A stretch of 64,000 nt of DNA, taken from NCBI GenBank assembly GCA_965217585.1, contig OZ244561.1:6848001-6912000 (forward strand). The letters are read 5' to 3'. Each line of letters begins with the position of its first letter. Within the stretch, counting starts at the first letter, position 1. This document shows, in pieces, positions 1 through 64,000 of this stretch. The notes below the pieces were generated by a model. That model was given only the letters and a program-made list of their open reading frames with translations, was not told the DNA's origin and searched no databases. Made by a program: the position numbers and the translations under genes. This stretch comes from Candidatus Latescibacterota bacterium. Its GTDB lineage: Bacteria; Latescibacterota; UBA2968; UBA8231.

Positions 1-875
1 TGTCCATCGCGACCGACCTGTAGCAGGGTGGAGTAACAGGGGTTGACCATGAACTCAAAAAAAAGCGGCGGCTCCGCGCTGACCGCCCACGGCTGGGTTA
101 GCCAAACCCCCATCGGTCCAGCCTCTTCGAACTCCCAGCACGATCGGATCCATAACAGGCGCACGGCCCCTCTCGCTCCCAATGATTGCTCGGCGGACCA
201 AAGCCTAGGCCAGAGCCTGTCCTCGCTGTCAAGGGTGAACCGATCGCTGCGGACAAACTCTGCGTCGCCGTCGTTGAACCACACGGTCGCTTGGGATGTC
301 CCCTCGTGGTTTTCCAATGACTCGTCGTCATACTCCATGACCAACAGGTCCACATCGCCGTCGCCTTCACCATCGGCTAGGCCAACGAAACCGGTATTGG
401 GCAGTTGCAGGATGGTGGCAAAGCCGTCCTCGCCCCGGTTGTGCCACAGTTCGAGGTTCAATCCCTCCTCAAAGGCTAGATCCAAGAGTCCATCCCCGTC
501 GAAGTCGTCCCCCCAGATACTAATGATGGGCGCGCTTCCTTCTCCTGCTTCTCTTTTTCCGTGCATGACGTCGTGGGTGGGGACCAAGCCACCCAGGCCG
601 TCGTTGGACGCCACGGTCCAGCCCCAGTGTGGAAAATGTTCTCCCGAGGCTCCGTCGTCTGCATATACGTGTGGCGACCAACGATTCCAAACTGTCACGA
701 GATCCAAATCCCCATCGCCATCTACATCGCCCAAAGCGCCGGTATCATCATGGAACCCCATGCCGATGCCCGGGCCAAGGGTAAAAAAGTCGGGTTCTAC
801 AAACAACGCGCCGGGCGAGGCAAAAGCCCCGTATGGAGCCGCCAACAGCAAAATAGCTACGATAAAGCGGTGCAT
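1..875 (-). CDS. Secreted FG-GAP/VCBS-repeat protein (3' end runs off the window)
   Basis: Not in the ORF track; read manually. AGGAGG RBS then ATG at 875: MHRFIVAILLLAAPYGAFA signal peptide, followed by GDVDGDGDLDL, DFDGDGLLDL and DGEGDGDVDL Ca-binding FG-GAP-type motifs. Confidence 0.85.
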   Translation of the reverse strand, partial: MHRFIVAILLLAAPYGAFASPGALFVEPDFFTLGPGIGMGFHDDTGALGDVDGDGDLDLVTVWNRWSPHVYADDGASGEHFPHWGWTVASNDGLGGLVPTHDVMHGKREAGEGSAPIISIWGDDFDGDGLLDLAFEEGLNLELWHNRGEDGFATILQLPNTGFVGLADGEGDGDVDLLVMEYDDESLENHEGTSQATVWFNDGDAEFVRSDRFTLDSEDRLWPRLWSAEQSLGARGAVRLLWIRSCWEFEEAGPMGVWLTQPWAVSAEPPLFFEFMVNPCYSTLLQVGRDG

Positions 876-918
876 AGTTACCTCCTAAGTCGAAGGGTGG
901 GGTTGGTGCAGAAGGGCA

Positions 919-953
919 CGTAGGGACGGCTTGCGCTCCGCACCGCCCCTACG
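919..953. repeat. GTAG-type REP-like palindrome / intergenic hairpin
   Basis: cgtagggacgg...ccgcccctacg imperfect inverted repeat starting with GTAG, located between two co-oriented genes. Confidence 0.5.
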
Positions 954-965
954 CACGAGGTGCGA

Positions 966-1853
966 CTAACGAGTACCTGTTGAAAGCAGCGATTTGATCC
1001 GTCCCCACGACTGGGACTCGACGCTCGTAGCAGTAGCTGAAGGGGAAACCGATTGCCAAACGGGATTGCGTCCACCTAAGCCATTGGTCAATTCGACCAA
1101 GTTGCCCCCGTCTAGATCAACGGCCCAAATGAGCGGAGGGTGAGTGAGAGAAGCGAAGGCCATTCTCATGCCATCGGGTGCCCAAGTAGGGCGAGTTCTC
1201 CATGTGGCGTCGGACACGGTCGCGTTCCGGGGTAAGCTAGGCAGGGGAATAACCGAGTGCTCATCTTCACCAGCATCGCTGATGTAGAGGCGGGCGGGTT
1301 TCCCTGCGTCCCCTTTGTCGCGTAGCACGATGAAAGCTTCTTTGGTCCCGTCCGGGGAAAGGCTAGAGCGGCGGAAGTGGGGTGCCTCTCTCCAGTCCAC
1401 GGACAAGGAGCCACTACCGTCCAGCACCATAACGAACGTATCAGGACCGTCCCTCCGATTGTCCGTATCCGGCGGGGTATAGACGGTATAGTAAATGCTA
1501 CGCCCGTCTGCAGACCACGAAAGCAATAGTCCATCGACGGAATCGTCTGTTAGCTGCTGTGGATTGCCGCCGTCGGCATCCATCACCCAAATCTCCCCAC
1601 CGTACCGATCATCGTCAAAAACGTCGCCGATATAGGCGATTTTCGTGCCGTCTGGAGACCAAGCCGGGCTAGCGCAATCCCGCCCTTTGGTCAGATTTAC
1701 GGGGTCGCTCCCATCCGCATTCATGATCCACACGTCAAAGCGGTGCCCCTCGCGGTCGGAGATAAATGCTATCTTACCATCTGCTTGCCCCCACCCAGCG
1801 ACGGCCAATCCCAGCGTTGCCAAGCAGACGATCAGTAGGGATCGATAGTTCAT
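966..1853 (-). CDS. Secreted PD40/TolB-like beta-propeller protein with C-terminal SWGRIK motif
   Basis: Signal peptide MNYRSLLIVCLATLGLAVAGWGQAD; PAWSPDGTKIAY-type repeats; tail TATSVESQSWGRIKSLL. Confidence 0.9.
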   Translation of the reverse strand: MNYRSLLIVCLATLGLAVAGWGQADGKIAFISDREGHRFDVWIMNADGSDPVNLTKGRDCASPAWSPDGTKIAYIGDVFDDDRYGGEIWVMDADGGNPQQLTDDSVDGLLLSWSADGRSIYYTVYTPPDTDNRRDGPDTFVMVLDGSGSLSVDWREAPHFRRSSLSPDGTKEAFIVLRDKGDAGKPARLYISDAGEDEHSVIPLPSLPRNATVSDATWRTRPTWAPDGMRMAFASLTHPPLIWAVDLDGGNLVELTNGLGGRNPVWQSVSPSATATSVESQSWGRIKSLLSTGTR

Positions 1854-1898
1854 AACGTGGCTCCTTTCAGAAGGATGAATGAGAAGGTTAGATGTATG

Positions 1899-2915
1899 TC
1901 ATGGGGCTGAAAGCAGCGATTTGACCCGTCCCCACGAGGTCTCGGCCACAGCCGTCGGCTCCCCATCGGTATAAGACGCGATGTCCATCACGTAAATCCC
2001 CCAGTCGCCGTCGCGGTTGGATTCAAAGGCGATGTACCGACCATCGGGAGACCAAGACGGAGACCTGTAGTTGGCCGAGTGGTCTATCAGGCGGCGGGGA
2101 TTGCTCCCATCCGATCCCATCACGTAAATCTCGGCCCTGTCGTAGCGCTCGGACTCAAAGGCGATGTACCGACCATCGGGAGACCAAGACGGAGCCCTAT
2201 CGTCGGCCGAGTGGTCCGTCAGGCGGCGGGGATTGCTCCCATCCGATCCCATCACGTAAATCCCAGCCCTGCCGCCGTGCTCGGACACGAAGGCGATGTG
2301 CCGACCATCCGGAGACCAAGACGGAGACTCGACCTGCTCCGGGTGGTCGGTCAGGCGGCGGGAGTTGCTCCCATCCGATCCTATCGCGTAAATCTCAGCC
2401 TTGCCGTAGCTACCGCGCCGGGACACGAAGGCGATGTGTCGGCCATCCGGAGACCAAGACGGAGACCAGTCCCAATGCGAGTCGTTGGTCAGGTTGCGGC
2501 GGTCGCTCCCATCCGAGCCTATCACGTAAATATCGCTGACGCCGCGCTCGGACACGAAGGCGATGTGCTGGCCATCGGGAGACCAAGTGGGAAGCGCGGC
2601 CCAAGCTGGGTGGTCGGTCAGGCGGCGGAAGTTGCTCCCATCCGAACCTATTACGTAAATCTTAGCCCTGCCGTCGCGCTCAAACCCGAAGGCAATGTGC
2701 TGACCATCGGGAGACCAAGTGGGAGAACTGTAGCTGGACGAGTAGTCAGTCAGGCGGCGTATGGCCCCGACGACCCAAGCCCCCTCACCACTGCTCGTCA
2801 CCGCTTGTTCAATCCCCGCCGACAGTTCAACATCCTCAGCGTCGGCTTGCCCCCAGCCAGCGACGGCCAGCCCCAAGGTTGCCAAGCAGACGATCAATAG
2901 AAATCGATAGTTCAT
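1899..2915 (-). CDS. Secreted PD40/TolB-like beta-propeller protein with C-terminal SWGRVK motif
   Basis: Near-identical leader to the previous gene; six ~44-aa PSWSPDGRHIAF...IYVMGSDGSNxRRLTD repeats; tail PTAVAETSWGRVKSLL. Confidence 0.92.
   Translation of the reverse strand: MNYRFLLIVCLATLGLAVAGWGQADAEDVELSAGIEQAVTSSGEGAWVVGAIRRLTDYSSSYSSPTWSPDGQHIAFGFERDGRAKIYVIGSDGSNFRRLTDHPAWAALPTWSPDGQHIAFVSERGVSDIYVIGSDGSDRRNLTNDSHWDWSPSWSPDGRHIAFVSRRGSYGKAEIYAIGSDGSNSRRLTDHPEQVESPSWSPDGRHIAFVSEHGGRAGIYVMGSDGSNPRRLTDHSADDRAPSWSPDGRYIAFESERYDRAEIYVMGSDGSNPRRLIDHSANYRSPSWSPDGRYIAFESNRDGDWGIYVMDIASYTDGEPTAVAETSWGRVKSLLSAP
1990..2760 (-). repeat. Intragenic ~132-bp tandem repeats (PD40 blades)
   Basis: Repeated ccatcgggagaccaagacgg / gctcccatccgatcccatcacgtaaat units at roughly 132-bp spacing. 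Confidence 0.85.
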
Positions 2916-2950
2916 AATGCATCTCCTTTCAGAAGGTTAGACTTCATCCC

Positions 2951-3847
2951 TTATGGCAGCTTGGTCGTTTTTTTCGCTTCCACCTGTCCGTCCACCTCGA
3001 CCTTATAGATATACACTCCGGCCGCCACGGCCTTGCCCTGCTCGTCGCGGCCATCCCACACAAACCGATGGCTACCCGCCCCAAGCGGCCCGTGCCACAA
3101 CTGCCGCACCCGATGACCCAACACGTTGTAGAGTGCCAAGTGGACCCGTTCCTCGTCGGTGGCCAGATCGAGGGGAATGACTATCGCGGGATTGAACGGA
3201 TTGGGATAGGCAGTGCCGAGTCGATGCTGCACTGGTTGGCCCGCTGACGGTGTCAGCACGGCGGTCGGCATCGCCTGCTTGACCTCCGAACAGAGGGTGG
3301 AGGAGCAGAGACAACTTCGCCACCACATGTCGTCGTTGAAGTGGTACGTAGTGCAGTGCCGGTACGGCTCGGTCGAGTTAAACTCTGCGCACTCGTCGGA
3401 GTACCAGCAACCAGTATCTTGACTGGTCGCGGCCGTCAGCACCCACTCTGGCACGGCCTCCGAACAGGGCGTGGACGAGTACCAACAGTTTTTTATGTAG
3501 AAGGAGCAGTCCGCGTCCAAGGCATAGATGCAGTAGAGGTATTTCGCCTCCGGCTCCACTGGATCTGTATCTGCCCGCGCGCAAATTGGATGCTCGGAGT
3601 TGGCGCTACAGTCGAAACACTGAATCCAAGTGTTCGGGCACGGTATGCAAGTAGGCGTCGGCGTCGGGCACAACCTGTTGGCTTCGGCTTTATTGATCCC
3701 AATCAGGCAAGTAGGCGTCAAGCACACCGGGTCGGCTTCGGCTTTGTTGATCTCGATCAGGACCGCAAGCCCCGCGAGGACACTCAGCCCCAGCCGAATC
3801 GGAGCCAAGCCGCTGGACGAGCCGATAAATTCACGCAGCCTGTTCAT
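2951..3847 (-). CDS. Secreted cysteine-rich protein with C-terminal FlgD-Ig / T9SS type-A-like sorting domain
   Basis: Hydrophobic N-terminus; Cys-rich core with SSTPCSEA-type repeats; tail AYPNPFNP...LYNVLG...WDGRD...AGVYIY. Confidence 0.85.
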   Translation of the reverse strand: MNRLREFIGSSSGLAPIRLGLSVLAGLAVLIEINKAEADPVCLTPTCLIGINKAEANRLCPTPTPTCIPCPNTWIQCFDCSANSEHPICARADTDPVEPEAKYLYCIYALDADCSFYIKNCWYSSTPCSEAVPEWVLTAATSQDTGCWYSDECAEFNSTEPYRHCTTYHFNDDMWWRSCLCSSTLCSEVKQAMPTAVLTPSAGQPVQHRLGTAYPNPFNPAIVIPLDLATDEERVHLALYNVLGHRVRQLWHGPLGAGSHRFVWDGRDEQGKAVAAGVYIYKVEVDGQVEAKKTTKLP

Positions 3848-3859
3848 CGCTTCGTCTCC

Positions 3860-4909
3860 TTAGTTGCCGGTACGGTCTCGCAAATGCCTCTTGATCTGCC
3901 CCCACGAGGTCTCCGCCGTAGCCGTCGGCTTCCCGTCGACATAAGACGCTATGTCCCAGAAACGCACCAAGTAGGATTGACCCGTGGCGCTGGCCAACGT
4001 GCGACCATCCGGTGAATACGCCACGAAGTCCGCACGCCCTTCGAGCGTATTGAGGAGTTCGCCTGTCGCCGCATCCCAAAGATGGATCGTGTGGTCATTA
4101 GTACTGACCAACATGCCTCCATCCGGTGAATACGCCAAACCATCACCACATTTACCGAAATGACCTAGCCCTTCGAGCGTATTGAGGAGTTCACCCGTCG
4201 TCGCATCCCAAAGACGTATCGTTCGATCTCGACTCCCACTGACCAGCCTGCGCCCATTCGGCGAGTATGAAACACTCACGACACCATGCGTGTGCCCTCT
4301 AAGCGTGTTGAGGAGTTCACCCGTCTTTACGTCCCAAAGACGAACCGTTTCGTCGGAACTCCCACTGACCAGCCTACTCCCATCCGGCGAGTATGAAACA
4401 CTCAGGACACTCTCTTTATGCCCTGTAAGCGTATTGAGAAGTTCACCTGTTGTCGTGTCCCAAAGACGTATCGTTTTGTCGAGACTCCCACTAGCCACTG
4501 CGTCCCCTCCCGGCGAATACGATACGCTAAAGACGTTATCCCTATGCCCTCTAAGCGTGTTGAGAAGTTCACCCGTCTTTGAGTCCCAAAGACGAACCGT
4601 TTCGTCGAAACTCCCACTGACCAGCCTGCTCCCATCCGGTGAATACGCCACATCCCAGACCAAATACGTATGCCCTGTAAGTGTGTTGAGGAGTTTACCC
4701 GTCGCCACATCCCAAAGACGAACCCTTTCGTCGAAATTCCCAGTGGCTACTACGTCCCCGTCTGGTGAATACGCCACACTAGTAACCCAGCTTGGTAGCC
4801 CTTTGGAATAGCTGCTACCCCCTTGGGAATAGCTGCTACCCGGCAGGCCAAAAGCTATCAAGCAGGCGATTAACACGAGACGGGTTTGATGTACAACTCG
4901 CGTTTTCAT
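3860..4909 (-). CDS. Secreted WD40-repeat protein with C-terminal SWGQIK motif
   Basis: Likely ATG at 4909 after AAAGGA; about seven GH...VSYSPDG..LVSGS.D.TVRLWD repeats at ~126-bp spacing; tail PTATAETSWGQIK. Confidence 0.92.
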   Translation of the reverse strand: MKTRVVHQTRLVLIACLIAFGLPGSSYSQGGSSYSKGLPSWVTSVAYSPDGDVVATGNFDERVRLWDVATGKLLNTLTGHTYLVWDVAYSPDGSRLVSGSFDETVRLWDSKTGELLNTLRGHRDNVFSVSYSPGGDAVASGSLDKTIRLWDTTTGELLNTLTGHKESVLSVSYSPDGSRLVSGSSDETVRLWDVKTGELLNTLRGHTHGVVSVSYSPNGRRLVSGSRDRTIRLWDATTGELLNTLEGLGHFGKCGDGLAYSPDGGMLVSTNDHTIHLWDAATGELLNTLEGRADFVAYSPDGRTLASATGQSYLVRFWDIASYVDGKPTATAETSWGQIKRHLRDRTGN

Positions 4910-4967
4910 GGGAAATTCCTTTCGGTGAGTTTTGAGGACTCTTCCACACGCCATTTTCAATCATTCC

Positions 4968-5951
4968 TTATGGCAGCTTGGTCGTCTTTTTCGCTTCCAC
5001 CTGTCCGTCCACCTCGACCTTATAGATATACACTCCGGCAGCCACGGCCTTGTCCTGCTCGTCGCGGCCATCCCACACAAACCGATGGCTACCCGCCCCA
5101 AGCGGCCCGTGCCACAACTGCCGCACCCGATGACCCAACACGTTGTAGAGTGCCAAGTGGACCCGTTCCTCGTCCGTCGCCAAATCAAGAGGAATCACCA
5201 TCGCGGGATTGAACGGATTGGGATAGGCATCGCACAGCCGATGCTGCGCCGGCCGCGCTTCCACCAATGTCTGCACGGCGGTCATCTGATCCTGCTCGGC
5301 CTCCGAACAAGAGGTGGAAGAGCACTCGCATTGTCGCCAAAAAATGTTGCCTTCTGCGTTATAGTAATTAGTGCAATATCGGTACGGCTTGGTCGAGTCC
5401 CTCCCCTCGCACCAGCGGTTATCGCACTCAGTCTCTTGATTGAAGCAAGCATTGGTCGGCCCTGTGAACGCGGTCGCGGTCTCCGGCTCGGCCTCTGAAC
5501 AGGGGGTGGAGGAACACTCGCATGCTTCTGTCCCAAAAACGTCGCCGTTTGCTTTGTAGTAGTTGATACAGTATCGGTACGGCTTGGTCGAGTCCCTTCC
5601 TGCGCCGCACCACCGGTTATCGTTATCGCAATCAACCTTTCGGGTCAGCACAGCGGGTGCGATCCCTTGGTCGGCCTCCGAACAGGGAGTGGAGGAGTTC
5701 CAGCAATCCACTGTGTAGAAGTTGCAGTCCGCGTCCAAACCATAGGTGCAATAGCGATACATCCCCTCTGCCGACGCACAATCGGAGCCGGCACTGCACA
5801 CGGTCCAAGTGTACGGGCACTCTGTGTCGGCTGCGGAGCCCCTTGCGCCGAAGAGAATCACAAGCCCCGCGAGGGCACTTACGACCCATCCTTGCCCCTG
5901 TCGTATCCCCAACGTTGCCAAGCAGGCGATCAGTAGAGATCGATAGTTCAT
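4968..5951 (-). CDS. Secreted cysteine-rich protein with FlgD-Ig / T9SS-like sorting domain (paralog of 2951-3847)
   Basis: MNYRSLLIACLATLG leader; three YRYC...CxxSSTxCSEA modules; last ~90 aa almost identical to those of 2951-3847. Confidence 0.85.
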   Translation of the reverse strand: MNYRSLLIACLATLGIRQGQGWVVSALAGLVILFGARGSAADTECPYTWTVCSAGSDCASAEGMYRYCTYGLDADCNFYTVDCWNSSTPCSEADQGIAPAVLTRKVDCDNDNRWCGAGRDSTKPYRYCINYYKANGDVFGTEACECSSTPCSEAEPETATAFTGPTNACFNQETECDNRWCEGRDSTKPYRYCTNYYNAEGNIFWRQCECSSTSCSEAEQDQMTAVQTLVEARPAQHRLCDAYPNPFNPAMVIPLDLATDEERVHLALYNVLGHRVRQLWHGPLGAGSHRFVWDGRDEQDKAVAAGVYIYKVEVDGQVEAKKTTKLP

Positions 5952-6001
5952 AACGTGGCTCGTTTCAGAAGGTTAGGAATGGGGTGCCTACGGAGGAATA
6001 T

Positions 6002-6019
6002 ATGCACATTCCGTGCCAA
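6002..6019 (-). promoter_or_regulatory. Sigma-54 (-24/-12) promoter
   Basis: Minus strand TTGGCACGGAATGTGCAT contains TGGCACG with exact GG-N10-GC spacing, ~50 bp upstream of the first ATG (5951) of the operon. Confidence 0.8.
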
Positions 6020-6034
6020 AAACACGGCCGCCGA

Positions 6035-6066
6035 CAAAAAAGCCTTTAGGAATACCCTAAAGGCTT
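6035..6066 (-). terminator. Rho-independent terminator of the activator remnant
   Basis: Perfect 11-bp stem aagcctttagg/cctaaaggctt with a 5-nt loop, followed by a T-run on the minus strand. Confidence 0.75.
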
Positions 6067-6140
6067 GAAAAACATAACACTTAAAACATGAGACGAGCCT
6101 TTCTACGATGCGCAGTCTCAGCCGTCGGTGCAAGGTTTCC

Positions 6141-6196
6141 CACGTTTTTTCGTGGAATCTTCACGGTATTTCGTGGATTTTCCACGACTTTCCGTG
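6141..6196. promoter_or_regulatory. Three phased palindromic enhancer (UAS) sites, CACG-N6-CGTG
   Basis: CACG at 6141, 6162 and 6183, each followed by N6-CGTG; exact 21-bp period; about 150-200 bp upstream of the predicted sigma-54 transcription start. Confidence 0.7.
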
Positions 6197-6204
6197 TTGG
6201 TCGC

Positions 6205-6628
6205 CTACGACTTCTTCGGTCGGCGCAACCCGTACTTCCTCATGCGATAGCGCAGCTTCTCTGGGCTCATGCCCAACAAATGCGCCGCGCCCCGCTCGCC
6301 ATAGATCATCCAGGTACTCGCCCACCGGTAAGGCATTGTACGCGACCGTATCGGCGGCCGTAAACGCGCTCCATTGTTCCGCTGGACCGTGGCCTAACAG
6401 CCGATGGCTGTAGCGCATCTGCCCCGCGCCGGTGCGGAAGCTAATGCCCTGGAAGTGAATGCGGATCTCAGGCGTGCTCTCTGGGCAGGATACGGCTTCG
6501 GGCGCGGCCAAGAGGGTGCCAGCCATCACTTCGCGGATGACCAAGCGCGGCGGCGTGCGTCCCGATTGGCCGACAGCCCAACTGTTCGGCAGTAAAGTGG
6601 CGTACCTCCCGAGACCGCGGTGCTGCAT
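6205..6628 (-). pseudogene. Collapsed remnant of a Y_Y_Y-sensor / sigma-54 enhancer-binding protein gene
   Basis: Y_Y_Y-like segment IHFQGISFRTGAGQMRYSHRLLG...WS...YNALPVGEY joined out of frame near 6312 to an FhlA-type Fis HTH, WMIYGERGAAHLLGMSPEKLRYRMRKYGL, with stop at 6205. The AAA+ domain is absent. Confidence 0.75.
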
Positions 6629-6696
6629 TCATCAAGATAAGCTAGGGCTGCCTCAAGTTGAATTTTACCAGACAAATATGCTTCTTCATATATCCT

Positions 6697-7623
6697 ATGC
6701 AGCCCATTTCTTCTCCATCCTCGCCCCTCTTCCCCGGCTTTGCCGAATACCGCCTCGCCCTCGCCGACCAAGTCGAAATGGCGTATCTCGACAATGGCGG
6801 CGGGGACCACCCCCCGTTGGTGCTGCTACACGGCGTCTTTGACAACAAAGCCACGTGGTTCCGCTTGGTTGCCCGCCTTCCCGACCGCCGCATCATCGCA
6901 CCCGACTTGATCGGCCACGGGCACAGCAGCAAGCCGACCTTTGCCGCCCGCCCGGCGCACGAGCGCTACTCACCCGACATGCAGGCTGGCTACCTCGCGG
7001 CCTTTATCGCCGCACTGGACTTGGACGACGTAATCCTCTTGGGCAATTCGCTCGGCGGAGGCTTGGCCCTGCGCCTGTACCTCGACTTTCCCGCGCTCGC
7101 GGCCAAAGTGCGCGGACTAGTGCTCATCGACGCGGCCGGCTACCCGCACCAACTCCCCGTGCACGTGCGCACCCTCGGCAGCTATCCGGGCAAGCTGCTG
7201 ACCCATGCCCCGCTCCACGCCTTGGCCCGCGCATCCGGCCTGTTGGGTTTGGCTACTTGGCGCACCTTCCGGCGCTGCTTCCACGACCGCCGCAAAATCC
7301 CCCCCGAACTCGCAACGGTCGCCCGCGCCGCACTCGAGACGCCCAACGCCGCGTATGCCTACCACTACTCAGCGCGGAACCTCGTCCCCCCCGACATAGC
7401 AACGTTCCACCGGCGCTTTGGCGACATCACCTGCCCGACCTTGGTCTTGTGGGGACAGCAGGACCGCGTCCTACCGGTGCGCTCGGCCCAGCGCTTCGTC
7501 GCCGCACTTCCCCGCGCCGACCTGCACGTCTTCCCCAATTGCGGACACGCGCCCCACCTCGAATACCCCGATGAGACGGCCGCCTACATTGAGCGGTGGA
7601 TGAAAGGACACACGATGCTCTAA
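6697..7623 (+). CDS. Alpha/beta-fold hydrolase
   Basis: LLHG oxyanion motif, GNSLGG nucleophile elbow, WGQQD, GHAPHLE. Start uncertain (6658 or 6697). Confidence 0.9.
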   Translation: MQPISSPSSPLFPGFAEYRLALADQVEMAYLDNGGGDHPPLVLLHGVFDNKATWFRLVARLPDRRIIAPDLIGHGHSSKPTFAARPAHERYSPDMQAGYLAAFIAALDLDDVILLGNSLGGGLALRLYLDFPALAAKVRGLVLIDAAGYPHQLPVHVRTLGSYPGKLLTHAPLHALARASGLLGLATWRTFRRCFHDRRKIPPELATVARAALETPNAAYAYHYSARNLVPPDIATFHRRFGDITCPTLVLWGQQDRVLPVRSAQRFVAALPRADLHVFPNCGHAPHLEYPDETAAYIERWMKGHTML

Positions 7624-7737
7624 GTATTTGTTTTAATGGATTAAAGAAAATTTATCCGCGCCCCATAAACATAACTGCAACTATTCTCCACCACCGGCGT
7701 CTAAGCTACAGAAAATCTGTTGACAAGGAGCGACAAC

Positions 7738-7947
7738 ATGCCACTGTATCGCCACGTAGAAGCCTCGGGTGCCCCAGACGAGATCATCGTGATCGAGGAT
7801 CGGGGAATGCTCGGGCGTGGCCAGCCCAGTTTCGAGTTTATCGACTCGCGTACCATCAAGGCTCATCCCCTCATCGTCGAAGCCCTAATCGCTGACGCCG
7901 AGCGTTTGTGGACCCTTGAAGAAGTGCTTGCCGACGTAGAGGAGTGA
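7738..7947 (+). CDS. Small acidic hypothetical protein (69 aa)
   Basis: AAGGAG RBS before ATG at 7738; codon style typical of the region; no recognised domain. Confidence 0.65.
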   Translation: MPLYRHVEASGAPDEIIVIEDRGMLGRGQPSFEFIDSRTIKAHPLIVEALIADAERLWTLEEVLADVEE

Positions 7948-8083
7948 CGCGCTGTTCGCCCCCACAGCGCGCCACTGAGTAACACAAAAACACCTGTAGA
8001 CTATCCCCCTCCTCTTCCTCTCCCCGGCAAAAATCCAGTCCATCCCCTAGCGCGGTCGCGCCTTGGCCACATCTTCGACCTCT

Positions 8084-9481
8084 TCACGGGCTAGCGTAAT
8101 CCGGCCCGCCGACCGGCCCCAGCAGCGCGCGATTTTCCTCGGGCGTCTCCACCTCGTCGAGAAAGTCCACCAGCGCCTTTTGCATCCGCTGTGCCACCGC
8201 CGGATGCTCACCGATCACATTCTGCTGCTGCTGAGGGTCGGCCTGCATGTCGTACAGCTCGGGCGCGCCGCCGTGCTCCCCATACGCCAGGTAGGTCCAG
8301 CGCTCGTCGGTCACGGTCGGCCCGCCATTGCGGATAAAGGTCGAGCTGAAGGCGTACTGCCGCGGCCACGCTGCCGATCCGGTCAACAGCGGCACGAGCG
8401 AGTGCCCGTGCATCGCTAGGTCGCTCTTTTCCACGCCAGCTAAAGCCATCAGCGTCGGCAGCAAATCCACGGATTGCGTCAATGCGCTCACCCGCCGTCC
8501 GCCCGCGACCTCGGGGGCGGCGATCATCAGCGGGATGTGGCTGATCTCTTCGTACAGGGGCCAGACGCGCTCGTCCTCAGCGTGGATGTTGGACTTGCCC
8601 GTGCGGTTGTGCTCGCCGACGAACATGCCGTGATCCGAGGTAAAGACCACCACACTGTTGTCGAATAGCCCGAGCTCTTCAATTTTGTCCAACACGTAGC
8701 CGATCCACTTGTTGACCAAGTAAATCTCAGCCGCGTAGTGAGCTTGGAGATTGGCCAGCTCTTCTTGGGTATAGGCGGTCGCCGGGCCGTAGTTCGGGTG
8801 GATCATCGGCGGGCCGTCGTATCCCGATGAGTCGTAGCGGCCCACGAGATGTTCCGGTGGGTCCCACGGCTCGTGCGCGTCGAAAAAATCCACCCACAGC
8901 AAGAACGGCTCGCAGCCGCGATTTTCCTCCAGCCAGCGGCTCGCTGTCTGCGCCGTGCGCACGCAGAAGCGGTCCTCCTCCCAAGCCCAGTCGCGGTTGG
9001 TCCACGCATGCAGGGTCGCCAAGTTGCCAAAGCGCGTGTTCGCCAGATGCGGATCGACGCGCGTCTTCGCCCCGTCCACCTCCATGCGCGGCGGCAGATC
9101 GCCCTTCAACAGCGGCTTGTCCCCTTCCTGGCCGCGAATCCAATACGCCCCGTCAAACCCCCGGTCAAAATGGTGGACGCCCTTCATCAGATGCGGCGTG
9201 TCGCAGATAAGCTGGCTCTGATAGCTGTCCGCACCAAAAATCGTACTCAGCACCGGGATACCTGTGTCGAGGGCTTTCCAGCCGTGGAACGGAAAGCTGT
9301 AGCGGCCAGTAAAGAGGTCGGTGCGGTTGGGGATGGTCGGAAAGCTCGACAGATAGTGCCGGTCGCAGCACACCGCCCGCTCGGCAAAGCGATCGAGCGC
9401 CGCCGTGCCGATCCACGCATTGCCGTTGCACCCCAGATAGTCGTAGCGAAAGGTGTCGCTGACCAAGACGATGATGTTCAT
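8084..9481 (-). CDS. Sulfatase-like hydrolase (alkaline phosphatase superfamily)
   Basis: MNIIVLVSDT start; FPTIPNRTDLFTG; FFDAHEPWDPP; FTSDHG; ELYD...DP. Confidence 0.9.
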   Translation of the reverse strand: MNIIVLVSDTFRYDYLGCNGNAWIGTAALDRFAERAVCCDRHYLSSFPTIPNRTDLFTGRYSFPFHGWKALDTGIPVLSTIFGADSYQSQLICDTPHLMKGVHHFDRGFDGAYWIRGQEGDKPLLKGDLPPRMEVDGAKTRVDPHLANTRFGNLATLHAWTNRDWAWEEDRFCVRTAQTASRWLEENRGCEPFLLWVDFFDAHEPWDPPEHLVGRYDSSGYDGPPMIHPNYGPATAYTQEELANLQAHYAAEIYLVNKWIGYVLDKIEELGLFDNSVVVFTSDHGMFVGEHNRTGKSNIHAEDERVWPLYEEISHIPLMIAAPEVAGGRRVSALTQSVDLLPTLMALAGVEKSDLAMHGHSLVPLLTGSAAWPRQYAFSSTFIRNGGPTVTDERWTYLAYGEHGGAPELYDMQADPQQQQNVIGEHPAVAQRMQKALVDFLDEVETPEENRALLGPVGGPDYASP

Positions 9482-9510
9482 AAGAAATCTGCTCCTTGTA
9501 TTTTTGCGCC

Positions 9511-10404
9511 TCACTGCGTCAGCGTGTGGCGCAACGCGCCCTCCAATTCAGGGTGCGCGAACTCGAAGCCCGCCTCCAACAGCCGCGTCGGCCGCACCCG
9601 CTGGCTGGCCAGCAACCCCTCCTCGGCCAACTCGCCCAAGAGCAGCTTGGCCGCAAACGCCGGCAGCGGCAACAGCGTCGGCCGCCGCAACACGCGCCCC
9701 AGCGTCCGCGTCAGCTCGGCATTGGTCACCGGCTGCGGCGCGGTCAGGTTCACCGGCCCGCGCAAGGCGTCGTTTTCCACGGCGTAGATCAGCGCCGCCA
9801 CTGCGTCCTCCAAGCTAATCCAGCTAACGTACTGCCGGCCATCGCCGATCTTGCCACCCACCCCTAGGCGGAAGGGCAACAGCATCTTGGCCAGCGCCCC
9901 GCCCCGACGACTCATGACGATCCCCAAGCGGGCCTGCACGACGCGGATACCAGCCTCGGCGGCCCCGGCGCTCGCCCCTTCCCACGCTCGGCCCAACTCG
10001 GCCAAAAATCCCTCACCAGTGTCGCTTTCCTCGTCCAACTCCTCGTCGCGCCGATTACCGTAAATACCGACGGCCGACGCGCAGATCAGCACCTGCGGCG
10101 GCGCGGCCAATTCCGCCAAGCGCGTAGCGAGTAGCTGCGTCGTCTGCACCCGGCTCTGGCGCAACTGCGCCTTGACAGTTGCAGTCCAGCGCCCGGCGGC
10201 GATGTTCCGCCCCCCTAAATGCACCGCCGCCTCTACCCCCTCCAAGCCCTCTTGCTCCAGCTCGCCGGCTTCTGGATCCCAGCGCAACTCTCCTTGCGCC
10301 GCCTGCCGCCGCACCAAGCGCACCACCTCGTGCCCTTCGCGCTCCAACTGGCTACAGAGCGCCGTACCGATCAAGCCGCTACTGCCCGCTACCAATATCT
10401 TCAC
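9511..10404 (-). CDS. TIGR01777/YfcH-family NAD-dependent epimerase-like oxidoreductase
   Basis: GSSGLIG Rossmann motif; SAVGIYG; GDGRQYVSWI; ASQRVRP C-terminal motif; AGGAG RBS. Confidence 0.9.
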   Translation of the reverse strand: MKILVAGSSGLIGTALCSQLEREGHEVVRLVRRQAAQGELRWDPEAGELEQEGLEGVEAAVHLGGRNIAAGRWTATVKAQLRQSRVQTTQLLATRLAELAAPPQVLICASAVGIYGNRRDEELDEESDTGEGFLAELGRAWEGASAGAAEAGIRVVQARLGIVMSRRGGALAKMLLPFRLGVGGKIGDGRQYVSWISLEDAVAALIYAVENDALRGPVNLTAPQPVTNAELTRTLGRVLRRPTLLPLPAFAAKLLLGELAEEGLLASQRVRPTRLLEAGFEFAHPELEGALRHTLTQ

Positions 10405-10433
10405 TAGCTCCTCCTCTTGGAATCACTGCTACT

Positions 10434-10461
10434 AAAACGCATCCTTGCGCCCGATACAAGG
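10434..10461 (+). repeat. 28-bp direct repeat, left copy
   Basis: aaaacgcatccttgcgcccgatacaagg; 26/28 identical to 23232-23259. Confidence 0.8.
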
Positions 10462-10487
10462 GTTGCAGGGCTAGGGGAGTCGCAGCA

Positions 10488-12182
10488 TCACCATGCCCCT
10501 ACACCGCGGCCTTCAGTCCGGCTGTCGCCAATGGCTTCGAGTACGCCGCTGGCGGGGTAGATGCGGATTAGGCTGAAATTGCCTGCCCAGCCGCCGACCT
10601 GCACTGGCTGTCCCCGGGCCGCTAAGCCGCGCGCGACCTCTGCGGGCGTGCCCTCCTCAATGGCCAGCCGCGCTTCCTTTGACCTGAGCTTGGGCCCGTG
10701 ATAACGCCAGCGGGGCTCGGCCACGGCTGCGGCCGCGGGCATGTTGCCGTCAATCATGTTGGTGATGACCTGCAAGTTCCACTGCACCTGCCCGTAATCG
10801 CCCGGGGTGCCGCCCACCAAGATGGGCTCGCCGTCCTCGACCAAGATGAAGCTGTTGAGGGTAAACAGGGGTCTCTTGCCGCCGGCCAGCACATTCGGGC
10901 TGTGCGGATCCAAGCTGAAATCAGTCATCCGGTTGTTCATGAATATCCCCGTACCTTCGGGTATGACCGCGGCCCCGAAGCCGTTCCACAAACTCTGCAC
11001 AACCGAGACCAAATTGCCCTCTCCGTCCGCCACCGCGTAGGTCGTGGTATCGCCGCCGCGTTTTTTAGGCTGCCCCGCGGGAATTCCGCCCAAGGTGCTG
11101 CGCATGGATATATCCGCACGCCGTTCTTGGGCGTACTCCTTGGACAGCAGACGCTCCATGGGCACATCGACGAAATCCGGGTCGCCGGCAAAGGCGTAGC
11201 GGTCGGCAAAGGCCAACTTCATGGATTCCACCAAGGCGTGTATCCCATCGACCGAACGCGGTCCCATTTGCGGCAGATCGTAGCCCTCGGCGATGTTGAG
11301 GGCTTCGAGGAGCAGAAACCCCTGGGATACCAGCGGCTGCTCGTACACAGTGTAACCGCGGTACGTGGTCGCGATCGGTTCCATGAGGCGGGCCGGGTAC
11401 TCCCGGAAGTCTTCTTCGGTGAAGTAGCCGTCACCTCGCTGCGATTGGGCCAAGATCGCCGCGGCGATTTCCCCACGATAAAAGCTATCTCTCCCCCCTT
11501 CGGCTACGTGGCGCAAGGTTCGCGCCAAGTCGGGTTGGCTGAAGGAAGCGCCGATCCCCGGTGGCTGGCCCCCAGCGCCGGCCAAAAAGCGCGCTACTGA
11601 TCTGGGGAAGATCGACTCGAACCCAGCATAGCTCTTCACTCTCCGGGCAAACCAGGGCGCCACCGGCATCCGCTCAGCCAACTCAATGGCCGGCTGCAGC
11701 ACTTGGCGCAGCGACATGGTGCCGTATTCCTCGAGCATCAATGCATAGGCATCGATTTCTCCCGGCACCAAGGCCGCCGCCATCCCGCGCTGTGGCACGC
11801 CCTCCGGCACAAAGTCCTCCAACTTGGCCTTGCTGGGGGCCGGACCGGTTCCGTTGATGGCCATCACTTTGCCGCTTGCAGCGTGGTAGAGCATGATGAG
11901 GGCATGGCCGCCCAGATGGCTGTTGTCCGGTTCTACCACGTTCATGGCCGCGCCCACCGCCACCGCCGCATCAAAGGCATTGCCGCCCTCCTGGAGCACC
12001 CTCATGCCAGCATTCACGGCGAGCGGATCATTGGCTACCACGGCTCCCCTAGTGCCAAAGGCCACGTGGGGATCACTGCCTTCACAGACCTGAGGTGCGA
12101 CGGACAGGCCGGCGCACAGCCAGAGCAGGGCCAGCAAGTCCGGTCTTGCATTGCGCAGGTTCCACTCCCGGTTCATTCCCAA
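10488..12182 (-). CDS. ggt: Gamma-glutamyltransferase (secreted, Ntn hydrolase)
   Basis: GGNAFDAAVA; GDTTTYAV autoprocessing Thr; PNxLxGGKRP; GTPG; N-terminal signal peptide. Confidence 0.92.
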   Translation of the reverse strand: MGMNREWNLRNARPDLLALLWLCAGLSVAPQVCEGSDPHVAFGTRGAVVANDPLAVNAGMRVLQEGGNAFDAAVAVGAAMNVVEPDNSHLGGHALIMLYHAASGKVMAINGTGPAPSKAKLEDFVPEGVPQRGMAAALVPGEIDAYALMLEEYGTMSLRQVLQPAIELAERMPVAPWFARRVKSYAGFESIFPRSVARFLAGAGGQPPGIGASFSQPDLARTLRHVAEGGRDSFYRGEIAAAILAQSQRGDGYFTEEDFREYPARLMEPIATTYRGYTVYEQPLVSQGFLLLEALNIAEGYDLPQMGPRSVDGIHALVESMKLAFADRYAFAGDPDFVDVPMERLLSKEYAQERRADISMRSTLGGIPAGQPKKRGGDTTTYAVADGEGNLVSVVQSLWNGFGAAVIPEGTGIFMNNRMTDFSLDPHSPNVLAGGKRPLFTLNSFILVEDGEPILVGGTPGDYGQVQWNLQVITNMIDGNMPAAAAVAEPRWRYHGPKLRSKEARLAIEEGTPAEVARGLAARGQPVQVGGWAGNFSLIRIYPASGVLEAIGDSRTEGRGVGAW

Positions 12183-12185
12183 CTC

Positions 12186-13850
12186 CTAATTTTCAGTTTT
12201 TTCCAGCCAGCTCATGGCCTTCAACACTTGGTCGAATACCTGGACATTGGCGCTGTACTTCTCCCTGAGCGCGTGGACGAATGCCACCCGTATACTGTCC
12301 TTCTGCGCGCTCTCCAGCATCAGCTTGGCACGGAGCTTTTGCTTTTTGTCCCAAGCCAGTTGCTTTCTCTCCCTAGAGAGAACCTTGAACACAGAATAGC
12401 CTTCCTCGACCTGTACCGGTCCCACCAGTTCCCCAATCGGGGCCTCCCTGGCGCGGCGAGCCAGTTCACCAAACCTGATGCTTTCGATGCTGTGGAAGTG
12501 GAACACGCCACCCTTTCCCTCGCTTGTCTGGCGCTTTGTGTACTGGTCCGCCAGTTCGCTCATTTTCTCTCCGGCATGGATTCGCGCTTTCAACTCCAGT
12601 GCCAGTTCCGCCTCGGCGACGAGAATTTCCTGTACTGTGATTTCCGCCGCCGTCCGGAACCACTCCGGGTGCGTTTCGTAGAATCGCCGCGCCTTCTCGT
12701 CATCTATGGGACGCGCTCGCGATAACTCTTTGGCCAGCATGATTTCGACCAGTTTCTCTTCGCTGCGTCCCCGCAACTCGGCTGCGATCGCACTTACCAT
12801 CCCCTTGGTCTCGGCCTCCTGCAGGATCAATAGCTGGGGGACGACATGGCTCTCCAGCAATTGTGCGACTCTAGCGCTGTCCGCGGGCCCTCCGAGATTG
12901 CCCTTGGCCGCTCCTAGCTCAACACAGGCCTGTCTCACGGTCAGGGTATCTTTTCTTATCCTCAACACCCCCGCATCGCCCTCCGCGCCTCCATCCTTGG
13001 AGCTTCTACAACTGCCGGCAGCGTCGTAGCACAGAGCATTCCAGCCCTCTGTAATAGGCTCTACATCGCATTTTTCGCGCAAACTGTCCGCCAGGGTGTG
13101 GAAGACCTCCCTCATCCTTCTGGCGTAGAGTTCCGCGTAGACATCATCCCGCACCGCGGAAAAGCCTGCTCGCCTAGTATCGACTGCCTGGTACACCCCG
13201 TACTTGCCACCCAGTTCAAATACATCGGAGACCTCGAGTTTGTCCAGTTCGCCGGCCAACCACCTCACCTCAGGGCGCATCCTGTACTGGACGATGTAGT
13301 CCCTATTGTAGTGGCACTCTCCACCCTCCAGTTTACCCGCGACTAGCTCATTTCCGCCGGTGCAATCCTCCCACTTAAATTCGCCTTTGAACAACGCCTC
13401 CCGGTAGCTTTGCGCCGCGCTTCGCGCAGTGAAGAGGAGCACGCCCAACTGCACTGCCCTGTCGCACTGAGTGCTCTCGCAGTAGCGACGCAACTCCGCG
13501 TCGCCAATTTCCAGCGCCGGCCCCGCACTGGCCTCCACCACCTTCCAAATCGCCGGATTGTGCACGGTCTGTCGGTGCCACCTCAGGTAGTCCAGATCGT
13601 CCTCTAGGTTTCTGGCGCGGGCCTCGTGCACCAGTAACTTCCGGTCGATCAGAGGCTGGAGGTATTCGCGCGGCCGATCCCCGGCCGCTCCGGAGACCCT
13701 CAGCTCCTCCGGCAGGTTGTGCACGTAGCGCCGCACCTGCTCCGCAGTAATCGGCTCCTCGAAAACCCTCGCCGCCACATTCTCCTGTGGCATATTGCGG
13801 CTGCAGGCGACCGTGCTGAAGAGCAGCAACATGAGCCTGGACAAGACCAT
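12186..13850 (-). CDS. Lipoprotein peptidyl-prolyl isomerase (parvulin/PrsA/SurA-like, two tandem units)
   Basis: Lipobox-like STVAC; C-terminal parvulin-like domain (EILV...A..GE.M.ELA.QY...GPVQVEEGYSVFKV). Confidence 0.8.
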   Translation of the reverse strand: MVLSRLMLLLFSTVACSRNMPQENVAARVFEEPITAEQVRRYVHNLPEELRVSGAAGDRPREYLQPLIDRKLLVHEARARNLEDDLDYLRWHRQTVHNPAIWKVVEASAGPALEIGDAELRRYCESTQCDRAVQLGVLLFTARSAAQSYREALFKGEFKWEDCTGGNELVAGKLEGGECHYNRDYIVQYRMRPEVRWLAGELDKLEVSDVFELGGKYGVYQAVDTRRAGFSAVRDDVYAELYARRMREVFHTLADSLREKCDVEPITEGWNALCYDAAGSCRSSKDGGAEGDAGVLRIRKDTLTVRQACVELGAAKGNLGGPADSARVAQLLESHVVPQLLILQEAETKGMVSAIAAELRGRSEEKLVEIMLAKELSRARPIDDEKARRFYETHPEWFRTAAEITVQEILVAEAELALELKARIHAGEKMSELADQYTKRQTSEGKGGVFHFHSIESIRFGELARRAREAPIGELVGPVQVEEGYSVFKVLSRERKQLAWDKKQKLRAKLMLESAQKDSIRVAFVHALREKYSANVQVFDQVLKAMSWLEKTEN

Positions 13851-16472
13851 TTACTCCAAACCGGCAAAGATGCGCACGAACGCCAGTGCATTGGCCTTGC
13901 GCCGGCCGTCTTTGAACTCCACGCCCTGCCTCATACCCACTTCGGAGATCAGGCGGTAGCCTTGATAGTCGGATGCGGAGGTGAATTGCACCACGTAATT
14001 GAAGGCGCTCAGATCATCATCCTCTTTGCCAAAGTCCTGAAATATCAGGTACTCCATGCCGGCTTCAAGGCGGCTATTATCCAGCGCGGGCACCCTTGCG
14101 AGCATGGATACAATTTCCTGTAGCTCATGCCGTTCTCGCGCGCCTTTTTTGAAGCCGGTATCATACAAATACATGCTCTTGATCCTCGGCTCGACGGCCA
14201 GACCGGCGCCGATAGGTAGGGTGTAATTCGCCCGGTTGACCACTCCGAGAAAGGTCGAACGATCCTGCAGATCTGCGAATTCTCTCCTCTGGTTGTAGAC
14301 CTCGTACTTAAGCCGATTCTGCAGACGGAATCCCGGAATCACATTGTAGTCGTTTTCCAGGTACAGGGTATTGACAAAGGTATCCCTCGCTGCCAACGGG
14401 TCATCAAACGGAACCAGTGATTCCTGGGCATTCGGCTCCTGGACCCACTGCAGCAGGTCGTCCCGGATATCGTCTTCGACCCACCTGGCCATGTCGAATA
14501 CGCGCACCTCGCCCCATTGGGGCAGGTCTTTTTGGTAGATAAACATGGCATAGGAACTGACGGCATTTCTGGCGGACGAGATGGTGTTGATATCGGCGCG
14601 TCCCAGCCACAACCTGCCCGAAGGCAGAATCTCGATGGACCAATTTACATTGAAGCCCTGGCGATCCACCTTGTAGGGATAATCGGGCAATTCGTCGTCT
14701 TCAAAGCGGTCGACTACGGTATTGTTGTTCATATCCATGCCAAAGAGAAAACCCGGCGGGTCTACCCCGTGTCGCAAAAAAGGCTCCACGTAATCCGGCT
14801 GGAAATTTCGATTCTGATTGAAATCCGAGACGAAATCGTTGTTCTCGTCGAGGCCCGGGAAAATGCCACGCCCCAAATCCCGGTCATTGCCCGCTCTCTG
14901 ATTCACGGACCTTCGGCGCCAGTCGGGGAACCGGTCCTGGTCGTCGTTGTCGTCGACGAACTCAAAGACTGCTGTACTGGCGTCATCGAAGAACAGCTCC
15001 CCCCGGTCATTTACCAGAAAGGCGCTCGTCGAATAGCGATCACCGAGGCTGTAGACCTCACCGTAGGCCGACCAGGGAAAGGTATTGTACTCGGCGATCA
15101 GGAAGAAGGCTTCTGATTTGTCCGTTGCCAGCTCGTGCTCTGTGGGCCCGATCTCGGGGTCGGGATTCGGAAATCTCCTGTGTCGCCGGTTGAAGGCGAT
15201 TTCTCCCTGCAATCTGACCCCCCCCAGATCCACCAAGTCCAGGGTTGCGCCGAACACTTCGTTGCCTGTCGGAAGTCCGTATTCAAAGGCCACGACCCGC
15301 ATATTGGTGCCATCGCGCACATTCCCCTTGGCCCGTGCCACCTGGAGAAAGATCGGATCTCCTCTTCGATTCAACTGCACATTGGAACTGACCGCGACCC
15401 TGTAGTCGTTGGCCAGCACCAGCTCAAATTCGACCTTCCTGAACGAGATGATGTCCACGACCTGATCCTCGTCGTCGAAATAGGTGAATTGACTCAAGTC
15501 GTATATGAGCAGGATCTGCTCTCCGCCGCTGGCCTCTAGCCTTCCAGACCGCCTAGTCCCACCGCGGATGAGCGGCGCAATTTCCGCCCTGCGGCCATCG
15601 ACGATGATCTGCTCTGAAATCAGCACGCCGCCGCCGCTGCCGTCCTCCGGCGAGTCGTCCGCTATCCTGACGGTGATTTCACTGGCCCGGGTGCTGTTCT
15701 GGGCTTGACTCAGAATGCCCGCAAGAGAGTTGTTCGACAGGTCCGCCACCGAGTTTGCCGTGAAGCCCGATACATAGGTGGCACCGAGCTTGAGAAAGTC
15801 GCCGACCTGAGTCGTCCCACGCAGACCGAGCAGATTGCCGAAATCCGAGGCGGTTTCGGGGGGTGCGAAGTCATCGAAACGTATGAGACCCGGATCACTG
15901 GTTCGGGAAAGCAGCAGGGTGAGTTCGTATTTATCGGCAAGGAAGTCCCACTGGACCCCGTTGAAGGTGGGCTTGGAAAACGTCAGGGGTGTGAGCGTAG
16001 TGCGAATCTCGTCACCGATCGTAATGGCAGTATGGTACTGCCCTTTCGAGGTCGCCGCGACCACCAGACTGTTGAACCACGCATTGAACCTCGGATTCTT
16101 GAAGACCCGGCTGCCGAATTCGCCTGCGTGCTCCTGTTCCCAGTCGTAGATCTTCCATCCCCGGGTTATGTAATTGCCATAGGTATCGTAGAATTGAAAC
16201 CCTTCCAGATTGATGTCTACGTACCTCATGTACTGTTCTTTGGCGTAGTTGCTGTACTCCCATTGCCGCCAGCCGAATTCGTAGAACAACTCCTGCGGCC
16301 GGTACCACTTCCTATGGTAGGGCTGCACGGCCCCGAATTCTACGGTAGGGCCGATCAATTCAAAGCTGCCTTTCGGGCTTCGGGGTTGAGCCCAACTCGG
16401 GGTTGATAGCAGCGCCAATGCCAGCGCGGGGAGCATACTTGTCCTAAGAGGGCTTCTAAAGGCGAGTACCAT
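13851..16472 (-). CDS. Large hypothetical protein, probable outer-membrane beta-barrel with Ca-binding loops
   Basis: Signal peptide; alternating aromatic strands in the C-terminal third ending AFVRIFAGLE; DDNDDQD, DENNDFVSD and DMNNNTVVD loops. Confidence 0.7.
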   Translation of the reverse strand: MVLAFRSPLRTSMLPALALALLSTPSWAQPRSPKGSFELIGPTVEFGAVQPYHRKWYRPQELFYEFGWRQWEYSNYAKEQYMRYVDINLEGFQFYDTYGNYITRGWKIYDWEQEHAGEFGSRVFKNPRFNAWFNSLVVAATSKGQYHTAITIGDEIRTTLTPLTFSKPTFNGVQWDFLADKYELTLLLSRTSDPGLIRFDDFAPPETASDFGNLLGLRGTTQVGDFLKLGATYVSGFTANSVADLSNNSLAGILSQAQNSTRASEITVRIADDSPEDGSGGGVLISEQIIVDGRRAEIAPLIRGGTRRSGRLEASGGEQILLIYDLSQFTYFDDEDQVVDIISFRKVEFELVLANDYRVAVSSNVQLNRRGDPIFLQVARAKGNVRDGTNMRVVAFEYGLPTGNEVFGATLDLVDLGGVRLQGEIAFNRRHRRFPNPDPEIGPTEHELATDKSEAFFLIAEYNTFPWSAYGEVYSLGDRYSTSAFLVNDRGELFFDDASTAVFEFVDDNDDQDRFPDWRRRSVNQRAGNDRDLGRGIFPGLDENNDFVSDFNQNRNFQPDYVEPFLRHGVDPPGFLFGMDMNNNTVVDRFEDDELPDYPYKVDRQGFNVNWSIEILPSGRLWLGRADINTISSARNAVSSYAMFIYQKDLPQWGEVRVFDMARWVEDDIRDDLLQWVQEPNAQESLVPFDDPLAARDTFVNTLYLENDYNVIPGFRLQNRLKYEVYNQRREFADLQDRSTFLGVVNRANYTLPIGAGLAVEPRIKSMYLYDTGFKKGARERHELQEIVSMLARVPALDNSRLEAGMEYLIFQDFGKEDDDLSAFNYVVQFTSASDYQGYRLISEVGMRQGVEFKDGRRKANALAFVRIFAGLE

Positions 16473-16523
16473 GAATCCACACCTTTCTCATTTGGGCCGG
16501 CCAAACCTCTGCCGTCGCAACAC

Positions 16524-18905
16524 TTAGTACGCGACCCCGACGGTTCGCACCACCCTGTCGTCCCCTTCATCTCCCTGTACATGGACCTCGCACACGTACA
16601 AGCCCGGACTGACCAGCCTGCCGCTGTCGTCTCTCCCATCCCACACCACCCCTCGGTACTCACCGGCTAGGCCTCCCTCGCTGAATACCTCTCGCACCAC
16701 AGCGCCCGAAAGCCGGTACACTCTGACCCTGATCTGGCGGGGAATCATCACCTTTACAATGGTGAAGCTCAACTCGAGATCGTCGTCCACTCCATCGCCA
16801 TTGGGGGTCAATATCCGGCGCGAGAACGCCACATCCCTTATGAGATCATGGCCTTCGGCCACTCCCTCCAGGCGGATTGCGAGGGCATCTTTCAACGCTT
16901 CGTCCTCCAGCACCCGTTGCCGCACCCCACTACCCAAGGTGCTGTTCTCGGCCCAGACCTGGATTCGGGAGCCGTTCGCGAACACCTTGCCCGACAATAC
17001 CACACGCACGGATTCCCTGCGCACGACCCGGTCGAAGCGCACCCACAGGGAGTCTCCAGCTCCACTGAATTGTAAGGCCGCAATTGCTCCGCGGTCCCGG
17101 TTGACCTCGACGAATTCTGGTTGCCAGACCCCCCGTATCAACACGCCATCGAGTCCGCGCGCGGCCCCTCCTGTCGCCTGCTTCAAGGTGACGAAAAAGG
17201 TATCTCGCTTTCCGGGCACGACGGCTCTGGGCTCAATCTGTCCTTCGATCTTCTGCGCCAGGGCGGCCACCGTGTTTAGTTCGATGAAATCGAGTGCCGG
17301 ACTCACGGCCGGATCGGTGGAACTCAACTGAGCTTCGATCTGGACGAAACGGCGAGGACTCGGCGACAGGAACTCGCCCCCGGAGTACTCGTAGGGTTCG
17401 CTCCAGCCGCTCCAGTCGGGTCCCGGAGAGATTTCTTCCACTATATCGCCCCGGCGAAACTTTGGGGTTTGCTCATAGACGGCCTGCGATACTTCCTCTC
17501 CGTTCTTTTTGAAATAGTGCGACGTTTTCTCTACGCTGCTTCCCGATCGAGTCCGCAGGCGGAAAGAGGTTCCTGCGGGCTCGGTCCCGCCCCAAGTTAG
17601 GGAGGATATGCTTTCCTGCGTGCCCAGATCGATGATCGGCGAGGTCAAAGTCACGCCCGGACTCCTGCCCTCGCCAAAGATCTGCATCTCGAAAATCAGA
17701 CCTCCATTACCGCCGCGCACAAAGTGCTGGTCCTGCGAGGTAAAGCCGTAGAAGTGATGGAGGAGGAGGTAGCGCACCCGCCGGCGCGCAAAGCCGATGT
17801 CGAATTTGAGCAAGCGCGGATTGTTGGCGTTGTTGTTCACATCGGCGACCTGCTCCCATTGCAGATCCCGACCATTCAGGCGCCACACCGAATCTGCGGA
17901 GCGGGTCGTGGTGGTGCCGTCCGAGACGTAGAGGCGGAAGCCGTCCATATCCGTCCTCACGGCCTCCTTGGTACGTCCCAGAACTCTGATCGAATCGACC
18001 CAGAACTGGCTGCCGAGATCCCACTGCAGGAACGAACCAACCCAACCACCCACACCCAAGGGACCGGGCTCGGCCCATGGATCGCCCCTGAGCGGTGTCT
18101 CCCAGCTCGTCCAGAACAGGCCGTCGAATAGATGACTCCCCGGCTGTGCCTTCTCGCCCGATATGGTGAAACCACCCCGTTCCTTGGTGGCGAGGGCGAT
18201 ATTGTCGCCGATCGCATCGACCTCTATCTCGGCCAGCGCCGCGTTTTCCGCCTTTTTGAGGAAGGCGATGCGGATGTACTGGACGACCTTCCCCATTAGT
18301 GGATCACCCGCCCGGTCGCGCTCTTCTAGGTCTATCTGAAACAGGTTCTCTCGATGGTCCTTTTTCGTCTCGTATATCAGCTCAAAGAAGAGATTCTCGA
18401 GCTGGCTGAACTCAAAGCGCTTGCGTCCATCGGAAACAAATATCTTGAACTGCGGGAAAGGAACCCGGTCTGCGGGAAAGATCAGCCTCAGCGCTGTGGC
18501 CGTGACAGCCCGACCCAAGTCCAGTTCCAGCCACCACTTCTCCACATCGTCGTCTGGGTCGGGTGCCCAGTAGGTGGAGCGTTGTCCATCGATGAGGTTG
18601 CCGGCGTCTCTCGGGTTGCTCCCCACCTCGCGAATACCGCCCTCCTGCGGACGGCCGCCGCGCTCGTACGAGAACTGGGTTGCGTTCAGCGCCGCGTTGA
18701 TCCCTTTGCGGATTCCATCGACCTCGATCCGGCCGTCGGGGGTTATCCTGGAAACACCTGCGGGGATGTCCCAGGTCTTCCACTCCGCGGCCGTGTCCCA
18801 ACGCAGTTCCGCGGCACCGGCATATCCCGCCCACAGGACGCCTCCCACCCAGGCGTAGAGGCAGAGCATGAATAGATACAGAGGTTGATTCGCGTTGCCG
18901 ACCAT
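16524..18905 (-). CDS. Secreted discoidin-like protein with TPNGDG/FlgD-Ig C-terminal domain
   Basis: Signal peptide; LIDG..TYW...ELDLG discoidin motifs; tail ILTPNGDGVDD...WDGRD...PGLY...VAY. Confidence 0.85.
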   Translation of the reverse strand: MVGNANQPLYLFMLCLYAWVGGVLWAGYAGAAELRWDTAAEWKTWDIPAGVSRITPDGRIEVDGIRKGINAALNATQFSYERGGRPQEGGIREVGSNPRDAGNLIDGQRSTYWAPDPDDDVEKWWLELDLGRAVTATALRLIFPADRVPFPQFKIFVSDGRKRFEFSQLENLFFELIYETKKDHRENLFQIDLEERDRAGDPLMGKVVQYIRIAFLKKAENAALAEIEVDAIGDNIALATKERGGFTISGEKAQPGSHLFDGLFWTSWETPLRGDPWAEPGPLGVGGWVGSFLQWDLGSQFWVDSIRVLGRTKEAVRTDMDGFRLYVSDGTTTTRSADSVWRLNGRDLQWEQVADVNNNANNPRLLKFDIGFARRRVRYLLLHHFYGFTSQDQHFVRGGNGGLIFEMQIFGEGRSPGVTLTSPIIDLGTQESISSLTWGGTEPAGTSFRLRTRSGSSVEKTSHYFKKNGEEVSQAVYEQTPKFRRGDIVEEISPGPDWSGWSEPYEYSGGEFLSPSPRRFVQIEAQLSSTDPAVSPALDFIELNTVAALAQKIEGQIEPRAVVPGKRDTFFVTLKQATGGAARGLDGVLIRGVWQPEFVEVNRDRGAIAALQFSGAGDSLWVRFDRVVRRESVRVVLSGKVFANGSRIQVWAENSTLGSGVRQRVLEDEALKDALAIRLEGVAEGHDLIRDVAFSRRILTPNGDGVDDDLELSFTIVKVMIPRQIRVRVYRLSGAVVREVFSEGGLAGEYRGVVWDGRDDSGRLVSPGLYVCEVHVQGDEGDDRVVRTVGVAY

Positions 18906-18919
18906 TTTGCCACCACCTC

Positions 18920-20809
18920 TCAGTACACAAGCGCAACCGACACTACCTCCACAAAGGTGTCCGTCTGGCTATCCACGCGGACAGAGCAGAGGTACAGGCC
19001 CGGGGGCACTAGGCGGCCGGTGTTGTTCCGCCCATCCCATTCCACCCGGTGACTTCCCCTGGGCATGGCTTGGTTTAGCAGTTCGCGCACTTTTTCGCCG
19101 CTGAGGTCGTAGATCGCCAGCCGCACCGGAATCGCCTCAAAGGCTTGAAATATCGCGAAGGAAATATCCGCGCTATCATTGACTCCATCCCCGTTGGGTG
19201 TGAACGGGTTGGAGCCGATCCCGACATTGCCGAGAATGGTGCCGAGGGAACTCTTCTTGGCCTCTACCAGCAACTCACCGCTCCTCGCCTCCTGTACCTT
19301 TTGGCCGAACGCGGCTTGCTCCTCCGAGGCAAATACCTCGCTGGAAAAGGTGTGGCCGAATTCCAAGAGCGCACTGGTGAAGATCACCTCCACCGAATCG
19401 CTCTCCTCCGACACCCTTGAAGCGGGATCGAGGAGCTGAATACTGATAACCCCGTCTTCTTGTTCTATTTTCAATTCCCCCACAGGTACCTCGGTCTGTC
19501 CCACCCGCACTGTTGTCACCTCGGTGCCTGCCGAGGTGGCAATTTGCACCATGTCGAATCCCACATCCCCATCCGCAAATGTGGGGCTGATGGTGTAGCG
19601 GAACTCTGTTTCGGCGCCGAGTTCCACATCCTGGCGCGGCGCAATACGGCCCATCAGTTGCTGCGCGAGGAGGGGATACTGAAACTGGATCCCCAAGGAA
19701 TCCATGGCTGCTCCATAGTCGGGTGACAGGGTTGTCATGGACGCCCGCACCTGGAGGAATCTACGCGGCCCGAGGGTCGCAATCCGCCCGCCGCTGTGGG
19801 CGTATGGGAGCGACCACGTGGTCCAGTTTTCCAGATCTCCGCGCACGCTTCCCCGCGCATCGGTGGGCAGCTCTTCCCATTCATCCTGGGCCTGTGCGTC
19901 GGTGGCGGCCTGGATCGGCACCTCCACACCAAACTCATTGATGCGATTGTACACCCGGGTCGTCCTGTCTTCGCCGACCCGGGTCTGTATGCTCAACGCC
20001 GATCCCGGTTCCAGATTGCTTCCCCAAATTATGTCGCCGAGATTCGCCACGGCACCCAGATCCAGCACCTTGGAGAGGAAAGATCCCCGCTTCACGAACC
20101 CGCTACCCCTGACCTCAATCTGGTCGATTTCAAAGGGCTGGGCAGACGAACTCCTCAGTTTCAGGAAGCGCACATGCTGGGCTGCGAATTGCACGGTGGT
20201 CTCTTGATTGACGTTGCGCGGTACAGCGCGCACCAGACTGTAGATCGGCAGCCCCTCCTCGTTCAGGGTTTCCGGCGACCCATCGTTTACGGACAGCTCG
20301 AAACCCTTCATATACAGATCGCGGTGGGCGCCAAAGCTCAGGGGATAGAACTTGAACTCGTCGACTGGAAACGCGCTTCCGAGGTCGATGAAAATTATGA
20401 CCCCGTTGTTGTTGCGCTCCCGGTTGAAGGCATTGAAGGAGGTTGAGTCGCGTTTTCCATCGGCGACCCTCAGCAGATCAAAATTCTCACCAAAACTACC
20501 GTTGGGTGTCCAGATTCGGGCATCGCCCGGCTGGAAATCCGCACTGGTGGGATCTCTTCCGGCAAATAAACGGCTGTCATTAAACAGCCGGTTCAGGATG
20601 TTCTGCTCCTGTTTCGTCCTTTCCAGCTGAATCCACCCCGGAGTCGTCGCGTCGTCCAGGCCCCTTAGCTCTCCGTCTTCGATCCAGGCCCGCCCGCCCC
20701 CGCCGACCACGAGGGTATCCACGACGGCGACGGCGGGCCGGACCGCCAGGAAGCCAACGCCAATCAGGATGGTCCCCGATTTTATGAATTGCCGCCAATG
20801 AGCGACCAT
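18920..20809 (-). CDS. Secreted protein with TPNGDG/FlgD-Ig C-terminal domain (paralog)
   Basis: Signal peptide; IDLG, SKVLDLG, WTTWS and PRRF motifs shared with its neighbour; tail PFTPNGDGVND...WDGRN...PGLY. Confidence 0.85.
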   Translation of the reverse strand: MVAHWRQFIKSGTILIGVGFLAVRPAVAVVDTLVVGGGGRAWIEDGELRGLDDATTPGWIQLERTKQEQNILNRLFNDSRLFAGRDPTSADFQPGDARIWTPNGSFGENFDLLRVADGKRDSTSFNAFNRERNNNGVIIFIDLGSAFPVDEFKFYPLSFGAHRDLYMKGFELSVNDGSPETLNEEGLPIYSLVRAVPRNVNQETTVQFAAQHVRFLKLRSSSAQPFEIDQIEVRGSGFVKRGSFLSKVLDLGAVANLGDIIWGSNLEPGSALSIQTRVGEDRTTRVYNRINEFGVEVPIQAATDAQAQDEWEELPTDARGSVRGDLENWTTWSLPYAHSGGRIATLGPRRFLQVRASMTTLSPDYGAAMDSLGIQFQYPLLAQQLMGRIAPRQDVELGAETEFRYTISPTFADGDVGFDMVQIATSAGTEVTTVRVGQTEVPVGELKIEQEDGVISIQLLDPASRVSEESDSVEVIFTSALLEFGHTFSSEVFASEEQAAFGQKVQEARSGELLVEAKKSSLGTILGNVGIGSNPFTPNGDGVNDSADISFAIFQAFEAIPVRLAIYDLSGEKVRELLNQAMPRGSHRVEWDGRNNTGRLVPPGLYLCSVRVDSQTDTFVEVVSVALVY

Positions 20810-21519
20810 TCTTTAACTTTCTCCACCTCGCGCTCAAACCTGTACACGGCATTCAGGGTACGGGTCGGCCGGCCCGCATAATCGAAGCGGACGACGATAT
20901 CATTTACGAAGACGGTTATCTGCTGGACCTCTTCGTGCAGCCGGGGGAATACCACAAAACCGCTGTCTTCCTGCCCGCTGAATACCGGCTCCTTCTTGTA
21001 CAGGGTCCGCCGTAGGAGATCCACCCGCCGCTGGAACAGACGGTGGAAGGCATTCCCCGCATAGCCCTGGGCGAGCGGATAGTAATACTGCTCGAGCAGC
21101 GCCAGCGAAAACGGCTCGTACATACGGCCACTTGCCGATCTGACTCCGATATTCAGCGGATCCACGATGACTTTTGGAAATTCGTAGTTCTTTACGCTCA
21201 GCAGCAGTACGGTGAAAAGACCGGGGGGTTCCTCCCGGTCCGGTGGTTTGAAGTCCCCCAGGGTGTACGGATTGGAGGACTTGTTGCCGCTCCTGGAGTA
21301 CTGCTCAAACTGCCTGTTCAATTCCCGATCGGTGAACACCCGGACCCCCACCTCCAGCCTGCCCTCTGTGAAGATCACCGTTCCGTTGTCGAGGACATTG
21401 ACATCCGCGCTCTGGTGCTTCGAATCCACCGGTTGCAGAGCGCCGAAGGAAAGCTGGTACGAGCAGCCCGACAGCAGAGCGGGGACGAGTCCACAGTAGA
21501 GAAGTTTTTTGAGTTCCAT
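20782..21519 (-). CDS. Hypothetical lipoprotein
   Basis: Lipobox LLSGC; overlaps the downstream gene start by 28 bp. Confidence 0.75.
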   Translation of the reverse strand: MELKKLLYCGLVPALLSGCSYQLSFGALQPVDSKHQSADVNVLDNGTVIFTEGRLEVGVRVFTDRELNRQFEQYSRSGNKSSNPYTLGDFKPPDREEPPGLFTVLLLSVKNYEFPKVIVDPLNIGVRSASGRMYEPFSLALLEQYYYPLAQGYAGNAFHRLFQRRVDLLRRTLYKKEPVFSGQEDSGFVVFPRLHEEVQQITVFVNDIVVRFDYAGRPTRTLNAVYRFEREVEKVKEWSLIGGNS

Positions 21520-21545
21520 CCACCGTACTCGCGGTCCAAAATAGA

Positions 21546-21596
21546 AAACGGCAGGCGGGAATAGCGACGTAAAACCCCGTGTCCCACCTGCCGTTT
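21546..21596 (-). terminator. Intra-operon stem-loop / terminator
   Basis: aaacggcaggcggga ... tcccacctgccgttt 15-bp stem, running into TTTTCTATTTT on the minus strand. Confidence 0.7.
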
Positions 21597-21614
21597 ATTG
21601 GTTGTGCGGCTTAT

Positions 21615-22493
21615 TTATTCAGAGCCGAAAGCCGCCTTGATCCGTCCCCAGGTCCGCGCTTCGGTCGCGGTGGGGATCTCGGCCTCGGTGTCGGCTACGG
21701 ACACTAGGAGCACGTCGCTGGCATTTTCTCCCTGGGTGGCCAGATCCCCGAGCCGCCAGGCCACCTCGTCCTTGGGATCCTCGGTGTCCTGGTCCTCAAT
21801 GGTCATGCCGAGACCAATCACCTCGCCGGCAGTCAAGGTGTGCACTGCGGAGGCGTCCGGGCCGTCGAAGGACAACTCGTCGTAGGTGATCTGGGCGATC
21901 TCAAAGGTCCAGTCGTTGTCTATGGTTTCCCCCGCCTGGAACATCTGCGGCTCATCCGTCACCCACTTCAGCGGACCTGGTTCGACGCCAGACCCCTCGA
22001 TCTGCCAGAACACGACGATTTTCTCGTCCGGGGTCCAGCCAAACTGCTGGGCCCTCCGGGAATCGTTACCCTCCTGGCCAAAGTCGGGGTCGGCGCTGTG
22101 GTCGGCGTCCAAGAGCCACATGTAGTTGTCTTCGGCGAAGGACACCGAGTAGTCCTCTGCCCGCGAAAACTGCAGGTCGTCTATGATGCGACCTACGTGG
22201 TAGAGCATGTTGGTTTCGGGGCTCCAAGCCAAGAAGAACAGCACATCGAAGTCGTCTCGCGGGGTACTGCCGCTGGAGACACCGTCCGATACTACGCCCG
22301 GCCATGGACTGCTCATGGTCCAGGTGAAGGTGTCGGGCATCCAGGCCCAGTCCGAGATGTCGCCGTCGAACTGGATCTGCGCGAGCTTGTCCGACGGAAT
22401 CCCAGCCGCAAAGGCCTCGAATCCAGCGGGAGTGTGCGCCGCACTATGGGTGACCCATCCCGTCAGGATGAGCATGGCGATACTGAGTCTCAT
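21615..22493 (-). CDS. Secreted acidic protein, CBM9/DOMON-like fold, with C-terminal TWGRIK motif
   Basis: AGGAGG RBS; signal peptide; FDGDISDW ... WTFEIA ... GEVIGL pattern typical of CBM9-like domains; tail PTATEARTWGRIKAAF. Confidence 0.8.
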   Translation of the reverse strand: MRLSIAMLILTGWVTHSAAHTPAGFEAFAAGIPSDKLAQIQFDGDISDWAWMPDTFTWTMSSPWPGVVSDGVSSGSTPRDDFDVLFFLAWSPETNMLYHVGRIIDDLQFSRAEDYSVSFAEDNYMWLLDADHSADPDFGQEGNDSRRAQQFGWTPDEKIVVFWQIEGSGVEPGPLKWVTDEPQMFQAGETIDNDWTFEIAQITYDELSFDGPDASAVHTLTAGEVIGLGMTIEDQDTEDPKDEVAWRLGDLATQGENASDVLLVSVADTEAEIPTATEARTWGRIKAAFGSE

Positions 22494-22625
22494 GATGGCC
22501 TCCTGTGTCGTTGAGTGCTGCGTATAGTTCCAACCTTATCCACTGCCACTTATTTTCATTTTTTTTCGGCTTTCACCCCCTTTCTATCATACATGAGATG
22601 GCGCTTGTACATGGCTCCCTGTTGT

Positions 22626-23108
22626 CTACAGGACTCGCTCCATGATGTATCTATCGACCGCTCCCTCAGGGGTATCGTTGCGCACCCGCACAATCACGTT
22701 TCCGTCCACCCGCACAATTATGGTTTCGTCTAGCGTCGGATACACGCTCAGTCTTATGCTGATCTCCATGCCGCCCGGGAGCACTCTGCCCAGCAGGTCG
22801 TGCCGGGCACCGGGGGCCGGCACCCTCTCGTACACCAGTCTCTCGGGGGGATTGCCTTCCACCTGAGTGCTTATCACAATGCCTCCCAGTCCCCCCAGTC
22901 CCTCCGCACTCTGGTCAAAAATCAGAAAAACGCTCCCGTCCTCAAAACCGGCACCGGCGCTACTCGAGAAACACCCGTAGCTCATGCCCAGCAGAACGAC
23001 GGCGACAGCGCCGACCCAGGTCTGCCGTGGCCCCGATCTTAGGATGCCCTCATTTTGCGCTCTGTTTCGACCTGCCAAAGGACCACGGCCCGTGACCTTT
23101 CGACGCAT
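22626..23108 (-). CDS. Hypothetical (lipo)protein
   Basis: Hydrophobic segment ending SYGC; start uncertain. Confidence 0.5.
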   Translation of the reverse strand: MRRKVTGRGPLAGRNRAQNEGILRSGPRQTWVGAVAVVLLGMSYGCFSSSAGAGFEDGSVFLIFDQSAEGLGGLGGIVISTQVEGNPPERLVYERVPAPGARHDLLGRVLPGGMEISIRLSVYPTLDETIIVRVDGNVIVRVRNDTPEGAVDRYIMERVL

Positions 23109-23231
23109 CTACTGACTCCAGTGCATGTACCGCGGTTCACGTTTTCTTAGATATTATACTGTCCTCCCCAAGTCGCAACAAGGCCAATATTCTATATATG
23201 ATATGGTGTTAGAGTTGTCGCGTTATAGGCC

Positions 23232-23259
23232 AAAACGCATCCTCGCGCCCGACACAAGG
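23232..23259 (+). repeat. 28-bp direct repeat, right copy
   Basis: aaaacgcatcctcgcgcccgacacaagg; matches 10434-10461. Confidence 0.8.
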
Positions 23260-23419
23260 TCGGCAGTCCGTGCCTATCCTTTGAGGGTGGTATCGGCTCC
23301 ACGCTCGTGCGCTTGACCCGGTCTTTTTCCCTTGTTTTTCTCTTATAGAAGCGAGTAAGCGATCCCACCTGCTGGAGTGGCATCGAACCCCACTACTCAG
23401 AAAGTACGCATCATGCCTG

Positions 23420-24925
23420 ATGATTATGGAATCACCACTGCAACCTGGGACAACTCCAAGGGGCACGTTTTTATCCGACATGGTAAGCAAGCTAATGACA
23501 CAGCCTTTTGACGCAGCGAATTGGCTCGGCCGGCTAGCAGCAGCGCTTGAGGATGTTGCGGCAAACGCGAGACCCTCTTTCCCCTTTTCGCCAGAGACCC
23601 CACACTATGGCCCGCTAGACGAATACTGGTCGAGTATCCGCCGACAATACCGGGATCTCGCCGCTCGCGCAAAACACGATCCCGCCGCCGCGAAGATCTT
23701 CGCAGAATCCCACCTCTGGCTCAAGTCCGATCCTGCAGCAGCAAGGGCAATCCTACGGGAGCATCCCTTGCTACGACCGGGACTGATAGGTTTTGGAAAA
23801 CGCGAAGGGGTCGGCTTCACGCTTTCCACGCACGACTGGTTCTACGTCGATCTGAAGTCCCTCGTATCCCATCTGGCCAAACGCGCTATGAAGGATAGCG
23901 GGGAGCAGACAGCGAAACTGCTGCACCGCTACCTGACGGCCGGAGAGGACACAAATCTCCCGGCATCCGAGATCACGCTCTTGCACGGCTTGAAACTCGA
24001 CCGGCGCTTCGATCTTGGCAGCGAAGCCTATCTGGCACCCTACGAGGACGCCAAGGCGACGTACGGCCTGCCCGACGAACCCGAGAAGCGGCTTAACGAC
24101 GCTGGCCGAAACCCAAGTCGGTCGAACCGTCCCGTGAGCACTACTGTGCTCGTGCGTGGTCTAAGTTGGGGGCCAGGCGTCGCACCCCCTCCGGACGATG
24201 ACGATTCTTCCAATAAGTCCCGCCGATCTTGCGCCCCGAAAGTCAAGTACCGCTTTCCCGGCGACTACGAGATCGACCTTGCGGATCGATTTCCCGACGA
24301 CAACAAAGTCCTAGTGGATCTGCTGTCGATCGCAACGAGGAGTCCGCTGATCTCCCACACGAGCTTTGTCCGCGTCGCCAAGTGGGTAGAGGAGCTTGAT
24401 CCCAACTTCGCGTTCAGTTCTCGTAGCGCCTCCGCCTCCTTGCCCGACGCATCGCCCAAGGAACACCAACTCTGCCAGCATGACGCGGCAGCTTTCGTTA
24501 CATTGGCCAGCCGCTGGTGCGCTTATCGAGGCAGGCGCGATGTTATCGACATTGCGATCCGTCGGCTCGCCGCCTCTTTCGCCCGGGTCGGCGGGCCATT
24601 TAGTACGGAGGACCGAATCCTCGACGTCTCCATCGCCTTGGAGATCATGTACGGTCCAATCAAACAAAAACTGACCCACCAACTGGCGACCCGGGCAGAA
24701 CGACTGCTCGGCCCAAGCACCGACCAACGCGGCTGGATATCCAACAGAGTAAAGTCCTTCTATGGAGTCCGTTCGGCCATCGTGCATGGGCAAAAGAAGA
24801 TCAAAGGCGGCCGACGCGCTATCGACGAGGTGCTGGAGGACGGTCGCGATCTAGCTTGCCTCACGCTCTCAGAATTGCTATCCCGAGGGCCAGTAAGGGA
24901 TTGGGACAAGCTCGCGGACGCGTGA
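23420..24925 (+). CDS. HEPN-domain protein (ApeA-like), putative RNase/defence protein
   Basis: C-terminal IALE...LATRA...FYGVRSAIVHG with an RxxxxH motif; true start may be 23480 or 23495. Confidence 0.7.
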   Translation: MIMESPLQPGTTPRGTFLSDMVSKLMTQPFDAANWLGRLAAALEDVAANARPSFPFSPETPHYGPLDEYWSSIRRQYRDLAARAKHDPAAAKIFAESHLWLKSDPAAARAILREHPLLRPGLIGFGKREGVGFTLSTHDWFYVDLKSLVSHLAKRAMKDSGEQTAKLLHRYLTAGEDTNLPASEITLLHGLKLDRRFDLGSEAYLAPYEDAKATYGLPDEPEKRLNDAGRNPSRSNRPVSTTVLVRGLSWGPGVAPPPDDDDSSNKSRRSCAPKVKYRFPGDYEIDLADRFPDDNKVLVDLLSIATRSPLISHTSFVRVAKWVEELDPNFAFSSRSASASLPDASPKEHQLCQHDAAAFVTLASRWCAYRGRRDVIDIAIRRLAASFARVGGPFSTEDRILDVSIALEIMYGPIKQKLTHQLATRAERLLGPSTDQRGWISNRVKSFYGVRSAIVHGQKKIKGGRRAIDEVLEDGRDLACLTLSELLSRGPVRDWDKLADA

Positions 24926-24994
24926 GAATAACTCTCGCCAAGCAGGTAGCAATTAACTTCTGCCCGCTATCAATACCTTCAATGGAGATACGAG

Positions 24995-27217
24995 ATGGGA
25001 ACTAGCAGACTTTTTTCTTTATCGTTCCTAATCCTATTTTTTATCGCAACCAACTCACCTGCACAAGACGCAAAGGTCGATTTTTCCGGGGTTTGGTATC
25101 TACAGAAGGACAGGAGTGAACCCTCCGATATCGGCGGCCGGATGGCTTCTCTTAAGCTCGTCGTTATCCAAGAGCAAGACGATATAGCGATCGACCGAAT
25201 GTATAATAGCTTCACCGTCTATGAAAACTTCCCCCTCGATGGCACAGAAATCCCATCCGAATTCAGAAACTCCCCGCGCCTATCCAAAGCCAACTGGAGC
25301 GCAGACGGACAAAGCCTCCTCATCGCAGCCAAAACCACCTTTCGTCGCCGAGGCAATGAATTCGAAGTCGCTACGAGCGAAACGTGGAGTCTGCAAGAAG
25401 ACGGGCAAGTATTAGCCATCGAGTATGCATCCACTTCCCCCCGGCGCGAGACCAAAGCAACACTGATCTACACCCAAGACGAACCCGTGGGTCCGCGAGA
25501 ATTCATACCGCCAAATTTCAACTTTTATTCGATCAACCCAAGCCGCAAAGCAAAATCATTGGGCTGGGCCCAAGAACGCGTCGCGGAGGATCTCGGACGC
25601 GGCATGGTGGCCATCACCAGCGGCGAGGGCCAGATCTACTTGGGCTGGCGGTTGCGCCAACAAGACCCCGAGGACATCGCCTTCAACGTCTATCGCGCGA
25701 CCAACGGCGGCAAAGCCATAAAACTCAATACTGCACCTCTAAAAGAAACTACGGATTTCGCAGACGCTACGGCTCCCCTAGATCGGCAGAACACTTGGTG
25801 GGTACGGCCGATTATAGCAGGGCAGGAACAACAGCAGGAGGCGACCGCGTCCGCCACGTTGCTGGCCAATGCTCCCGCGCGACAATACATCTCAATCAAG
25901 CTGCGCGACGACTTGCCCGAAGACGGAATCCACAAAATCGGCATCGGCGACCTCGATGGCGACGGCGAATACGATTTCGTCGTCAAGCGCCCCAGGGGCC
26001 GGGTGGATCCGGGCATTCCGCGCCCCAGCCCGGACACCTTCAAAGTTGAAGCGTATAAACGCGACGGGACCTATCTATGGCGCAACGACTTGGGCTGGTC
26101 CATCGAGCTGGGTACCTGGACCTCGCCGATGATCGTGTACGATTTCAACGGCGACGGCAAAGCCGAGGTTGCCCTGAAGACCGGCGAGGGGGATCCGCGC
26201 GGAGCCAGCGAGCGCATCCTCACCGGACCAGAATACTGCTCCGTCTGGAATGGCGAGACCGGTGCGGAAATCGCCAAAGTAGCTTGGATCGCACGGGGCA
26301 AACCCAGCGATTGGGGCGACGACGTGGGCAACCGCATGAACCGCAATATGCTGGGCGTGGCCTACCTCGACGGCAAAACCCCCAGCCTGCTCGTACTGCG
26401 CGGGATCTACGGCCTGATGAAAGTAGAAGCCTGGCTTTTACAAGACGCACAACTCGATAAAGCCTGGAGCTGGACCAACGAAAGCGCCGGCTGGAAGTAC
26501 CAGGGTCAGGGGCAGCACAGTATTCACGTCGCCGATATTGACAATGACGGTCGCGACGAAATCCTCAACGGCTCGCTGGCCATCGACAACGACGGCCGCA
26601 CTATGTGGAGCACCGGCTTGGGCCACGGGGACCGGTTCTACGTAACGGATATAGATCCCGAGCGCCCCGGCCTCGAAGTGTGGTACAGCTATGAGGACCC
26701 CCACCCGCAGAACGGGGTCAGTCTCTGGGACGCTCACACCGGCAACCTCATTTTCGGCACCGACAGCGAAACGATCGACAACGAGATCGACCGCGCCCTC
26801 GTCGGCGACATTGACCCCGCCTATCCGGGTATGGAAGTCTGGGCGGACCGCTTTTTTTATACGGCCAAGGGCGAAACCATCCCAGGGAACATCCCGCCGC
26901 TGGATGGTCTAGTCTGGTGGGATGCCGACCCGCTGCGCGAACTACAAACCCGAGGCCGCGTCTCCAAGTGGCAGGGTCCAGTTCTGACCAGCGATATCGA
27001 GGGTAGTGTGATGGCCTGGGCCGATATCCTCGGCGACTGGCGCGAAGAGATTATAACCTATACCTCTGGAGAACTGCGCATCTACACCACGATCATACCA
27101 GCCATCGACCGCCGCGTCTGTCTTATGCAAGATCCACTCTATCGGATCGACGTGGCTTTAAAGGCGATGGGGTACGACCAAGTACCGATGACTAGTTATT
27201 ATCTCGGCAGCGACTGA
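24995..27217 (+). CDS. Rhamnogalacturonan lyase (PL11, YesW/YesX-like) with an extra N-terminal beta domain
   Basis: L.RGMVA...YLGWR...FNVYR; GDLDGDGEYD; VYDFNGDGKAEV; VAYLDG; GQGQHS; GHGD; LMQDPLYR. Confidence 0.88.
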   Translation: MGTSRLFSLSFLILFFIATNSPAQDAKVDFSGVWYLQKDRSEPSDIGGRMASLKLVVIQEQDDIAIDRMYNSFTVYENFPLDGTEIPSEFRNSPRLSKANWSADGQSLLIAAKTTFRRRGNEFEVATSETWSLQEDGQVLAIEYASTSPRRETKATLIYTQDEPVGPREFIPPNFNFYSINPSRKAKSLGWAQERVAEDLGRGMVAITSGEGQIYLGWRLRQQDPEDIAFNVYRATNGGKAIKLNTAPLKETTDFADATAPLDRQNTWWVRPIIAGQEQQQEATASATLLANAPARQYISIKLRDDLPEDGIHKIGIGDLDGDGEYDFVVKRPRGRVDPGIPRPSPDTFKVEAYKRDGTYLWRNDLGWSIELGTWTSPMIVYDFNGDGKAEVALKTGEGDPRGASERILTGPEYCSVWNGETGAEIAKVAWIARGKPSDWGDDVGNRMNRNMLGVAYLDGKTPSLLVLRGIYGLMKVEAWLLQDAQLDKAWSWTNESAGWKYQGQGQHSIHVADIDNDGRDEILNGSLAIDNDGRTMWSTGLGHGDRFYVTDIDPERPGLEVWYSYEDPHPQNGVSLWDAHTGNLIFGTDSETIDNEIDRALVGDIDPAYPGMEVWADRFFYTAKGETIPGNIPPLDGLVWWDADPLRELQTRGRVSKWQGPVLTSDIEGSVMAWADILGDWREEIITYTSGELRIYTTIIPAIDRRVCLMQDPLYRIDVALKAMGYDQVPMTSYYLGSD

Positions 27218-27243
27218 TTGATCCCCGAAGTGGAGATAAGTAG

Positions 27244-28740
27244 ATGACTGAATCGAAACAAAGCGCCATGGATCCACGCCGTCTGCAACTGGCGTCGGAC
27301 CCGTACCGTCCAGCGTACCATTTTCTAGCCCCGATCAACTGGATGAACGATCCAAACGGAACCATTTTCTGGCAAGGCAGATATCACATCTTTTACCAGT
27401 ACAATCCCAACGGGGCTTTCCACGGCACGATCCATTGGGGTCACGCCTCCAGTGCGGATTTGGTTCACTGGACGGACCACCCCATTGCGCTACCGCCCGG
27501 TCCAGAGGGGGCAGACCGAGACCAGTGCTACAGCGGTGCCGCGTTTCTCAACAAAGAGGGGATTCCCACATTTATCTATCACGGCTTGCCGGATGGCATC
27601 TGTCTGGCCACCAGCGACGATGATCTGCTCATCCATTGGGAGAAGCACCCGGCGAACCCGATTATACCCAATCCGCAGGCGGGCGATGAATATCGAATCG
27701 CTGGTGCTCCATGCGCTTGGGTCGAAGGAGATACCTACTACGCCCTGACCGGCAACAGCGGTGCCGCTCCTCCAGACGCGGCCTATCTATTTACCTCCAA
27801 AGACCTCGCGCATTGGGAGTATTTGCATCCCTTCTACGAGGGAGGCCGTTTCACAGAGTGGGGCGAGGATTGCGGCTGTCCCGACTTTTTCCGTTTGGGC
27901 AACAAACACATACTGTCCTTCACCAGCCACCCGCGTGGGGCGCAATTCTACATCGGCACGTACGCCAACCACAGGTTCATCCCCGAACGTCATAAACGAT
28001 TGGCACTCGGCGAGACAGGTCGTCCCGGTGTGTACAATGAGGGCTTGACGCTGCTGGATGACCAGGGCCGACGCATTCTATTCGGCCGCCTCCACGAAGG
28101 GCGCTATAGTTACGTCCAACGCGCCTCTAACTGGGCGGGAATCTTTGCCCTGCCGATGGTGCTGTCGTTGTCTGATGACGGCGATCTGCTCGTGGAACCC
28201 GTTCCAGAATTAGAGGCGTTGCGAGGTGAGCACGCGCACTTTTCCGACATCCAGTTGGTCGCGGACGAAGAGTGTCAGCTCGACGTAATCAAAGGGAACC
28301 GGCTGGAAATCCGCGCGGTGTTTGAATGGGAGAGCGCCGAAGAATTCGGTCTGCAAGTTCGCTGTTCTCCGAACGGCGAAGAGCAAACCCTCATTCGCTT
28401 CAACCTCAATCCATGGTCGGCCAACCGCGCGCCGCAAGAGATTGGATCGCTCCGGGAGTTGATTTTGGACGTAACTCGGTCCAGCATCAGCCCAGAGGTG
28501 AGCAATCGCGAATCGCAACGGTGTGCGTTTGACCTGCCTTACGGCAAGCCGATAGAATTGCGGGTATTCGTGGATCGAAGCGTGGTGGAGGTTTTCGCCA
28601 ATGGCCGCCACTATTTGGCCAAGCGCATCTATCCCGCTCGGCCGGATAGTCTCGGCGTACAGCTATTTACCCGAGACGGCAAGGCGACGGTGCGATCACT
28701 GGACGTATGGCAGATGGGGGCAATCTGGCCCGTTGAATAG
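27244..28740 (+). CDS. Glycoside hydrolase family 32 protein
   Basis: WMNDPNG, WGHA.S.DL.HW, YSG and C-terminal VFVDRSVVEVF motifs; RDP and ECP motifs altered. Confidence 0.88.
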   Translation: MTESKQSAMDPRRLQLASDPYRPAYHFLAPINWMNDPNGTIFWQGRYHIFYQYNPNGAFHGTIHWGHASSADLVHWTDHPIALPPGPEGADRDQCYSGAAFLNKEGIPTFIYHGLPDGICLATSDDDLLIHWEKHPANPIIPNPQAGDEYRIAGAPCAWVEGDTYYALTGNSGAAPPDAAYLFTSKDLAHWEYLHPFYEGGRFTEWGEDCGCPDFFRLGNKHILSFTSHPRGAQFYIGTYANHRFIPERHKRLALGETGRPGVYNEGLTLLDDQGRRILFGRLHEGRYSYVQRASNWAGIFALPMVLSLSDDGDLLVEPVPELEALRGEHAHFSDIQLVADEECQLDVIKGNRLEIRAVFEWESAEEFGLQVRCSPNGEEQTLIRFNLNPWSANRAPQEIGSLRELILDVTRSSISPEVSNRESQRCAFDLPYGKPIELRVFVDRSVVEVFANGRHYLAKRIYPARPDSLGVQLFTRDGKATVRSLDVWQMGAIWPVE

Positions 28741-28785
28741 GGTCTTCGGGATAAGTCGGTGCTGTTGACGACTTGGAAGGAGGTT

Positions 28786-29565
28786 ATGATGAACGATCCC
28801 CATGTAGTCGCACTGCTCTACCGCGTCTGCCACAACGAGTCCGTAGACTACAGTAAAGCGAAGCCGCTTGTCTTGGACCAGCCTGACTTCCGCGTGGAAA
28901 TCAAGGACAGAAAGGCACGGTTCGAACTGAAGCAACACTACCCGACCGAAGAGGAAGCGCGAAAGTTGGTTGACCCTTTCGTGCGGAACTGGGAATTCGA
29001 CGCAAGTCTCAGACAAGCGCCCGGATTCTTCAGGCTCGAATTCAACCAAGCCGAGATCATCGACCGGAGGCCAACTAAAGGGGTCGTAGAACTTTCCGCT
29101 TCACTTAGGGCAGGATCGCCAACTCTATCCGTGAAGAATCTCACGGTTCTGCCTCAGACGTACCTACCACCATCGTCGGGAATCGACAGTGACCACCCGG
29201 ACGTTCAGACCCTTTACCAACGGTACGAGAGCTTCTGCCAAGGCAAGGAATTGCTAACGGCCTTCGCGTACTTCTGCTTGACCATAGTGGAGCACTCGGT
29301 TGGGCCGGGGAAAAAACTCCGTCGAAAGGCAGCAGATGTGTACGGGATCGAAATGCCGGTGCTTGACGAGATCGGGAAGCTCTCTTCCTGCAAAGGCGGC
29401 AGCGAGGCGAGGAAGGCTTCTGGTACCAATGATCCACTTACCCAAGACGAGCGCCGGTTTTTGAAACGCGCAGTCGTGAGACTGATTCGGCGAGTTGCCG
29501 AGTATCACGGCAGAATAGGCGGCTTGTCGAAGATCTCGATTAAGGATATCAACCGCGAACCATGA
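28786..29565 (+). CDS. Hypothetical protein (helical C-terminus, possibly HEPN/MauJ-like)
   Basis: GAAGGAGG RBS before ATG at 28786; family assignment tentative. Confidence 0.7.
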   Translation: MMNDPHVVALLYRVCHNESVDYSKAKPLVLDQPDFRVEIKDRKARFELKQHYPTEEEARKLVDPFVRNWEFDASLRQAPGFFRLEFNQAEIIDRRPTKGVVELSASLRAGSPTLSVKNLTVLPQTYLPPSSGIDSDHPDVQTLYQRYESFCQGKELLTAFAYFCLTIVEHSVGPGKKLRRKAADVYGIEMPVLDEIGKLSSCKGGSEARKASGTNDPLTQDERRFLKRAVVRLIRRVAEYHGRIGGLSKISIKDINREP

Positions 29566-29786
29566 TACACGGAAGAGCGGCTAACGACTAGGGTACAATG
29601 TGAGCGTGCCTTTGTCGGTGCCGTGTTCGATCCGCTCGGGTAAGTGGTGTAGCCTAAGCTCGCACCTGTGCCGCGACTGGGGTATCCAGATCTGGGGCTA
29701 CCACAATTGCCGTCACAGCGAGACCGTGCACGGTCTCGCTGACGTCGTAAGGGTTAGAGATCGTGCTCGCCGAGCGGAACGCTGCA

Positions 29787-31142
29787 CTAGGTCGGCACCC
29801 AGCCCTTCTGCCGCAGTTCTTCTTCTAGCAATCCCAAACACTCGTCGATGATGGCCAGAGACTCGTCGAGCTGTTCTTGTGTAATGATCAGCGGCGGATA
29901 AAAGCGCAAATCGTCGCCCTCAATCCAGTCGGCTCCCCCGCTAGTGCCCGAAATGGCCAAGCCCCGTTCCAAGGTGAGTTGAGGCACGCGCCGCGACGCG
30001 CCCCATTCGGGAGGAAAGGGCTTGCGACTGCGGCGATCCTGGACCAGTTCAATGCCCAGCATTAGGCCCTTACCGCGCACTTGGCCGACGCAAGCATAGC
30101 GCGTCAAGCCCTGGGCTTTTTCCTGCAAATAGGCCCCGACCTGAGCGGCGTGTTCCACGATTCCTTCTTCTTCCAGCAGTTCCAGTACGGCCAAGCCGGC
30201 GCGCATAGACACTGGGTTATTGACATAGGTAAAAACGTGCGGCAGAGCTTGGCCGCTGCGAGCGAGGTCCTGCCGCATCTGTTCGCTCAGCAATACCCCT
30301 CCCAAGGGCGCATACCCGCTGCTAGCCCCTTTGCCAAAAACAATCATATCGGGCACCACATCCCAGTGCTCAATGGCAAAGAGCTTGCCGGTGCGGCCAA
30401 AGCCGGTGATGATCTCGTCGGCGATAAAGAGGACGTCGTGCTCGTCGCAGATCTGGCGGATGAGGGGATAGTAATCGGGCGGCGGAGCCCCGGCGGCGAT
30501 CCCGGCCATGACCACCGGCTCGGCGATAAAGGCAGCGATGTTGTCGGCCCCTACCTCGCGGATGGTCTCTTCTAACTGTCGGGCGCAGGCCAAATTGCAG
30601 CGATCTTCGCAACCAGCAAAAGCGCAGCGGTAGGGATAGCACGAGGCAATGTGCGGAAAAGCCGGCAGATACGGCTCAAAGGGCGTCCGCAGCCCCGGCA
30701 TCCCGGTAGCAGCCAAGGCACCCAAGGTAGCGCCGTGATAGCCGCGCCAGCGACCAATGATCTGGTGTTTTTGCGCTTGGCCCCGCTGCAAATGGTACAA
30801 GCGGGCCAGTTTAATAGCCGTCTCCACGCCTTCGGAGCCGCCCGAGACAAAGTAGGCGTGGTTCAAGTCGCCGGGGGCCAGTTCGGCCAAGCGGTGGGCG
30901 TACTCGAGGGCTGGCTTATTGGTAAAAAACGTCGAAAAGCAATACGCCAATTCCCGTCCTTGGGCGGCCATGGCCTCGACGATGGCATGGCGACCGTGGC
31001 CCAAGGTGACGTTGCCAGCCCCGGCCGTGCCGTCGATATAGCGTCTACCAGCTTCGTCGTACAAATAAATCCCTTCGCCTTTGACGAGAACCGGGTAGGT
31101 GTATTGCGGGTCGCGATGGAGGAGCGCTGGGTCGGTAGTCAT
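29787..31142 (-). CDS. Class-III PLP aminotransferase
   Basis: SGGSE, YHG.T, FIAEPV, LFIADEIITGFGRTG, and FGKG carrying the PLP lysine. Confidence 0.93.
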   Translation of the reverse strand: MTTDPALLHRDPQYTYPVLVKGEGIYLYDEAGRRYIDGTAGAGNVTLGHGRHAIVEAMAAQGRELAYCFSTFFTNKPALEYAHRLAELAPGDLNHAYFVSGGSEGVETAIKLARLYHLQRGQAQKHQIIGRWRGYHGATLGALAATGMPGLRTPFEPYLPAFPHIASCYPYRCAFAGCEDRCNLACARQLEETIREVGADNIAAFIAEPVVMAGIAAGAPPPDYYPLIRQICDEHDVLFIADEIITGFGRTGKLFAIEHWDVVPDMIVFGKGASSGYAPLGGVLLSEQMRQDLARSGQALPHVFTYVNNPVSMRAGLAVLELLEEEGIVEHAAQVGAYLQEKAQGLTRYACVGQVRGKGLMLGIELVQDRRSRKPFPPEWGASRRVPQLTLERGLAISGTSGGADWIEGDDLRFYPPLIITQEQLDESLAIIDECLGLLEEELRQKGWVPT

Positions 31143-31171
31143 GGGTTTTATCCAAGCAGATAGTCTCGCAT

Positions 31172-31423
31172 TCAGCGGTAAACATCCCGCCGATGTCCAA
31201 TGTGTAAAACCGTCACCGTACTCTGCTGATCGTCAATTTCATAAATCACTCGGTAATCCCCAGCCCGGATGCGCCAGCCTTCACGACCCTTCAGTTTGCG
31301 GCATCCTGCTGGACGGGGTTGGTTGGCTAGCATCCGCACAGCATCGCGCACCTTCTCATAGATTCCAGCCGGCAATTGGGTCAATTCTCTCTGCGCTTGC
31401 CGCCGGATTCTAAGGTCGTACAA
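31172..31423 (-). CDS. relE: RelE/ParE-family toxin
   Basis: 83 aa; PRPAGCRKLKG...WRIRAGDYRVIYEIDD...VLHIGHRRDVYR; TTG start 2 bp after the upstream stop. Confidence 0.92.
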   Translation of the reverse strand: MYDLRIRRQAQRELTQLPAGIYEKVRDAVRMLANQPRPAGCRKLKGREGWRIRAGDYRVIYEIDDQQSTVTVLHIGHRRDVYR

Positions 31424-31425
31424 TT

Positions 31426-33306
31426 TCAGCGTTCCCTTTCGATTTCTTCCACCGCTTGCTCAAAAGGAATCGCCTCATCGTCTCTTGACTTAGCTTGGTC
31501 GTAGGCCCGAATCGATTCTAGCTCCTCTAGCTCCTCCAGTTCTTCCAGCAGATTCTCGTAGCCACCAATTTCGTCGAGCACTACGCCGATGCGCTGTCGC
31601 AGCCGTTCACGGCGGTCCTGATAGAACTTCTCAAAATCAAAGATGCTCTTAGGCACGACACCAAGTAAGTAATTATCACAATAATGCTGGCGTTCCTCTT
31701 GGGTTGAAAAGTGCCTATCCAACCACTCTGCTGGAAGTTGCATCCTTTTTTCATTGTTGATATCGCCTATAAGGAGTTGGAGATTGCCCAGTCGATTGCT
31801 ATGATCCCGAAACGTCTCGATATCTTCTTCGGCTACTCCCTCTCTACGAAGACGATTTGGCGTGAAACGACCATGTGGAAATATATGGTCAACATGGAAC
31901 TGATTACGCAGGTCAACAAAAGGGAACAACAGAGCTAACAGCGTAAAGATGCGCTGGTCGTTGAACTTCATATCAGCAAGTTCTTCGATTTCCTCTTGCT
32001 CAAAATTCAGACTTTTTCCCCGCTGGGACATGACACGCCGCATTTCTTCCTCTGGAAAATGATCAATATCCTCGCGTTGCATAGTATCTCGTAGTGCTGT
32101 GAGCAAGGTATCAAGACCACTACCCCAGACGCCTGACTTCAGACGGGAGAGCATGAGCCAACCGCGAATGGCGGCGCGATCATCAGCAAACTTTCCGTGT
32201 GTGACAAAATTCTCTGGGCAATTCCTCCGGTAGAGATAGTACGCAATCGGCAACAATGAACTTGCTGCTCCGATCGTATCGCGATTGTATCCGAAACTGG
32301 CCGCAAGTTCGACAGTTCTAATCAAGGCACTGCGGATTTTCTGCCAGTTTTTTTCGAGCTTCTTCATGTTATCGTGGGTGAAGTTTTCGACCTTGAAACC
32401 GACGCTTGCTATATCAGTCAGCATGAGTCCGGCCTTCAGAACGAAGTCCTTCGAGAAGTCGAAGCGATTGCTATTGCCAATCCAATTCATTTCGTCCACT
32501 AGTTCGTGTACTGCCTTGCGCGCGTCGCCCTTCCATTGTGCTGTGGCAATGCTGAGCAAGAGATCGGAGTAGGAAAGGACGGTACCTCCGCTGTTGCGAC
32601 GAATGAAAATGTGAAGGACGCGATCGAGATCTTGTTCCGTCTCCTCAAAGAAAAAGATCGTCGGATCGACGGTGACGACCCTATGCAATCGGTCCAAGAT
32701 GCGGTAGGCAATTCTGTGCTGGTTGTTATCGAGATTCTTATCGAGTATCCAGTCAGTCATATCCAAGCCGCCTTCAAAATCCATGATGTCGGAAACCCGA
32801 AACCAGAGTTCGTCGCCGGTCCGCCCAATCCGATCCTCGTTGATGAATGCAAAGACGTACTGACTGCCTTCCTCATCCAATTCTCCATGTGCCAGAAGGT
32901 CCAGCGCAAGGACACGGCGTGGAAACGCATCTGGATTGTTCCACCACCTATAGGGCAGCTTTGTCGCCATTGATCCACGCAGACCGATATTGAATGCGGT
33001 CAAGCGTTGCTGACCATCGAGAACCGCCGTCAATGGTTGGTCGCGCAGGATGCCAAGATCGGGGCAATGCGGGTCGCGCTCATCGTAATCGCGAACGAAT
33101 CCATAGTAGCGATAGCGTGCGGCATTCTCGGCTTCGACGCTCCAGAATAGGAATTCTCCGAAGGGATAGCCCTGCATCACACTATCGAACAGCTTACAAA
33201 CTTGATCCGGCAGCCAAACGAACTCCCTTTGGATCGCAGGCAAGACGTATTCGTTCCTCGCGATACGGTCCACTACTTGCTTGATCGTTCCTCCTTGCTG
33301 GTACAT
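31426..33306 (-). CDS. GmrSD-family (DUF262 + DUF1524 HNH) modification-dependent nuclease with C-terminal antitoxin-like fusion
   Basis: PAIQREFVW, LDGQQR and FIRRN (DUF262); DHIFP...GNL...N (HNH); ATG at 33306 after GGAGG/GAAGG; acidic tail. Confidence 0.88.
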   Translation of the reverse strand: MYQQGGTIKQVVDRIARNEYVLPAIQREFVWLPDQVCKLFDSVMQGYPFGEFLFWSVEAENAARYRYYGFVRDYDERDPHCPDLGILRDQPLTAVLDGQQRLTAFNIGLRGSMATKLPYRWWNNPDAFPRRVLALDLLAHGELDEEGSQYVFAFINEDRIGRTGDELWFRVSDIMDFEGGLDMTDWILDKNLDNNQHRIAYRILDRLHRVVTVDPTIFFFEETEQDLDRVLHIFIRRNSGGTVLSYSDLLLSIATAQWKGDARKAVHELVDEMNWIGNSNRFDFSKDFVLKAGLMLTDIASVGFKVENFTHDNMKKLEKNWQKIRSALIRTVELAASFGYNRDTIGAASSLLPIAYYLYRRNCPENFVTHGKFADDRAAIRGWLMLSRLKSGVWGSGLDTLLTALRDTMQREDIDHFPEEEMRRVMSQRGKSLNFEQEEIEELADMKFNDQRIFTLLALLFPFVDLRNQFHVDHIFPHGRFTPNRLRREGVAEEDIETFRDHSNRLGNLQLLIGDINNEKRMQLPAEWLDRHFSTQEERQHYCDNYLLGVVPKSIFDFEKFYQDRRERLRQRIGVVLDEIGGYENLLEELEELEELESIRAYDQAKSRDDEAIPFEQAVEEIERER

Positions 33307-33427
33307 GCCTTCTTTACCTCCTTCTCTCAGATCTAACACATGCAGATATTTGTTTCGGTCAAAACCGTTGACCAAGAGGGCACGACAAAATATAACTCCG
33401 TCGCAATGCGTCCTCCAAAGGTCATCT

Positions 33428-34543
33428 TCATTCGTTCAATTCCCGATTTTCAGGAATGAGGGGCAACACCTCGCGCAGCACCTTCGCCAAGGCTTGCCGC
33501 TCGGCGGCTGGTCCCACGGTTAGGCGGATGCAGCGGTCGAGCGGGGCCACGCCCGGCATCCGCACGAAGATTCCGTGCTGCAAAAGTACCTGCATCAGGT
33601 ACCGCGCACGCTCGCCACTGCCCACGTCGAGCGCCACGAAATTAGTCGCCGAGGGCACCGTTTTCAGTCCCAATTCCGCTGCCAGAACCCCGTACTCCCG
33701 CCGACCTTCCTCTACTTGCCGTACCACCGAGCGCACGAACTCGTCGTCGCCCAGCGAAGCAAGCGCCCCAGCCTGGGCAATGCGGTTGACGCCAAAGTGA
33801 TTGCGAACCTTGTCGAGCGCGGCCACTAAGTCGCGGTGCGCCAGCGCATAGCCGACTCTAGCTCCGGCCATGCCGTGCGCCTTGGAAAACGTCCGCAGCC
33901 GCACCACCTGGGCCCGCTCTGTGTCCAGCGGCAGATGCGCATCCGCGGGCGCGAAGTCGATGTACGCTTCGTCGAGCAGCAACACACAGCCCGGCGGCAA
34001 CTCCGCGATAAAATCCCGCAACTCGTCGGCCCGCTGATAGGTGCCCATGGGGTTGTCGGGATTGGCCACGTAAAGCAGCTTGGGATGCACTTGCCACGCC
34101 TTGGCCAACAGGGCCGGCAAATCCTCCCGATCCGCGCGATAGGGCACCTTGTGCAATATCGCCCCGTGCCCCTCGACATGATAGTTGAACGTGGGATAGG
34201 CCCCCAGCGACGTCACTACCGAGTCGCCCGGCTCGGCAAAGAGGCGCACCAAAAGCCCCAAGAGTTCATCAATGCCCGCGCCCAAGACGACCTCTTCCCG
34301 CGCCACCCCGTGCCGCACCGCCAGCGCCGAGCGTAGCTCGTATCCCTCCGGGTCGTTGTACCAATGCACTTGATCCACCGCCTCCACCATGGCCTGCCGC
34401 GCCCGCGGCGAGATCCCGAAATTGCTCTCATTGGCCCCAACCCGCAGAGCGAGCGGCTGCCCCTGCTGCCTTTCTAATGCCTCGGGCGGCACAAAGGGAA
34501 CGGTCGGCGGCAAGGCGCGGACGATGTGCGTGAACGGCAACAC
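33428..34543 (-). CDS. Class I/II PLP aminotransferase, HisC-like
   Basis: ANES, NPDNPMG, LDEAY, RTFSKAHGMAGARVGY. Confidence 0.9.
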   Translation of the reverse strand: MLPFTHIVRALPPTVPFVPPEALERQQGQPLALRVGANESNFGISPRARQAMVEAVDQVHWYNDPEGYELRSALAVRHGVAREEVVLGAGIDELLGLLVRLFAEPGDSVVTSLGAYPTFNYHVEGHGAILHKVPYRADREDLPALLAKAWQVHPKLLYVANPDNPMGTYQRADELRDFIAELPPGCVLLLDEAYIDFAPADAHLPLDTERAQVVRLRTFSKAHGMAGARVGYALAHRDLVAALDKVRNHFGVNRIAQAGALASLGDDEFVRSVVRQVEEGRREYGVLAAELGLKTVPSATNFVALDVGSGERARYLMQVLLQHGIFVRMPGVAPLDRCIRLTVGPAAERQALAKVLREVLPLIPENRELNE

Positions 34544-34546
34544 GGA

Positions 34547-35374
34547 TTAAGACCACACGTAGATTTCGTCGTCGTCTTCGGCATAGCCAATGAAGACGGC
34601 GAGCACCACTCGCGGATCGTCCCCCTGCACCGCTGGGACCTCGTGAATGCAGCGCGTATTGAAGAAATACAGATCGCCCGGCTCAAGCGAGACCTCGCAG
34701 TGCTCCACGCCGTGTGCGGCTGCATACTCGTGAAAACGGCCCTCGGCGATATACGGCTGTATCTCCTCGGTCCACAAGCAACGGTGCAACACAGCCTGCA
34801 CCCCGGGACCCGCAGAATCCGCGTTCTGCACGCACAACACGCCGGCAAATTGGTGGGTAAAGCGCGCCACCTCGTAGTCGAATCGCTTTTCGCGCAGGAC
34901 CACGTGGTCGATGTGCGGACTATAGGAGTGGGTCTCGTAGTGGATGCGAAAGATGGCCGGTCCATACAAGCGTCCGTTTCGCTCGCGCGCCGTTTTAACC
35001 GCCTTGTCGGGGGCCAACGCCTGCAAGTGCCGATAGAGCAGTTGTACCGGATCGAGCAAACCCTCAAAAAGGGTGGCAAAAAGCGCCTGCGTCTCCTCCG
35101 CATCAGCCAAGAATGCCTCTTGGTCGCCACCCAAGTTGCCGAGGCTAGTGCCAATGTCGATGCGCGAGCGCTCGTCACCCGAGGCGCGCAGCAACCCGCC
35201 CTCGCCAAAGCGTTTCATCAGCCGCTGGCAATCGGCTGGCGTGCAGACTTGGGGCAGCAGGATCGCCGGTATATCCGCCCGAGCCAAGGCGCGGAGCGGG
35301 TCGGCGCACTCGTCCGGCCCCACGGGCCGCCACAATGCACTCGCGGCGTTTTCTTCGTACGTTGTTCTCTGCAA
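34547..35374 (-). CDS. 2OG-Fe(II) oxygenase family protein
   Basis: HID...PGDLYFFN...HEV...R facial-triad pattern; AGGAG RBS before TTG. Confidence 0.75.
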   Translation of the reverse strand: MQRTTYEENAASALWRPVGPDECADPLRALARADIPAILLPQVCTPADCQRLMKRFGEGGLLRASGDERSRIDIGTSLGNLGGDQEAFLADAEETQALFATLFEGLLDPVQLLYRHLQALAPDKAVKTARERNGRLYGPAIFRIHYETHSYSPHIDHVVLREKRFDYEVARFTHQFAGVLCVQNADSAGPGVQAVLHRCLWTEEIQPYIAEGRFHEYAAAHGVEHCEVSLEPGDLYFFNTRCIHEVPAVQGDDPRVVLAVFIGYAEDDDEIYVWS

Positions 35375-35388
35375 ATCTACAAGCTCCT

Positions 35389-36408
35389 ATGGATAGCGTT
35401 ACGCAAATCGCGCTCGGTGCAGCCGTCGGCGAAAAGGTCTTAGGCAAAAAGGTTGGCAACAAGGCCCCCCTGTGGGGTGCGGCCGTGGGCATCCTCCCAG
35501 ACCTCGACGTGTTGGGCGCGGCCTTTCTGTCGGGGACGGCCCAACTGGGCGTTCACCGCTGGGTGTCGCACTCCCTGCTCTTTGCGGTGGTCGGTGGCCT
35601 CGGGGTGGGATGGACGCTGTCCAAGCTACACCGGGGCGCGACTTGGCGCGAGTGGGCCGCGCTGGCGTTCTGGGCGATTTTCACGCACACCCTCCTCGAC
35701 TGCTTCACCGGGTACGGCACCCAATTGTTCAGTCCGTTCAGCAACTACCCGGTCGCCTTCAGTGCCATCTTCGTCATAGACCCGCTCTATACCCTGCCCT
35801 TAGCCATTGGCCTCATCGCCGCCCTGTGCCAGCGGCAACTGCACTGGCGGCGGCGGCTCAACGCGCTGGGCCTGTGCTTGAGCACGGCGTACTTGCTCGT
35901 TACCAGCGCGATTTGCCTGCACGTGCGCAGCACCTTTGCCCATGCCCTCGCGGACCAAGGCATTGCCTACGAGCGCTTGTACGTCGCGCCGACCCCGTTC
36001 AACGCCGTGCTGTGGTCGGGCTTGGCCGGCGCGGACGACCACCTGTGGGCCGGACTGTACTCCCTGCTCGACGACGACTCGGCGATCCGCTTCCGCCGCA
36101 TCGAGCGCAACACCCACCTCATCGCCCCCCGGCGCGACGACCCGCCCGCCCAGCGCCTGTTCTGGTTTTCGCGCGGGTACTATCAGGTGGAGCGCCGCGA
36201 CGACGCGCTTTACTTCTACGACCTGCGCTTTGGCCGCTCCGACTTCTATCTCGACTCCACCGGTGCCTACTTCTTCACGTTCCGCCTGTTGCCGGACCCG
36301 TCCCATCCCGAGCGCATCGCCGACCTCCAGCGCATCAACAACCCGTTCGACACCCAGCGCACCGACCAAGCCCTAAAGCGGCTCTGGGACCGTCTAACCG
36401 GAGACTAA
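35389..36408 (+). CDS. YdjM/YbcI-like membrane-bound metal-dependent hydrolase
   Basis: MDSVTQ..LGA, PDLD, HR..SHSL, H.LLD..T.YG, FVIDP, DLRFG. Confidence 0.88.
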   Translation: MDSVTQIALGAAVGEKVLGKKVGNKAPLWGAAVGILPDLDVLGAAFLSGTAQLGVHRWVSHSLLFAVVGGLGVGWTLSKLHRGATWREWAALAFWAIFTHTLLDCFTGYGTQLFSPFSNYPVAFSAIFVIDPLYTLPLAIGLIAALCQRQLHWRRRLNALGLCLSTAYLLVTSAICLHVRSTFAHALADQGIAYERLYVAPTPFNAVLWSGLAGADDHLWAGLYSLLDDDSAIRFRRIERNTHLIAPRRDDPPAQRLFWFSRGYYQVERRDDALYFYDLRFGRSDFYLDSTGAYFFTFRLLPDPSHPERIADLQRINNPFDTQRTDQALKRLWDRLTGD

Positions 36409-37614
36409 CCCCCACGCCTGATCGATGTCGCGCTGGTACCCATCAACTTTGCCCGCCAGCACATCGGCGACCTGTACCACCTGCCCGGACTGGCCGGATT
36501 CGTAGATAGCCTCACTGACAGCCTTGCTGCGCAAACCTTCCTCCGCGTCGATTTCTACCGGCCGCCCCTCGCTCAACGCGTCGATAAAATCCCACAATTC
36601 CAGCGTCACCCCACCAGTGATCCCATACGGGAAGAGCGCGTCCTTTTCCTCCTCGCTCAGGGTCGCCAAATACATCTCCTGCAGCTCGGACATGCTGTGC
36701 GCGGTCCCGTCGGCGAGCTGGCACTCGCCATTGGCCTGAAAGGCCGCCGGGTGGAAGATGTCCGTGTCGATGATTGACCCCTTCTCGCCACTCAGCGTCA
36801 GTTGGGTAAAGCCCTTGCCCGGCGCACTGATCGTCCACGACCAGGTGCCGATCAAGCCGCTTTTGAAGTTGAATATGCTGGTCCAAAAGTCCTCGGACGC
36901 ACTATCGACAATTTCCTCGCCTTGGCGATGGGGGCGCGGGTAGATCTGCTCAACCCGGGCGTACACGCTTTCGATCTCGCCAAACCAATAGCGCATGGTG
37001 TCAACCCAGTGTGCCCCGCTGTCCATGACCATGCCGCAGCCACCCAGTTTGCGATCAATGCGCCAGTGCCAATTGGGCACTTGGGTCGGATCGTTCCACC
37101 CCGCCTGCACGGCCCACCACATTTTCGGCGCGCCCAACAGGCCATCGTTGAAGGCCCAGTGGATGGTGCGCTGGCCCAAGGCGCGGCGGCACTGCTCAGC
37201 CGTGGCGGCGACCCGTCCACAGCGCTGCGCCGTCTGCGCGATCTTCTTCGAGGCCCGCACCGTGACGCCAATCGGCTTTTCGACCAGCACATGGACCCCA
37301 CCCTCTAGCAGTTCGCAGGCCAGTACGTGGTGCAAACCGTGCGGGCTGCATATATCGGCCCCATCGAGCGCGTCTTCCCCGGCGAGCAGTGCGGCCACGC
37401 TCGTATAGGTATTGACCTCCCAGCCAGCAAATCCGTTGATCCGCGTGGCAAACTCCTCGGCGCGCGCGGGCACCTCATCTACGGCCGCGACAATGCGGAA
37501 TCGCGTCTCGCCCTTTTCCAACAGCTCTTCGTATCCCCGCAAGTGCGCCCCGGCCATGCCGCCACAACCTACCATCGCCAATTGGACGACCTCGCCCTTC
37601 TTCGTTGTGCTCAT
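36394..37614 (-). CDS. Gfo/Idh/MocA oxidoreductase
   Basis: VGCGGMA, VLVEKP, MDSGAHWVD; likely start MSTTKK after GGAGG. Confidence 0.9.
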   Translation of the reverse strand: MSTTKKGEVVQLAMVGCGGMAGAHLRGYEELLEKGETRFRIVAAVDEVPARAEEFATRINGFAGWEVNTYTSVAALLAGEDALDGADICSPHGLHHVLACELLEGGVHVLVEKPIGVTVRASKKIAQTAQRCGRVAATAEQCRRALGQRTIHWAFNDGLLGAPKMWWAVQAGWNDPTQVPNWHWRIDRKLGGCGMVMDSGAHWVDTMRYWFGEIESVYARVEQIYPRPHRQGEEIVDSASEDFWTSIFNFKSGLIGTWSWTISAPGKGFTQLTLSGEKGSIIDTDIFHPAAFQANGECQLADGTAHSMSELQEMYLATLSEEEKDALFPYGITGGVTLELWDFIDALSEGRPVEIDAEEGLRSKAVSEAIYESGQSGQVVQVADVLAGKVDGYQRDIDQAWGLVSG

Positions 37615-37672
37615 TTCTGCCTCCACAGGTTGTATGTAGCCCTATTATATCGCAAAGGAATAAGGCACTCAA

Positions 37673-38524
37673 TCACCACCCCAGCACCTCCGTCAAAAAC
37701 GCCTCCACCCCGGCCTCATACGTGGCTGCATCCTCGCTAAAGGCCGAGCTGTGTCCACCCCGTAGCTCCGTAAACGCCTTGGGCTGGCTGGCGGCCTCGT
37801 ACAGCCTCTGGCCATGCTCGAATACAATAAACATGTCGTCGCGGCTGTGGCTCACTAGCACCGGGCATTGTACCTGCTTTAGGTACTCCAGCGTGGGATA
37901 CTTATAGCGGGCGAGCAAGCCGACCGGAAAGATCGGATACAGATCTCGGCCCAGCTCAGGTACGGAAGTAAAAGTCTCCTCCAAGAACAGGGCGGCTGGC
38001 GTCTTGTCCCGCGCCAGCCGCGCGGCGATTGGCCCGCCCAGCGAGCGGCCGATAATTGCAATCTGATCTGGGGCTAGCCCGGCCTCTTGCACCAAGTAGT
38101 TCCAAGCCGCCTCGGCATCGCGGTGCGTACCTTCCTCAGAGGGCGTGCCCTCGCTCTGGCCATAGCCGCGATAGTCAAACAGCAAAATTCCCAAGCCCAA
38201 CCGGTGCGCGTCCTCGGCCACTCCGAGCAGATGCGAGATGTTGCCCGCATTGCCGTGGCAAAAAAGCACCGTGCCCCGAGCGTCGGCCAACGGCAGGTAC
38301 CACCCGGTCAGCCGCACTCCGTCGCTAGCGACTAGCGCGACTTCTTCGTAGTGCATCCCGACCGCGGCCGGCGTGGTCTTGATCGCGGCCCCGGGCACGT
38401 AGACCAGCCTGCTCTGGAAGATGTAGAGCGCAATCCCAGCCAAGACATAGAGCACCCCAACCAGCAGCACAATTCCCAGCACAAGGCGTCCTATGCTACA
38501 ACCAATGAGTGGTATAAAGGGCAT
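37673..38524 (-). CDS. Membrane-anchored alpha/beta hydrolase (ABHD13-like)
   Basis: HGNAGN, DYRGYG.SEG.PSE, GRSLGG, HS.DD, GGH. Confidence 0.9.
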   Translation of the reverse strand: MPFIPLIGCSIGRLVLGIVLLVGVLYVLAGIALYIFQSRLVYVPGAAIKTTPAAVGMHYEEVALVASDGVRLTGWYLPLADARGTVLFCHGNAGNISHLLGVAEDAHRLGLGILLFDYRGYGQSEGTPSEEGTHRDAEAAWNYLVQEAGLAPDQIAIIGRSLGGPIAARLARDKTPAALFLEETFTSVPELGRDLYPIFPVGLLARYKYPTLEYLKQVQCPVLVSHSRDDMFIVFEHGQRLYEAASQPKAFTELRGGHSSAFSEDAATYEAGVEAFLTEVLGW

Positions 38525-38621
38525 CAGTATCAAGTCCTCCGACTGAGTAGAAAATGGAAAGTGCCCGTCCACTCCCAATGAGGACACTCGCCACTGGCGA
38601 TTTATGTTATAATTGGAATTA

Positions 38622-38669
38622 TTGACATACCTAAGACAAAAAATGCTAATTTAGGATCTAAATACCTAA
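38622..38669 (+). promoter_or_regulatory. Sigma-70-like promoter with a DtxR/IdeR-type 19-bp operator
   Basis: TTGACA at 38622; AT-rich -10 region at ~38645-38652; TTAGG-N9-CCTAA at 38651-38669. Confidence 0.55.
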
Positions 38670-38689
38670 TCCCACCCCGAAAGATCCCC

Positions 38690-41122
38690 ATGCCTATCGG
38701 CATCTTATTTGCCCTCGCCCTTGGTTTTGCCACTGTCGCACTCGCCCAAGACGAAGGCTACCCAGCCGGAACGCTAGTCCCCGCAGTCGATCTGGGCTTG
38801 CAGCCGACCCCGCTCATTGTACCCGAGTCCTTTCGCGGTGCCGTACCCCAAGACTTGATGCTCAACCTTCCCCCTGGCTTCTCGGCCCACGTCTTCGCCC
38901 ACGAGGGGCTACGCAAACCCCGCTTTATGGCCTTTGACCCCAATGGCGTGTTGCACGTGGCCAACATGGGTGCCAGCCAGATCGTCGCCCTGCCAGATCG
39001 CGACCGCGATGGCGTCGCCGACGAGCGCATCGTCGCCCTGCGCGGCCTTGAAGAAGCCCATAGCCTATTGTTCTACAAAGACGCTCTATATATAGCTGAA
39101 GAACATCAAGTCATCCGCGTGCGCGACACCGACGGCGACCTAGTGTACGAGCAAGAAGAAGTCGTCCTGCCCGACGTTCCTTGGGGAGGTTGGCACGATA
39201 CTCGCACTCTCGTCGTCGATCACCACAACGACAAAATGTATCTGTCGGTCGGCTCACCCTGCGACCTGTGCCGCATGGACGAAGGCTTTCAGGTGGTCGG
39301 CAACACCACCAACCCAGTGCCCCACCACCCCGAGCGCGGCACCATCCTGCAATTCAATCCCGACGGCAGCGGCCGCCGCATCTTTGCCACGGGCATTCGC
39401 CACGTCATCGGCATGGACTTCCACCCGCAGACCAATGCGCTGTGGGCCAACCACAACGGTCACGATCTCGAAGGCCGCACTCGTCCGCCTGAGTGGATTG
39501 ACATCATCGGCGACCAAGACTTTATGGGCTATCCTTTGGTCCACAGCCACCAAGTCTGGAGCGACTTTACCATTGATGGCTACGAAAAAGTACTGCCCAT
39601 CACCCGCGATGACAGCCTCCTCGTCGCCAACCAAAAGCGCCCGGTAGCCTTGGTGCCGGCCCACTACGCGCCGATGGGCCTCCACTTCTACACCGGCGAC
39701 CAGTTCCCCACCCGCTACCACAACGCCGCCTTCGTCGCCTTCCGCGCCGGCAAAGCCAAGCTCTCGTCGCACCCCGGCTACTTAGTGGCCGCCCTCTTTA
39801 GCCAACCCGATGGCAGCAACGCCCGCATGGGCAGCTTTATCACCGGCTTCCAGGCCGGGCAGACCCAAGGCGATGTCTGGGGCTTTCCCGTCGGGCTTGC
39901 CACCGACGCCGCGGGCAGTCTATACGTCACCAGCGATAACCGCAATGACCTCGTCATCAAGATCACCTACAGCCCCATCGGCGGCTCGTGGGAACACCAA
40001 ATGCCCGACACCCTGTCCATCGGCGGTGCGCTCCAAGTCCGCGCTACGGTACGCGTCGAACGGCTCGTTCCCGACGGCGGACCGCCTCGCCTGACCGCGG
40101 ACCTAAGCTCCTTGGGCGGTCCGGCAGCCTTGCCGCTGGTCGCCCTCGACGACCAGACCTACCAGCTCGACACCCGCCTAGAGACCGCCCACTTGCCCAA
40201 GGGCTTCTACGAAGTGATCGTGCGTCTCGAACAGGAAATCGACGGCGTCTTCAAGGGCTTCGATTTCATCCACCCAATCACCCTCCTGCCACCGGATTTG
40301 TCCGTCTTCGACGAGAGCATAGCTGCCGACTGGCAGTTGGTCGGCGACAGCGGTGCCCAAGTGCAGGTCACAGGCGATGGCCCCATCTTCTACGGCACCC
40401 GCGTCGCTGCCGTCGAGGCGGAGCCCAAAAACTTCTACACCCCGTGGGCCATCGAATTCCGTCCAGACGCGCCCGTTGATCCCCTCGGTTTTGCCGGCGT
40501 GCGCTTTGCCTTCCATCCCGGCGACAGCGAGCTGCCCACCTTTCCTATCTTCGTCCTCTTTATCGACGACATTGGTGTGGATTTGGCGCGCGATCCCGAG
40601 CAGTTTCAAATCGATTTTTCGCGCCGCGAGTGGCAGGTCCTAGAAATCCCCTTTACGGCCTTCGACCAGCCCAATTACTACGGTCCCGGCCTCCGCGACC
40701 AAGTGGACTGGATTGACGCCCTCCGCTTTGAGGGCAATATGACGGGTACCTTCTATTTGGACGATGTGCGCCTAGTGACGCGCATCCCGTCCGGGCCGCA
40801 CGTGCCGACGGCCGTCGCCGAAGTATTCAGCACGGACCAACCTGACGCCTTCGTCCTCGCCCAGAACGTCCCTAACCCCTTCAACAGTACCACCGCCCTC
40901 CACTTCGCACTGCCGCAAGCAGCCGACATCGAATTGACCATCTACAACCTCGCCGGCCAAAAGGTCGCCCACCTCGCACGCGGCTGGCACGCAGCCGGGC
41001 ACTACACTACCCATTGGGACGGGCGCAACGACGCTGGCGTGCGCTTGGCCACTGGTGTTTACATCTATCGCCTGCACGCTGGTGAGCAGGTCCAGGTGCG
41101 CAAGTTGCTCTTGTTGCGCTGA
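38690..41122 (+). CDS. Secreted PQQ-dependent sugar/sorbosone dehydrogenase-family protein with FlgD/T9SS-like C-terminal domain
   Basis: LPPGF...PRFMA, SVGSPCD, ATGIR, AHYAPMGL, PVG...LYVTSD; tail PTAV...QNVPNPFN...YNLAGQ...WDGRN...GVYIY. Confidence 0.88.
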   Translation: MPIGILFALALGFATVALAQDEGYPAGTLVPAVDLGLQPTPLIVPESFRGAVPQDLMLNLPPGFSAHVFAHEGLRKPRFMAFDPNGVLHVANMGASQIVALPDRDRDGVADERIVALRGLEEAHSLLFYKDALYIAEEHQVIRVRDTDGDLVYEQEEVVLPDVPWGGWHDTRTLVVDHHNDKMYLSVGSPCDLCRMDEGFQVVGNTTNPVPHHPERGTILQFNPDGSGRRIFATGIRHVIGMDFHPQTNALWANHNGHDLEGRTRPPEWIDIIGDQDFMGYPLVHSHQVWSDFTIDGYEKVLPITRDDSLLVANQKRPVALVPAHYAPMGLHFYTGDQFPTRYHNAAFVAFRAGKAKLSSHPGYLVAALFSQPDGSNARMGSFITGFQAGQTQGDVWGFPVGLATDAAGSLYVTSDNRNDLVIKITYSPIGGSWEHQMPDTLSIGGALQVRATVRVERLVPDGGPPRLTADLSSLGGPAALPLVALDDQTYQLDTRLETAHLPKGFYEVIVRLEQEIDGVFKGFDFIHPITLLPPDLSVFDESIAADWQLVGDSGAQVQVTGDGPIFYGTRVAAVEAEPKNFYTPWAIEFRPDAPVDPLGFAGVRFAFHPGDSELPTFPIFVLFIDDIGVDLARDPEQFQIDFSRREWQVLEIPFTAFDQPNYYGPGLRDQVDWIDALRFEGNMTGTFYLDDVRLVTRIPSGPHVPTAVAEVFSTDQPDAFVLAQNVPNPFNSTTALHFALPQAADIELTIYNLAGQKVAHLARGWHAAGHYTTHWDGRNDAGVRLATGVYIYRLHAGEQVQVRKLLLLR

Positions 41123-41134
41123 GCGTCTAAACCC

Positions 41135-43459
41135 ATGTCCACCGCCCTTTTGTTCCTCTTCTTGGTCGCCGCCGCTGACGCCGACCAACTGCGCTTTAGC
41201 TCGGTGCGCGATTGGCGCGATTGGCAACTGCCCCTCGGCGCAGTCGAGATTGCGGCCGATGGCTCGATTCAGCCGGTGCGCGTTGCAAAAAATACCGATG
41301 CCGCACGTGATGCCCTCCAGCTAGGCGGCGGCATCCACCGCGTCGGCTCCAACCCCGGCGACGCCCGCGCGCTCCTCGACGGCGACCCTGCTACCGGCTG
41401 GGCACCCAACCCGGGCGACGATCCAGACGACTGGTTCGTGGAAATCGACCTCGGCCGCAGCGTCTCGACGCACAGCGTCGCGCTCATCTTTGCCGACGAC
41501 GCGCCCCCTTTTGCGCTGTTCGACCTCTTACTCTCCTCCGGCGAGCCGCAACTCGACCAAGTAGCCAATCCGATCGCAGGCTCCCTGCTCTACCGCATTA
41601 AGGAACGCTTCAAGGAAAACACGCGTCACCGCGTCGAGTTCGCCCCGGGCGACGCGCTCTACCTGACGCCGATCCGCTTCCTGCAAATCCGCAACCTCAA
41701 GCACGTCGCCGACGCCCGGCTCGTCGCCGTCGAGGTCGAGAGCATCGGCGACAATCTCACCCTCAACCTAGTCGAGCGCGGCGGGACCATCGACGTGGTC
41801 ATCGACGCCTTTGTCCGCGCCGAAGAAGTCACCTTGGGCAACGCGCTCAACCTAGTCGATGGCTCGATCTTCGACCGCTGGCGCAACGGGCGCGAGCCGC
41901 GCAACACCTACAACACTTGGAGCCACATCACCATCGACTTAGGGGCCGTCTATCCGGTGGACTTCGTGCGCATGATTACCGGCGTGGCCATCCGCGGCGG
42001 CTTTGGCGAACACCTGCTGCGCACCCGGGCCGGAGCCAGCGGCGCGCGCTCCTTCAGTTACAGAAACTACGAGGTCCTCACCTCGGACGGCACCATCGCC
42101 CCCGACGGCACCCGCATCTGGACGCGGCACTTTGCCGGGTACGCCGCCAGCGAAAACCACAGCGCAGGGCTAGCCGACCACCAGTTCCCCACTCTGCCAG
42201 CCCGTTACGTCCGCATTGCCTGGCTGATCTGGGACGCCACCTGCGCCGCGACCTTGCCCGACGCCTCCTCGCGCTGGGGCTGCTACGCCAACGGCTCGGC
42301 CGAGGAGATTCAAGTGTACGGCGAGGGCTATCCCCTCGCGGTCAGTCTCCGCTCGCCGCTCATCGACCTAGGGAGCGACAAGAACCTCAACTCGCTCGAA
42401 TGGCAGGCCCAGACCCCCTTGGGCACCCACATCGAAATCCGCTCGCGCACCGGCGACGAGGTAGTAGAGCAATACACTTTTCACGATAAAAACGGCCGGC
42501 AAGTAAACCAAAAGCGATACGACAAACTGATCCCCAGTTTCAAGGGCAAGATCGACACCACGCGTATCCCCGGTGCGGATTGGAGCCCCTGGAGCAATAT
42601 CTACAGCGCTTCGGGCGCAGCCTTCCAGTCGCCTTCGCCGCGCCGCTTTATGGAACTCGATGCGCGCTTGGCGTCCGACAACCCAGCGCAGGCCGCCCAC
42701 TTCGACTGGCTGGCCGTCAATTTCACCGATCCGCTGGCGTCCGAAGTCGTCGGCGAAGTATTCCCCCTCCAAGTCGCGCCCGGCCAAGAGACCCAGTTTT
42801 CCTACTTCCTGCGGCCCGCGACGACCCGAGACGGCTTCGACCAGATCGCAATTGAAGCCACCACAGCCCCCCGCTTTGACGCCGCCTTTGTCGATGGCGA
42901 GCCCGTTGAGGTCACCACCGAAGCCCTCGCTCTGGGCTTTCGCGCTACCTTCCCGCGCCGCATCCGCAGCTACCAGCTCGTCGAACTGCGCTTCACCGCC
43001 CCCATCTACCTACAAGCGACCCGCTTTGACGCCTTTCTCGAAGACAGCCAAAAGGCGCAGACGCGGCAGCTTGTGGACCCGGGCGATGCCGCACCCCAAG
43101 TCGAGAGCAGTTCTAACGTCGTGCGCCTGCCCGTAGCTGACCAGCTCTTTGCCAGCCTCTCGTTCAGCCCCGCGCTCATTACGCCCAACGGCGACGGGAT
43201 CAACGACCAGCTCCGCATCTCCTTTGACCTCATCAACGTGCTCTCCGACCGCCCCTTGCACCTGCGGCTCTATGATTTGTCCGGTCGGCCGCTTTTTAGC
43301 CAAGAGCGTGCCAGCCAAGCCGGCCACATCGCATGGCACTGGGACGGCCGCGATCTACACGGCCAGCGCGTACCGCCCGGCCTCTACATAGTCGAGTTGC
43401 ACATTGCCGGCGACGCCGGCGACCGCAGCGTGCGACGGATCGTGGCTGTAGCCTACTAG
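41135..43459 (+). CDS. Secreted discoidin-like protein with TPNGDG/FlgD-Ig domain (paralog of 16524-18905)
   Basis: Shared GGI..VGSN, IGDN, SP.IDLG, DWS.WS, SPSPRRF, TPNGDG, WDGRD, PGLY and terminal VAY. Confidence 0.88.
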   Translation: MSTALLFLFLVAAADADQLRFSSVRDWRDWQLPLGAVEIAADGSIQPVRVAKNTDAARDALQLGGGIHRVGSNPGDARALLDGDPATGWAPNPGDDPDDWFVEIDLGRSVSTHSVALIFADDAPPFALFDLLLSSGEPQLDQVANPIAGSLLYRIKERFKENTRHRVEFAPGDALYLTPIRFLQIRNLKHVADARLVAVEVESIGDNLTLNLVERGGTIDVVIDAFVRAEEVTLGNALNLVDGSIFDRWRNGREPRNTYNTWSHITIDLGAVYPVDFVRMITGVAIRGGFGEHLLRTRAGASGARSFSYRNYEVLTSDGTIAPDGTRIWTRHFAGYAASENHSAGLADHQFPTLPARYVRIAWLIWDATCAATLPDASSRWGCYANGSAEEIQVYGEGYPLAVSLRSPLIDLGSDKNLNSLEWQAQTPLGTHIEIRSRTGDEVVEQYTFHDKNGRQVNQKRYDKLIPSFKGKIDTTRIPGADWSPWSNIYSASGAAFQSPSPRRFMELDARLASDNPAQAAHFDWLAVNFTDPLASEVVGEVFPLQVAPGQETQFSYFLRPATTRDGFDQIAIEATTAPRFDAAFVDGEPVEVTTEALALGFRATFPRRIRSYQLVELRFTAPIYLQATRFDAFLEDSQKAQTRQLVDPGDAAPQVESSSNVVRLPVADQLFASLSFSPALITPNGDGINDQLRISFDLINVLSDRPLHLRLYDLSGRPLFSQERASQAGHIAWHWDGRDLHGQRVPPGLYIVELHIAGDAGDRSVRRIVAVAY

Positions 43460-44086
43460 GGTATCACCGGTTTTCTGCTGCTCAAGTGCAGCGCCTTCAC
43501 GATGCTAAATTCTGGACAATCTATCAACTGGCCTTGTCTGAGGAGGAACCCCTCTTATTTGTCGCTGTTCACATGCCAGCAAAGTCTGCGATCGGCTATA
43601 CCGGCAGGGACAATCGCCTCCCACAATTTCAGCATCTATGCCAAGACATTCTCAGAGCAGAAAGTGCATCAGGAACAGACAGGACCATCGTCGTCGGAGA
43701 TCTTAACCAAAATCCCTTCGATGGGGAGGTCGTCCATCTGGAGGCGCTAAACGCCGTCATGGACCCAGATGTGGCTGCTCGCCTTAGCTGCCAGCGGGGT
43801 GGTCGAACGTACAAGTATTTCTACAATCCAATGTGGACCGTGTACGGACGACGCCAAGCACCGTTGGGAACCTACTACTACCAAGAGCCGGATTACGTCC
43901 GTTACTACTGGCACGTATTCGACCAAGTGCTATTACGGCCAGACCTGATACCAAACTCTAGGCGATGAAGTGCCAACCGCCATTACGAAATTGGGCGGAG
44001 AGAGCTTGCTTCGAGACAACGGCCGACCAAACGATAACCGATTTTCGGATCACTTGCCGATATCCCTCTCACTGAACATCACTTGA
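43460..44086 (+). pseudogene. 5'-truncated, frameshifted endonuclease/exonuclease/phosphatase (EEP) gene
   Basis: AVH, VGDLN.NPFD, FYNPMW, GTYYY and FDQVLLRP in one frame; SDHLPI in another frame after ~43960; no N-terminus. Confidence 0.8.
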
Positions 44087-44105
44087 CCACGAGGAGTGTT
44101 TTGTG

Positions 44106-44510
44106 ATGCCAACACAAAGCTACTGGGGTGATTTCCAGGTTACTGATGAACAACCGGCTCCTGTCCGGATACTAAAAGAGCAGGCAGGTGCTCTCAACGA
44201 AAAAGTCGACCAGCGTATCAGGGCATGGGTTGATACAAGTCCGCTATCAGACACACCACGGTTATTCCGCTCAACGTTAGTTGTCACAGTTCCGTCACTG
44301 GATCGCTATCGTCTGGATATAGTTACGATAGTCTATCCGCTAACAGAGTACTACCCACTTACTCTGTCTGATGATCTTGCTGACGAAGAGGAGACACGGG
44401 CTGAGGTGACCTGCAAAGGCGGACAGGAATTCCGTAATGAGTTGTACCGAATTTTGAGTTCAAAGCGGACAACAAACACGTTGAATAGTTTGCTGTCCCT
44501 AGCTGCCTAG
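44106..44510 (+). CDS. Hypothetical protein
   Basis: AGGAG RBS; lower GC; directly follows the EEP remnant. Confidence 0.7.
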   Translation: MPTQSYWGDFQVTDEQPAPVRILKEQAGALNEKVDQRIRAWVDTSPLSDTPRLFRSTLVVTVPSLDRYRLDIVTIVYPLTEYYPLTLSDDLADEEETRAEVTCKGGQEFRNELYRILSSKRTTNTLNSLLSLAA

Positions 44511-44668
44511 GCATTCCAATCTTCACAGCACCGTAGCTGGGGTCAAGATAAGCCGTCAAGACCAATACGGTTTCGTTAAGCAGAGGCCGAATAGGCCTAT
44601 ATTCTCACGGCTCCCCTACCGATACGGCGGATGGTGTATCTCTGGCGATACTGCGTGGCCGTAGCCTA

Positions 44669-46078
44669 CTAGTAGGGATGCCTGATCACTTTCTTAATCT
44701 CCAATAACTGTTGCATCGTCGCCTTGGACATCATGCCATCCTGATACACCCCGACGTTCATCGACACGGGGATTCTGCGCGCCCCAGCTATTTTGATGAA
44801 CTCAATCAAGTCGGCAGTGCGATAGAGCGGCGGCGGAATATCGGTATCAGGCTCTTCGTGGGTCCATTCATCATCGAGAAAAAACCAGACGTGGGGCTGG
44901 AGATCGCCGTGATGTTCGGGATCGGGAAGGGCGAGGAACTCCCCGACTTCGCCGGCCCAGTAATCTTGGAAGTCACTTGGCTTGCGATTGAGCCAGCTAT
45001 TCCAAGCGACGATGCGGTTTGGATTGCCCGTCTTGGCCGCTGCGTACAGTGGTTCAAAGCGGTGGGAGACGTTGAAGGGACAAAAGTCGAACCAGTACCC
45101 AGCGACCTGCCTGCCGTAGCGCTCGCCTATTTCCTCGAATATGGCACAAAAGTTGCGAAAATAGGATTCCCGGTCATCGTTCCAGCCGGAGGCCTGCCCC
45201 CACGGTATTGCAGGGGTATCGTTGCTGCTCCTGCCGCCGGGATAGTAGAGAATCAGTGGAATGCGGCGGCGCTGCAAGGCATCGGCTAGATCGCCAATAA
45301 GGTCGCGCTCGCAGGTATTCCCGGGCAGAATGCGCTCTATCGTCTCAATCGGCGCGGGGTAGAAATGCGGCGCATGGGTCGAGGTAAAGATGACGTATCC
45401 AACCCCTGCTTCTTCCACCATGTCGACGAAAGGCTCGACGGCAAAGTCAGCCACAGCCTGCGGGAAGAGTTTGGGCTTGCCACGGCGGGGCTGCGACATG
45501 GCGGTCCAGTGAAAACTCAAGCCGTACTGGGCGTCGGCAAACCAGTCGGTGCAGGCGCGTCCGCTCCGCGCCCGCTCGGCAATGCCGGCAAGCCGCGCAA
45601 CCTCGGTCGTCGGCGTCAGTTCGAGGGTATAAAGGCGGGGCAACTCCCCAGTGCCGACCTTTTTCTTGGCGCGGAACTCAAGCGTGCTGACGCCTTTGTC
45701 CAACTGGAGTGAACCCGAGAGCGAATGCTTGGCGAAACTGCTCCACTCCATTCCCCAGTCTGGGATCCAGCCACGCGTCGATTCCGCAGCGAACGCAACG
45801 GTGCTGGCACCGGCCCTGATCTCAAACTCAGAGCCGGCCGCCTCGGCGTCGCAGGAATAGGTTATCGCTAGTTGGAAGTCTTGTGGCGCGCCAAGCTCCA
45901 CCGTCCAGCTAAACCAGTCGTCTCGACTGTGCCAGCCTTCAACCCAAAGATGGGGACGCTCGCCCTGAGTCTCGTCGGCGTCCTCTGGCGGCTTGAGATT
46001 CCCGTGGAATTCCGCTTCAGCAGCCCAGAGAACGGTGATGTCATCGCAACTTACGGTATGACAGCGTCGAGTTTGCAA
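44669..46078 (-). CDS. GH29-like alpha-L-fucosidase family protein with N-terminal CBM-like domain
   Basis: WFADAQYGLSFHW, AG.GYVIFT..H, RDLIGDLADA, GYWFD nucleophile motif; start uncertain. Confidence 0.75.
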   Translation of the reverse strand: MQTRRCHTVSCDDITVLWAAEAEFHGNLKPPEDADETQGERPHLWVEGWHSRDDWFSWTVELGAPQDFQLAITYSCDAEAAGSEFEIRAGASTVAFAAESTRGWIPDWGMEWSSFAKHSLSGSLQLDKGVSTLEFRAKKKVGTGELPRLYTLELTPTTEVARLAGIAERARSGRACTDWFADAQYGLSFHWTAMSQPRRGKPKLFPQAVADFAVEPFVDMVEEAGVGYVIFTSTHAPHFYPAPIETIERILPGNTCERDLIGDLADALQRRRIPLILYYPGGRSSNDTPAIPWGQASGWNDDRESYFRNFCAIFEEIGERYGRQVAGYWFDFCPFNVSHRFEPLYAAAKTGNPNRIVAWNSWLNRKPSDFQDYWAGEVGEFLALPDPEHHGDLQPHVWFFLDDEWTHEEPDTDIPPPLYRTADLIEFIKIAGARRIPVSMNVGVYQDGMMSKATMQQLLEIKKVIRHPY

Positions 46079-48751
<2,673 letters not shown>

Positions 48752-48892
48752 AATAAACCCTCCCTAGTTAAGTGCTTGGGGCTGTTAAACCATAGACAAC
48801 CAGCAAAATCCCTATATACCCTAATTAATTATGCACTTTTGCAGCAAGGTCAGGCTCCTCGCGCCTTGTCTCCTTGCCATCGCGTTTCCCCC

Positions 48893-49459
48893 TCACCCCC
48901 ACAAAAAAAACGCGGCCAACAGCGCGATCCACACCGCTTCGAGGAAATGCCAGTACGCGGCGCAAGCCCGCACTGAGAGCAAATGCTCACTGTCGAGCCG
49001 ATTCTTGCGCGCCTTCCACGCCAGCGCCGACAACGGCACCATGCCACCCACTACGTGCAGCGCGTGGACCACGACCAGCGCGAACGCAATGCCGTAGGTA
49101 CTCGCCTCCAGCGCCCGGTGGCGGTCGAGGAGCTGCATCAGCGCCGGTACCTGCACGGCGATAAACAACGCGCTCGTCACCCAAGCCCAAGCCAACCACC
49201 GCCTCAGGAGCGGGAAGTGCCCGCGCTTGGCGTTCTGCGTCGCCTTGTACATTGCCAGCCCGGCCCCCAACAGCACCACCGTCGAAATACCCAGCACCAG
49301 CGGCAGCTCCATGCGCTCGCTCCCCTGCAGCGCCGGGCTGGTCAGCCGCAGGTAGGCAAAAGCCACGATGCTGGCCCCAAAGAGCATGCCCAGCGAGATC
49401 AAAAACAGGGTCAGGCCCAACTGGCGACGACCCCGCAGATCGGGCGAGTTCCAGTTCAT
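48893..49459 (-). CDS. Cytochrome c oxidase subunit III family protein
   Basis: Five TM segments; HALHVVGG; YWHFLEAVW. Confidence 0.85.
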   Translation of the reverse strand: MNWNSPDLRGRRQLGLTLFLISLGMLFGASIVAFAYLRLTSPALQGSERMELPLVLGISTVVLLGAGLAMYKATQNAKRGHFPLLRRWLAWAWVTSALFIAVQVPALMQLLDRHRALEASTYGIAFALVVVHALHVVGGMVPLSALAWKARKNRLDSEHLLSVRACAAYWHFLEAVWIALLAAFFLWG

Positions 49460-50241
49460 CCCCAGCGATACTCAGGCGGGTCGAAGACAAACCCGTGGAA
49501 AAAGCGCCGCTGCGCCGGCGACAGCCCCTGCAAAAAGGCTTGGTCGTAGCGCCACTGCTCGGCACAAGCCAACATCCACGGATGTTCGTACCCATAGTAC
49601 AACATCACCCGTTTGCCCCCGCGACGCGCAAAGGGTCCGGCCGTATGCCACACCGCGTTGTGGAAGAGCACCGCCGTTCCCGGGCGACCACATATTTGCA
49701 CAGCCCCGGGCATACCATCCCCTGCGCCCGGCTCTAGCAGCGCCTTGTGGCTACCGGGCACTAAAGTCAGGTTGCCTTGGTCCGGCGCGCTCATGTCGCT
49801 CAGGTAATAACCCACCTTGAACTGCAACAGCGGGATGTGCGGCTTGAGGTTGCGGAAGCCATCCTGAATCCCGTCGATGTGCCAGCCCTGCCCGTGGTAA
49901 TCGGCGGGTTCGACCTCGTAGAAGGCGTCCGTCGAGTGCAGGTGCGGCATCTCGTTAAAGAGACCGTGGACGTAGGCCATCATCGGCTCGTAGTCGAGCA
50001 TTGCCAAAAAGAGCGGATCCTCGGCCAGCAGGTGCATGACCCGCACGTTGGCCGCGTCGAGCCGGTCGGCAAAGGCCGGATCGTGCTCGCGCCTGAACTG
50101 GGAGTCGCGGCGACGCTCGATGGTGCGCTCCAGCGCCGCATAGAGCGCCCCAACCCGATCCGGTGCGAGGAAATCTTCTAGCACCAAGTAGCCGTTGTTA
50201 TCGAAGAAGAAGCGCTCGGCGTCTGTGGGATGGTCAGTCAT
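49456..50241 (-). CDS. Phytanoyl-CoA dioxygenase (PhyH) family protein
   Basis: F..NGYLV, WHID, LVPGSH, GTAVLFH..VWH. Confidence 0.9.
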   Translation of the reverse strand: MTDHPTDAERFFFDNNGYLVLEDFLAPDRVGALYAALERTIERRRDSQFRREHDPAFADRLDAANVRVMHLLAEDPLFLAMLDYEPMMAYVHGLFNEMPHLHSTDAFYEVEPADYHGQGWHIDGIQDGFRNLKPHIPLLQFKVGYYLSDMSAPDQGNLTLVPGSHKALLEPGAGDGMPGAVQICGRPGTAVLFHNAVWHTAGPFARRGGKRVMLYYGYEHPWMLACAEQWRYDQAFLQGLSPAQRRFFHGFVFDPPEYRWG

Positions 50242-50254
50242 AATCGAAGCCTTC

Positions 50255-51193
50255 CTAGGGAGTCCACCCCTCCATCATCTCGGCGTACTGGCGCGCCTGA
50301 GCGGCGATATCCACGCCGACCTCCTCAGACCACGCCGCTAGCAACCGGCGATACACCGGTCCCACTTGGCCGTCGCCCACCGCCTGAAAGTTAAAGCGCG
50401 TAATCGGCACCATGCAGATCGTGGTGCTGGTAAACCACGCCTCGTCGGCTTCGCGCACATCGTAAGGCTCGATATCGGCTTCGCACAGGGAAAGGCCGAG
50501 CTTACCGGCCAGTTCTATACACGTGCCGCGCGATACGCCGCGCAGGATATTATGCCCTTTGGGCGTTATTACCTGACCGTCGCGAACCATGAAGAAGTTG
50601 TTGCCCGTCCCCTCGGTGATAAAGCCGTGCTCGTCGGTCAGCAGCGCCTGGGCCCCAGCTTCCATCTGCGCGGCCTGTAGCTCGGCGAGCTTGTAGAAGA
50701 TGCGGCTGCGGTTTTTGGCCTTGGGGTCGATATAGCGCGAGGGCACCGACTGCTGAGGTGGGACGACAAAGTGCGCCCCCTCCTGATAGAGATGCGCCAT
50801 CCCGCCGATGTGCCGCACCAGTGGGAAGACATTGATGGTGACAATGGGGGCCGCGCCTTCCTTGACGATGGTATCGTACAGCGGCAGAGCACCGCGCGTG
50901 ACATCGTGCATGATTTGAAAGTCCAGCGCGCCGATCGCGGGCAGGTTGCGGGCAATGGTCTCGTGGGTCGCCTCCTCCATCGCGTCGATATCCAGCCCGC
51001 AGTCGATCTGCGCGTATTTGAGCGAGCCGTAGAGCCGCTCCAGGTGCTCGCGCAGCCGGAAGGGCTTTTGCCCAAAGCTCCGCGTCATCTCAAAAACCAT
51101 GTCCCCATACATCAGGGCGCAGTCAAAAATCGAGATCCGCGCCTCCGACTCGGGGACGAACTCGCCGTTGAAATACACCAATCTTTCGGCCAT
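50255..51193 (-). CDS. Class-IV aminotransferase (IlvE/D-amino acid transaminase-like)
   Basis: YFNGEF, D....YGD..FE, EH..RL, AKNRSR, ITEGTG.N, LRGVSR, ADEAWFTST. Confidence 0.9.
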   Translation of the reverse strand: MAERLVYFNGEFVPESEARISIFDCALMYGDMVFEMTRSFGQKPFRLREHLERLYGSLKYAQIDCGLDIDAMEEATHETIARNLPAIGALDFQIMHDVTRGALPLYDTIVKEGAAPIVTINVFPLVRHIGGMAHLYQEGAHFVVPPQQSVPSRYIDPKAKNRSRIFYKLAELQAAQMEAGAQALLTDEHGFITEGTGNNFFMVRDGQVITPKGHNILRGVSRGTCIELAGKLGLSLCEADIEPYDVREADEAWFTSTTICMVPITRFNFQAVGDGQVGPVYRRLLAAWSEEVGVDIAAQARQYAEMMEGWTP

Positions 51194-51228
51194 AGCTGCC
51201 TCTCTGTGATATGATCGCGACGCGATCG

Positions 51229-53163
51229 CTACCCTATGCCCAGGCGACTGCCCTGCATCCCAGTGCAATAATCGACGACCACCCAGAAGCCGGCGACGAC
51301 CGCCTTGCCCAAGATCAAGCCCAAAAATAACGGCTTCAAGCGCTCGAAAAGCCCCAAACCCCCGTATTTGAGTACTGTGCCTTTAATCACCCAAGCGACG
51401 AATACCGAAAACCACATTGAGCCGAAGACGCAACTGATCGGAAAACCCAGCGGGTGAAAAGGCCACCACACAAAGCGATATTGCAACCACATCAACGCGC
51501 CCATAATTCCCGCCCCGACCCAAGTATGCGACCACATACCTGGACTCGGCCCCTCGGGGGTCTGCACGTTCTTACTCATAAAATTGTACGGATACTGGGC
51601 GACATTATTAAAATAAAAACTCGACAGATTGATCGCCCCGTGTTTGTAGGCCAGATAGAGCGTCAGCCCGATGACCGAACTCAGCGTCAGCCCGATCACC
51701 GCCAAAACACCCCAAAACATCCGCCGCCGGCCGGCCAAGTCGATCTCGGTAAACAGCTTCAGGCCATTGGCGCAGGCCGCCATCAGCAGGATCAACTGAT
51801 CCACTCCCCAGGCATAGCTCAACGCCAGCCCCGCCGTGCCCTTGAAGCCCAATAGCGAGGCCCCGACCCCCGAGATGACGAAATCCGGGCCGTTGCTCGG
51901 CGGAAACATCGAAGCCACCCCCCCTTGGGCGACCACCCGCGTGATGGTTATAAAACCGACAAACGAGCCGACTAACAACATCACCGCCACTGGCAATGGC
52001 ATTCCCGTGCGCCAAAGCCAGACGGTCATCACCATAAAGCTAATTATCGCGCCAGCGACCGCCGCGCGATAGGACATGATCTCGTCGTCGTCGTCGACAT
52101 CCGCAGCGCCGCGTAGAGCGCGGCGCAACACCGCCCGCAAATGCTCCCGCCCCACCCATAACGTCCCCAGCACCAGCACGATCATACCCCCCATTGCCTG
52201 GTAGATAATAACCGAATCTGTATACTGGCTGTAGGGGCCCATGCTGTCGTCCCTGCCGCCCCAGGCAAACTGCGTCAGCAACCCGCTCTGCAAGCGATTA
52301 AACAAAAAGAAGACCACCAAACCCGAGGCGACGTTCTGCGGCACGAAATACGAGAAACCGACCATCGAGGGGTTGAGCCCCAACCCGAGCGTGGGCATGC
52401 CGCGCACGATCTCCACCGAGCCCAGCGACAAGCTCACCTGGGGAAAGACCCCATAATAGTTGTGCAGGGCGTTGATTGAGCCGAGCAGAAAGGGCATGGC
52501 AAAACCAATCCACACCAGTCCCCGCCGCAACAGAGGCTTCTGCTTCTCGCCGCCCAAGAGCGCCAGCGGCAACTGCACCATCGGATAACTCAGCCGCTCG
52601 TGCTCGACCCACTGACGCCTGACGATGACCATCAGGCAGATCATCGCCCAAAAGAGCGCCAACCCGAAAATGGCCCACCAGCATAATGGCGCCACCCATA
52701 CCTCCCAGGGGATCGCCCCGTCGGGTGCGCCCTCGTAAAACCGGCGAACAGCCTCATCCCCCTGCGGCAGCGGCCAATCCGGCAGAAAGGGCTGGACCAG
52801 CTCTCGCCAATTATTTTCGGGGGTCGCGTAATAAGAGGCTCCGGTCATCACCGGCAGCAGTTGCACCGGCAAACCGCGCCCGGCAAGCGTATTGGCCAAC
52901 AGCAACAGGAAAAACACCACCGCCAACTCTCCCCGCACCAGCGCCAGACGGGGATAGACCCAACGCACCAGCCCATTGCCGACAACGACTAAGAAAAATA
53001 AAAAGACCGCCCCCGGCGTCAGGTTCCAAACCGCCAAGCCGGAGCCTTTGATGATCATATCGTTGTAGGTCGATCCCAAACCCAGGCAGACTGCCCCGAC
53101 CAGCCCGACGAAAAGCGCCTTGGCCGTACAGCCCTTTGCCGAGTCCACAGCGACCGCACCCAT
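51229..53163 (-). CDS. Polytopic membrane protein, DUF6785/DUF6784-like (putative transporter)
   Basis: Many TM helices; W..PL..W, RRQW.EHERL.YP, WWPFHPLG, LKYGG and LFLGLILG motifs; start uncertain. Confidence 0.75.
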   Translation of the reverse strand: MGAVAVDSAKGCTAKALFVGLVGAVCLGLGSTYNDMIIKGSGLAVWNLTPGAVFLFFLVVVGNGLVRWVYPRLALVRGELAVVFFLLLLANTLAGRGLPVQLLPVMTGASYYATPENNWRELVQPFLPDWPLPQGDEAVRRFYEGAPDGAIPWEVWVAPLCWWAIFGLALFWAMICLMVIVRRQWVEHERLSYPMVQLPLALLGGEKQKPLLRRGLVWIGFAMPFLLGSINALHNYYGVFPQVSLSLGSVEIVRGMPTLGLGLNPSMVGFSYFVPQNVASGLVVFFLFNRLQSGLLTQFAWGGRDDSMGPYSQYTDSVIIYQAMGGMIVLVLGTLWVGREHLRAVLRRALRGAADVDDDDEIMSYRAAVAGAIISFMVMTVWLWRTGMPLPVAVMLLVGSFVGFITITRVVAQGGVASMFPPSNGPDFVISGVGASLLGFKGTAGLALSYAWGVDQLILLMAACANGLKLFTEIDLAGRRRMFWGVLAVIGLTLSSVIGLTLYLAYKHGAINLSSFYFNNVAQYPYNFMSKNVQTPEGPSPGMWSHTWVGAGIMGALMWLQYRFVWWPFHPLGFPISCVFGSMWFSVFVAWVIKGTVLKYGGLGLFERLKPLFLGLILGKAVVAGFWVVVDYCTGMQGSRLGIG

Positions 53164-53311
53164 AGCCGTAAAGAAAGACCAGACAGCCCTTGCCCGAAAG
53201 GTCAAAGGCCATCTGGCCTAGAGCGACCTGATATAATTTGAAATTCGAATATTAAATAGCCGCGCCGAAGACAATCGCGCACTTTTCGCTGGAGCCGACC
53301 CCAATACCCCG

Positions 53312-55048
53312 TTACCGCCCCTTGCTCCACGATCGCATGATCCGCGGTGCCCCGTACCACGCATGGCAGCCGAAACCCTTGGGCGGATCGACCGGATCGG
53401 GTATCAGCCTTTCTTCGCGGCAGGCGACGATCAGTTGCCTACACGCCGTAACGAAGCCCAAAAAGCCCAGATAGTGAGGCTGTCCCAGCAAGTGTGAAAA
53501 CTCCAACTCATCTACCTTCTCGGCAAAAGCCGTTATCGCACCGTCGAGCGCGTTGCAGGCGAGTTCGGCGCAGATCGCATCGACCGTTCCGATCAACCGC
53601 TCCTCGTCTGCTCCAGTCACAACCGGCATGCCCAACCGCCAGCGCCCGTCTTCTAACTGAACTAAATAGCCCTCCTCGCTGTATTCCGCCAGTCTCGATC
53701 TCGCCCCCTCGTCCGCGTCGTCAAGCAAATCCTCCTCGCTTATAGGTCCCTCGCACAAGCGGCCGACAAATCGATCTAGATCTTCGAAGCGCAGAATCTT
53801 CCTATAATCGCCTCCGACCATAAGGCGAGGTTCCGCTACATTACCCATGCCCATATCGTCCCCTTCCGTCATCATCCCGGCAAACCAGAGAGAAGGCTCC
53901 TTTTCGGCACCGCAATTGCCTAGCAGATACCAAAAGTCCACCGGCCTGAGTGGATAGGTCAGAATGCGATGTTTACCCCAATTGGGCAGCGATGGCACTT
54001 GCCGCCCCAGACCACGCATGACAAGCCACTGCGGCAACGCGATCCAGGCCAGTTCCTCCCAAGTAAATCCCTGCCAGCCGCACAACGAAGTATGGCCTAG
54101 GGCCTCTCTTAGCTGCGGCAGGCGGCGCTTGAGAATGGCTATGCCCTCCCGCACCGAATGCACGCTCTCTTCCAGCGGCAAGGACTCTTGGCGCGCCATA
54201 AAAAGAAAGGCCGTCTGATAACGACCCGGAAAGGGCTCCTCCAGCATTTCTCCTTCCACTAAGCTCGGCACGATGTCCTGCACATAGGCCCTGTCGGCGT
54301 GCAACAGACGGGCTAGTTCCCCAACGCTTTTTGCACTCTTGCGGCAGAAGTAGAGCAAGCGCCTAGCCAGCAAGCTGTTCGTCTGCCGCAGCGGATGCAG
54401 CGGGTCATGCTGGTTTTCGCACGAGCCTAGGACCTCGATGTTAAGCGTCTCAGGTGTTTCCATTGGCATCGTCGTCTCGGGTGCCATGTTCTCCAACTCC
54501 TTTCTCAATCTTTTGCGCCCATAGAAGAGTCGGGCCTTCACCGCCCCCACCGAAAGTCCCATCTCCTCGGAGATCTCCATAATGGATTTGTCCTCTATAT
54601 GAAAGGCGGTGAAAATGCGGCGCGAAGAGTCCGACAGACTCTGCGTCGCTTCTGCGATGGCTGCCCCTATTTCACGCGATAGCAGCCGTTGCTCCGGCGT
54701 GCGTTCCCCCTCCACGACCATCGCGTACCGGGCGAGCAACTGATCCCGGCACTGCTGCTTATCGCACCGATCGAGCGCCAAGCGATACACCAGCGTGCGC
54801 AGCCAGGCGTGAAAAGCGGCCCCCGTCTGCAACTCGCCAAGCCGACTCCAAGCGCGGACAAAGGTCTCCTGCAACAGATCCTGCGCCTCATCGATCTCGC
54901 CGCCGCTCAAGGTGCAGACATAGGGCCACAGCTGTGCCGAATGCCGCTCGAAGAGCCGCGCAAAGGCCCATTCGTGGCCTTCCTGTGCGGCGGCCACCAA
55001 ATGGGCGTCATGTACCGTCTGGCCATGGATTAGCTGATATTCTCGCAT
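53312..55048 (-). CDS. ECF sigma-70 factor with long C-terminal extension
   Basis: AF..LF.RH, AQDLLQETFVRAW, F.AWL, and region-4 EISEEMGLSVGAVKARL; ~390 extra aa. Confidence 0.88.
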   Translation of the reverse strand: MREYQLIHGQTVHDAHLVAAAQEGHEWAFARLFERHSAQLWPYVCTLSGGEIDEAQDLLQETFVRAWSRLGELQTGAAFHAWLRTLVYRLALDRCDKQQCRDQLLARYAMVVEGERTPEQRLLSREIGAAIAEATQSLSDSSRRIFTAFHIEDKSIMEISEEMGLSVGAVKARLFYGRKRLRKELENMAPETTMPMETPETLNIEVLGSCENQHDPLHPLRQTNSLLARRLLYFCRKSAKSVGELARLLHADRAYVQDIVPSLVEGEMLEEPFPGRYQTAFLFMARQESLPLEESVHSVREGIAILKRRLPQLREALGHTSLCGWQGFTWEELAWIALPQWLVMRGLGRQVPSLPNWGKHRILTYPLRPVDFWYLLGNCGAEKEPSLWFAGMMTEGDDMGMGNVAEPRLMVGGDYRKILRFEDLDRFVGRLCEGPISEEDLLDDADEGARSRLAEYSEEGYLVQLEDGRWRLGMPVVTGADEERLIGTVDAICAELACNALDGAITAFAEKVDELEFSHLLGQPHYLGFLGFVTACRQLIVACREERLIPDPVDPPKGFGCHAWYGAPRIMRSWSKGR

Positions 55049-55361
55049 CGCACTTTACGCCTTTCTATCTCCTAAGACGGGGCGAAGGCGTTAGAGGTTA
55101 TATTGGGCGAGAAAATAATGGCAACAACGGGGGGTTCACCTTGCGGTGATGGGAGATTGATCTAACTGCAAGAAATTTTGACTACAATTTTAACAGACAC
55201 TTAAAAGCCGACAATTCCAGCGTCGGCACCTGTTCGATATGGCACGCGAAGCGCTCGTAAAATTGGGGCAGTTGTTGCAGTTGTCTTTCCAGAGCGGCTT
55301 ATCCGTTTATAGCCCCGCCACCGACCGGAGCCATTTCGCCGCAGTAGGGCAGCTAATTTTC

Positions 55362-56381
55362 TTACGGCGTCGGTGCAGCCTCTGGCAGCAGCCCTTCGGC
55401 CTTTAGCTCCGCCCACAGGGCCGACGGAATCTCCGCCTGCATCACGCGCGCGTTGTCCTCCAGCTCGGCCACCGACGCCGCGCCGGGCACCGCCGAAATC
55501 ACCGCCTCGTGCCCAAAGAGGAATTGCAATGCCGCCGCCCGCAGCTCAACGCCGTGCCGGTCGCAGACTGCCTTGAGCGCCTGGGCCTGTTGCACCAGAT
55601 GCGCAGGCGCGGGCTGGTAATCAAAAGAGACCGGCTGGCTCAAATCGCGGGCGAGGATACCGCTGTTGTACGGCCCGCCCATGGTCAGATTCACTCCGCG
55701 CTCTACGCACAGCGGCAAAAACTCGGGCAGCGCCGACTGGTCCAGCAGCGTGTAGCGCCCGGCCAGCAGGATATAGTCCAGATCAAAGCGCTCGACCATC
55801 CGCCCGGTGCGTTCCCACTCGTTCATGCCCATGCCGATGGCCTTGACCGTACCGGTCGCCCGCAATTCGACTGCGGCCTCTAGCGCTTCGATAAATTCCT
55901 CGTCCGTGTGCTGCCCTTTGAAGTCGCTGTCGTGGACGAAGAAAATGTCCACCGCCGCCAATCCCAGCCGTTCCAAGCTCGAATCGAGTGAGGCCCGCAA
56001 GCCCTCGGCGCTGAAATCGAAATCGTAGGTATAGTGCGGGATCCCGTCCTCGCTGTAGGGTGCCAAGTCGTCCGAGTTTTCAGGCCGCAACACCCGCGAT
56101 CCCTTGGTCGAGATGGCAAACGACGCACGCGGGAACTCGCCCAGCACCCGCCCGTAGCGCACCTCGCTGCGCCCGTCGCCGTACATCGGCGCGGTATCGA
56201 AATAGCGCACGCCCATTTCATAGGCCCGGCGGATGATGGCCAATGCCTCGTCGTAGCCGCTGCCCTCAAAAATCCCGTCGGCCAGAATCATCCCGCCCAA
56301 CGGCGCGCCGCCCAACCCCAGCCGCGTCACCTCCACGCCTGTATCCCCAATCGCTACTTTTTCAAAAGGGTCCATACTCAC
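55362..56381 (-). CDS. Aldo/keto reductase (L-fucose / D-threo-aldose dehydrogenase-like)
   Basis: LGLGGAPLG, YFDTAPMYG, STK, FDFS, LAGRYTLLDQ, GGPYNSGIL. Confidence 0.88.
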   Translation of the reverse strand: MSMDPFEKVAIGDTGVEVTRLGLGGAPLGGMILADGIFEGSGYDEALAIIRRAYEMGVRYFDTAPMYGDGRSEVRYGRVLGEFPRASFAISTKGSRVLRPENSDDLAPYSEDGIPHYTYDFDFSAEGLRASLDSSLERLGLAAVDIFFVHDSDFKGQHTDEEFIEALEAAVELRATGTVKAIGMGMNEWERTGRMVERFDLDYILLAGRYTLLDQSALPEFLPLCVERGVNLTMGGPYNSGILARDLSQPVSFDYQPAPAHLVQQAQALKAVCDRHGVELRAAALQFLFGHEAVISAVPGAASVAELEDNARVMQAEIPSALWAELKAEGLLPEAAPTP

Positions 56382-57274
56382 TCCAGTCCGTAGAGCCGCT
56401 CGGCATTGCCGGCGAGCAATTTAGCCTGCTCTTCCTCCGGCCGCCCGGAGACGGTCTCCCGCAGTGCGGCCACCCACGCGCCCAAACTCGCCCCGAAGTT
56501 GCACACCGGCCAATCGCCGCCGAACACCACCCGGTCCGGCCCAAAGCTGTCCAAGCAGTGATTGACCGTCGGCACCAGCGTGTCGGCGCTCCACCCTGCG
56601 GGTGCCCGGGCGATGATCCCGGATACTTTGCAGACTACGTGCTCCCGCTCGGCCAAAGCCGCCATGTCGCGCTGCCATTGCTCTTTGGTATGGCTAAACG
56701 GGTTGGCCGGATCGTGCTCAGCCGCGCCGTTGACGATCTGCGGGTCGGCGTTGCCGCAGTGATCGACGATAAAGAGCGTGTCCGGACACTGATCCACCAA
56801 GCCGACTGCGTCTCCCAGCTCGCTCGGCCGCAGGCACAGATCGAAGCTCATGCCGATCTCGCCTAGGTACTGCACGTCGCGGACGAAACGCTCTTGCAGA
56901 CAACGGCCCGGCTCGGCGTCGGGCACGTGCAACACCAGCCGCACGCCCTTAATGAAATCATTGCCCTTAAAGCGATCGATATAGGCGCGGAAACCCTCCT
57001 CCCCCGGACTGCCTCCGATCACCGCCCCGGCCATTGGATTGTCGTCGGCCCTACACAGGCCGGCCACAAACTCCGCTTCCGCAATGTGCTGCTCAGCGGC
57101 GACATCGACTTCCATATAGACGGTGCGGGCAATGTCGGCTCCTGCGGCCGCCGCCAAGTAATCGCTCATCAAGTAATTTTTCCGCAGCGGCTCCATTCCC
57201 TCGCCCTCCAACCACGGCAGCGCAAACTGCGCCAAATCCCACATGTGTTGATGCGTATCGATGATGGGTAGCAT
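56378..57274 (-). CDS. Amidohydrolase_2 family (L-fuconolactonase-like)
   Basis: IDTHQHMWD, SFDLC, VDHCG, KVSG, FGGDWPV; 4-bp overlap with the AKR gene. Confidence 0.88.
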   Translation of the reverse strand: MLPIIDTHQHMWDLAQFALPWLEGEGMEPLRKNYLMSDYLAAAAGADIARTVYMEVDVAAEQHIAEAEFVAGLCRADDNPMAGAVIGGSPGEEGFRAYIDRFKGNDFIKGVRLVLHVPDAEPGRCLQERFVRDVQYLGEIGMSFDLCLRPSELGDAVGLVDQCPDTLFIVDHCGNADPQIVNGAAEHDPANPFSHTKEQWQRDMAALAEREHVVCKVSGIIARAPAGWSADTLVPTVNHCLDSFGPDRVVFGGDWPVCNFGASLGAWVAALRETVSGRPEEEQAKLLAGNAERLYGLE

Positions 57275-57331
57275 AGGCTATCCTTTTCTTGAATTGATTG
57301 TTTCCCGTTGCCGATAATCTAGTCTCAGCCG

Positions 57332-58084
57332 CTAGCTACGTAGGCCTAGCTTACCCCTTGCCACCCTCCGATTGTCGTAGGCAGCGGCATTGTCTGGCTT
57401 TAGACGAATCGCTGCCTCAAAGTCGGCAAGGGCGGCTTCATGCAAGCCTAACCTGCCTTTGGTCACCCCCCGGTTGTTGTACGCTACGGCATTGTCTGGC
57501 TTTAGACGGATCGCTTGGTCGCAGTCGGCAAGGGCGGCTTCATGCAAGCCCAAACTGTCCTTGATCACCCCCCGGTTGTTGTACGCGGCGGCATAGTCTG
57601 GCTCTAGACGGATCGCTTGGTCGTAGTCAGCAATCGCAGCTTCACGCAAGCCCAGTATGCCCTTGGCCACCCCTCGATTGTAGTACGCAGCAGCATTGTC
57701 TGGCTTTAGACGGATCGCTTGGTCGTAGTCAGCAATCGCAGCTTCATGCAAGCCTAGATCGGCCTTGGCTACCCCCCGGTTGTAGTACGCAGCGACATTG
57801 TCTGGCTCTAGACGGATCGCTTGGTCGTAGTCAGCAATCGCAGCTTCACGCAAGCCCAGTATGCCCTTGGCCACCCCTCGATTGTAGTACGCAGCAGCAT
57901 TGTCTGGCTTTAGACGGATCGCTTGGTCGTAGTCAGCAATCGCAGCTTCATGCAAGCCCAGTATGCCCCTTGCCGTCCCCCGATTGTAGTACGCAGCAGC
58001 ATTGTCTGGCTCTAGACGAATTGCCTCGTTATATGCGGAAATTGCTTCTCGGGTGTTCGATGCTTCCACTTCAGATAAGGTCAT
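57332..58084 (-). CDS. TPR-repeat protein (possibly the C-terminal part of a split gene)
   Basis: About seven 34-aa AAIADYDQAIRLKPDNAAAYYNRG repeats. Confidence 0.88.
   Translation of the reverse strand: MTLSEVEASNTREAISAYNEAIRLEPDNAAAYYNRGTARGILGLHEAAIADYDQAIRLKPDNAAAYYNRGVAKGILGLREAAIADYDQAIRLEPDNVAAYYNRGVAKADLGLHEAAIADYDQAIRLKPDNAAAYYNRGVAKGILGLREAAIADYDQAIRLEPDYAAAYNNRGVIKDSLGLHEAALADCDQAIRLKPDNAVAYNNRGVTKGRLGLHEAALADFEAAIRLKPDNAAAYDNRRVARGKLGLRS
57350..58030 (-). repeat. Intragenic 102-bp near-identical tandem repeats (TPR)
   Basis: gacggatcgcttggtcgtagtcagcaatcgcagcttca recurs at 102-bp spacing. Confidence 0.9.
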
Positions 58085-58881
58085 TTTGTTCCCCCTTCTT
58101 CAGTCTCTTGCTCACCTTTCTCCCGAAAGAGATATCCAACGGAAATCCAAGCATGAGCAGCAAGTTCGCTGTCGGTCTCTTCCGCAGTGTTGGCGATGGA
58201 ACGCCACTTCTCAATAGCTGCCTCAATGTTTCCTGCCCTCTGTAGCGAGTAAGCCTCGGCGATATCCTCGTCCAATGGGGACGCTTCGGGACTCTCTCCG
58301 ACTTCTACTACTACTTCTTCAGTTTCTCTAGTTCCTTCGAGCCTGTCCCCTCCTTGGGTAGCTTGCGCTTGCTCCTCAACTGCTTTGGCATTCTCCATCG
58401 TCTCATTAAGGTATTTCTCCGACTGCTCAGCAAGCCCGCTAACTCGCCCGTGCTCCTTCTCAATCGCCTTAACACTCTTCCGCGCATCGTCTCTAAGCGT
58501 ACGAAACTCTTTGTACCCTATGAAACCACCAATTGCGATTACAAGTCCCCATAATGTGAAGAGTACGGCCATAGTAGCCAGCCACCAGGTGATGGACTCC
58601 GCCCGGGCGTCGAGAAGTTCACTCCTGAGATCGTTGAACCGACTTTGGATTTCGATCTCAGTGACCGCGTCGATCTTGGTGGTGCTGTCCGCTGGGGCCT
58701 CGACGCGGCGTTGGATTTCCGGCGCATTATCCAACGTGTCCGTTTGCGCTATGGCAGGCGGTTCCGGCGTCTGCGCGGCAAGGGGGTCAACCGCCGCCAA
58801 CGATATAGCGGCCATGAGCACACACCATGTAGTAGAGCGCACCGTGGGTCTTTTTCTTGTCATATTGGTCTCTTGATGCAC
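58081..58881 (-). CDS. Membrane-anchored coiled-coil protein ending in a TPR-like helix pair
   Basis: Signal peptide, one TM (WWLATMAVLFTLWGLVIAIGG), coiled coil, then AIEKWRSIA...AWISVGYL. Confidence 0.75.
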   Translation of the reverse strand: MHQETNMTRKRPTVRSTTWCVLMAAISLAAVDPLAAQTPEPPAIAQTDTLDNAPEIQRRVEAPADSTTKIDAVTEIEIQSRFNDLRSELLDARAESITWWLATMAVLFTLWGLVIAIGGFIGYKEFRTLRDDARKSVKAIEKEHGRVSGLAEQSEKYLNETMENAKAVEEQAQATQGGDRLEGTRETEEVVVEVGESPEASPLDEDIAEAYSLQRAGNIEAAIEKWRSIANTAEETDSELAAHAWISVGYLFREKGEQETEEGGTK

Positions 58882-59013
58882 GACGCCAGATTTAGTTCTG
58901 CATCGCCCGGCTTAACTGACCTGACTATACCGAGGTATTTAAACCCTCACAACAGGGATTTGGGGATCGTGATATAGAGCCTCATTCGTCTTTCGACGCC
59001 CTCATCTTCTATA

Positions 59014-60114
59014 CTAGCCATCAACGCCCTCAACTCTACACTCATACACCTGCGCCCATCCACTCCGATCCGACGCAAAGACCACGTAGCGTCCATCCGG
59101 CGAAAAATTCGGGTGCGGATGCGTGTGCTGCGGCGCGTAGACCTCGACCGGGCCGTCGTCGTACGGGCAGTGGTCAATATTCCAATGTTTACCCTCGTTG
59201 CTCGACTGCGACAGGCAGAGCAATTGCGGCGCGCCAACGCCGTCGTTGGGGTCAAACACCTGCAACCCGCTATCGGGAAACGTCGTATCCGCCACCATCC
59301 GCGCGCCGTCCCGGCTGACCATCGGATGCCAAGCGTTGAACGAGCACACCGGGCGCACGGCCCCGCTATCGACATCGACGCCGATAACCCCGTGCGGCCA
59401 GCGCGTCGTCAGCAGCTCCCGCTTATGCGGATGCCAGGTCTCGTGGACGATCCACTCGTTGCCCTCGCGCGCGTACGCCAGCCGATGGTCGCTGCCATCC
59501 CGATTTACCACCCACATCCGCTCGTAGTACGGCCCGGCGTAGCGCAACAGCGAACTGTCATTCGGATGAAACTCTGGATGGCCAATCGAATCCCGTTCCA
59601 CAATCACCTCACTCTCACCACTACAGGTATCGATCACCACCAAGCGCGCCACAGCACCCATCTTCACCGGCACCGCCCACCACGCATCGTCGTAACTGAG
59701 CGCCGTCGTCCCCATCGCTGCTGCGACCATGCCTTTCTCGCGCATGGCCTCGGTGGCAAAAGAAGCCAATTGCTCTTCCTCGCAGGTCTCGGTATCCACC
59801 CGCCAAGCCCCTTGCCCGTCGGTGAAATAGACATAGCGGCCATCGTGCGACGGCGCGATCGAAAACTCGGCCAGCCCCTCGTGCTCAGTTAGCTGCAACA
59901 ACTGCCCGGAATCGCGCAATTCCAGAAAAAGTTCCGCGCGGCCCGTGCGGTGCGAGACAAACACCAGATGCCGCATCGCGTCGTCGTACGCGGGGATATA
60001 ATAGAACGGATGGTGGTGAATGGACGCGTGCGCCGTAATCTGGCGGACTTCAGCACCCGTCTGTGCGTCGCGCAGACTCCGCGACTCGGGCGGATAAAGC
60101 GTGCCCCGTCCCAC
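59014..60114 (-). CDS. Oligogalacturonate lyase (PL22)-like beta-propeller
   Basis: D..TG.EV.Q.T, HH.FYY, GHPEF, VHETW, WHP, THPHP.FSPDG. Confidence 0.8.
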   Translation of the reverse strand: MGRGTLYPPESRSLRDAQTGAEVRQITAHASIHHHPFYYIPAYDDAMRHLVFVSHRTGRAELFLELRDSGQLLQLTEHEGLAEFSIAPSHDGRYVYFTDGQGAWRVDTETCEEEQLASFATEAMREKGMVAAAMGTTALSYDDAWWAVPVKMGAVARLVVIDTCSGESEVIVERDSIGHPEFHPNDSSLLRYAGPYYERMWVVNRDGSDHRLAYAREGNEWIVHETWHPHKRELLTTRWPHGVIGVDVDSGAVRPVCSFNAWHPMVSRDGARMVADTTFPDSGLQVFDPNDGVGAPQLLCLSQSSNEGKHWNIDHCPYDDGPVEVYAPQHTHPHPNFSPDGRYVVFASDRSGWAQVYECRVEGVDG

Positions 60115-60116
60115 GG

Positions 60117-61397
60117 TCAGGGCTGGGCGTAGTTGACCGACATCATGCCCTCTACATCCATCGGATCGACGCCGTACTGTTTGGTGAGGCTCTGGTGCAT
60201 CGGAGCGTCCGCGGCCGCCTCGTCGGCCAATGGCAGGGCTACCCGCTGCCCCTCGTTCTGCGCCGACAAATCGCAGGCCATATTCATCACCAGTGACATC
60301 AACGCGTCTTCGTCGTCGAACTCGCTCTGCTGCACCCCTCGCACGGCGAGCGCGAAGTCGGCAATGTGGCTCATGGCCGACGCGCCGTAGTCCTTGCGCA
60401 GATTCGAATACGCATTGGTGCGGAAGGGATTTTCGTATTCGATCCGGCCCGTGCTGGTGTCGGCATAGCTCCGGGTCCAGCTATAGCCGTCGTCCTCGTC
60501 GATGACGTCAATGATCTCGTCGGCAATCGAGCGAATCGTCTCCACCCCGTGCTCAGGGTCCACCCCAGCGTCCGAACAGCGCCGAAGCTGCATCTTGGCG
60601 AGCGTAAAGCCCCCTTTGCTTGCTCCCACTCCCGGATCCTGCGCCCGGTAGAGCATCGTCCCCCGCTCGCCCTGCCATTCGGTGTACCCAGGCCGCGGAT
60701 GTCGCCCCAACCAGCCTTTGCCATTGGCGAGCTGATCGGCGACCATCTCGCCATCGGCAAAACCGAAGTAATGCGCCGTGAAGTGCTCGCCACTGTGAAA
60801 GCGGTGTGGCATTGAGCGGAAGGACGGCGTCTCCATAGAATGCCCAATGGCCTGCGCCCACACGGGATGCCCCAAAAAGCGCACCCAGCGCGAGTTGTTG
60901 TGATACCCGGTGTGGTCGGCGTAGCTGAAGATGCGGCCAATGCGGCCGATAAATCCGCTGTCTTTCACCGTCAGGGCGAAGCGGTCGCAGGCAAAGCGGA
61001 AGAAGTTTTCCGCCACGCGCACCACCACCCCCTGTTCGCGCGCCACCCGGATCATCTCCCGCGCCTGGGCTATCAAGCTGCACCAAGAGGTCTCGCACAT
61101 GTTGTGCATGCCGTGGCTCGACAGGTATATCGAATACGCGTAGTGCGACTGCACCGGCGTGACGACCAATGCCGCCTCGGCAATTCCGTCCTTGACCAAC
61201 TCGCTGACGTCGTAATAAGCCCGCGCACCGAGGGCTGCGGCCGCCCGGTCGCAATGCTCCTGGACCGGATCGACGCAGGCCACCACCTCGACCCAGTCTT
61301 TAAGCGCCGGCAACAAGGGTTGATAAATAGTGCTGGCGCGATTGCCCGTGCCGATCAGGGCGACTTTTACCGGATCATCCAACTTGGGAACTTCCAT
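60117..61397 (-). CDS. Gfo/Idh/MocA oxidoreductase
   Basis: VALIGTGNRA Rossmann motif; VAENF; start MEVPKL at 61397. Confidence 0.85.
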   Translation of the reverse strand: MEVPKLDDPVKVALIGTGNRASTIYQPLLPALKDWVEVVACVDPVQEHCDRAAAALGARAYYDVSELVKDGIAEAALVVTPVQSHYAYSIYLSSHGMHNMCETSWCSLIAQAREMIRVAREQGVVVRVAENFFRFACDRFALTVKDSGFIGRIGRIFSYADHTGYHNNSRWVRFLGHPVWAQAIGHSMETPSFRSMPHRFHSGEHFTAHYFGFADGEMVADQLANGKGWLGRHPRPGYTEWQGERGTMLYRAQDPGVGASKGGFTLAKMQLRRCSDAGVDPEHGVETIRSIADEIIDVIDEDDGYSWTRSYADTSTGRIEYENPFRTNAYSNLRKDYGASAMSHIADFALAVRGVQQSEFDDEDALMSLVMNMACDLSAQNEGQRVALPLADEAAADAPMHQSLTKQYGVDPMDVEGMMSVNYAQP

Positions 61398-61411
61398 GAC
61401 AGACCTTCTCT

Positions 61412-62371
61412 TTATTTTCGGACGCACTCGTAGCCGAGTGCCTCTAACCCCTGCCGAATGCCTGCGATCTCCGCCGGTGCCAAGTCCCGCAGGGGCCGCC
61501 GCATCTTCGGCGAGGGGAACTTGCCCAGCAGCCAACGGGCGCACTTCATGCGCTGATGCGCGCTCGACGACGGCTCGCCAAAAGCATAGACGATGCGATT
61601 GAGCGGCTCGACCTTTTTCTGCACTTCTTTCGCCCCGGCCAAATCCCCGTCCAACGCCCGCTGCACCAGCTCGACGATCAGCTCGGGCACAAAACCGGCA
61701 AAGCCGACTAGCGCCCCATCGGCCGCCTCCAGCAAGCTGGGCAGCAAGAATTCATCGTGGCAAGTGATAATCGGCACATCCGCGTTGACCTTTTTCAACT
61801 CTTGGTAGTCGTAGAGCCAGCGGCTCATATCGCGGGTGCCCATCTTGATGCACTTGACTCGGGGAATCTGCACCAGCGCCTTCATCTCGTCGAGCGTATA
61901 GCCGGCCTTGGTCCACGCCGGATACTGATGCACCACAATATCGATCCCGGCCGAAGCCACATCCTCAAAAAAGCCCACCGCGGTCTGGCTCGATCGGCCG
62001 AAGCGCAACCAGTGGTGCGGCGGCATCAACAAGATCGCATCGGCCCCGGCTTCCTTGGCCGCCAGCGCGTGGTCAATCCCCTCCAAGCTGCCCTCGACCG
62101 ACACGCCCGAGATCGTCTTCACCGCGCGCCCAGAAGCCTTGACCGTCTCGGCCACAAGCTGCGTCACCCGATTGCGCTCGGCCGGACGCAGCGACATGAT
62201 CTCGCCGGTATGGCCATTGCAGGTCAAGCCATCGACGCCATCGACCGCGGCTAATTCGGCGATATAGTCCCGCAGCCCTTCTTCGTCAATCGACTCGTCG
62301 GCGTGGAAGGGGCACAACGTCGCGGGAAACACACCCGCATAGGGGTGATCCCGCCAACTAGTAGCAGGCAT
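61412..62371 (-). CDS. DapA/N-acetylneuraminate lyase-family aldolase
   Basis: NGHTGE, A..AGADAILLMPP, Schiff-base Lys in CIKMG. Confidence 0.9.
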   Translation of the reverse strand: MPATSWRDHPYAGVFPATLCPFHADESIDEEGLRDYIAELAAVDGVDGLTCNGHTGEIMSLRPAERNRVTQLVAETVKASGRAVKTISGVSVEGSLEGIDHALAAKEAGADAILLMPPHHWLRFGRSSQTAVGFFEDVASAGIDIVVHQYPAWTKAGYTLDEMKALVQIPRVKCIKMGTRDMSRWLYDYQELKKVNADVPIITCHDEFLLPSLLEAADGALVGFAGFVPELIVELVQRALDGDLAGAKEVQKKVEPLNRIVYAFGEPSSSAHQRMKCARWLLGKFPSPKMRRPLRDLAPAEIAGIRQGLEALGYECVRK

Positions 62372-62461
62372 AGGCCATTCCTTTAGCTAGGTGAGGCCGG
62401 GAATTAAGGGAGGAGCACTTGGTCCGTCAAGCGAGACCGCACTTGCGCCGGGGCGTCGGCC

Positions 62462-62490
62462 TTGACACCTCCGCTACCCTATTCGACACT
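62462..62490 (+). promoter_or_regulatory. Putative sigma-70 promoter
   Basis: TTGACA-N17-GACACT upstream of the enolase gene; a divergent TTGACG box lies at 62425-62430 on the minus strand. Confidence 0.4.
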
Positions 62491-62528
62491 ACCTGCCTCA
62501 TATCACCCCACACCAAGGAAACCCACCC

Positions 62529-63782
62529 ATGACTGCCAAAATTACCCACGTCGCACGCTTCACCCTACAGGTGCCGTTTGTCGAGCGCGTCCGCCGCGAG
62601 ATGGAACGCGCCGGCATCCACACCTGGTCCGAGCTTGAGATCACCCGCGTCGAAACCGACGCCGGCGTCGTCGGCTGGGGCGAGACCATTCAGAACTACA
62701 CCTGGGGTCGCGTCCAAACCCACGAGCGCGTCCTCGGCCAATCGCCCTTTGCTATCATGTGGGACGACTCGTTGGGTGCCGGCCTACAGATGGCCCTCTT
62801 CGACGCTGCGGGCAAACTGGCCGGCGTGCCGCTCTATAAGCTGTTGGGCACCAAGTGCCGCGACTGGTGCGCCATTTCGTTTTGGGATCACGATATGTCG
62901 CCGGAGCGCTACGCCATTGAGGCGCAAACCGCAGTCGAACTCGGCTACACCTGCATAAAGATCAAGACCCGGCCGTGGTTCGACGTCCGTGAGACCATCC
63001 GCCAAATCAGCGCTGTCACTCCCGAGCACTTCCGCATCGACGCCGACTGGAACGCCTTTTTGAACAACGCCTCCAACGCCATCCCCTTGCTGCGCGAGCT
63101 GGAGCAGACCTTCCCCAAAATCAAAATTTTCGAAGACCCAATCCCGCGCCACGACGCCTCCGGCAACCGCTTCCTGCGCACTCAGATCAGCACTGCCATC
63201 GCCCACCACTACGGCGTGATCCACCCCCGCGAGGCCATGGAGCTAGGCGGCGTCTGCGACGGCTGGATCTTGGGCGGCGGCGTCAACGGGATCACCAGCC
63301 AAGGCAGCACTTGCGCGGCGCTGCGCATGCCTTTCTTCCTGCAAATGGTCGGTGCCGGGCCAACCACCGCCCTTTCGCTGCACCTGAGCGCGGTGCTAGT
63401 CCAAGCCCAGTGGCCGACCATCACCTGCCACGAGCTATACGAGCATAGCCTGCTCAAACAGCGGATTGAGGTCATCGGCGGCCACGCTCGAGTGCCCGAA
63501 GCGCCGGGTTTGGGCATTGAGATCGACGAAGAGGCGCTGGCAAAGTACCGCGTCGATCAAGCCGACCACAGCCTGCCCAAACGGCTGGTCAAGGTCACCC
63601 GCGCCGGCGGCATCAACATCTACTTTGCCAACTCGGGACAGAAGTGGACCTTCTTCCAAGGCGGCAACCACCCCGTTGACGAATGGGGATCGAGCACCGA
63701 GCTAGTCGATGACGACGGCAGCGCCGAATTCGCCGACCTCTACTCCCGCGCTGCCGAGTCGCCAGTGCTGACGGCGGAATGA
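62529..63782 (+). CDS. Mandelate racemase / muconate-lactonizing (enolase superfamily) protein
   Basis: G.VGWGE, MALFD..GK..GVP.Y.LLG, KIK, RIDAD, FEDP, VPEAPGLG.EID. Confidence 0.9.
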   Translation: MTAKITHVARFTLQVPFVERVRREMERAGIHTWSELEITRVETDAGVVGWGETIQNYTWGRVQTHERVLGQSPFAIMWDDSLGAGLQMALFDAAGKLAGVPLYKLLGTKCRDWCAISFWDHDMSPERYAIEAQTAVELGYTCIKIKTRPWFDVRETIRQISAVTPEHFRIDADWNAFLNNASNAIPLLRELEQTFPKIKIFEDPIPRHDASGNRFLRTQISTAIAHHYGVIHPREAMELGGVCDGWILGGGVNGITSQGSTCAALRMPFFLQMVGAGPTTALSLHLSAVLVQAQWPTITCHELYEHSLLKQRIEVIGGHARVPEAPGLGIEIDEEALAKYRVDQADHSLPKRLVKVTRAGGINIYFANSGQKWTFFQGGNHPVDEWGSSTELVDDDGSAEFADLYSRAAESPVLTAE

Positions 63783-63939
63783 GGCCGGCTGAGCGGCTAC
63801 ACGTAGGCGTATTTGTATCAGTTGCAGGCAGGTCGTCCTCGGACGTAAGATGATTGCCGTCAAATAGGAGGGATTCATCTGTTTTCCCTTTTATATATCT
63901 GCCCAGCGGCCCGACCTGGTCGCCCCCATCAGCAGTTAC

Positions 63940-63990
63940 TTGCAAAAGGGCCGTCCTTAGTCTAATTCTGAGGACGGCCTATTTTTGCAA
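63940..63990. terminator. Bidirectional rho-independent terminator
   Basis: ttgcaaaagggccgtccttag / ctgaggacggcctatttttgcaa inverted repeat with A- and T-runs. Confidence 0.7.
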
Positions 63991-64000
63991 TATACTAAAT

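Follow-up and report, generated by a model that had tools for sequence, protein, structure and literature searches.

Small disulfide-rich modules such as Kazal and squash inhibitors, CBM1, hevein, CBM14 and disintegrins comprise 40-60 residues and 3-4 disulfides, fold into a small antiparallel sheet and are strung in tandem on linkers. Their working surface is formed by exposed aromatics or a hairpin loop. In Bacteroidota, type IX secretion (the T9SS) is an established export route in which PorU cuts off the C-terminal domain (CTD) of the cargo and the passenger is anchored or released. Eukaryotic-like proteins including WD40, TPR and ankyrin proteins have also been reported in sponge-associated Latescibacterota MAGs (PMC12993501).

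Here, two genes of Candidatus Latescibacterota bacterium (GCA_965217585.1) are described, both located in a window of 64,000 nt, the whole stretch of DNA analysed (contig OZ244561.1, forward strand 6,848,001-6,912,000). The genome is a single contig of 7.32 Mb and 94.6% complete. The encoded proteins, P0001 and P0002, carry a Cys-rich unit of 44-63 aa with 6-8 Cys, spaced as C-x6-C-x5-C-x9-YxYC-x12-15-CxC-x4-C and bearing an SSTPCSE signature. Five copies of such a module in two secreted paralogs, two in one and three in the other, had been proposed in the initial annotation. All the strings quoted there are present in the translations, the units were located in these numbers, and the two proteins are indeed paralogous, at 51% identity (E 3e-87). 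Genome-wide (six frames, 7.32 Mb), the strict motif Y.[YH]C.{8,20}C.{1,2}SST.CSE is matched six times, five times in P0001 and P0002 and once in a third paralog, and has no match in three 2-Mb shuffles. Internal repetition is also evident from comparison of the first and last units (BLASTP E 2e-6 in P0002 and 0.019 in P0001), and in the unit alignment the second and third units of P0002 share 75% identity. The proposed small, Cys-dense, repeated extracytoplasmic module is supported, and the loop between the cysteines varies as described, the C4-C6 loop being unlike between paralog groups. The sorting domain, the sigma-54 promoter, the gene row with propellers and the varying number of Cys per unit, all described below, had escaped the initial annotation.

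Architecture of the two proteins

Both proteins are laid out as a hydrophobic leader, units on P/T/A/E linkers and a C-terminal T9SS type-A sorting domain (Table 1). The passenger consists of 2-3 units and nothing else; it is aromatic-rich and strongly acidic (pI about 4.2-4.35). By eye, P0001 and P0002 have a putative signal peptide in which A-x-A-like sites come after a hydrophobic stretch, and a conserved 16-aa pre-segment, MNRLREFIGSSSGLAP, is an unusual part of the leader. The leader of P0002 is chimeric. According to a genome-wide leader scan, it opens with 16 aa that form the leader of the PD40 family, MNYRSLLIACLATLGI, and continues with the hydrophobic segment of the Cys-rich family itself, ending in ...GSAAD; its ortholog P0003, by comparison, carries the Cys-rich family leader MNRLREFIGSSS. 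The latter leader also opens P0001, in which it is followed by an extra Cys/Pro-rich stretch with an internal duplication (INKAEAD/INKAEAN).

Table 1. Coordinates of the features of the locus within the window
Feature	Position	Strand	Description
Second PD40 propeller gene	966..1853	-	MNYRS leader, SWGRIK tail
PD40 (TolB-like) propeller gene	1899..2915	-	Downstream in row; Pfam PD40, E 3e-67; MNYRF leader, SWGRVK tail
P0001 gene	2951-3847	-	298 aa, 2 Cys-rich units; ORF and translation
P0001 C-terminal sorting domain	2954..3208	-	Residues 214-298; Pfam and NCBIfam matches
P0001 unit 2	3281..3412	-	Type B, 6 Cys
P0001 unit 1	3455..3643	-	Type A variant, 8 Cys, insert CFDCS..EHPIC
Secreted WD40 propeller gene	3860..4909	-	Between P0001 and P0002; Pfam WD40, 7 stretches, E 1e-72
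P0002 gene	4968-5951	-	327 aa, 3 Cys-rich units; ORF and translation
P0002 C-terminal sorting domain	4971..5225	-	Residues 243-327; Pfam and NCBIfam matches
P0002 unit 3	5298..5450	-	Type B-long, 7 Cys; sequence used for modelling
P0002 unit 2	5490..5633	-	Type B with 6 Cys and KANGD at the hairpin tip; alignment
P0002 unit 1	5673..5822	-	Type A, 7 Cys; unit extraction and alignment
P0002 leader	5829..5951	-	Residues 1-41
Putative sigma-54-type -24/-12 promoter	6003..6018	-	TGGCACGGAATGTGCA; 51 nt upstream of P0002 ATG; sequence
Terminator-like hairpin	6040..6066	-	12-bp stem and T run, between EBP remnant and promoter
EBP gene remnant	6205..6568	-	Y_Y_Y-region fragment fused to HTH end; directly upstream of P0002

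The sorting domain matches FlgD_ig (PF13860) best, with 43.1 bits in P0001 and 40.4 bits in P0002 (cut-off 27), as well as the model for type-A sorting domains of the T9SS, TIGR04183 (28.2 and 26.9 bits; cut-off 23). Pfam Por_Secre_tail (PF18962) stays under its cut-off of 27 (20.5 and 19.3 bits). The same genome encodes PorU (NF033707, 627.5 bits; cut-off 420), adjoined by PorV (PF19572, 67.1 bits), and a protein with SprA_N (80.3 bits); the machinery search covered PorU, PorV and SprA. The passenger is independent of its export tag, since in the fourth paralog the same units are joined to another C-terminal tail (...ETSWGQIK...). Furthermore, the last 85 residues of P0001 and P0002 are nearly identical, and dS between the two is 0.145 in the CTD versus 0.5-0.8 in the units. 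Among the papers listed from non-subscription literature, none joined Latescibacter to type IX secretion, cysteine-rich proteins, WD40 or disulfides, and six tail strings such as SWGRIK were absent from the texts searched.

Novelty, predicted fold and distribution of the unit

The unit is a mini-domain that has not been described before and is confined to a single lineage. The modelled unit matches no Pfam-A family at E<=10, and a scan of 48 units reaches only 7 families, with 1-2 units each and a best E of 0.067. The Cys-rich part of whole P0001 and P0002 has no Pfam or NCBIfam match, the best unit match among PDB sequences has E 1.5, and the ESM Atlas yields no usable match for P0002 residues 40-235. 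A profile search of 1.84 billion representatives returned 11 matches at E<=1e-3, of which 10 belong to the Cys-rich family. P0033, a repetitive protein of 2652 aa with 11 profile matches (E 6.5e-16), was judged spurious by eye, its string HVADCW.SETPISKSS being devoid of the Cys pattern. Among the same representatives the module never occurs in fusion with an enzyme domain, so context provides no functional hint.

For unit 3 of P0002, AlphaFold2 gave a confident model (mean pLDDT 86.6) from alignment A3, which contains 48 units. The predicted fold is an antiparallel beta-meander of three strands (residues 4-10, 23-30 and 36-44), with short helices at residues 14-17 and 47-49. Foldseek against the PDB gave no match at E<=0.001 (best E 1.3), and VIA-align against 48,161 chains gave none at Z>=5 (best Z 3.5, among unrelated folds that score much alike), although short domains inherently give low scores in such searches. 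Whole P0002 was modelled poorly (42 sequences, mean pLDDT 54) and was left out of the fold search. The statement that the family is not recognised thus withstood comparison with profile, solved-structure sequence and fold libraries, and the checks proposed alongside it (Pfam, AlphaFold and Foldseek) brought up no match to a known domain family.

These searches bear on the view that the proteins are multi-headed protease inhibitors, in which the loop of each unit would block a host or prey protease in the manner of Kazal, squash or thyroglobulin-1 domains arranged in tandem. Such inhibitors are typically built from small disulfide-rich units that follow one another on linkers, and a sub-threshold Squash match is found in 2 of the 48 units (best E 0.14). 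However, no significant profile match exists to inhibitor families or to the other known small disulfide-rich families considered (Kazal, squash/knottin, EGF, hevein/CBM18, CBM14, CBM1, thyroglobulin-1, disintegrin and defensin-like), nor is there a structural match above background. Moreover, no residue is conspicuous as a conserved reactive-site candidate, and the most exposed hairpin tip is Asx/Gly-rich and resembles a turn rather than a substrate-like loop. Inhibition is, on this evidence, unlikely.

The Cys-rich family is present in 18 of 30 genomes of its own genus and 4 of 10 of a sister genus; it was found in none of 35 other genomes of the same taxonomic family and none of 92 from other families of the phylum. 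Among 5.8 billion clusters, 26 homologs were detected, which speaks for genuine genes, as do the omega values and RNA-library contigs given below. Orthologs of P0002 (86-91% identity) occur in four other genomes, and the P0001 ortholog L042 in genome G002 has dN of 0-0.03 in the units. NG86 omega among orthologs is 0.1-0.5 in the units, against 0.05-0.2 in the CTD; crude estimates for the units are mostly 0.2-0.6. The comparison of dN/dS between loop and scaffold, suggested in the initial annotation, gave no sign of diversifying selection: omega exceeds 1 (1.66 and 1.55) in one stretch only, codons 70-80 of unit 1, where pS of 0.04-0.09 over 11 codons offers too few sites for this to count, and everything else lies below 1. 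Additionally, contigs from RNA libraries (four runs from three studies) cover parts of both genes at 90-99% likeness, and RNA libraries with the label sponge metagenome contain close relatives of the locus. Some cover exists over most of the gene row, and bins 6319-7000 of the window have none in any of the four runs; as the runs are contigs, this gap is not taken as evidence on transcription boundaries.

Probable cysteine pairing, promoter and gene row

The total number of cysteines is even in 38 of 43 complete members (classes 12, 14, 16, 18 and 20), which are close kin, so that these counts are not independent. In P0017 and P0022, C4 and C6 are jointly replaced by Y and S; independently, both are replaced by I and R in the tail-type paralog and P0035. 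From the even totals and these two co-losses we infer that the cysteines of the units pair as disulfides. As single units hold 6, 7 or 8 Cys, parity is attained per protein only. Of the disulfide-knotted domain put forward initially, the pairing of cysteines gains this indirect support. DsbA, DsbB, VKOR and Thioredoxin_4 have no match in this 94.6%-complete single-contig genome, and the lack of DsbA, DsbB and VKOR still stands as a point against simple periplasmic disulfide formation. Exported proteins of this genome generally contain few Cys and are not biased towards even numbers of them (of the CTD frames, 67 have an even number, 71 an odd number and 79 none; of the tail frames, 21, 19 and 20, respectively). 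The puzzle, then, is that proteins with 14-20 Cys look fully paired in a genome where DsbA, DsbB and VKOR are undetectable and other exported proteins are Cys-poor.

The lack of DsbA, DsbB and VKOR and of an even-Cys bias in exported proteins would suit a metal-binding module, metallothionein-like or with structural Zn, in which the cysteines ligate Zn, Cu or another metal and form no disulfides, and so would the conserved His beside Cys in some units (YRHC, EHPIC). This is nevertheless quite improbable in view of the even totals and of the joint loss of exactly C4 and C6 in two lineages that kept the rest of the unit. CxxC knuckles are absent, each unit having a single CxC, and 6, 7 and 8 Cys per unit misfit fixed four-ligand sites.

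P0001 and P0002 lead a same-strand, operon-like gene row with secreted WD40/PD40 propellers. The sigma-54 consensus has GG at -24 and GC at -12 (TGGCACG-N4-TTGCW), and the candidate promoter of P0002 departs from it once, with G for T before TGC. It recurs in nine near-identical genome copies, each ending a repeated module of EBP 3' end and intergenic region. A loose sigma-54 pattern occurs 25 times genome-wide versus about 14 expected, so that the pattern alone is weak and the case for a promoter rests on position and conservation. The genome encodes rpoN (Sigma54_DBD, 205.6 bits), and intact EBPs of 1037-1047 aa (Reg_prop, Y_Y_Y, Sigma54_activat and HTH_8) are located in neighbouring cassettes. 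The EBP remnant at this locus is devoid of the AAA+ domain and the N-terminal propeller; it corresponds by BLASTP to residues 594-678 (88% identity) and 1007-1037 (97%) of an intact 1037-aa paralog. Neither the ORF at 6164-6628 of the window nor the fourth paralog has a Pfam family. The WD40 propeller gene, whose start MKTRVVHQ was picked by ortholog comparison, ends in the tail ...TATAETSWGQIKRHLRDRTGN; the same gene lies directly upstream of P0001-like genes at loci L062, L063-65 and L066.

Such adjacency raises the idea that the Cys-rich passenger is a partner or substrate that docks on the propeller encoded directly upstream, in a surface complex. A WD40 or PD40 gene with an SWGxIK tail directly precedes the Cys-rich gene here and at L053, L061, L062, L063-65 and L066, and at L063-65 the two genes overlap by 1 nt. 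However, at L054-L056 Cys-rich genes follow in tandem behind an FG-GAP protein with no propeller between them, the type of upstream propeller varies between WD40 and PD40, and the genomes are close kin, hence the adjacency may reflect shared descent only. Complex prediction with WD40 residues 31-349 (4-row alignment) and the P0001 passenger (9-row alignment) gave a score of 0.02 (mark 0.32), which speaks neither for nor against docking. Docking is as improbable as metal binding.

Proposed role and comparison with known systems

A new lineage-specific, disulfide-stapled module shown on the cell surface for binding is the reading we favour, with a probability of roughly 0.55. The putative sigma-54 promoter, recognised like the gene row from sequence, may start the row with P0001, P0002 and the propellers. 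The proteins would be exported by Sec through the hydrophobic leader, and the units would then fold and be stapled by disulfides. Parity and co-loss suggest a C4-C6 bond joining strands 2 and 3. Different units are probably joined by one disulfide, given that Cys numbers are 6, 7 or 8 per unit and even per whole protein. By analogy with known cargo, the type-A CTD would direct the proteins to the T9SS, PorU would cut it off, and the passenger would be anchored on the surface or released. The acidic, aromatic-rich modules on P/T/A/E linkers are candidate binding modules; the beta2-beta3 hairpin, unlike between paralog groups, may be the likeliest contact site, and the ligand would most likely be a glycan or a surface protein of a host or particle.

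A more specific version of host contact is a disintegrin-like display, in which the stapled hairpin, with an X-G-D/N tip, engages, from the surface of a sponge-associated symbiont, integrin-type receptors of the host and steers adhesion or phagocytosis, oxidation proceeding without DsbA, DsbB or VKOR and perhaps through exported WCGPC thioredoxin-fold proteins. The motif XG[DN] occurs in 36 of 57 type-B instances (RGD 9, NGD 7, DGD 7, EGN 5, EGD 4, HGD 3, NGN 1), and exported WCGPC thioredoxin-fold proteins (P0038) are encoded in the same cassette cluster. The window's own units have NGD, EGN and NDD and no RGD, which is confined to one ortholog group. In addition, G-D/N by itself makes a good beta-turn. 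We regard this version as very unlikely. A further reading takes the units as mini-proteins of defensin or bacteriocin type, antimicrobial or toxin-like, which would be secreted, freed by CTD cleavage and aimed at competitors. The units are like defensin-type peptides in size and Cys density, and the bacteriocin laterosporulin3 is among their weak structural neighbours (Foldseek E 4.8; VIA-align Z 2.9 with an rmsd of 2.4 over 42 residues). However, this match does not stand out from unrelated ones (best Z 3.5), the acidic passenger is unlike cationic membrane-active peptides and no immunity or processing genes lie near the locus. Such a role is very unlikely.

If surface display for binding is correct, a new small disulfide-rich domain is confined to two Latescibacterota genera. 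A passenger made of units alone lends itself well to work on structure and binding, and engineering of binders could usefully start from a stable, small, disulfide-stapled scaffold with a variable hairpin. In a plainer view, the module is another orphan passenger, specific to its lineage, that is carried by a familiar secretion tag.

The proteins share their phylum and the property of being secreted repeat proteins with those of PMC12993501; in that paper, 'T9SS', 'secretion system' and 'disulfide' are absent, and its three mentions of 'cysteine' concern sulfur metabolism or a cited title. Unlike the eukaryotic-like proteins described there, the Cys-rich module has no detectable likeness to any eukaryotic domain. 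With T9SS type-A cargo of Bacteroidota, for instance that of Porphyromonas gingivalis (PMC4804311 and PMC8545088), P0001 and P0002 share a leader, a passenger and a beta-sandwich CTD of about 85 aa. They differ in that they come from a member of Latescibacterota, where their secretion, cleavage and anchoring are predicted, the CTD scores best against FlgD_ig and below the PF18962 cut-off, and the passenger is a domain without known relatives. Compared with small disulfide-rich modules, the unit has its own Cys spacing and SSTPCSE signature, with no profile or PDB-sequence match and no fold match above background, and is alike in its size, its proposed disulfides, its predicted sheet, its tandem arrangement on linkers and its aromatics and hairpin loop.

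Gene row and genomic setting

The first 6000 nt of the window (1-6000) carry a tight gene row on the minus strand, in which the two Cys-rich proteins P0001 and P0002 are encoded among propeller genes, with intergenic gaps of 58, 12, 35 and 45 nt from P0002 onwards. The two proteins are paralogs (51% identity, E 3e-87) with a common layout: a hydrophobic leader, Cys-rich units with P/T/A/E-rich linkers between them, a TAV-containing linker and an 85-residue C-terminal domain (CTD). Their passengers, the parts between leader and CTD, are acidic, with a high content of Cys and aromatic residues.

Positions of the gene row, its 5' region and associated features in the window
Feature	Position	Strand	Remarks
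FG-GAP protein	3-875	minus	start only; member of row
PD40 propeller gene	966-1853	minus	member of row; short tail
PD40 propeller gene	1899-2915	minus	member of row; short tail
P0001	2951-3847	minus	298 aa; passenger 168 aa, pI 4.35, 18 Cys, 18 aromatic residues
CTD of P0001	2954-3208	minus
RNA-library contigs, X17	2874-3189, 3241-3432
Leader-region duplication of P0001	3650-3760	minus	residues ~30-66
WD40 propeller gene	3860-4909	minus	start picked by ortholog comparison; short tail
P0002	4968-5951	minus	327 aa; passenger 194 aa, pI 4.21, 20 Cys, 23 aromatic residues
CTD of P0002	4971-5225	minus
RNA-library contigs, X18	5064-5402, 5417-5601, 5626-5846
Type B hairpin tip (example)	5560-5580
First 16 codons of P0002	5904-5951	minus
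Sigma-54-type promoter	6018-6003		51 nt 5' of P0002 start
Terminator-like hairpin	6066-6040		precedes promoter
Degraded EBP gene	6164-6628	minus	5' of hairpin
Short-tailed gene	near 21653

The row is preceded by a sigma-54-type promoter, TGGCACGGAATGTGCA, and a terminator-like hairpin. The gene for an enhancer-binding protein (EBP) lying 5' of the hairpin is degraded to a Y_Y_Y-region fragment and its last 31 codons, which match residues 594-678 (88% identity) and 1007-1037 (97%) of an intact 1037-aa paralog; the AAA+ part is missing. Thus, the row has lost the activator gene that stands ahead of such promoter modules at other sites. At least nine copies of the module of EBP 3' end, hairpin and promoter are present in the genome, which also has rpoN, and the row is predicted to be sigma-54 dependent. 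The interval G000:C1:6786000-6856000 of the same genome, 5' of and covering window 1-8000, consists of ~70 kb of repeated cassettes on one strand. They hold five intact EBPs (1037-1047 aa; Reg_prop, Y_Y_Y, Sigma54_activat, HTH_8), FG-GAP proteins of ~710 aa whose CTDs are nearly identical, DUF4159 proteins, PD40 propellers, and exported proteins of 656 and 688 aa with a WCGPC thioredoxin fold at the C-terminal end.

At its 5' end, P0002 carries over 16 codons, MNYRSLLIACLATLGI, the leader of the adjacent PD40 family, a type matched in 8 PD40 genes in a genome scan, whereas P0003, a 90%-identical homolog of P0002, begins with the Cys-rich family's own MNRLREFIGSSS. This difference points to a recombinational swap of the P0002 5' end, which would have left two hydrophobic segments. 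In P0001, the leader cleavage region is duplicated internally (LIEINKAEADPVCLTPTC / LIGINKAEANRLCPTPTPTC), placing four or five additional Cys ahead of unit 1; the duplication is shared by P0029 and by L042, the ortholog in genome G002. Additionally, contigs of four RNA libraries labelled as sponge metagenomes (three studies) match stretches of both genes at 90-99% likeness; this agrees with transcription in close relatives but does not prove it, as DNA may be present in the libraries.

Cysteine pattern of the repeat unit

The five units reported in the initial annotation were all recovered from the translations of P0001 and P0002. The strict motif Y.[YH]C.{8,20}C.{1,2}SST.CSE has six matches across all six reading frames of the complete 7.32 Mb genome, of which the window genes P0001 and P0002 account for five; three 2-Mb shuffles gave none. 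Alignment of 48 units (44-63 aa) from this genome and its relatives gave the pattern C1-x6-C2-x5/6-C3-x8/9-Y-x-[YH]-C4-x12-15-C6-x-C6'-S-S-T-P-C7-S-E-A. The first unit of each protein is of type A, which lacks C6', has an additional Cys in LDxxC and contains 7 Cys, or 8 in one variant with a CFDCS..EHPIC insert. Type B units contain 6 Cys, or 7 if C1 is present, and a third, shorter kind of first unit is found in some relatives (P0021, P0026, P0028).

Odd Cys counts are frequent in single units. Of 43 complete family members, 38 have an even passenger total (classes of 12, 14, 16, 18 and 20), a count that is descriptive rather than statistical as the sequences are kin. Of the odd totals, three come from P0006, P0010 and P0011, which look like deletion variants and have a single A unit and a single short B unit, and one from a protein with a foreign N-terminus (P0019); in P0025, the fixed cut at residue 39 probably left out the first Cys. 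Moreover, C4 and C6 are replaced together, by Y and S in P0017/P0022 and, in a subfamily apart from these (L049:7428-7994, P0035), by I and R; these joint losses, likewise descriptive among kin, are what a C4-C6 disulfide would lead one to expect. A metal-binding module, a rival reading, fits less well with the joint loss of exactly two Cys and with the absence of CxxC motifs.

The tip of the C4-C6 hairpin in type B units (also in relatives, L021-L023) reads X-G-D/N in 36 of 57 unit instances. RGD accounts for nine, all in one ortholog group, and other tips are DDDD or NND runs.

Secretion tags and a possible route to disulfides

The CTDs of P0001 and P0002 match FlgD_ig (43.1 and 40.4 bits, cut-off 27) and pass the NCBIfam T9SS type-A sorting domain (28.2 and 26.9 bits, cut-off 23); against Pfam PF18962 they score 20.5 and 19.3 bits, under the cut-off of 27. 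T9SS components encoded in the genome are PorU (627 bits, cut-off 420), PorV adjoining it, and SprA; a CTD profile matched 265 open frames of the genome at E<=1e-3. Synonymous divergence between the two CTDs is low (dS 0.145) compared with that of the units (dS 0.5-0.8), and the two share 72-79% identity with the CTDs of unrelated FG-GAP neighbours; these values suggest that the tag has been homogenised recently between neighbours, by concerted evolution inside the cluster.

The genome has four genes of the family. The fourth paralog has the same A and B units and ends in ...TVVDETSWGQIKTLKQNNSDF, a tail type shared with the WD40 and PD40 propellers of the row, in place of the CTD; thus, the Cys-rich part acts like a passenger that can be joined to either C-terminal tag. 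The short tail, with consensus TAVExx[ST]WG[RQ]IK[AS]xF, recurs genome-wide. Open frames of >=100 aa contain 69 copies of its core [ST]WG.[IVL]K, 67 of them within 30 aa of the stop and mostly at 3-9 aa. The tail ends ~65 proteins, mostly of ~170-420 aa, including many PD40/WD40 propellers and one Cys-rich paralog. It is without a hydrophobic segment and looks like a sorting tag, for which a search of literature text with the tail strings found no published description.

No match to DsbB, VKOR, DSBA or Thioredoxin_4 was found in the 94.6%-complete genome, in which controls behaved as expected. Exported proteins are Cys-poor and without parity bias (CTD frames: 67 even, 71 odd, 79 with none, 48 without a leader by heuristic; tail frames: 21 even, 19 odd, 20 with none), so that the Cys-rich family is an outlier in its own genome. 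The exported WCGPC thioredoxin-fold proteins of the same cassette cluster, such as P0038, are candidate oxidants.

Fold, distribution and possible role

A full-length model was poor (pLDDT 54), and a single-unit model built on the 48-unit alignment was confident (mean pLDDT 86.6, pTM 0.63). Its three strands span residues 4-10, 23-30 and 36-44, two short helices fall at 14-17 and 47-49, and strands 2 and 3 carry YxYC and CxC, respectively; the loop differing among paralog groups is the tip of the hairpin between these strands. With C4-C6 pairing, Y-x-Y, a third Tyr and a Trp would share one face of this hairpin. Among orthologs, NG86 omega is 0.1-0.5 in units, ~0.6 in linkers and 0.05-0.2 in the CTD.

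A putative surface-displayed binding module is the likeliest role of the unit, although it can be assigned only tentatively. Among the rivals, a partner of the neighbouring propellers has in its favour a real, conserved adjacency to a tail-bearing propeller gene; however, the adjoining propeller varies in kind and the adjacency is confined to kin. A protease inhibitor and an antimicrobial mini-protein are further rivals. The initial annotation read the repeat as a disulfide-knotted binding or inhibitor domain with a variable loop; its observation holds, and this interpretation, while plausible, is supported only in part. That the unit is a new, secreted, disulfide-stapled domain on a T9SS tag is quite probable, and the reading overall is given a probability of 0.55.

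A word-indexed search gave 26 homologs, all of 186-332 aa, one annotated as 'Gemmatimonadota T9SS type A sorting domain-containing protein'. Searched as a profile against 1.84 billion representatives irrespective of their length, the Cys-rich region gave 11 matches at E<=1e-3, ten belonging to the family, mostly as fragments; the eleventh, a repetitive protein, was rejected as spurious. Fusion of the region to an enzyme or other domain was not found in this set. Within the phylum, whole-genome profile searches (E<=0.001) matched the family in 18 of 30 genomes of the same genus and 4 of 10 of a second genus of the same taxonomic family, and in 0/35 other genomes of that family and 0/92 from thirteen other families.

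The family had been described as unrecognised, and comparison with known proteins bears this out. Pfam and NCBIfam matched the C-terminal domain alone, with nothing in the Cys-rich part; the 48 units searched singly against Pfam (E<=10) gave scattered sub-threshold matches (CART, E 0.067; Squash in two units, E 0.14). The best E was 1.5 for the alignment profile against PDB sequences and 1.3 for Foldseek of the unit model against PDB, where nothing reached E<=0.001. VIA-align against 48,161 chains returned unrelated proteins with no match standing out (best Z 3.5), a good many of which are propeller blades, and the ESM Atlas had no usable match for the region. The Cys-rich passenger domain is real, new and lineage-specific, carried on an ordinary secretion tag.

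Follow-up and report, generated by a model that had tools for sequence, protein, structure and literature searches.

A multi-copy envelope cassette in a Latescibacterota genome, built on a new outer-membrane barrel family, is a candidate surface capture module

The DNA considered here is a window of 64,000 nt from Candidatus Latescibacterota bacterium (GCA_965217585.1, contig OZ244561.1, 6,848,001-6,912,000), and all positions given below count within that window. Its minus strand carries seven open reading frames (A, B, C, D, E, F and GGT), all of them present as a first-pass annotation had claimed, with gaps along this order of 95, -28, 14, 51, 0 and 3 bp; the tight coupling described for the genes after A is thus borne out, the gaps downstream of the start of B being -28 to 51 bp. 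That annotation overlooked a 160-aa ORF upstream of A (22626..23108, minus strand), which belongs to no known family (no Pfam or NCBIfam match), is 88% identical in genome G134 and has a homologue directly 5′ of A in a genome of another genus, G104 (E 5e-7). Beyond it lies a candidate promoter, TTGTTG-17 nt-TATAAT (23153..23181, minus strand), which was read by eye and is not listed by a consensus scan; the end of an RNA-run contig at 23135 is near to it, a weak pointer in its favour. No Rfam family matches between positions 9000 and 25000. The expectation that the gene set is conserved stands, and the order A-B-C-D-E is found again in two genomes of another family; among the paralogous cassettes considered below the order is freely shuffled.

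Gene A (21615..22493, minus strand) has an AGGAGG ribosome-binding site and encodes a secreted CBM9/DOMON-like protein of 292 aa with the tail T-A-x-E-x-x-T-W-G-R-I-K. In its structure model (pLDDT 86) the beta-sandwich is complete and the tail helical, and the predicted fold is CBM9/DOMON-like: TmCBM9-2 (PDB 1i82) is matched with a Foldseek E of 1e-8 and a VIA Z of 18.9 (rmsd 2.9 A, 184 residues), whereas the DOMON haem-binding subunit 2ivf_C reaches a Z of 11.3, far under that of CBM9. A shares with TmCBM9-2 the fold and conserved acidic positions, but differs from it in sequence (12-15% identity), in its longer loops and C-terminal tail, and in standing alone as a protein. PF06452 is matched by 33 of 112 A homologues, A itself not among them. 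There are 50 A paralogues in the genome; across the homologues Asp, Glu and Trp positions are conserved and pairwise identity is mostly 19-38%, and no Met or His in the family reaches 70% conservation. A is probably an abundant and variable binding subunit.

The stem-loop reported after A is confirmed at 21546..21596 (minus strand), with a 15-bp stem and then a U-rich run, and is terminator-like or mRNA-stabilising in character. It folds with z = -2.47, equally good folds arising in 3 of 200 shuffles, and in G134 the stem is identical and the loop changed. Hairpins lie 3′ of 40 of the 45 tailed A genes, compared to 10 among the 171 C/D genes and 35 among 400 genes taken at random, and are therefore above chance after A; strong ribosome-binding sites are found at 31 of the 45, compared to 80 of 400 controls. 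On these two counts A does look like the major, abundant subunit that it had been proposed to be. Near-identical sequence is present in sponge metatranscriptome runs. For a comparison at the RNA level we used contigs from four runs (X1, X9, X11 and X13). Contig depth over A is 26-28 in X11 and 15 in X13, and 2-4 for the pieces over B-E; the contigs over A end at 21619 (X11) and 21601 (X13), adjoining the hairpin, and single contigs cross it in X1 and X9. Because contig depth cannot rank genes, the X13 contig has a loose end there and the comparison covers RNA runs only, these contigs are a weak hint of an expression drop after A.

Downstream of the hairpin, gene B (20782..21519, minus strand) encodes a lipoprotein of 245 aa with an LSGC lipobox. 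It belongs to an unnamed family, with no Pfam or NCBIfam match, unnamed Atlas clusters and no detected PorE-like peptidoglycan-binding domain, and has 25 paralogues. The next two genes, both on the minus strand, are paralogues of each other. C (18920..20809) is a secreted protein of 629 aa in which one discoidin-like domain is assigned via a profile match with D; its middle region is conserved and its end is a type-B-like C-terminal domain (CTD). D (16524..18905), of 793 aa, has two discoidin-like (F5/8 type C) domains, seen as an internal repeat (85-218 and 240-387) and a PF00754 match at E 3.5e-10, and likewise ends in a type-B-like CTD. C is over cut-off for FlgD_ig and CHU_C (33.5 bits, cut-off 27) and under it for TIGR04131 (18.7 bits, cut-off 35), D is under both the CHU_C and the TIGR04131 cut-offs, and 7 of the 76 TIGR04131 matches in the genome reach that cut-off.

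The motif TPNxD is found in 161 of 171 C/D proteins. Of 168 phylum genomes, 88 have TPNGDGxND and all of these also have E; the motif is absent from the 62 phylum genomes and the 24 outside genomes that are without E. The earlier idea that the TPNGD tail is linked to the barrel is upheld to the extent that the tail tracks E across genomes (88/88), but this co-distribution may stem solely from co-inheritance of the cassette among kin. A complex predicted for the CTD of C and residues 36-872 of E scored 0.15 against a mark of 0.32, with its controls unfolded, and counts neither way.

Gene E (13851..16472, minus strand) encodes the 873-aa protein that had been called a membrane barrel, and it does model as an outer-membrane beta-barrel of about 24 strands (pLDDT 77, pTM 0.77). 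Its parts are a conserved N-terminal segment with invariant Tyr and Gly residues, an inserted beta-sandwich (240-398) and an acidic, DxNxD-rich loop (476-602). In the model both large inserts lie on the long-loop side, and strand parity would make the inserted domain extracellular. The plug region and the acidic loop are the low-confidence parts of the model, and calcium binding by this loop is a prediction from its sequence. E has no Pfam (at E 0.1) or NCBIfam match, its profile finds no match among PDB sequences at E 1, and its Atlas neighbours are unnamed; a lead to DUF6029, which scored 0.89 and so fell under the reliable range, was rejected. Foldseek gives generic barrels only (4-13% identity), topped by MtrB (E 3e-10) and Deinococcus SlpA, with query TM of 0.17-0.26 and rmsd of 19-22 A, and including the usher FimD (E 4e-7; query TM for ushers about 0.2, rmsd 25-31 A). 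E represents a new family of outer-membrane barrels.

Gene F (12186..13850, minus strand) encodes a lipoprotein of 554 aa (TVAC lipobox) made of two tandem SurA/PrsA-like chaperone-parvulin units. Rotamase_2 is matched at E 3e-10 and the two halves align at an hhalign probability of 99.8%, so the double parvulin chaperone described previously holds as an internal duplication. Where parvulins carry their His motif, 24 of 25 F paralogues have Glu. The last gene, GGT (10488..12182, minus strand; TIGR00066 over cut-off), is a gamma-glutamyltransferase whose inclusion in the operon is right in part: it is an accessory that travels with this copy on the same island, but is not core, the other 3 GGT paralogues lying 17-78 kb from the nearest cassette. 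In G104 a GGT orthologue, 67% identical, is about 10 kb from a related cassette.

The island is bounded by an imperfect 35-nt direct repeat (family D6, unstranded), also overlooked before, with its left copy (10434..10468) just upstream of an epimerase-like gene and its right copy at 23232..23266. The copies are 86% identical at a spacing of 12,798, no further copies occur in the genome, and 8 congeners have an empty site with one repeat copy. The 12.8-kb island, which carries the cassette copy and GGT, is apparently exchanged between species.

A further point missed at first is paralogy, as the genome has 39 clusters on the same barrel subfamily, this operon among them. The six families occupy 10.2% of the chromosome (374 ORFs), a figure that leaves out 95 CTD-only hits, and the barrel is found in 106 of 168 phylum genomes. 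All 39 clusters have a TPNGD protein, 38 have D, 34 A, 31 F and 12 B. When considering genes within 6 kb of cassettes, DUF6785-like (35/78) and FG-GAP-like (76/146) genes stand against a background of 10%; sulfatases (7/49) and a GH-like family (5/23) are not significant against that 10%, and oxidoreductases and ABC ATPases show no enrichment. A linked proton motor was considered and rejected for this barrel subfamily, where only 1 of 54 barrels has an ExbB/MotA gene no more than 20 kb away; a distant barrel subfamily may have one, with 11 of 27 near such a gene, though neighbouring barrels are not independent. The literature searched, mainly open-access papers, holds no description of the cassette or of the WGxIK tail, and the claim of an undescribed multi-component envelope system is borne out.

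The tail of A leads beyond the cassette. In 73 ORFs of the genome the motif falls within the final 28 aa, compared to 1 and 0 for two windows used as controls, and 64 of these 73 proteins bear a signal peptide by a rough rule, compared to 58 of 400 controls. Among 25 hand-picked tail-bearing genomes, 24 have no barrel match and all have SprA; since these 24 outside genomes have tail and SprA with no barrel, and 31 of the 73 tailed proteins here are not of the A family, the cassette is not the handler of WGxIK-tagged proteins that it was suggested to be. The tail is C-terminal on Sec-exported-type proteins in SprA genomes, but SprA is found in 163 of 168 phylum genomes, 56 of them tail-less, and its co-occurrence is thus weak evidence. 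The tail has in common with the type A CTD (TIGR04183) a T-[AS]-[VI] linker and the C-terminal position, and substitutes for that CTD on some homologues; 3 of the 73 tailed proteins share a body with the 91 PNPFN-type CTD ORFs, one of them clean to the junction. It differs in its length of about 18 residues and in not forming the 7-stranded beta-sandwich of that CTD in the model, and it is matched by no family model. The tail of A is modelled as a helix at low confidence (pLDDT about 60), and the Kyte-Doolittle moment is higher at strand than at helix periodicity. The common linker and the occasional replacement of the CTD suggest that the tail may be a miniature secretion signal.

The genome encodes SprA (TIGR04189 over cut-off), PorV-family genes and a PorU-like C25 peptidase. 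Because it has a type IX translocon of its own, the barrel more likely anchors or receives than exports, and the anchoring of type B cargo by cognate barrels has a precedent in the accessible part of PMC9143113. [quoted passage not shown] All products would cross the inner membrane by Sec, and membrane-tethered F would hold E, and perhaps C and D, in the periplasm until E is inserted. C and D would then exit via SprA using their type-B-like CTDs and stay on the cognate E, at its extracellular acidic loop or its inserted domain, with E in the role of PorP/SprF. B would act as an optional lipoprotein adaptor. A would be the variable subunit that binds the ligand, its short tail probably serving for export, and is proposed to be made in excess, because the strong ribosome-binding site and leaky terminator would step expression down. 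Solutes or polymer fragments, once bound, would move through the wide barrel and reach periplasmic enzymes, in this copy GGT, as well as inner-membrane carriers, for instance the DUF6785-like proteins. Each paralogous cassette would take a different ligand, and whole cassettes would be acquired, lost and exchanged between species.

Several observations were counted against such a capture module: the type-B-like CTDs of C and D score under the cut-off on TIGR04131, there is neither a linked energiser nor an enrichment of PUL-like enzymes, and the DUF6785-like gene nearest to this copy is 29 kb off. By analogy, a 24-strand barrel may also be unfit for the SprA-docking role of the 14-stranded PorP/SprF.

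Some of the same evidence fits a display function, in which E anchors lectin-like proteins for adhesion to, or recognition by, a host or matrix and transports nothing. We think this rather unlikely, since 24 strands and a conserved N-terminal segment exceed the needs of an anchor, DUF6785-like genes show strong enrichment around cassettes and GGT is carried along with this copy; nevertheless the discoidin and CBM9 folds, the missing ExbB link, the lack of enrichment of degradative enzymes and the near-identical sequence in sponge metatranscriptomes all agree with it, and the type B precedent (PMC9143113) is one of anchoring and not of uptake.

Export or assembly of the chaperone-usher type, with a fibre of A built through E, F as chaperone and C/D as tip adhesins, is improbable. 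The fimbrial analogy drawn earlier is weak. A does come first with a hairpin after it, followed by coupled genes, and both the FimD match and the presence of a dedicated chaperone in 31 of 39 clusters would agree. However, the usher matches are poor and lie amid generic barrels, A is a complete CBM9-like beta-sandwich with a helical tail, unrelated proteins carry the tail too, as do 24 genomes that have no E, and the T9SS translocon with SprA is already present. Binding-protein-dependent transport operons, too, open with a highly expressed gene and then a hairpin. Least probable is a structural complex of the envelope, porin-cytochrome-like or S-layer-like, for which MtrB, SlpA and the resemblance of A to 2ivf_C speak, but these barrel matches are of low quality, CBM9 scores far higher for A, whose family conserves no Met or His at the 70% level, and dozens of diverged, swappable paralogues suit ligand diversity better than a scaffold.

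Taking the capture module together with the tail, it is possible, though we hold this only tentatively, that the cassettes form a new class of outer-membrane capture machine, in which a 24-strand barrel anchors type-B-like T9SS cargo and takes up ligands bound by a CBM9-like subunit that is abundant and hypervariable, with repeat-bounded exchange between species, and that the [TP]-[AS]-V-E-x-x-[ST]-W-G-x-I-K tail is a third kind of T9SS signal. The tail would then be interchangeable with the type A CTD, on up to 70 proteins per genome in Latescibacterota, Eisenbacteria, Krumholzibacteriia and other uncultured lineages. The question splits in two, one part concerning TPNGD cargo and its barrel and the other a WGxIK tail of far wider range. 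With a tenth of the chromosome spent on one undescribed apparatus, this lineage, members of which are expressed in sponge and marine communities, probably relies on it for feeding or attachment. If the tail is a secretion signal, the sorting rules of T9SS reach beyond Bacteroidota, many orphan proteins of candidate phyla become annotated and a very short export tag is gained.

Among known systems, the SusC/SusD loci of Bacteroidota resemble the cassette in their dozens of paralogous sets, their pairing of a barrel with variable surface binders and the occasional linked hydrolase. The cassette differs in that E has no TonB-dependent receptor or plug match (PF00593, PF07715), both of which are matched by a true TonB-dependent receptor in the same window, and in that this subfamily has no ExbB link. 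Its binders carry T9SS-type tails instead of being SusD-like lipoproteins (no SusD Pfam match occurs in the cassette), and degradative enzymes are not enriched around it. A similar picture emerges for chaperone-usher operons (FimD, PapC), which share with it the strong first gene and the hairpin as well as a chaperone and a barrel of about 24 strands, whereas the cassette has no usher, pilin or PapD-like Pfam or NCBIfam match, a parvulin-type F, a complete CBM9-like fold in A and, going by strand parity, an inserted domain of E that is extracellular.

The PG1035-PorP-PorE and SprB-SprF modules have in common with the cassette that a cargo with TPNGDG-type CTDs is encoded next to a barrel and a lipoprotein, that paralogous sets are numerous and that SprA is present. 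PorP/SprF are described in PMC9143113 as 14-stranded barrels of the FadL family, carriers proposed to dock on SprA; E, with about 24 strands, has no PorP/SprF match. PF11751 (PorP/SprF) has no match in the genome, but control genomes gave none either, so that absence is not established. Neither cassette lipoprotein is PorE-like (TPR, propeller and peptidoglycan-binding domain), B being matchless and F parvulin-type. Unlike these modules, the cassette has a double-SurA chaperone of its own and a CBM9-like subunit that is abundant and whose tail is of another kind.

The cassette is a real, conserved envelope apparatus that was previously undescribed. A search of literature listings found no description of it, though annotations of these families may exist in supplementary files; passages of PMC4454575, PMC9603273 and PMC12860637 have no bearing on it. 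The first-pass annotation had placed seven genes in the operon, and an ORF was found for each: the CBM9-like first protein A with its WGxIK tail (292 aa), the lipoprotein B (245), the discoidin proteins C and D with TPNGD tails (629 and 793), the outer-membrane barrel E (873), the double parvulin chaperone F (554) and a gamma-glutamyltransferase (GGT), separated by 95, -28, 14, 51, 0 and 3 bp. Upstream of A, at a distance of 132 bp, is another ORF, of 160 aa (22626-23108). Pfam and NCBIfam label only parts of this set, namely the tails of C and D (FlgD_ig/CHU_C), D (F5/8 type C), F (parvulin, in a chaperone-parvulin unit duplicated in tandem) and GGT; neither collection has a match to A, B or E.

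Using profiles made of the genome's own paralogues, we counted 50 A, 25 B, 81 E, 47 F and 171 full C/D genes in the source genome (a single contig of 7.32 Mb), the six families together making up 374 ORFs and 748 kb, or 10.2% of the chromosome. The barrels split into 54 close to E and 27 distant. All 39 clusters with a close barrel hold a TPNGD-tailed protein, with C in 38, D in 38, A in 34, F in 31 and B in 12, and gene order and strand differ between them. Across the phylum the E profile finds a match in 106 of 168 genomes (75/75 of its own family, 0/56 of three others), and those E homologues that have names are hypothetical proteins, chiefly from Latescibacterota. Synteny of the gene set held up as well: the A-B-C-D-E order recurs in two genomes (G027, G025) and is shuffled or partial in three (G005, G002, G104).

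The structure of E, predicted from a 120-row alignment (pLDDT 77, pTM 0.77, with low confidence at the acidic loop and N-terminus), has 24 long strands, most with one face more hydrophobic, joined in alternation by short turns of 2-7 residues and by loops that are mostly longer. Foldseek places MtrB first (E 3e-10, query TM 0.26), then SlpA, FimD and LptD, and the VIA-align ranking, made up of porins and receptors, is flat, with a best Z of 14.0. The model and these matches bear out the proposal of a membrane barrel, and E belongs to no barrel family that could be named. By parity from the C-terminus, two regions would be extracellular, the beta-sandwich insert at 240-398 and the acidic loop at 476-602, whose residues are 23% Asp+Glu with many Asp and Asn invariant, and the conserved N-terminal 60 residues would enter from the periplasmic side.

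The C-termini of C and D align as type-B-like C-terminal domains (CTDs) of the T9SS. Of the 168 phylum genomes, 88 contain their TPNGDGxND motif; every one of these has E, and the 62 without E all lack the motif, though kin are not independent. For 16 of the 18 genomes that have E and lack the motif, the few candidates that were scored gave no more than weaker barrel matches. The genome also encodes SprA, a PorV family with seven matches over the cut-off, and a C25 peptidase adjoining the best PorV. In Bacteroidota, according to two papers, type B cargo remains attached to cognate 14-stranded barrels (PMC9143113, PMC10994853). Because the motif tracks E, these T9SS parts are present and type B cargo offers this precedent, E is best read, by analogy, as the putative cognate partner of C and D rather than their exit channel. 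Elsewhere in the window an orphan D-family gene with no barrel (41135-43459, +) lies behind a CTD-bearing glucose/sorbosone-dehydrogenase-like protein (38690-41122, +).

The WGxIK tail ends 73 ORFs in the genome (42 of the A family, 31 other), compared to 1 and 0 in control windows. Within the phylum it occurs in 86/168 genomes, all 86 with E, which taken alone would fit the earlier idea that the cassette handles WGxIK-tagged proteins. In 80 loci examined from an all-genome scan, 79 of 82 matches are no more than 16 residues from a stop, and the matches listed include Eisenbacteria, Krumholzibacteriia, Coatesbacteria, Zixiibacteriota and unnamed lineages. We chose from these 24 genomes outside the clade, many of them drafts, plus one control: the tail (1-70 copies each) and SprA are in 25/25, and E and the TPNGD motif are in the control only, with the proviso that very distant barrels might escape detection. 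With 24 outside genomes having tail and SprA and no E match, the tail does not require the cassette, and the handler idea is not supported. Five genomes of lineages without the barrel (G170, G185, G190, G184, G168) carry 46-70 strict tail motifs each, often in tandem.

Could the tail itself be a secretion signal? This is a tentative reading, somewhat short of an even chance. Thr, Ala/Ser and Val precede the Trp at -7, -6 and -5 in 64, 64 and 62 of 73 tails, and the same T-[AS]-[VI] linker stands ahead of 55/91 PNPFN-type CTDs compared to 56/2190 background windows; two CTDs of this type in the window pass the type A model. The tail forms the C-terminus of 111 of 150 A homologues; another 7 have a PNPFN-type CTD there and the remaining 32 have neither, and one protein (P0211) fuses the A domain directly to a CTD. 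In P. gingivalis the final 22 residues of a CTD are enough for secretion, according to a review (PMC5445135). Against this, the tail lacks the CTD fold, SprA is nearly universal in the phylum (163/168), and swaps are few: in this genome 3/73 tailed proteins have a body in common with a CTD-bearing one, and for one of them the match, to window 2951-3847 (47%, 118 aa), extends to the junction. Alternatively, the tail may be a helix that binds membranes, or may mark proteins for some other sorting factor. At window 966-5951 (-) three tailed beta-propellers (PD40 or WD40) alternate in tandem with two Cys-rich type A CTD proteins, four further tailed propeller genes lie immediately before the window, and a Cys-rich paralogue (G000:3437428-3437994) has the tail in place of the CTD. 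At G000:C1 477823-480514 (L152 9820-12514) an A gene and a B gene immediately precede a PorV-like barrel; ExbB follows ~4 kb on and there is no E, so the tail could possibly link to a PorV paralogue.

Of the distant barrels 11/27 have an ExbB/MotA gene no more than 20 kb away, compared to 1/54 of the close ones, so that a linked motor does not apply to this cassette copy. The 27 distant barrel genes (e.g. G000:C1 3752202-3760726), often tandem, near ExbB and usually without A, D or F, probably form a system of their own that is energised. FG-GAP-like (76/146) and DUF6785-like (35/78) genes are enriched in the 6 kb around cassettes over a background of 10%; sulfatases, oxidoreductases and ABC ATPases show no enrichment. 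One of the ~78 DUF6785 paralogues enriched near cassettes, a DUF6785+DUF6784 membrane protein, is at window 51229-53205 (-); a literature search found no paper on either family. Other window genes encode the N-terminal domain of a GmrSD-type restriction endonuclease (31426-33375, -) and, at 24995-28740 (+) and 44669-48751 (-), a rhamnogalacturonan lyase family 11 protein, a GH32 protein and an alpha-L-fucosidase adjoining a true TonB-dependent receptor.

Two copies of a 35-nt repeat (10434-10468 and 23232-23266) flank 12.8 kb holding GGT, F to A and the 160-aa ORF. A search of 24 congeners found the entire block in G134 alone, and an A orthologue occurs in 1/30 congeners; of 14 fetched loci, eight are empty sites with one repeat copy, four show other deletions, G146 has GGT only and G134 is full. 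Since island genes are more alike in G134 and the source genome (93-97% identity) than flanks (89-93%) and two core loci (88-89%), the sequences suggest horizontal exchange, the alternative being slower evolution of the island genes. No integrase was found among the large window ORFs scanned. Adjoining the right end is a 501-aa ORF (23420-24925, +) with no Pfam/NCBIfam match, absent or truncated in some congeners. GGT is an accessory, as its three other paralogues lie 17-78 kb from cassettes; an orthologue, 67% identical, lies ~10 kb from the related cassette in G104; that cassette (L017-L018, G104:C11) is flanked by this orthologue, a DUF6785-like gene and an ORF we take to be aminoacylase-like. 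There is a faint hint that this cassette copy handles peptides or gamma-glutamyl compounds.

The model of A (pLDDT 86) clearly resembles CBM9 (E 1e-8; Z 18.9, rmsd 2.9 A, 184 residues), PF06452 matches 33/112 homologues, and the family is highly variable (identity to A mostly 19-38%) apart from conserved positions with Asp, Glu and Trp. The 15-bp hairpin reported 3' of A was located at 21546-21596 (z -2.47), and in G134 has the same stem with a different loop. Terminator-like hairpins follow 40/45 tailed A genes compared to 0/5 untailed, 10/171 C/D and 35/400 random genes, and strong RBSs precede 31/45 A genes compared to 80/400 controls; A thus appears designed for overproduction. RNA contigs from metatranscriptomes of four studies cover the region and in two of these bridge the hairpin, though contigs cannot measure an expression step. 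A strong first gene followed by a hairpin is the layout of a major pilin and equally of a binding protein.

For the cassette as a whole we give capture with uptake an even chance, and consider display only rather unlikely. The fimbrial-type layout first proposed stands as a pattern of major gene and hairpin, which by analogy would suit a binding protein equally well, and fibre assembly itself is ranked low, as improbable. A redox or structural complex is more improbable still. The closest parallel to how the cassette works is type B cargo with its cognate barrel; the cassette has its logic in common with a utilisation locus, but its barrel sets it apart from both.

Follow-up and report, generated by a model that had tools for sequence, protein, structure and literature searches.

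A BrxU-type GmrSD gene with a putative RelB-like antitoxin tail, directly upstream of relE, in Candidatus Latescibacterota

Introduction

RelE is an mRNA-cleaving toxin. It has long been argued that coupling of toxin-antitoxin (TA) systems to immunity either stabilises costly defence genes or adds a suicide layer. To our knowledge, natural cases with an explicit physical link between TA and immunity are rare. The classical precedent of a toxin guarded by a restriction enzyme is PrrC, an anticodon nuclease which is bound to EcoprrI (type Ic) as a separate partner, lacks an antitoxin domain, and has the T4 Stp peptide as its trigger.

CreTA modules are CRISPR-regulated toxin-antitoxin RNA pairs which are reported to make the Cascade genes addictive (PMC9458426). 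A DUF262 module is combined with an RNase in EcoSlfn7, in ParB(DUF262)+HNH+HEPN proteins, and in ptuXYZ (PMC13056530, PMC3710099, PMC11980606). For BrxU, a type IV restriction enzyme of the GmrSD family (Escherichia fergusonii pEFER; PDB 7P9K/7P9M), the motifs RLFDS, DGQQR, and DHIYP are reported to be required to bind and hydrolyse nucleotides and to cleave DNA (PMC8565348).

Here we describe a locus in which a link between TA and defence is written in one polypeptide: for an intact RelE, the one antitoxin candidate that we found is the tail of a restriction enzyme. The locus was analysed in the window, which is the whole stretch of 64,000 nt from contig OZ244561.1 (assembly GCA_965217585.1, positions 6,848,001 to 6,912,000). 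In our literature search, no fusion of a GmrSD/BrxU enzyme with an antitoxin came up; such proteins could be listed in the supplementary tables of PMC11980606 and PMC13056530.

The locus shares several properties with RelBE-type pairs that have a short PF18506 antitoxin. The toxin is also of the RelE/ParE fold (a solved relative is archaeal aRelE, 1WMI), the antitoxin codons are directly 5' of relE in the same layout as in the canonical pair of the same-genus genome G001, and modelling predicts the C-terminal antitoxin peptide to be placed on the toxin. In contrast to these pairs, the antitoxin is no small separate protein. Its N-terminal part is replaced by 570 GmrSD residues, so that the usual autoregulation is probably lost, and its supply hangs on translation of a 570-residue enzyme. 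As in PrrC/EcoprrI, an RNA-cutting toxin is predicted to be latent through physical association with a restriction enzyme; unlike there, RelE would be bound to an enzyme of type IV with no known trigger. As reported for CreTA, the toxin would stay silent only as long as a defence component is there, and loss of the defence gene would be punished (PMC9458426). Unlike CreTA, which is described in the available text of that source as an RNA toxin and antitoxin with transcriptional repression by Cascade, the link would be a protein-protein tether in one polypeptide. EcoSlfn7, the ParB(DUF262)+HNH+HEPN proteins, and ptuXYZ likewise combine a DUF262 module with an RNase. According to the available text of the sources, however, that RNase is either fused directly or encoded together with an ATPase in an operon of three genes, and an antitoxin-peptide link does not appear there. 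In the present locus, a separate RelE would serve as the RNase, and it is predicted to be recruited non-covalently.

Results

Gene layout of the locus

The ORF listing contains a long ORF (31426..33375, minus strand) and an 83-aa ORF (31172..31423, minus strand). The start of the long gene was assigned to the ATG at 33306, resulting in a 626-aa product, and all four full-length homologues start at the same place. Its TGA stop (31426-31428) is separated by 2 nt from the TTG start of relE (31421-31423). The initial annotation had described an intact relE at this distance, and this proved correct, as did the letters given for the tail (the printed C-terminus is ...RIGVVLDEIGGYENLLEELEELEELESIRAYDQAKSRDDEAIPFEQAVEEIERER*). 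The features of the locus are compiled in Table 1.

Table 1. Features of the fused gene, relE, and their surroundings (positions refer to the window).
Feature	Positions	Strand	Remarks
Right flank, class-III (aspartate aminotransferase family) aminotransferase	29787..31142	-	NCBIfam PRK06917 E = 5.1e-131, below cut-off
relE toxin gene	31172..31423	-	83 codons + stop, TTG start
Fused gene (gmrSD + putative antitoxin tail)	31426..33306	-	626 codons + TGA stop
RelE-binding segment (predicted), residues 598-626, SIRAYDQAKSRDDEAIPFEQAVEEIERER	31429..31515	-	within modelled interface
Junction + linker, residues 571-597, QRIGVVLDEIGGYENLLEELEELEELE	31516..31596	-	pLDDT <50 at residues 583-591
GmrSD insertion, ~1.87 kb, 3' end of hisC-like gene to codon 570	31597..33461	-	absent from same-genus slot
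DUF1524-type HNH nuclease region, residues 434-521	31744..32007	-	DHIFP + NLQLL..N..K
DUF262 / GmrSD_N domain, residues 8-252	32551..33285	-	Pfam PF03235 E = 1.3e-25; KLFDS + DGQQR motifs
Shine-Dalgarno-like AAGGAGGT	33316..33323	-	9 nt 5' of ATG 33306; sequence reading
Left flank, hisC-like PLP aminotransferase	33428..34543	-	NCBIfam PRK08153 E = 2.1e-150, hisC E = 2.3e-77, both below cut-offs

Among the 12 loci from relatives, the hisC-like flank is syntenic in seven (six at 91-93% identity, one partial at 87%) and the class-III aminotransferase gene is adjacent in nine (86-96% identity). The promoter scan of the locus returned 3 promoter-like sites, compared to 2.0+/-1.5 in shuffled sequences, with none on the minus strand near the junction and none attributable to relE itself. 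The terminator scan returned 2 terminator-like sites (2.6+/-1.6 in shuffled sequences). Contigs from two RNA libraries map to the locus, with 151-nt contigs from X15 at 32019-32169 (0 differences) and 32260-32410 (2 differences) and contigs from X16 at 31778-31935 and 31345-31517; none of them bridges the junction, they are no proof of transcription, and the gaps are uninformative.

The enzyme body is of the BrxU type

Residues 1-570 are assigned by homology to the BrxU-type GmrSD restriction enzymes. An end-to-end alignment was obtained between residues 1-579 and residues 1-580 of PDB 7p9k_A (E = 1.7e-180), in which the HNH region is aligned in full, through residue 579, and the fused protein matches PADLOC HEC-05 with E = 9.9e-210. 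The protein has the characters of the GmrSD/BrxU family, namely a DUF262 domain with DGQQR, an RLFDS-type motif, and a C-terminal HNH with DH(I)xP; its motifs KLFDS/DGQQR/DHIFP correspond to RLFDS/DGQQR/DHIYP in BrxU. Residues invariant among 45 aligned sequences (rows L006 and L039 were left out, each having an internal stop) are F40, D41, and S42 of KLFDS (residues 38-42), D97, G98, Q99, Q100, and R101 of DGQQR, and D473, H474, P477, N508, N517, and K520 of the HNH region. The match to Pfam PF07510 (GmrSD_C; E = 0.0017, 18.7 bits) is below the 23-bit cut-off.

BrxU stops 7 residues past the aligned part, whereas the fused protein adds 56 antitoxin residues instead. Native GmrSD relatives terminate with ...RI.ELVNSV*, and that end is lost from the fused protein. 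The stretch RIGVVLDEI was considered as a plain native GmrSD C-terminus (RI.ELVNSV) and was rejected, as the DNA is that of the free antitoxin from CAGCGC onward.

The RelE toxin

The relE product belongs to the RelE/ParE superfamily (Pfam PF05016 ParE_toxin, E = 4e-15) and scores just under the cut-off of TIGR02385 RelE_StbE (25.6 vs. 27.9 bits). A profile of 41 RelE relatives matches the solved RelE-type toxins 2khe, 3g5o_B, 1wmi_A, and 4fxe_D (E = 9.2e-13 to 6.9e-6), and the protein keeps 19/19 invariant columns of the underlying alignment. The gene is 96% identical to relE from G001, the codon differences being 8 synonymous and 2 non-synonymous. Its TTG start and the 2-nt spacing are the same as in canonical antitoxin-relE pairs; the upstream purines are weak (AAAGGGAA). 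Among the RelE matches from the protein collection, there is no row with 100% identity to this genome's relE. The gene is thus missing from that collection, which indicates that gene callers skip it.

The tail derives from a RelB-like antitoxin

According to sequence homology, residues 571-626 correspond to the last 56 aa of a RelB-like antitoxin with a length of 66 aa. The tail shows 79% identity to the free 66-aa antitoxin P0010, and in one same-genus genome the free antitoxin adjoins a relE which is 96% identical to that of the window. A search with the tail identified 270 representative proteins at E<=1e-3, the likeness to small antitoxins being far above chance; among the 150 matches listed, 139 are proteins of 44-113 aa with a C-terminal match. 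The resemblance to small antitoxins which the initial annotation had proposed is thus confirmed, and antitoxin homology, 7P9K, and HEC-05 agree with its proposal of a GmrSD-type nuclease fused in frame to a RelB-like tail.

Among the free relatives of the tail, 37/41 match PF18506 ('RelB-like'; best E = 1.1e-8). The 60-aa tail alone has no family match in Pfam and NCBIfam, with just a chance match to MinC at E = 0.14, because the PF18506 model spans residues 3-35 of the free form, which are mostly lost in the fusion. The tail is thus a member of PF18506 by descent, not by score, with the family label derived solely via its free relatives. The antitoxin profile gave nothing significant when compared to solved structures (best E = 0.52).

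That a separate antitoxin gene is missing is true for the locus, as noted previously, and also for the entire 7.32-Mb genome, in which a search with the tail returned nothing but the fused copy (E = 2.9e-31) and a match at chance level (E = 0.63).

At the DNA level, homology to the free antitoxin starts exactly at CAGCGC (Q571 R572). The GAGGAAGGGAG...ATG of the free antitoxin gene is missing from the fused locus, and the join at Gln571 cost the antitoxin its Shine-Dalgarno site and start codon along with the first 14 residues. The linker derives from the second strand and the helix start of the antitoxin and has diverged: compared to G001, its nucleotide identity is 82% over 68/81 aligned nt, while that of the next segment is 98%. 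This next segment, which is predicted to bind RelE, is protein-identical to the free antitoxins of G001 and G020 (codon differences 2 synonymous, 0 non-synonymous). An internal start, considered in the initial annotation as a source of free antitoxin, does exist as a codon: the sole in-frame canonical start in the tail is a GTG at V576 (31579-31581), 51 codons before the stop. However, the sequence preceding it, CGACAGCGCATCGGCGTA, has no Shine-Dalgarno-like run.

Origin of the fusion by insertion of a GmrSD gene

In same-genus genomes, the slot between the hisC-like and class-III aminotransferase genes normally carries a free antitoxin, with relE present or absent. At this slot, full-length relE follows a free 66-aa antitoxin in G001 and G020 (95-96% identity to relE from the window), and a 90% identical relE is behind a free antitoxin in G019, but at another locus; full-length antitoxin-relE pairs thus occur in 3 of the 12 loci from relatives, with a diverged or split relE in 2 more. 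In five same-genus genomes, relE is lost and the antitoxin orphaned, which indicates that the TA system is dispensable in the genus.

When the window was compared to the same-genus loci by blastn, homology covered 31000-31596, was then interrupted, and resumed at 33462-33500. An empty-site joint (31136->33462) was obtained in run X5. The fusion thus arose when a GmrSD gene inserted into an antitoxin-relE operon that was already present at a variable slot. This slot is a hotspot for defence genes: the free TA pair is directly preceded by a Mokosh MkoC gene (PADLOC E = 7e-195) in G001 and by a similar gene of at least 927 aa (judged from the printed C-terminus) in G020. Where such a hotspot borders on a TA pair, one in-frame insertion can yield new architectures.

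A chance fusion had been named as the alternative in the initial annotation. With respect to origin this stood, since an insertion next to a pre-existing TA pair indicates that the fusion began as an accident; it did not stand with respect to later history, as the fusion persisted and recurs in variants. As an observation against the explanation preferred below, the slot of the fusion already held a TA pair, and the fusion could be a tolerated accident.

Recurrence of the fusion

Seven further fused variants were found, four of them full-length and three partial, giving 8 sequence variants in total. The full-length proteins (P0005-P0008) are 82-86% identical and have an identical junction, which is also carried by the partial proteins P0279, P0280, and P0009. 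In addition, the junction is bridged by contigs from two other studies, namely X5 (810 nt, 31316-32125, 0 differences) and X6 (1988 nt, 31504-33491, 19 differences). The fusion is no assembly artefact, and the concern that it might be unique to this assembly has been settled. The adjacent relE was seen directly in one allele only, which is that of the window and of the identical X5 contig. For P0006, adjacency may just be assumed, as RelE P0165 (78% identical) shares its longest-contig value of 27790.

The fusion is restricted to 1 of the 132 species-representative genomes of the class, with no second genome matching across the junction. In metagenome contigs, a junction-spanning query of 124 aa matched 590 pattern stretches, none of which was confirmed. 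The full-alignment query identified 19 loci in metagenome contigs, 0/19 of which match beyond residue 580; the closest ones (L119 and L121, 75-78%) end after residues 154 and 118. Among 80 relatives kept from genome contigs (<=63% identity), tblastn detected the tail in none, and relE-like matches are found near two (33-34% identity, 2.4 and 3.1 kb downstream).

Conservation and structure models

Among the five full-length fused proteins, mean identity is 90% in the binding segment, 85% in the enzyme body, and 70% in the linker. A stop codon separating tail and body does not occur in any fused variant.

The complex of RelE and the tail was modelled with our own alignments as input. The score was 0.86, which may reflect likeness to solved RelBE complexes, compared to 0.02 for the best of 3 controls; the mark applied is passed by 58/80 solved complexes and by 2/110 mismatched pairs. 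In the modelling runs, at least 93% of the contacts agree, with a partner pLDDT of at least 78. All modelled RelE contacts are in tail residues 20-55, which are kept in the fusion. The complex model thus agrees with the earlier suggestion that RelE is held by the tail of the enzyme, and neutralisation of the toxin by the antitoxin would fit the same score. The full-length model has high pLDDT in the body, while residues 581-626 are at about 47-55, with helices unpacked against the body; such loose residues would fit a free tether.

Discussion

Addiction to the gmrSD reading frame

The explanation which we favour, and which we hold with moderate confidence, is that the tail neutralises RelE, so that truncation of gmrSD becomes costly. 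A BrxU-type type IV restriction gene has captured a type II RelB-like/RelE operon by an insertion just 5' of the antitoxin which joined both frames at Gln571. The enzyme lost its last ~10 residues in this step; the antitoxin lost its expression signals and the N-terminal residues that form the first beta-strand in the free form, probably for dimerisation or operator binding. The flexible C-terminal 56 residues of the 626-aa protein would wrap and neutralise RelE, which would still be translated from its old coupled TTG start, 2 nt past the stop. As the antidote would be made only upon translation of the whole gmrSD frame, any nonsense, frameshift, or insertion mutation, or expression loss of gmrSD, should free RelE and cause a growth stop. 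The defence gene would thus be hard-wired to an addiction module. The analysis shows the anatomy, the origin by insertion, the recurrence of the fusion, and the conservation of the binding segment and of relE, while we infer that RelE is active, that the tail binds and neutralises it, and that truncation would be toxic. Counting against this explanation are the loss of relE from five same-genus genomes, the presence of the fusion in just 1/132 species-representative genomes of the class, and the adjacent relE, which was seen directly in one allele only.

An inert insertion scar

The fusion might instead be an inert by-product, that is, a neutral insertion scar with a functionless tail and a RelE that is inactive or not harmful in the amount produced; we consider this rather unlikely. 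The weak purines before relE, its TTG start, and the result of the promoter scan would fit such a scar, as would the five same-genus genomes that lost relE yet kept the antitoxin, and the absence of this genome's relE from the protein collection. However, the TTG start and the spacing match canonical pairs, relE is full length with all family-invariant columns kept, and its changes relative to G001 are mostly synonymous. In addition, conservation among the fused proteins is highest in the binding segment while the adjacent linker decays, and all fused variants are devoid of a stop codon that separates the tail.

A guarded second effector

The same anatomy would also permit a guard role, in which the enzyme carries RelE as a latent second effector and phage interference frees RelE, which would shut down translation and lead to abortive infection. 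We regard this as quite improbable. The triggers proposed are binding of an anti-restriction protein, degradation of the enzyme, host expression shut-off with turnover of the tail, a phage out-titrating the enzyme, or an ATP-driven dimer-monomer cycle on modified DNA. Equally doubtful, in our opinion, is the corresponding view of the enzyme as a sensor and scaffold, and of the locus as a non-covalent counterpart of the DUF262-Schlafen/GmrSD-HEPN fusions and as the type IV equivalent of PrrC/EcoprrI, for which PrrC would be the precedent. We know of no phage inhibitor of BrxU-type enzymes for this host, which counts against guarding, as does the small clade, with 8 sequence variants found. Insertion beside a pre-existing TA pair requires no selection for guarding, and addiction to the gmrSD reading frame follows from the anatomy more directly. 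On the other side, the slot is a defence hotspot (Mokosh MkoC in G001, the similar gene in G020), and a DUF262/GmrSD module plus an RNase is a recurrent design: the DUF262-Schlafen protein EcoSlfn7 is reported to protect E. coli against phages (PMC13056530), ParB(DUF262)+HNH+HEPN fusions are catalogued (PMC3710099), and there is a proposal of an operon with DUF262, a PtuA-like ATPase, and PIN-YoeB (PMC11980606). A further point against guarding is that unfused BrxU homologues are reported to act alone (PMC8565348).

Release of a free antitoxin and the wider context

We hold it to be very unlikely that a free mini-antitoxin is still made, via the V576 GTG or by proteolysis of the linker with its low pLDDT, and that TA works independently of the enzyme, since the GTG has no Shine-Dalgarno-like sequence before it, the ancestral Shine-Dalgarno site has been lost together with the ATG, the promoter scan equals that of shuffled sequences with no minus-strand site near the junction, and the mRNA for the peptide would be the gmrSD transcript anyway.

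One point in favour of such a peptide concerns the antitoxin family in general. Its C-terminal peptides of ~40 aa are also found on quite different N-terminal domains, and the peptide can thus be regarded as a portable module. The locus raises the questions of whether an antitoxin C-terminal peptide works on a large unrelated enzyme, and whether the defence gene is addictive or phage-responsive. It also carries a warning for annotation: with the toxin uncalled and the tail devoid of a Pfam match, a pipeline would report no more than an ordinary GmrSD gene. Since sister genomes still carry the ancestral state, fused and unfused forms can be compared directly.

Structure of the fused gene and of relE

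The gene for the enzyme with the antitoxin tail and the relE gene follow each other directly on the minus strand. The stop codon TGA of the former (31426-31428) and the TTG start of relE (31421-31423) are separated by two bases, as stated in the initial annotation, and the C-terminus printed there (...FYQDRRERLRQRIGVVLDEIGGYENLLEELEELEELESIRAYDQAKSRDDEAIPFEQAVEEIERER, followed by the stop) was reproduced letter for letter upon translation. The true start of the fused gene is the ATG at 33306, yielding a product of 626 aa, because all four full-length relatives begin with MYQQGG or MHERG at this point and AAGGAGGT is situated 9 nt upstream.

Open reading frames of the fusion locus and its vicinity
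Feature	Position	Strand	Remark
fused gmrSD-antitoxin gene	31426..33375	-	open frame counted from first TTG; ORF listing
relE	31172..31423	-	83 codons; directly downstream of fused ORF; ORF listing
268-aa ORF	28759-29565	+	between GH32-like gene and aminotransferase gene

The enzyme body matches GmrSD_N (PF03235, E=1.3e-25), and GmrSD_C (PF07510) is matched only below the cut-off (E=0.0017). Residues 1-579 align to residues 1-580 of PDB 7p9k_A (E=1.7e-180), which is BrxU, described as the first GmrSD-family type IV restriction enzyme to be solved (PMC8565348), and PADLOC model HEC-05 is matched with E=9.9e-210. The motifs RLFDS, DGQQR, and DHIYP, described as needed by BrxU (PMC8565348), have the counterparts KLFDS, DGQQR, and DHIFP; F40, D41, S42, D97-R101, D473, H474, and P477 are invariant in an alignment of 45 sequences. 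By these similarities we assign the enzyme to the BrxU/HEC-05 branch of GmrSD and regard the identity of the body as unambiguous despite the weak GmrSD_C match. BrxU-type relatives with 59-63% identity (loci L001-L080) were encountered in MAGs labelled Caldilineaceae, Pseudomonadales, Alphaproteobacteria, Dehalococcoidia, Paracoccaceae, and others, and this spread over many taxa suggests wide horizontal transfer. Two of these loci (L006 and L039) have an internal stop within the matched frame.

The 83-codon ORF matches PF05016 (Pfam, E=4e-15). A profile of 41 relatives matches the solved structures 2khe, 3g5o_B, 1wmi_A, and E. coli RelE 4fxe (E-values 9.2e-13 to 6.9e-6), and the ORF retains each of the 19 invariant columns of the alignment of these relatives. 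By these matches, it codes for a RelE/ParE-fold toxin. Among the best 120 of 1543 matches in a collection of 5.8 billion proteins, none is 100% identical, so that the relE of the window's genome is absent from this collection. Gene callers apparently skip this TTG-start ORF, so that routine annotation would display a lone GmrSD gene.

The tail is related to small free antitoxins

The last 60 residues alone match no Pfam or NCBIfam family. A search against 1.84 billion representative proteins returned 270 matches with E<=1e-3; among the matches listed, 139 of 150 are proteins of 44-113 aa which are matched at their C-terminal end. A typical one, the free 66-aa antitoxin P0010, is 79% identical to the tail over 56 positions. 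The small free relatives match PF18506 ("RelB-like") in 37 of 41 cases (best E=1.1e-8) and, more weakly, PhdYeFM in 33 of 41. Since the PF18506 match covers residues 3-35 of the free protein, which are mostly absent from the tail, the tail on its own goes undetected. Searched against solved structures, the antitoxin profile gave no significant match. The initial annotation had taken the tail for a RelB-like antitoxin; this stands as regards descent, which these relatives indicate, and not as regards a domain match of the tail itself. The tail differs from RelB-like antitoxins in failing the Pfam model and in lacking their defining feature, that of a small separate protein. A genome-wide search revealed no second antitoxin copy in the genome of the window, consistent with the earlier statement that a separate gene is missing.

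The same C-terminal RelE-binding peptide (...EELEELxSIRAYDxAKxxxDEAIPFEQA...) was found on several unrelated N-terminal domains and therefore behaves as a portable module: on DUF2188 (P0043, P0040, P0300, P0311), on GUN4 (P0294, P0295, P0310), and on membrane proteins of about 300 aa (P0105, P0137, P0297, P0305). Some of these combinations may be gene-calling run-ons.

Recurrence of the fusion

Four further full-length fused proteins (621-623 aa) with the same junction come from other assemblies, their overall identity being 82-86%. When longer proteins with the tail were searched for, 42 matches were obtained, seven of which belong to the fused lineage (five full-length, plus P0279 and P0280, which are truncated at the N-terminus), the remaining ones being RelB-like modules on other N-termini; P0009 is an additional fused fragment. 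The junction is also bridged by contigs from public sequencing runs of two other studies, one of 810 nt in X5 (31316-32125, no differences) and one of 1988 nt in X6 (31504-33491, 19 differences). The fusion is thus neither unique to this assembly nor devoid of support from other sequencing runs, a possibility considered in the initial annotation. Both runs also contain contigs with loose ends at 31538/31539 which read free-antitoxin sequence, and in X5 position 31136 is joined to 33462 across 32-33 other letters, an "empty site", so that the slot is naturally polymorphic. Of 132 genomes representing species of the class, that of the window alone has a junction-spanning match, the others matching either the enzyme or the antitoxin part, and two metagenome contig scans yielded no further fused copy. 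The fused clade is small and found in uncultured bacteria.

Origin of the fusion

Twelve species-representative genomes, 11 from the same genus and one from the same class, were compared, and all 12 loci were fetched. Each contains the antitoxin as a small free ORF which matches fused residues from about 570 to 626 with 65-87% identity. A full-length relE, 90-96% identical to that of the window, occurs in three loci and a diverged or split one in two more. The class-III aminotransferase gene which flanks relE in the window is adjacent in nine of 12 (86-96% identity), and the hisC-like gene which flanks gmrSD is on the other side in seven (six with 91-93% identity and a partial one with 87%). 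Nucleotide homology to these loci extends from 31000 to 31596 and restarts at 33462; about 1.87 kb (31597-33461) is thus an insertion carrying the GmrSD gene. The DNA match to the free antitoxin begins at CAGCGC (codons Q571 and R572), and the window lacks the GAGGAAGGGAG...ATG of the free gene as well as its first 14 codons (MLPVKEQYIIDENG). Because 80 relatives of the enzyme (genome_contigs collection, <=63% identity) natively end with ...RRERLQ.RI.ELVNSV near residue 580, the fused enzyme is short of about 10 residues. At these 80 loci, tblastn detected the tail in none and relE-like matches in only two (33-34% identity, 2.4 and 3.1 kb away). Comparison with the same-genus genomes settles how the fusion arose, namely by insertion of a GmrSD gene at a free antitoxin. 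It began as an accident, in line with the chance insertion which had initially been named as the alternative.

Indications of constraint on the tail and predicted RelE binding

Compared in pairs, the five full-length fused proteins are on average 85% identical across the enzyme body and 70% across the linker (571-597), and identity rises to 90% over the final 29 residues. At the nucleotide level, the unfused locus of the relative G001 is 94% identical in the flanking aminotransferase gene, 96% in relE, and 98% in the final 87 nt of the tail. Identity drops to 82% (68 nt aligned) in the first 81 nt past the junction, which also have a 3-nt and a 9-nt insertion; this stretch may be either a remnant of the antitoxin fold decayed into a linker or recombined from a more distant fused allele. 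Codon differences to G001 (eight synonymous and two non-synonymous in relE; two and none in the binding segment) are an indication rather than a test, given the small counts and related sequences. That the tail is an inert scar of the accidental insertion is, we consider, unlikely.

A model of the RelE-tail complex (alignments of 41 and 42 rows, respectively) scored 0.86, against 0.02 for the best of three controls; 58 of 80 solved complexes reach this mark, as do 2 of 110 mismatched pairs. Contacts are shared to at least 93% between the three runs, with a partner pLDDT of at least 78. All confident RelE contacts are in tail residues 20-55, so that the model requires nothing that was lost in the fusion. 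The model supports binding of RelE by the tail, and its pass may partly reflect likeness, as RelBE complexes have already been solved. The whole-protein model has a mean pLDDT of 85.8, with a confidently predicted body; residues 581-626 (pLDDT about 47-55) form helices not packed on the body, as expected of a free tether which folds on its partner.

Possible role of the fusion

We consider it somewhat more probable than not that RelE is kept in check by the tail as its working antitoxin, which would make truncation of gmrSD costly and the restriction gene addictive. The tail would neutralise RelE, whose translation would still be coupled, from its old TTG start. Since only the final 9% of the 626 codons specify the antidote, a truncating mutation anywhere in gmrSD would release the mRNA-cutting RelE. 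Anatomy, origin, recurrence, and conservation of the fusion are shown by the comparisons above, and binding and neutralisation by the tail, activity of RelE, and the cost of truncation are inferred from them. Among the nearest analogues in function is PrrC/EcoprrI. Another is CreTA, described as making Cascade genes addictive (PMC9458426). No case of an antitoxin joined to a GmrSD/BrxU enzyme turned up in full-text literature searches, supplementary tables aside.

The guard system proposed in the initial annotation, with RelE held by GmrSD and freed upon phage attack on the enzyme, builds on the anatomy already described, with a phage trigger for RelE release in addition. It gains some plausibility from the repeated coupling of DUF262 modules with RNases, as described for DUF262-Schlafen EcoSlfn7 (PMC13056530), ParB(DUF262)+HNH+HEPN (PMC3710099), and ptuXYZ (PMC11980606), and from the location in an apparent defence hotspot; we nevertheless judge it quite improbable. 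A free mini-antitoxin, produced from an internal start or by clipping, is the least probable reading, and the only canonical in-frame start inside the tail is a GTG at V576 with no Shine-Dalgarno-like run before it. Small as the clade is, and accidental as its beginning was, the locus offers a clean natural construct in which TA-immunity coupling can be tested, since sister genomes still have the unfused ancestor.

States of the insertion slot

The slot between the hisC-like and aminotransferase genes (31143-33461) has at least five states, as drawn from relatives' loci (L095, L096, L097, L099-L103, L106), the window, and the X5 joint: empty; orphan antitoxin; antitoxin and relE; a large helicase-like defence gene with antitoxin and relE; and GmrSD fused to the antitoxin, with relE. 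The slot resembles a small defence hotspot with the TA pair at its border. The defence gene of G001 (at least 904 aa, L095:1-2715), directly before the free pair, was identified by PADLOC as MkoC (Mokosh type II, E=7e-195) and matches Pfam AAA_12; the N-terminal half of its product is highly repetitive. The gene at the equivalent position in G020 (at least 927 aa, L106:3516-6299) was judged similar from its C-terminus. In five same-genus genomes (L096, L099, L101, L102, L103) relE is deleted and the antitoxin left as an orphan, and in a sixth (L097) the relE match is in two pieces and two frames; the pair is in decay across much of the genus.

The 268-aa ORF has no Pfam or PADLOC match and no tblastn match in the relatives' loci searched. 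Its flanking genes stand about 40 nt apart in G001, G022, and G010, and the ORF is a second, uncharacterised insertion near that of GmrSD.
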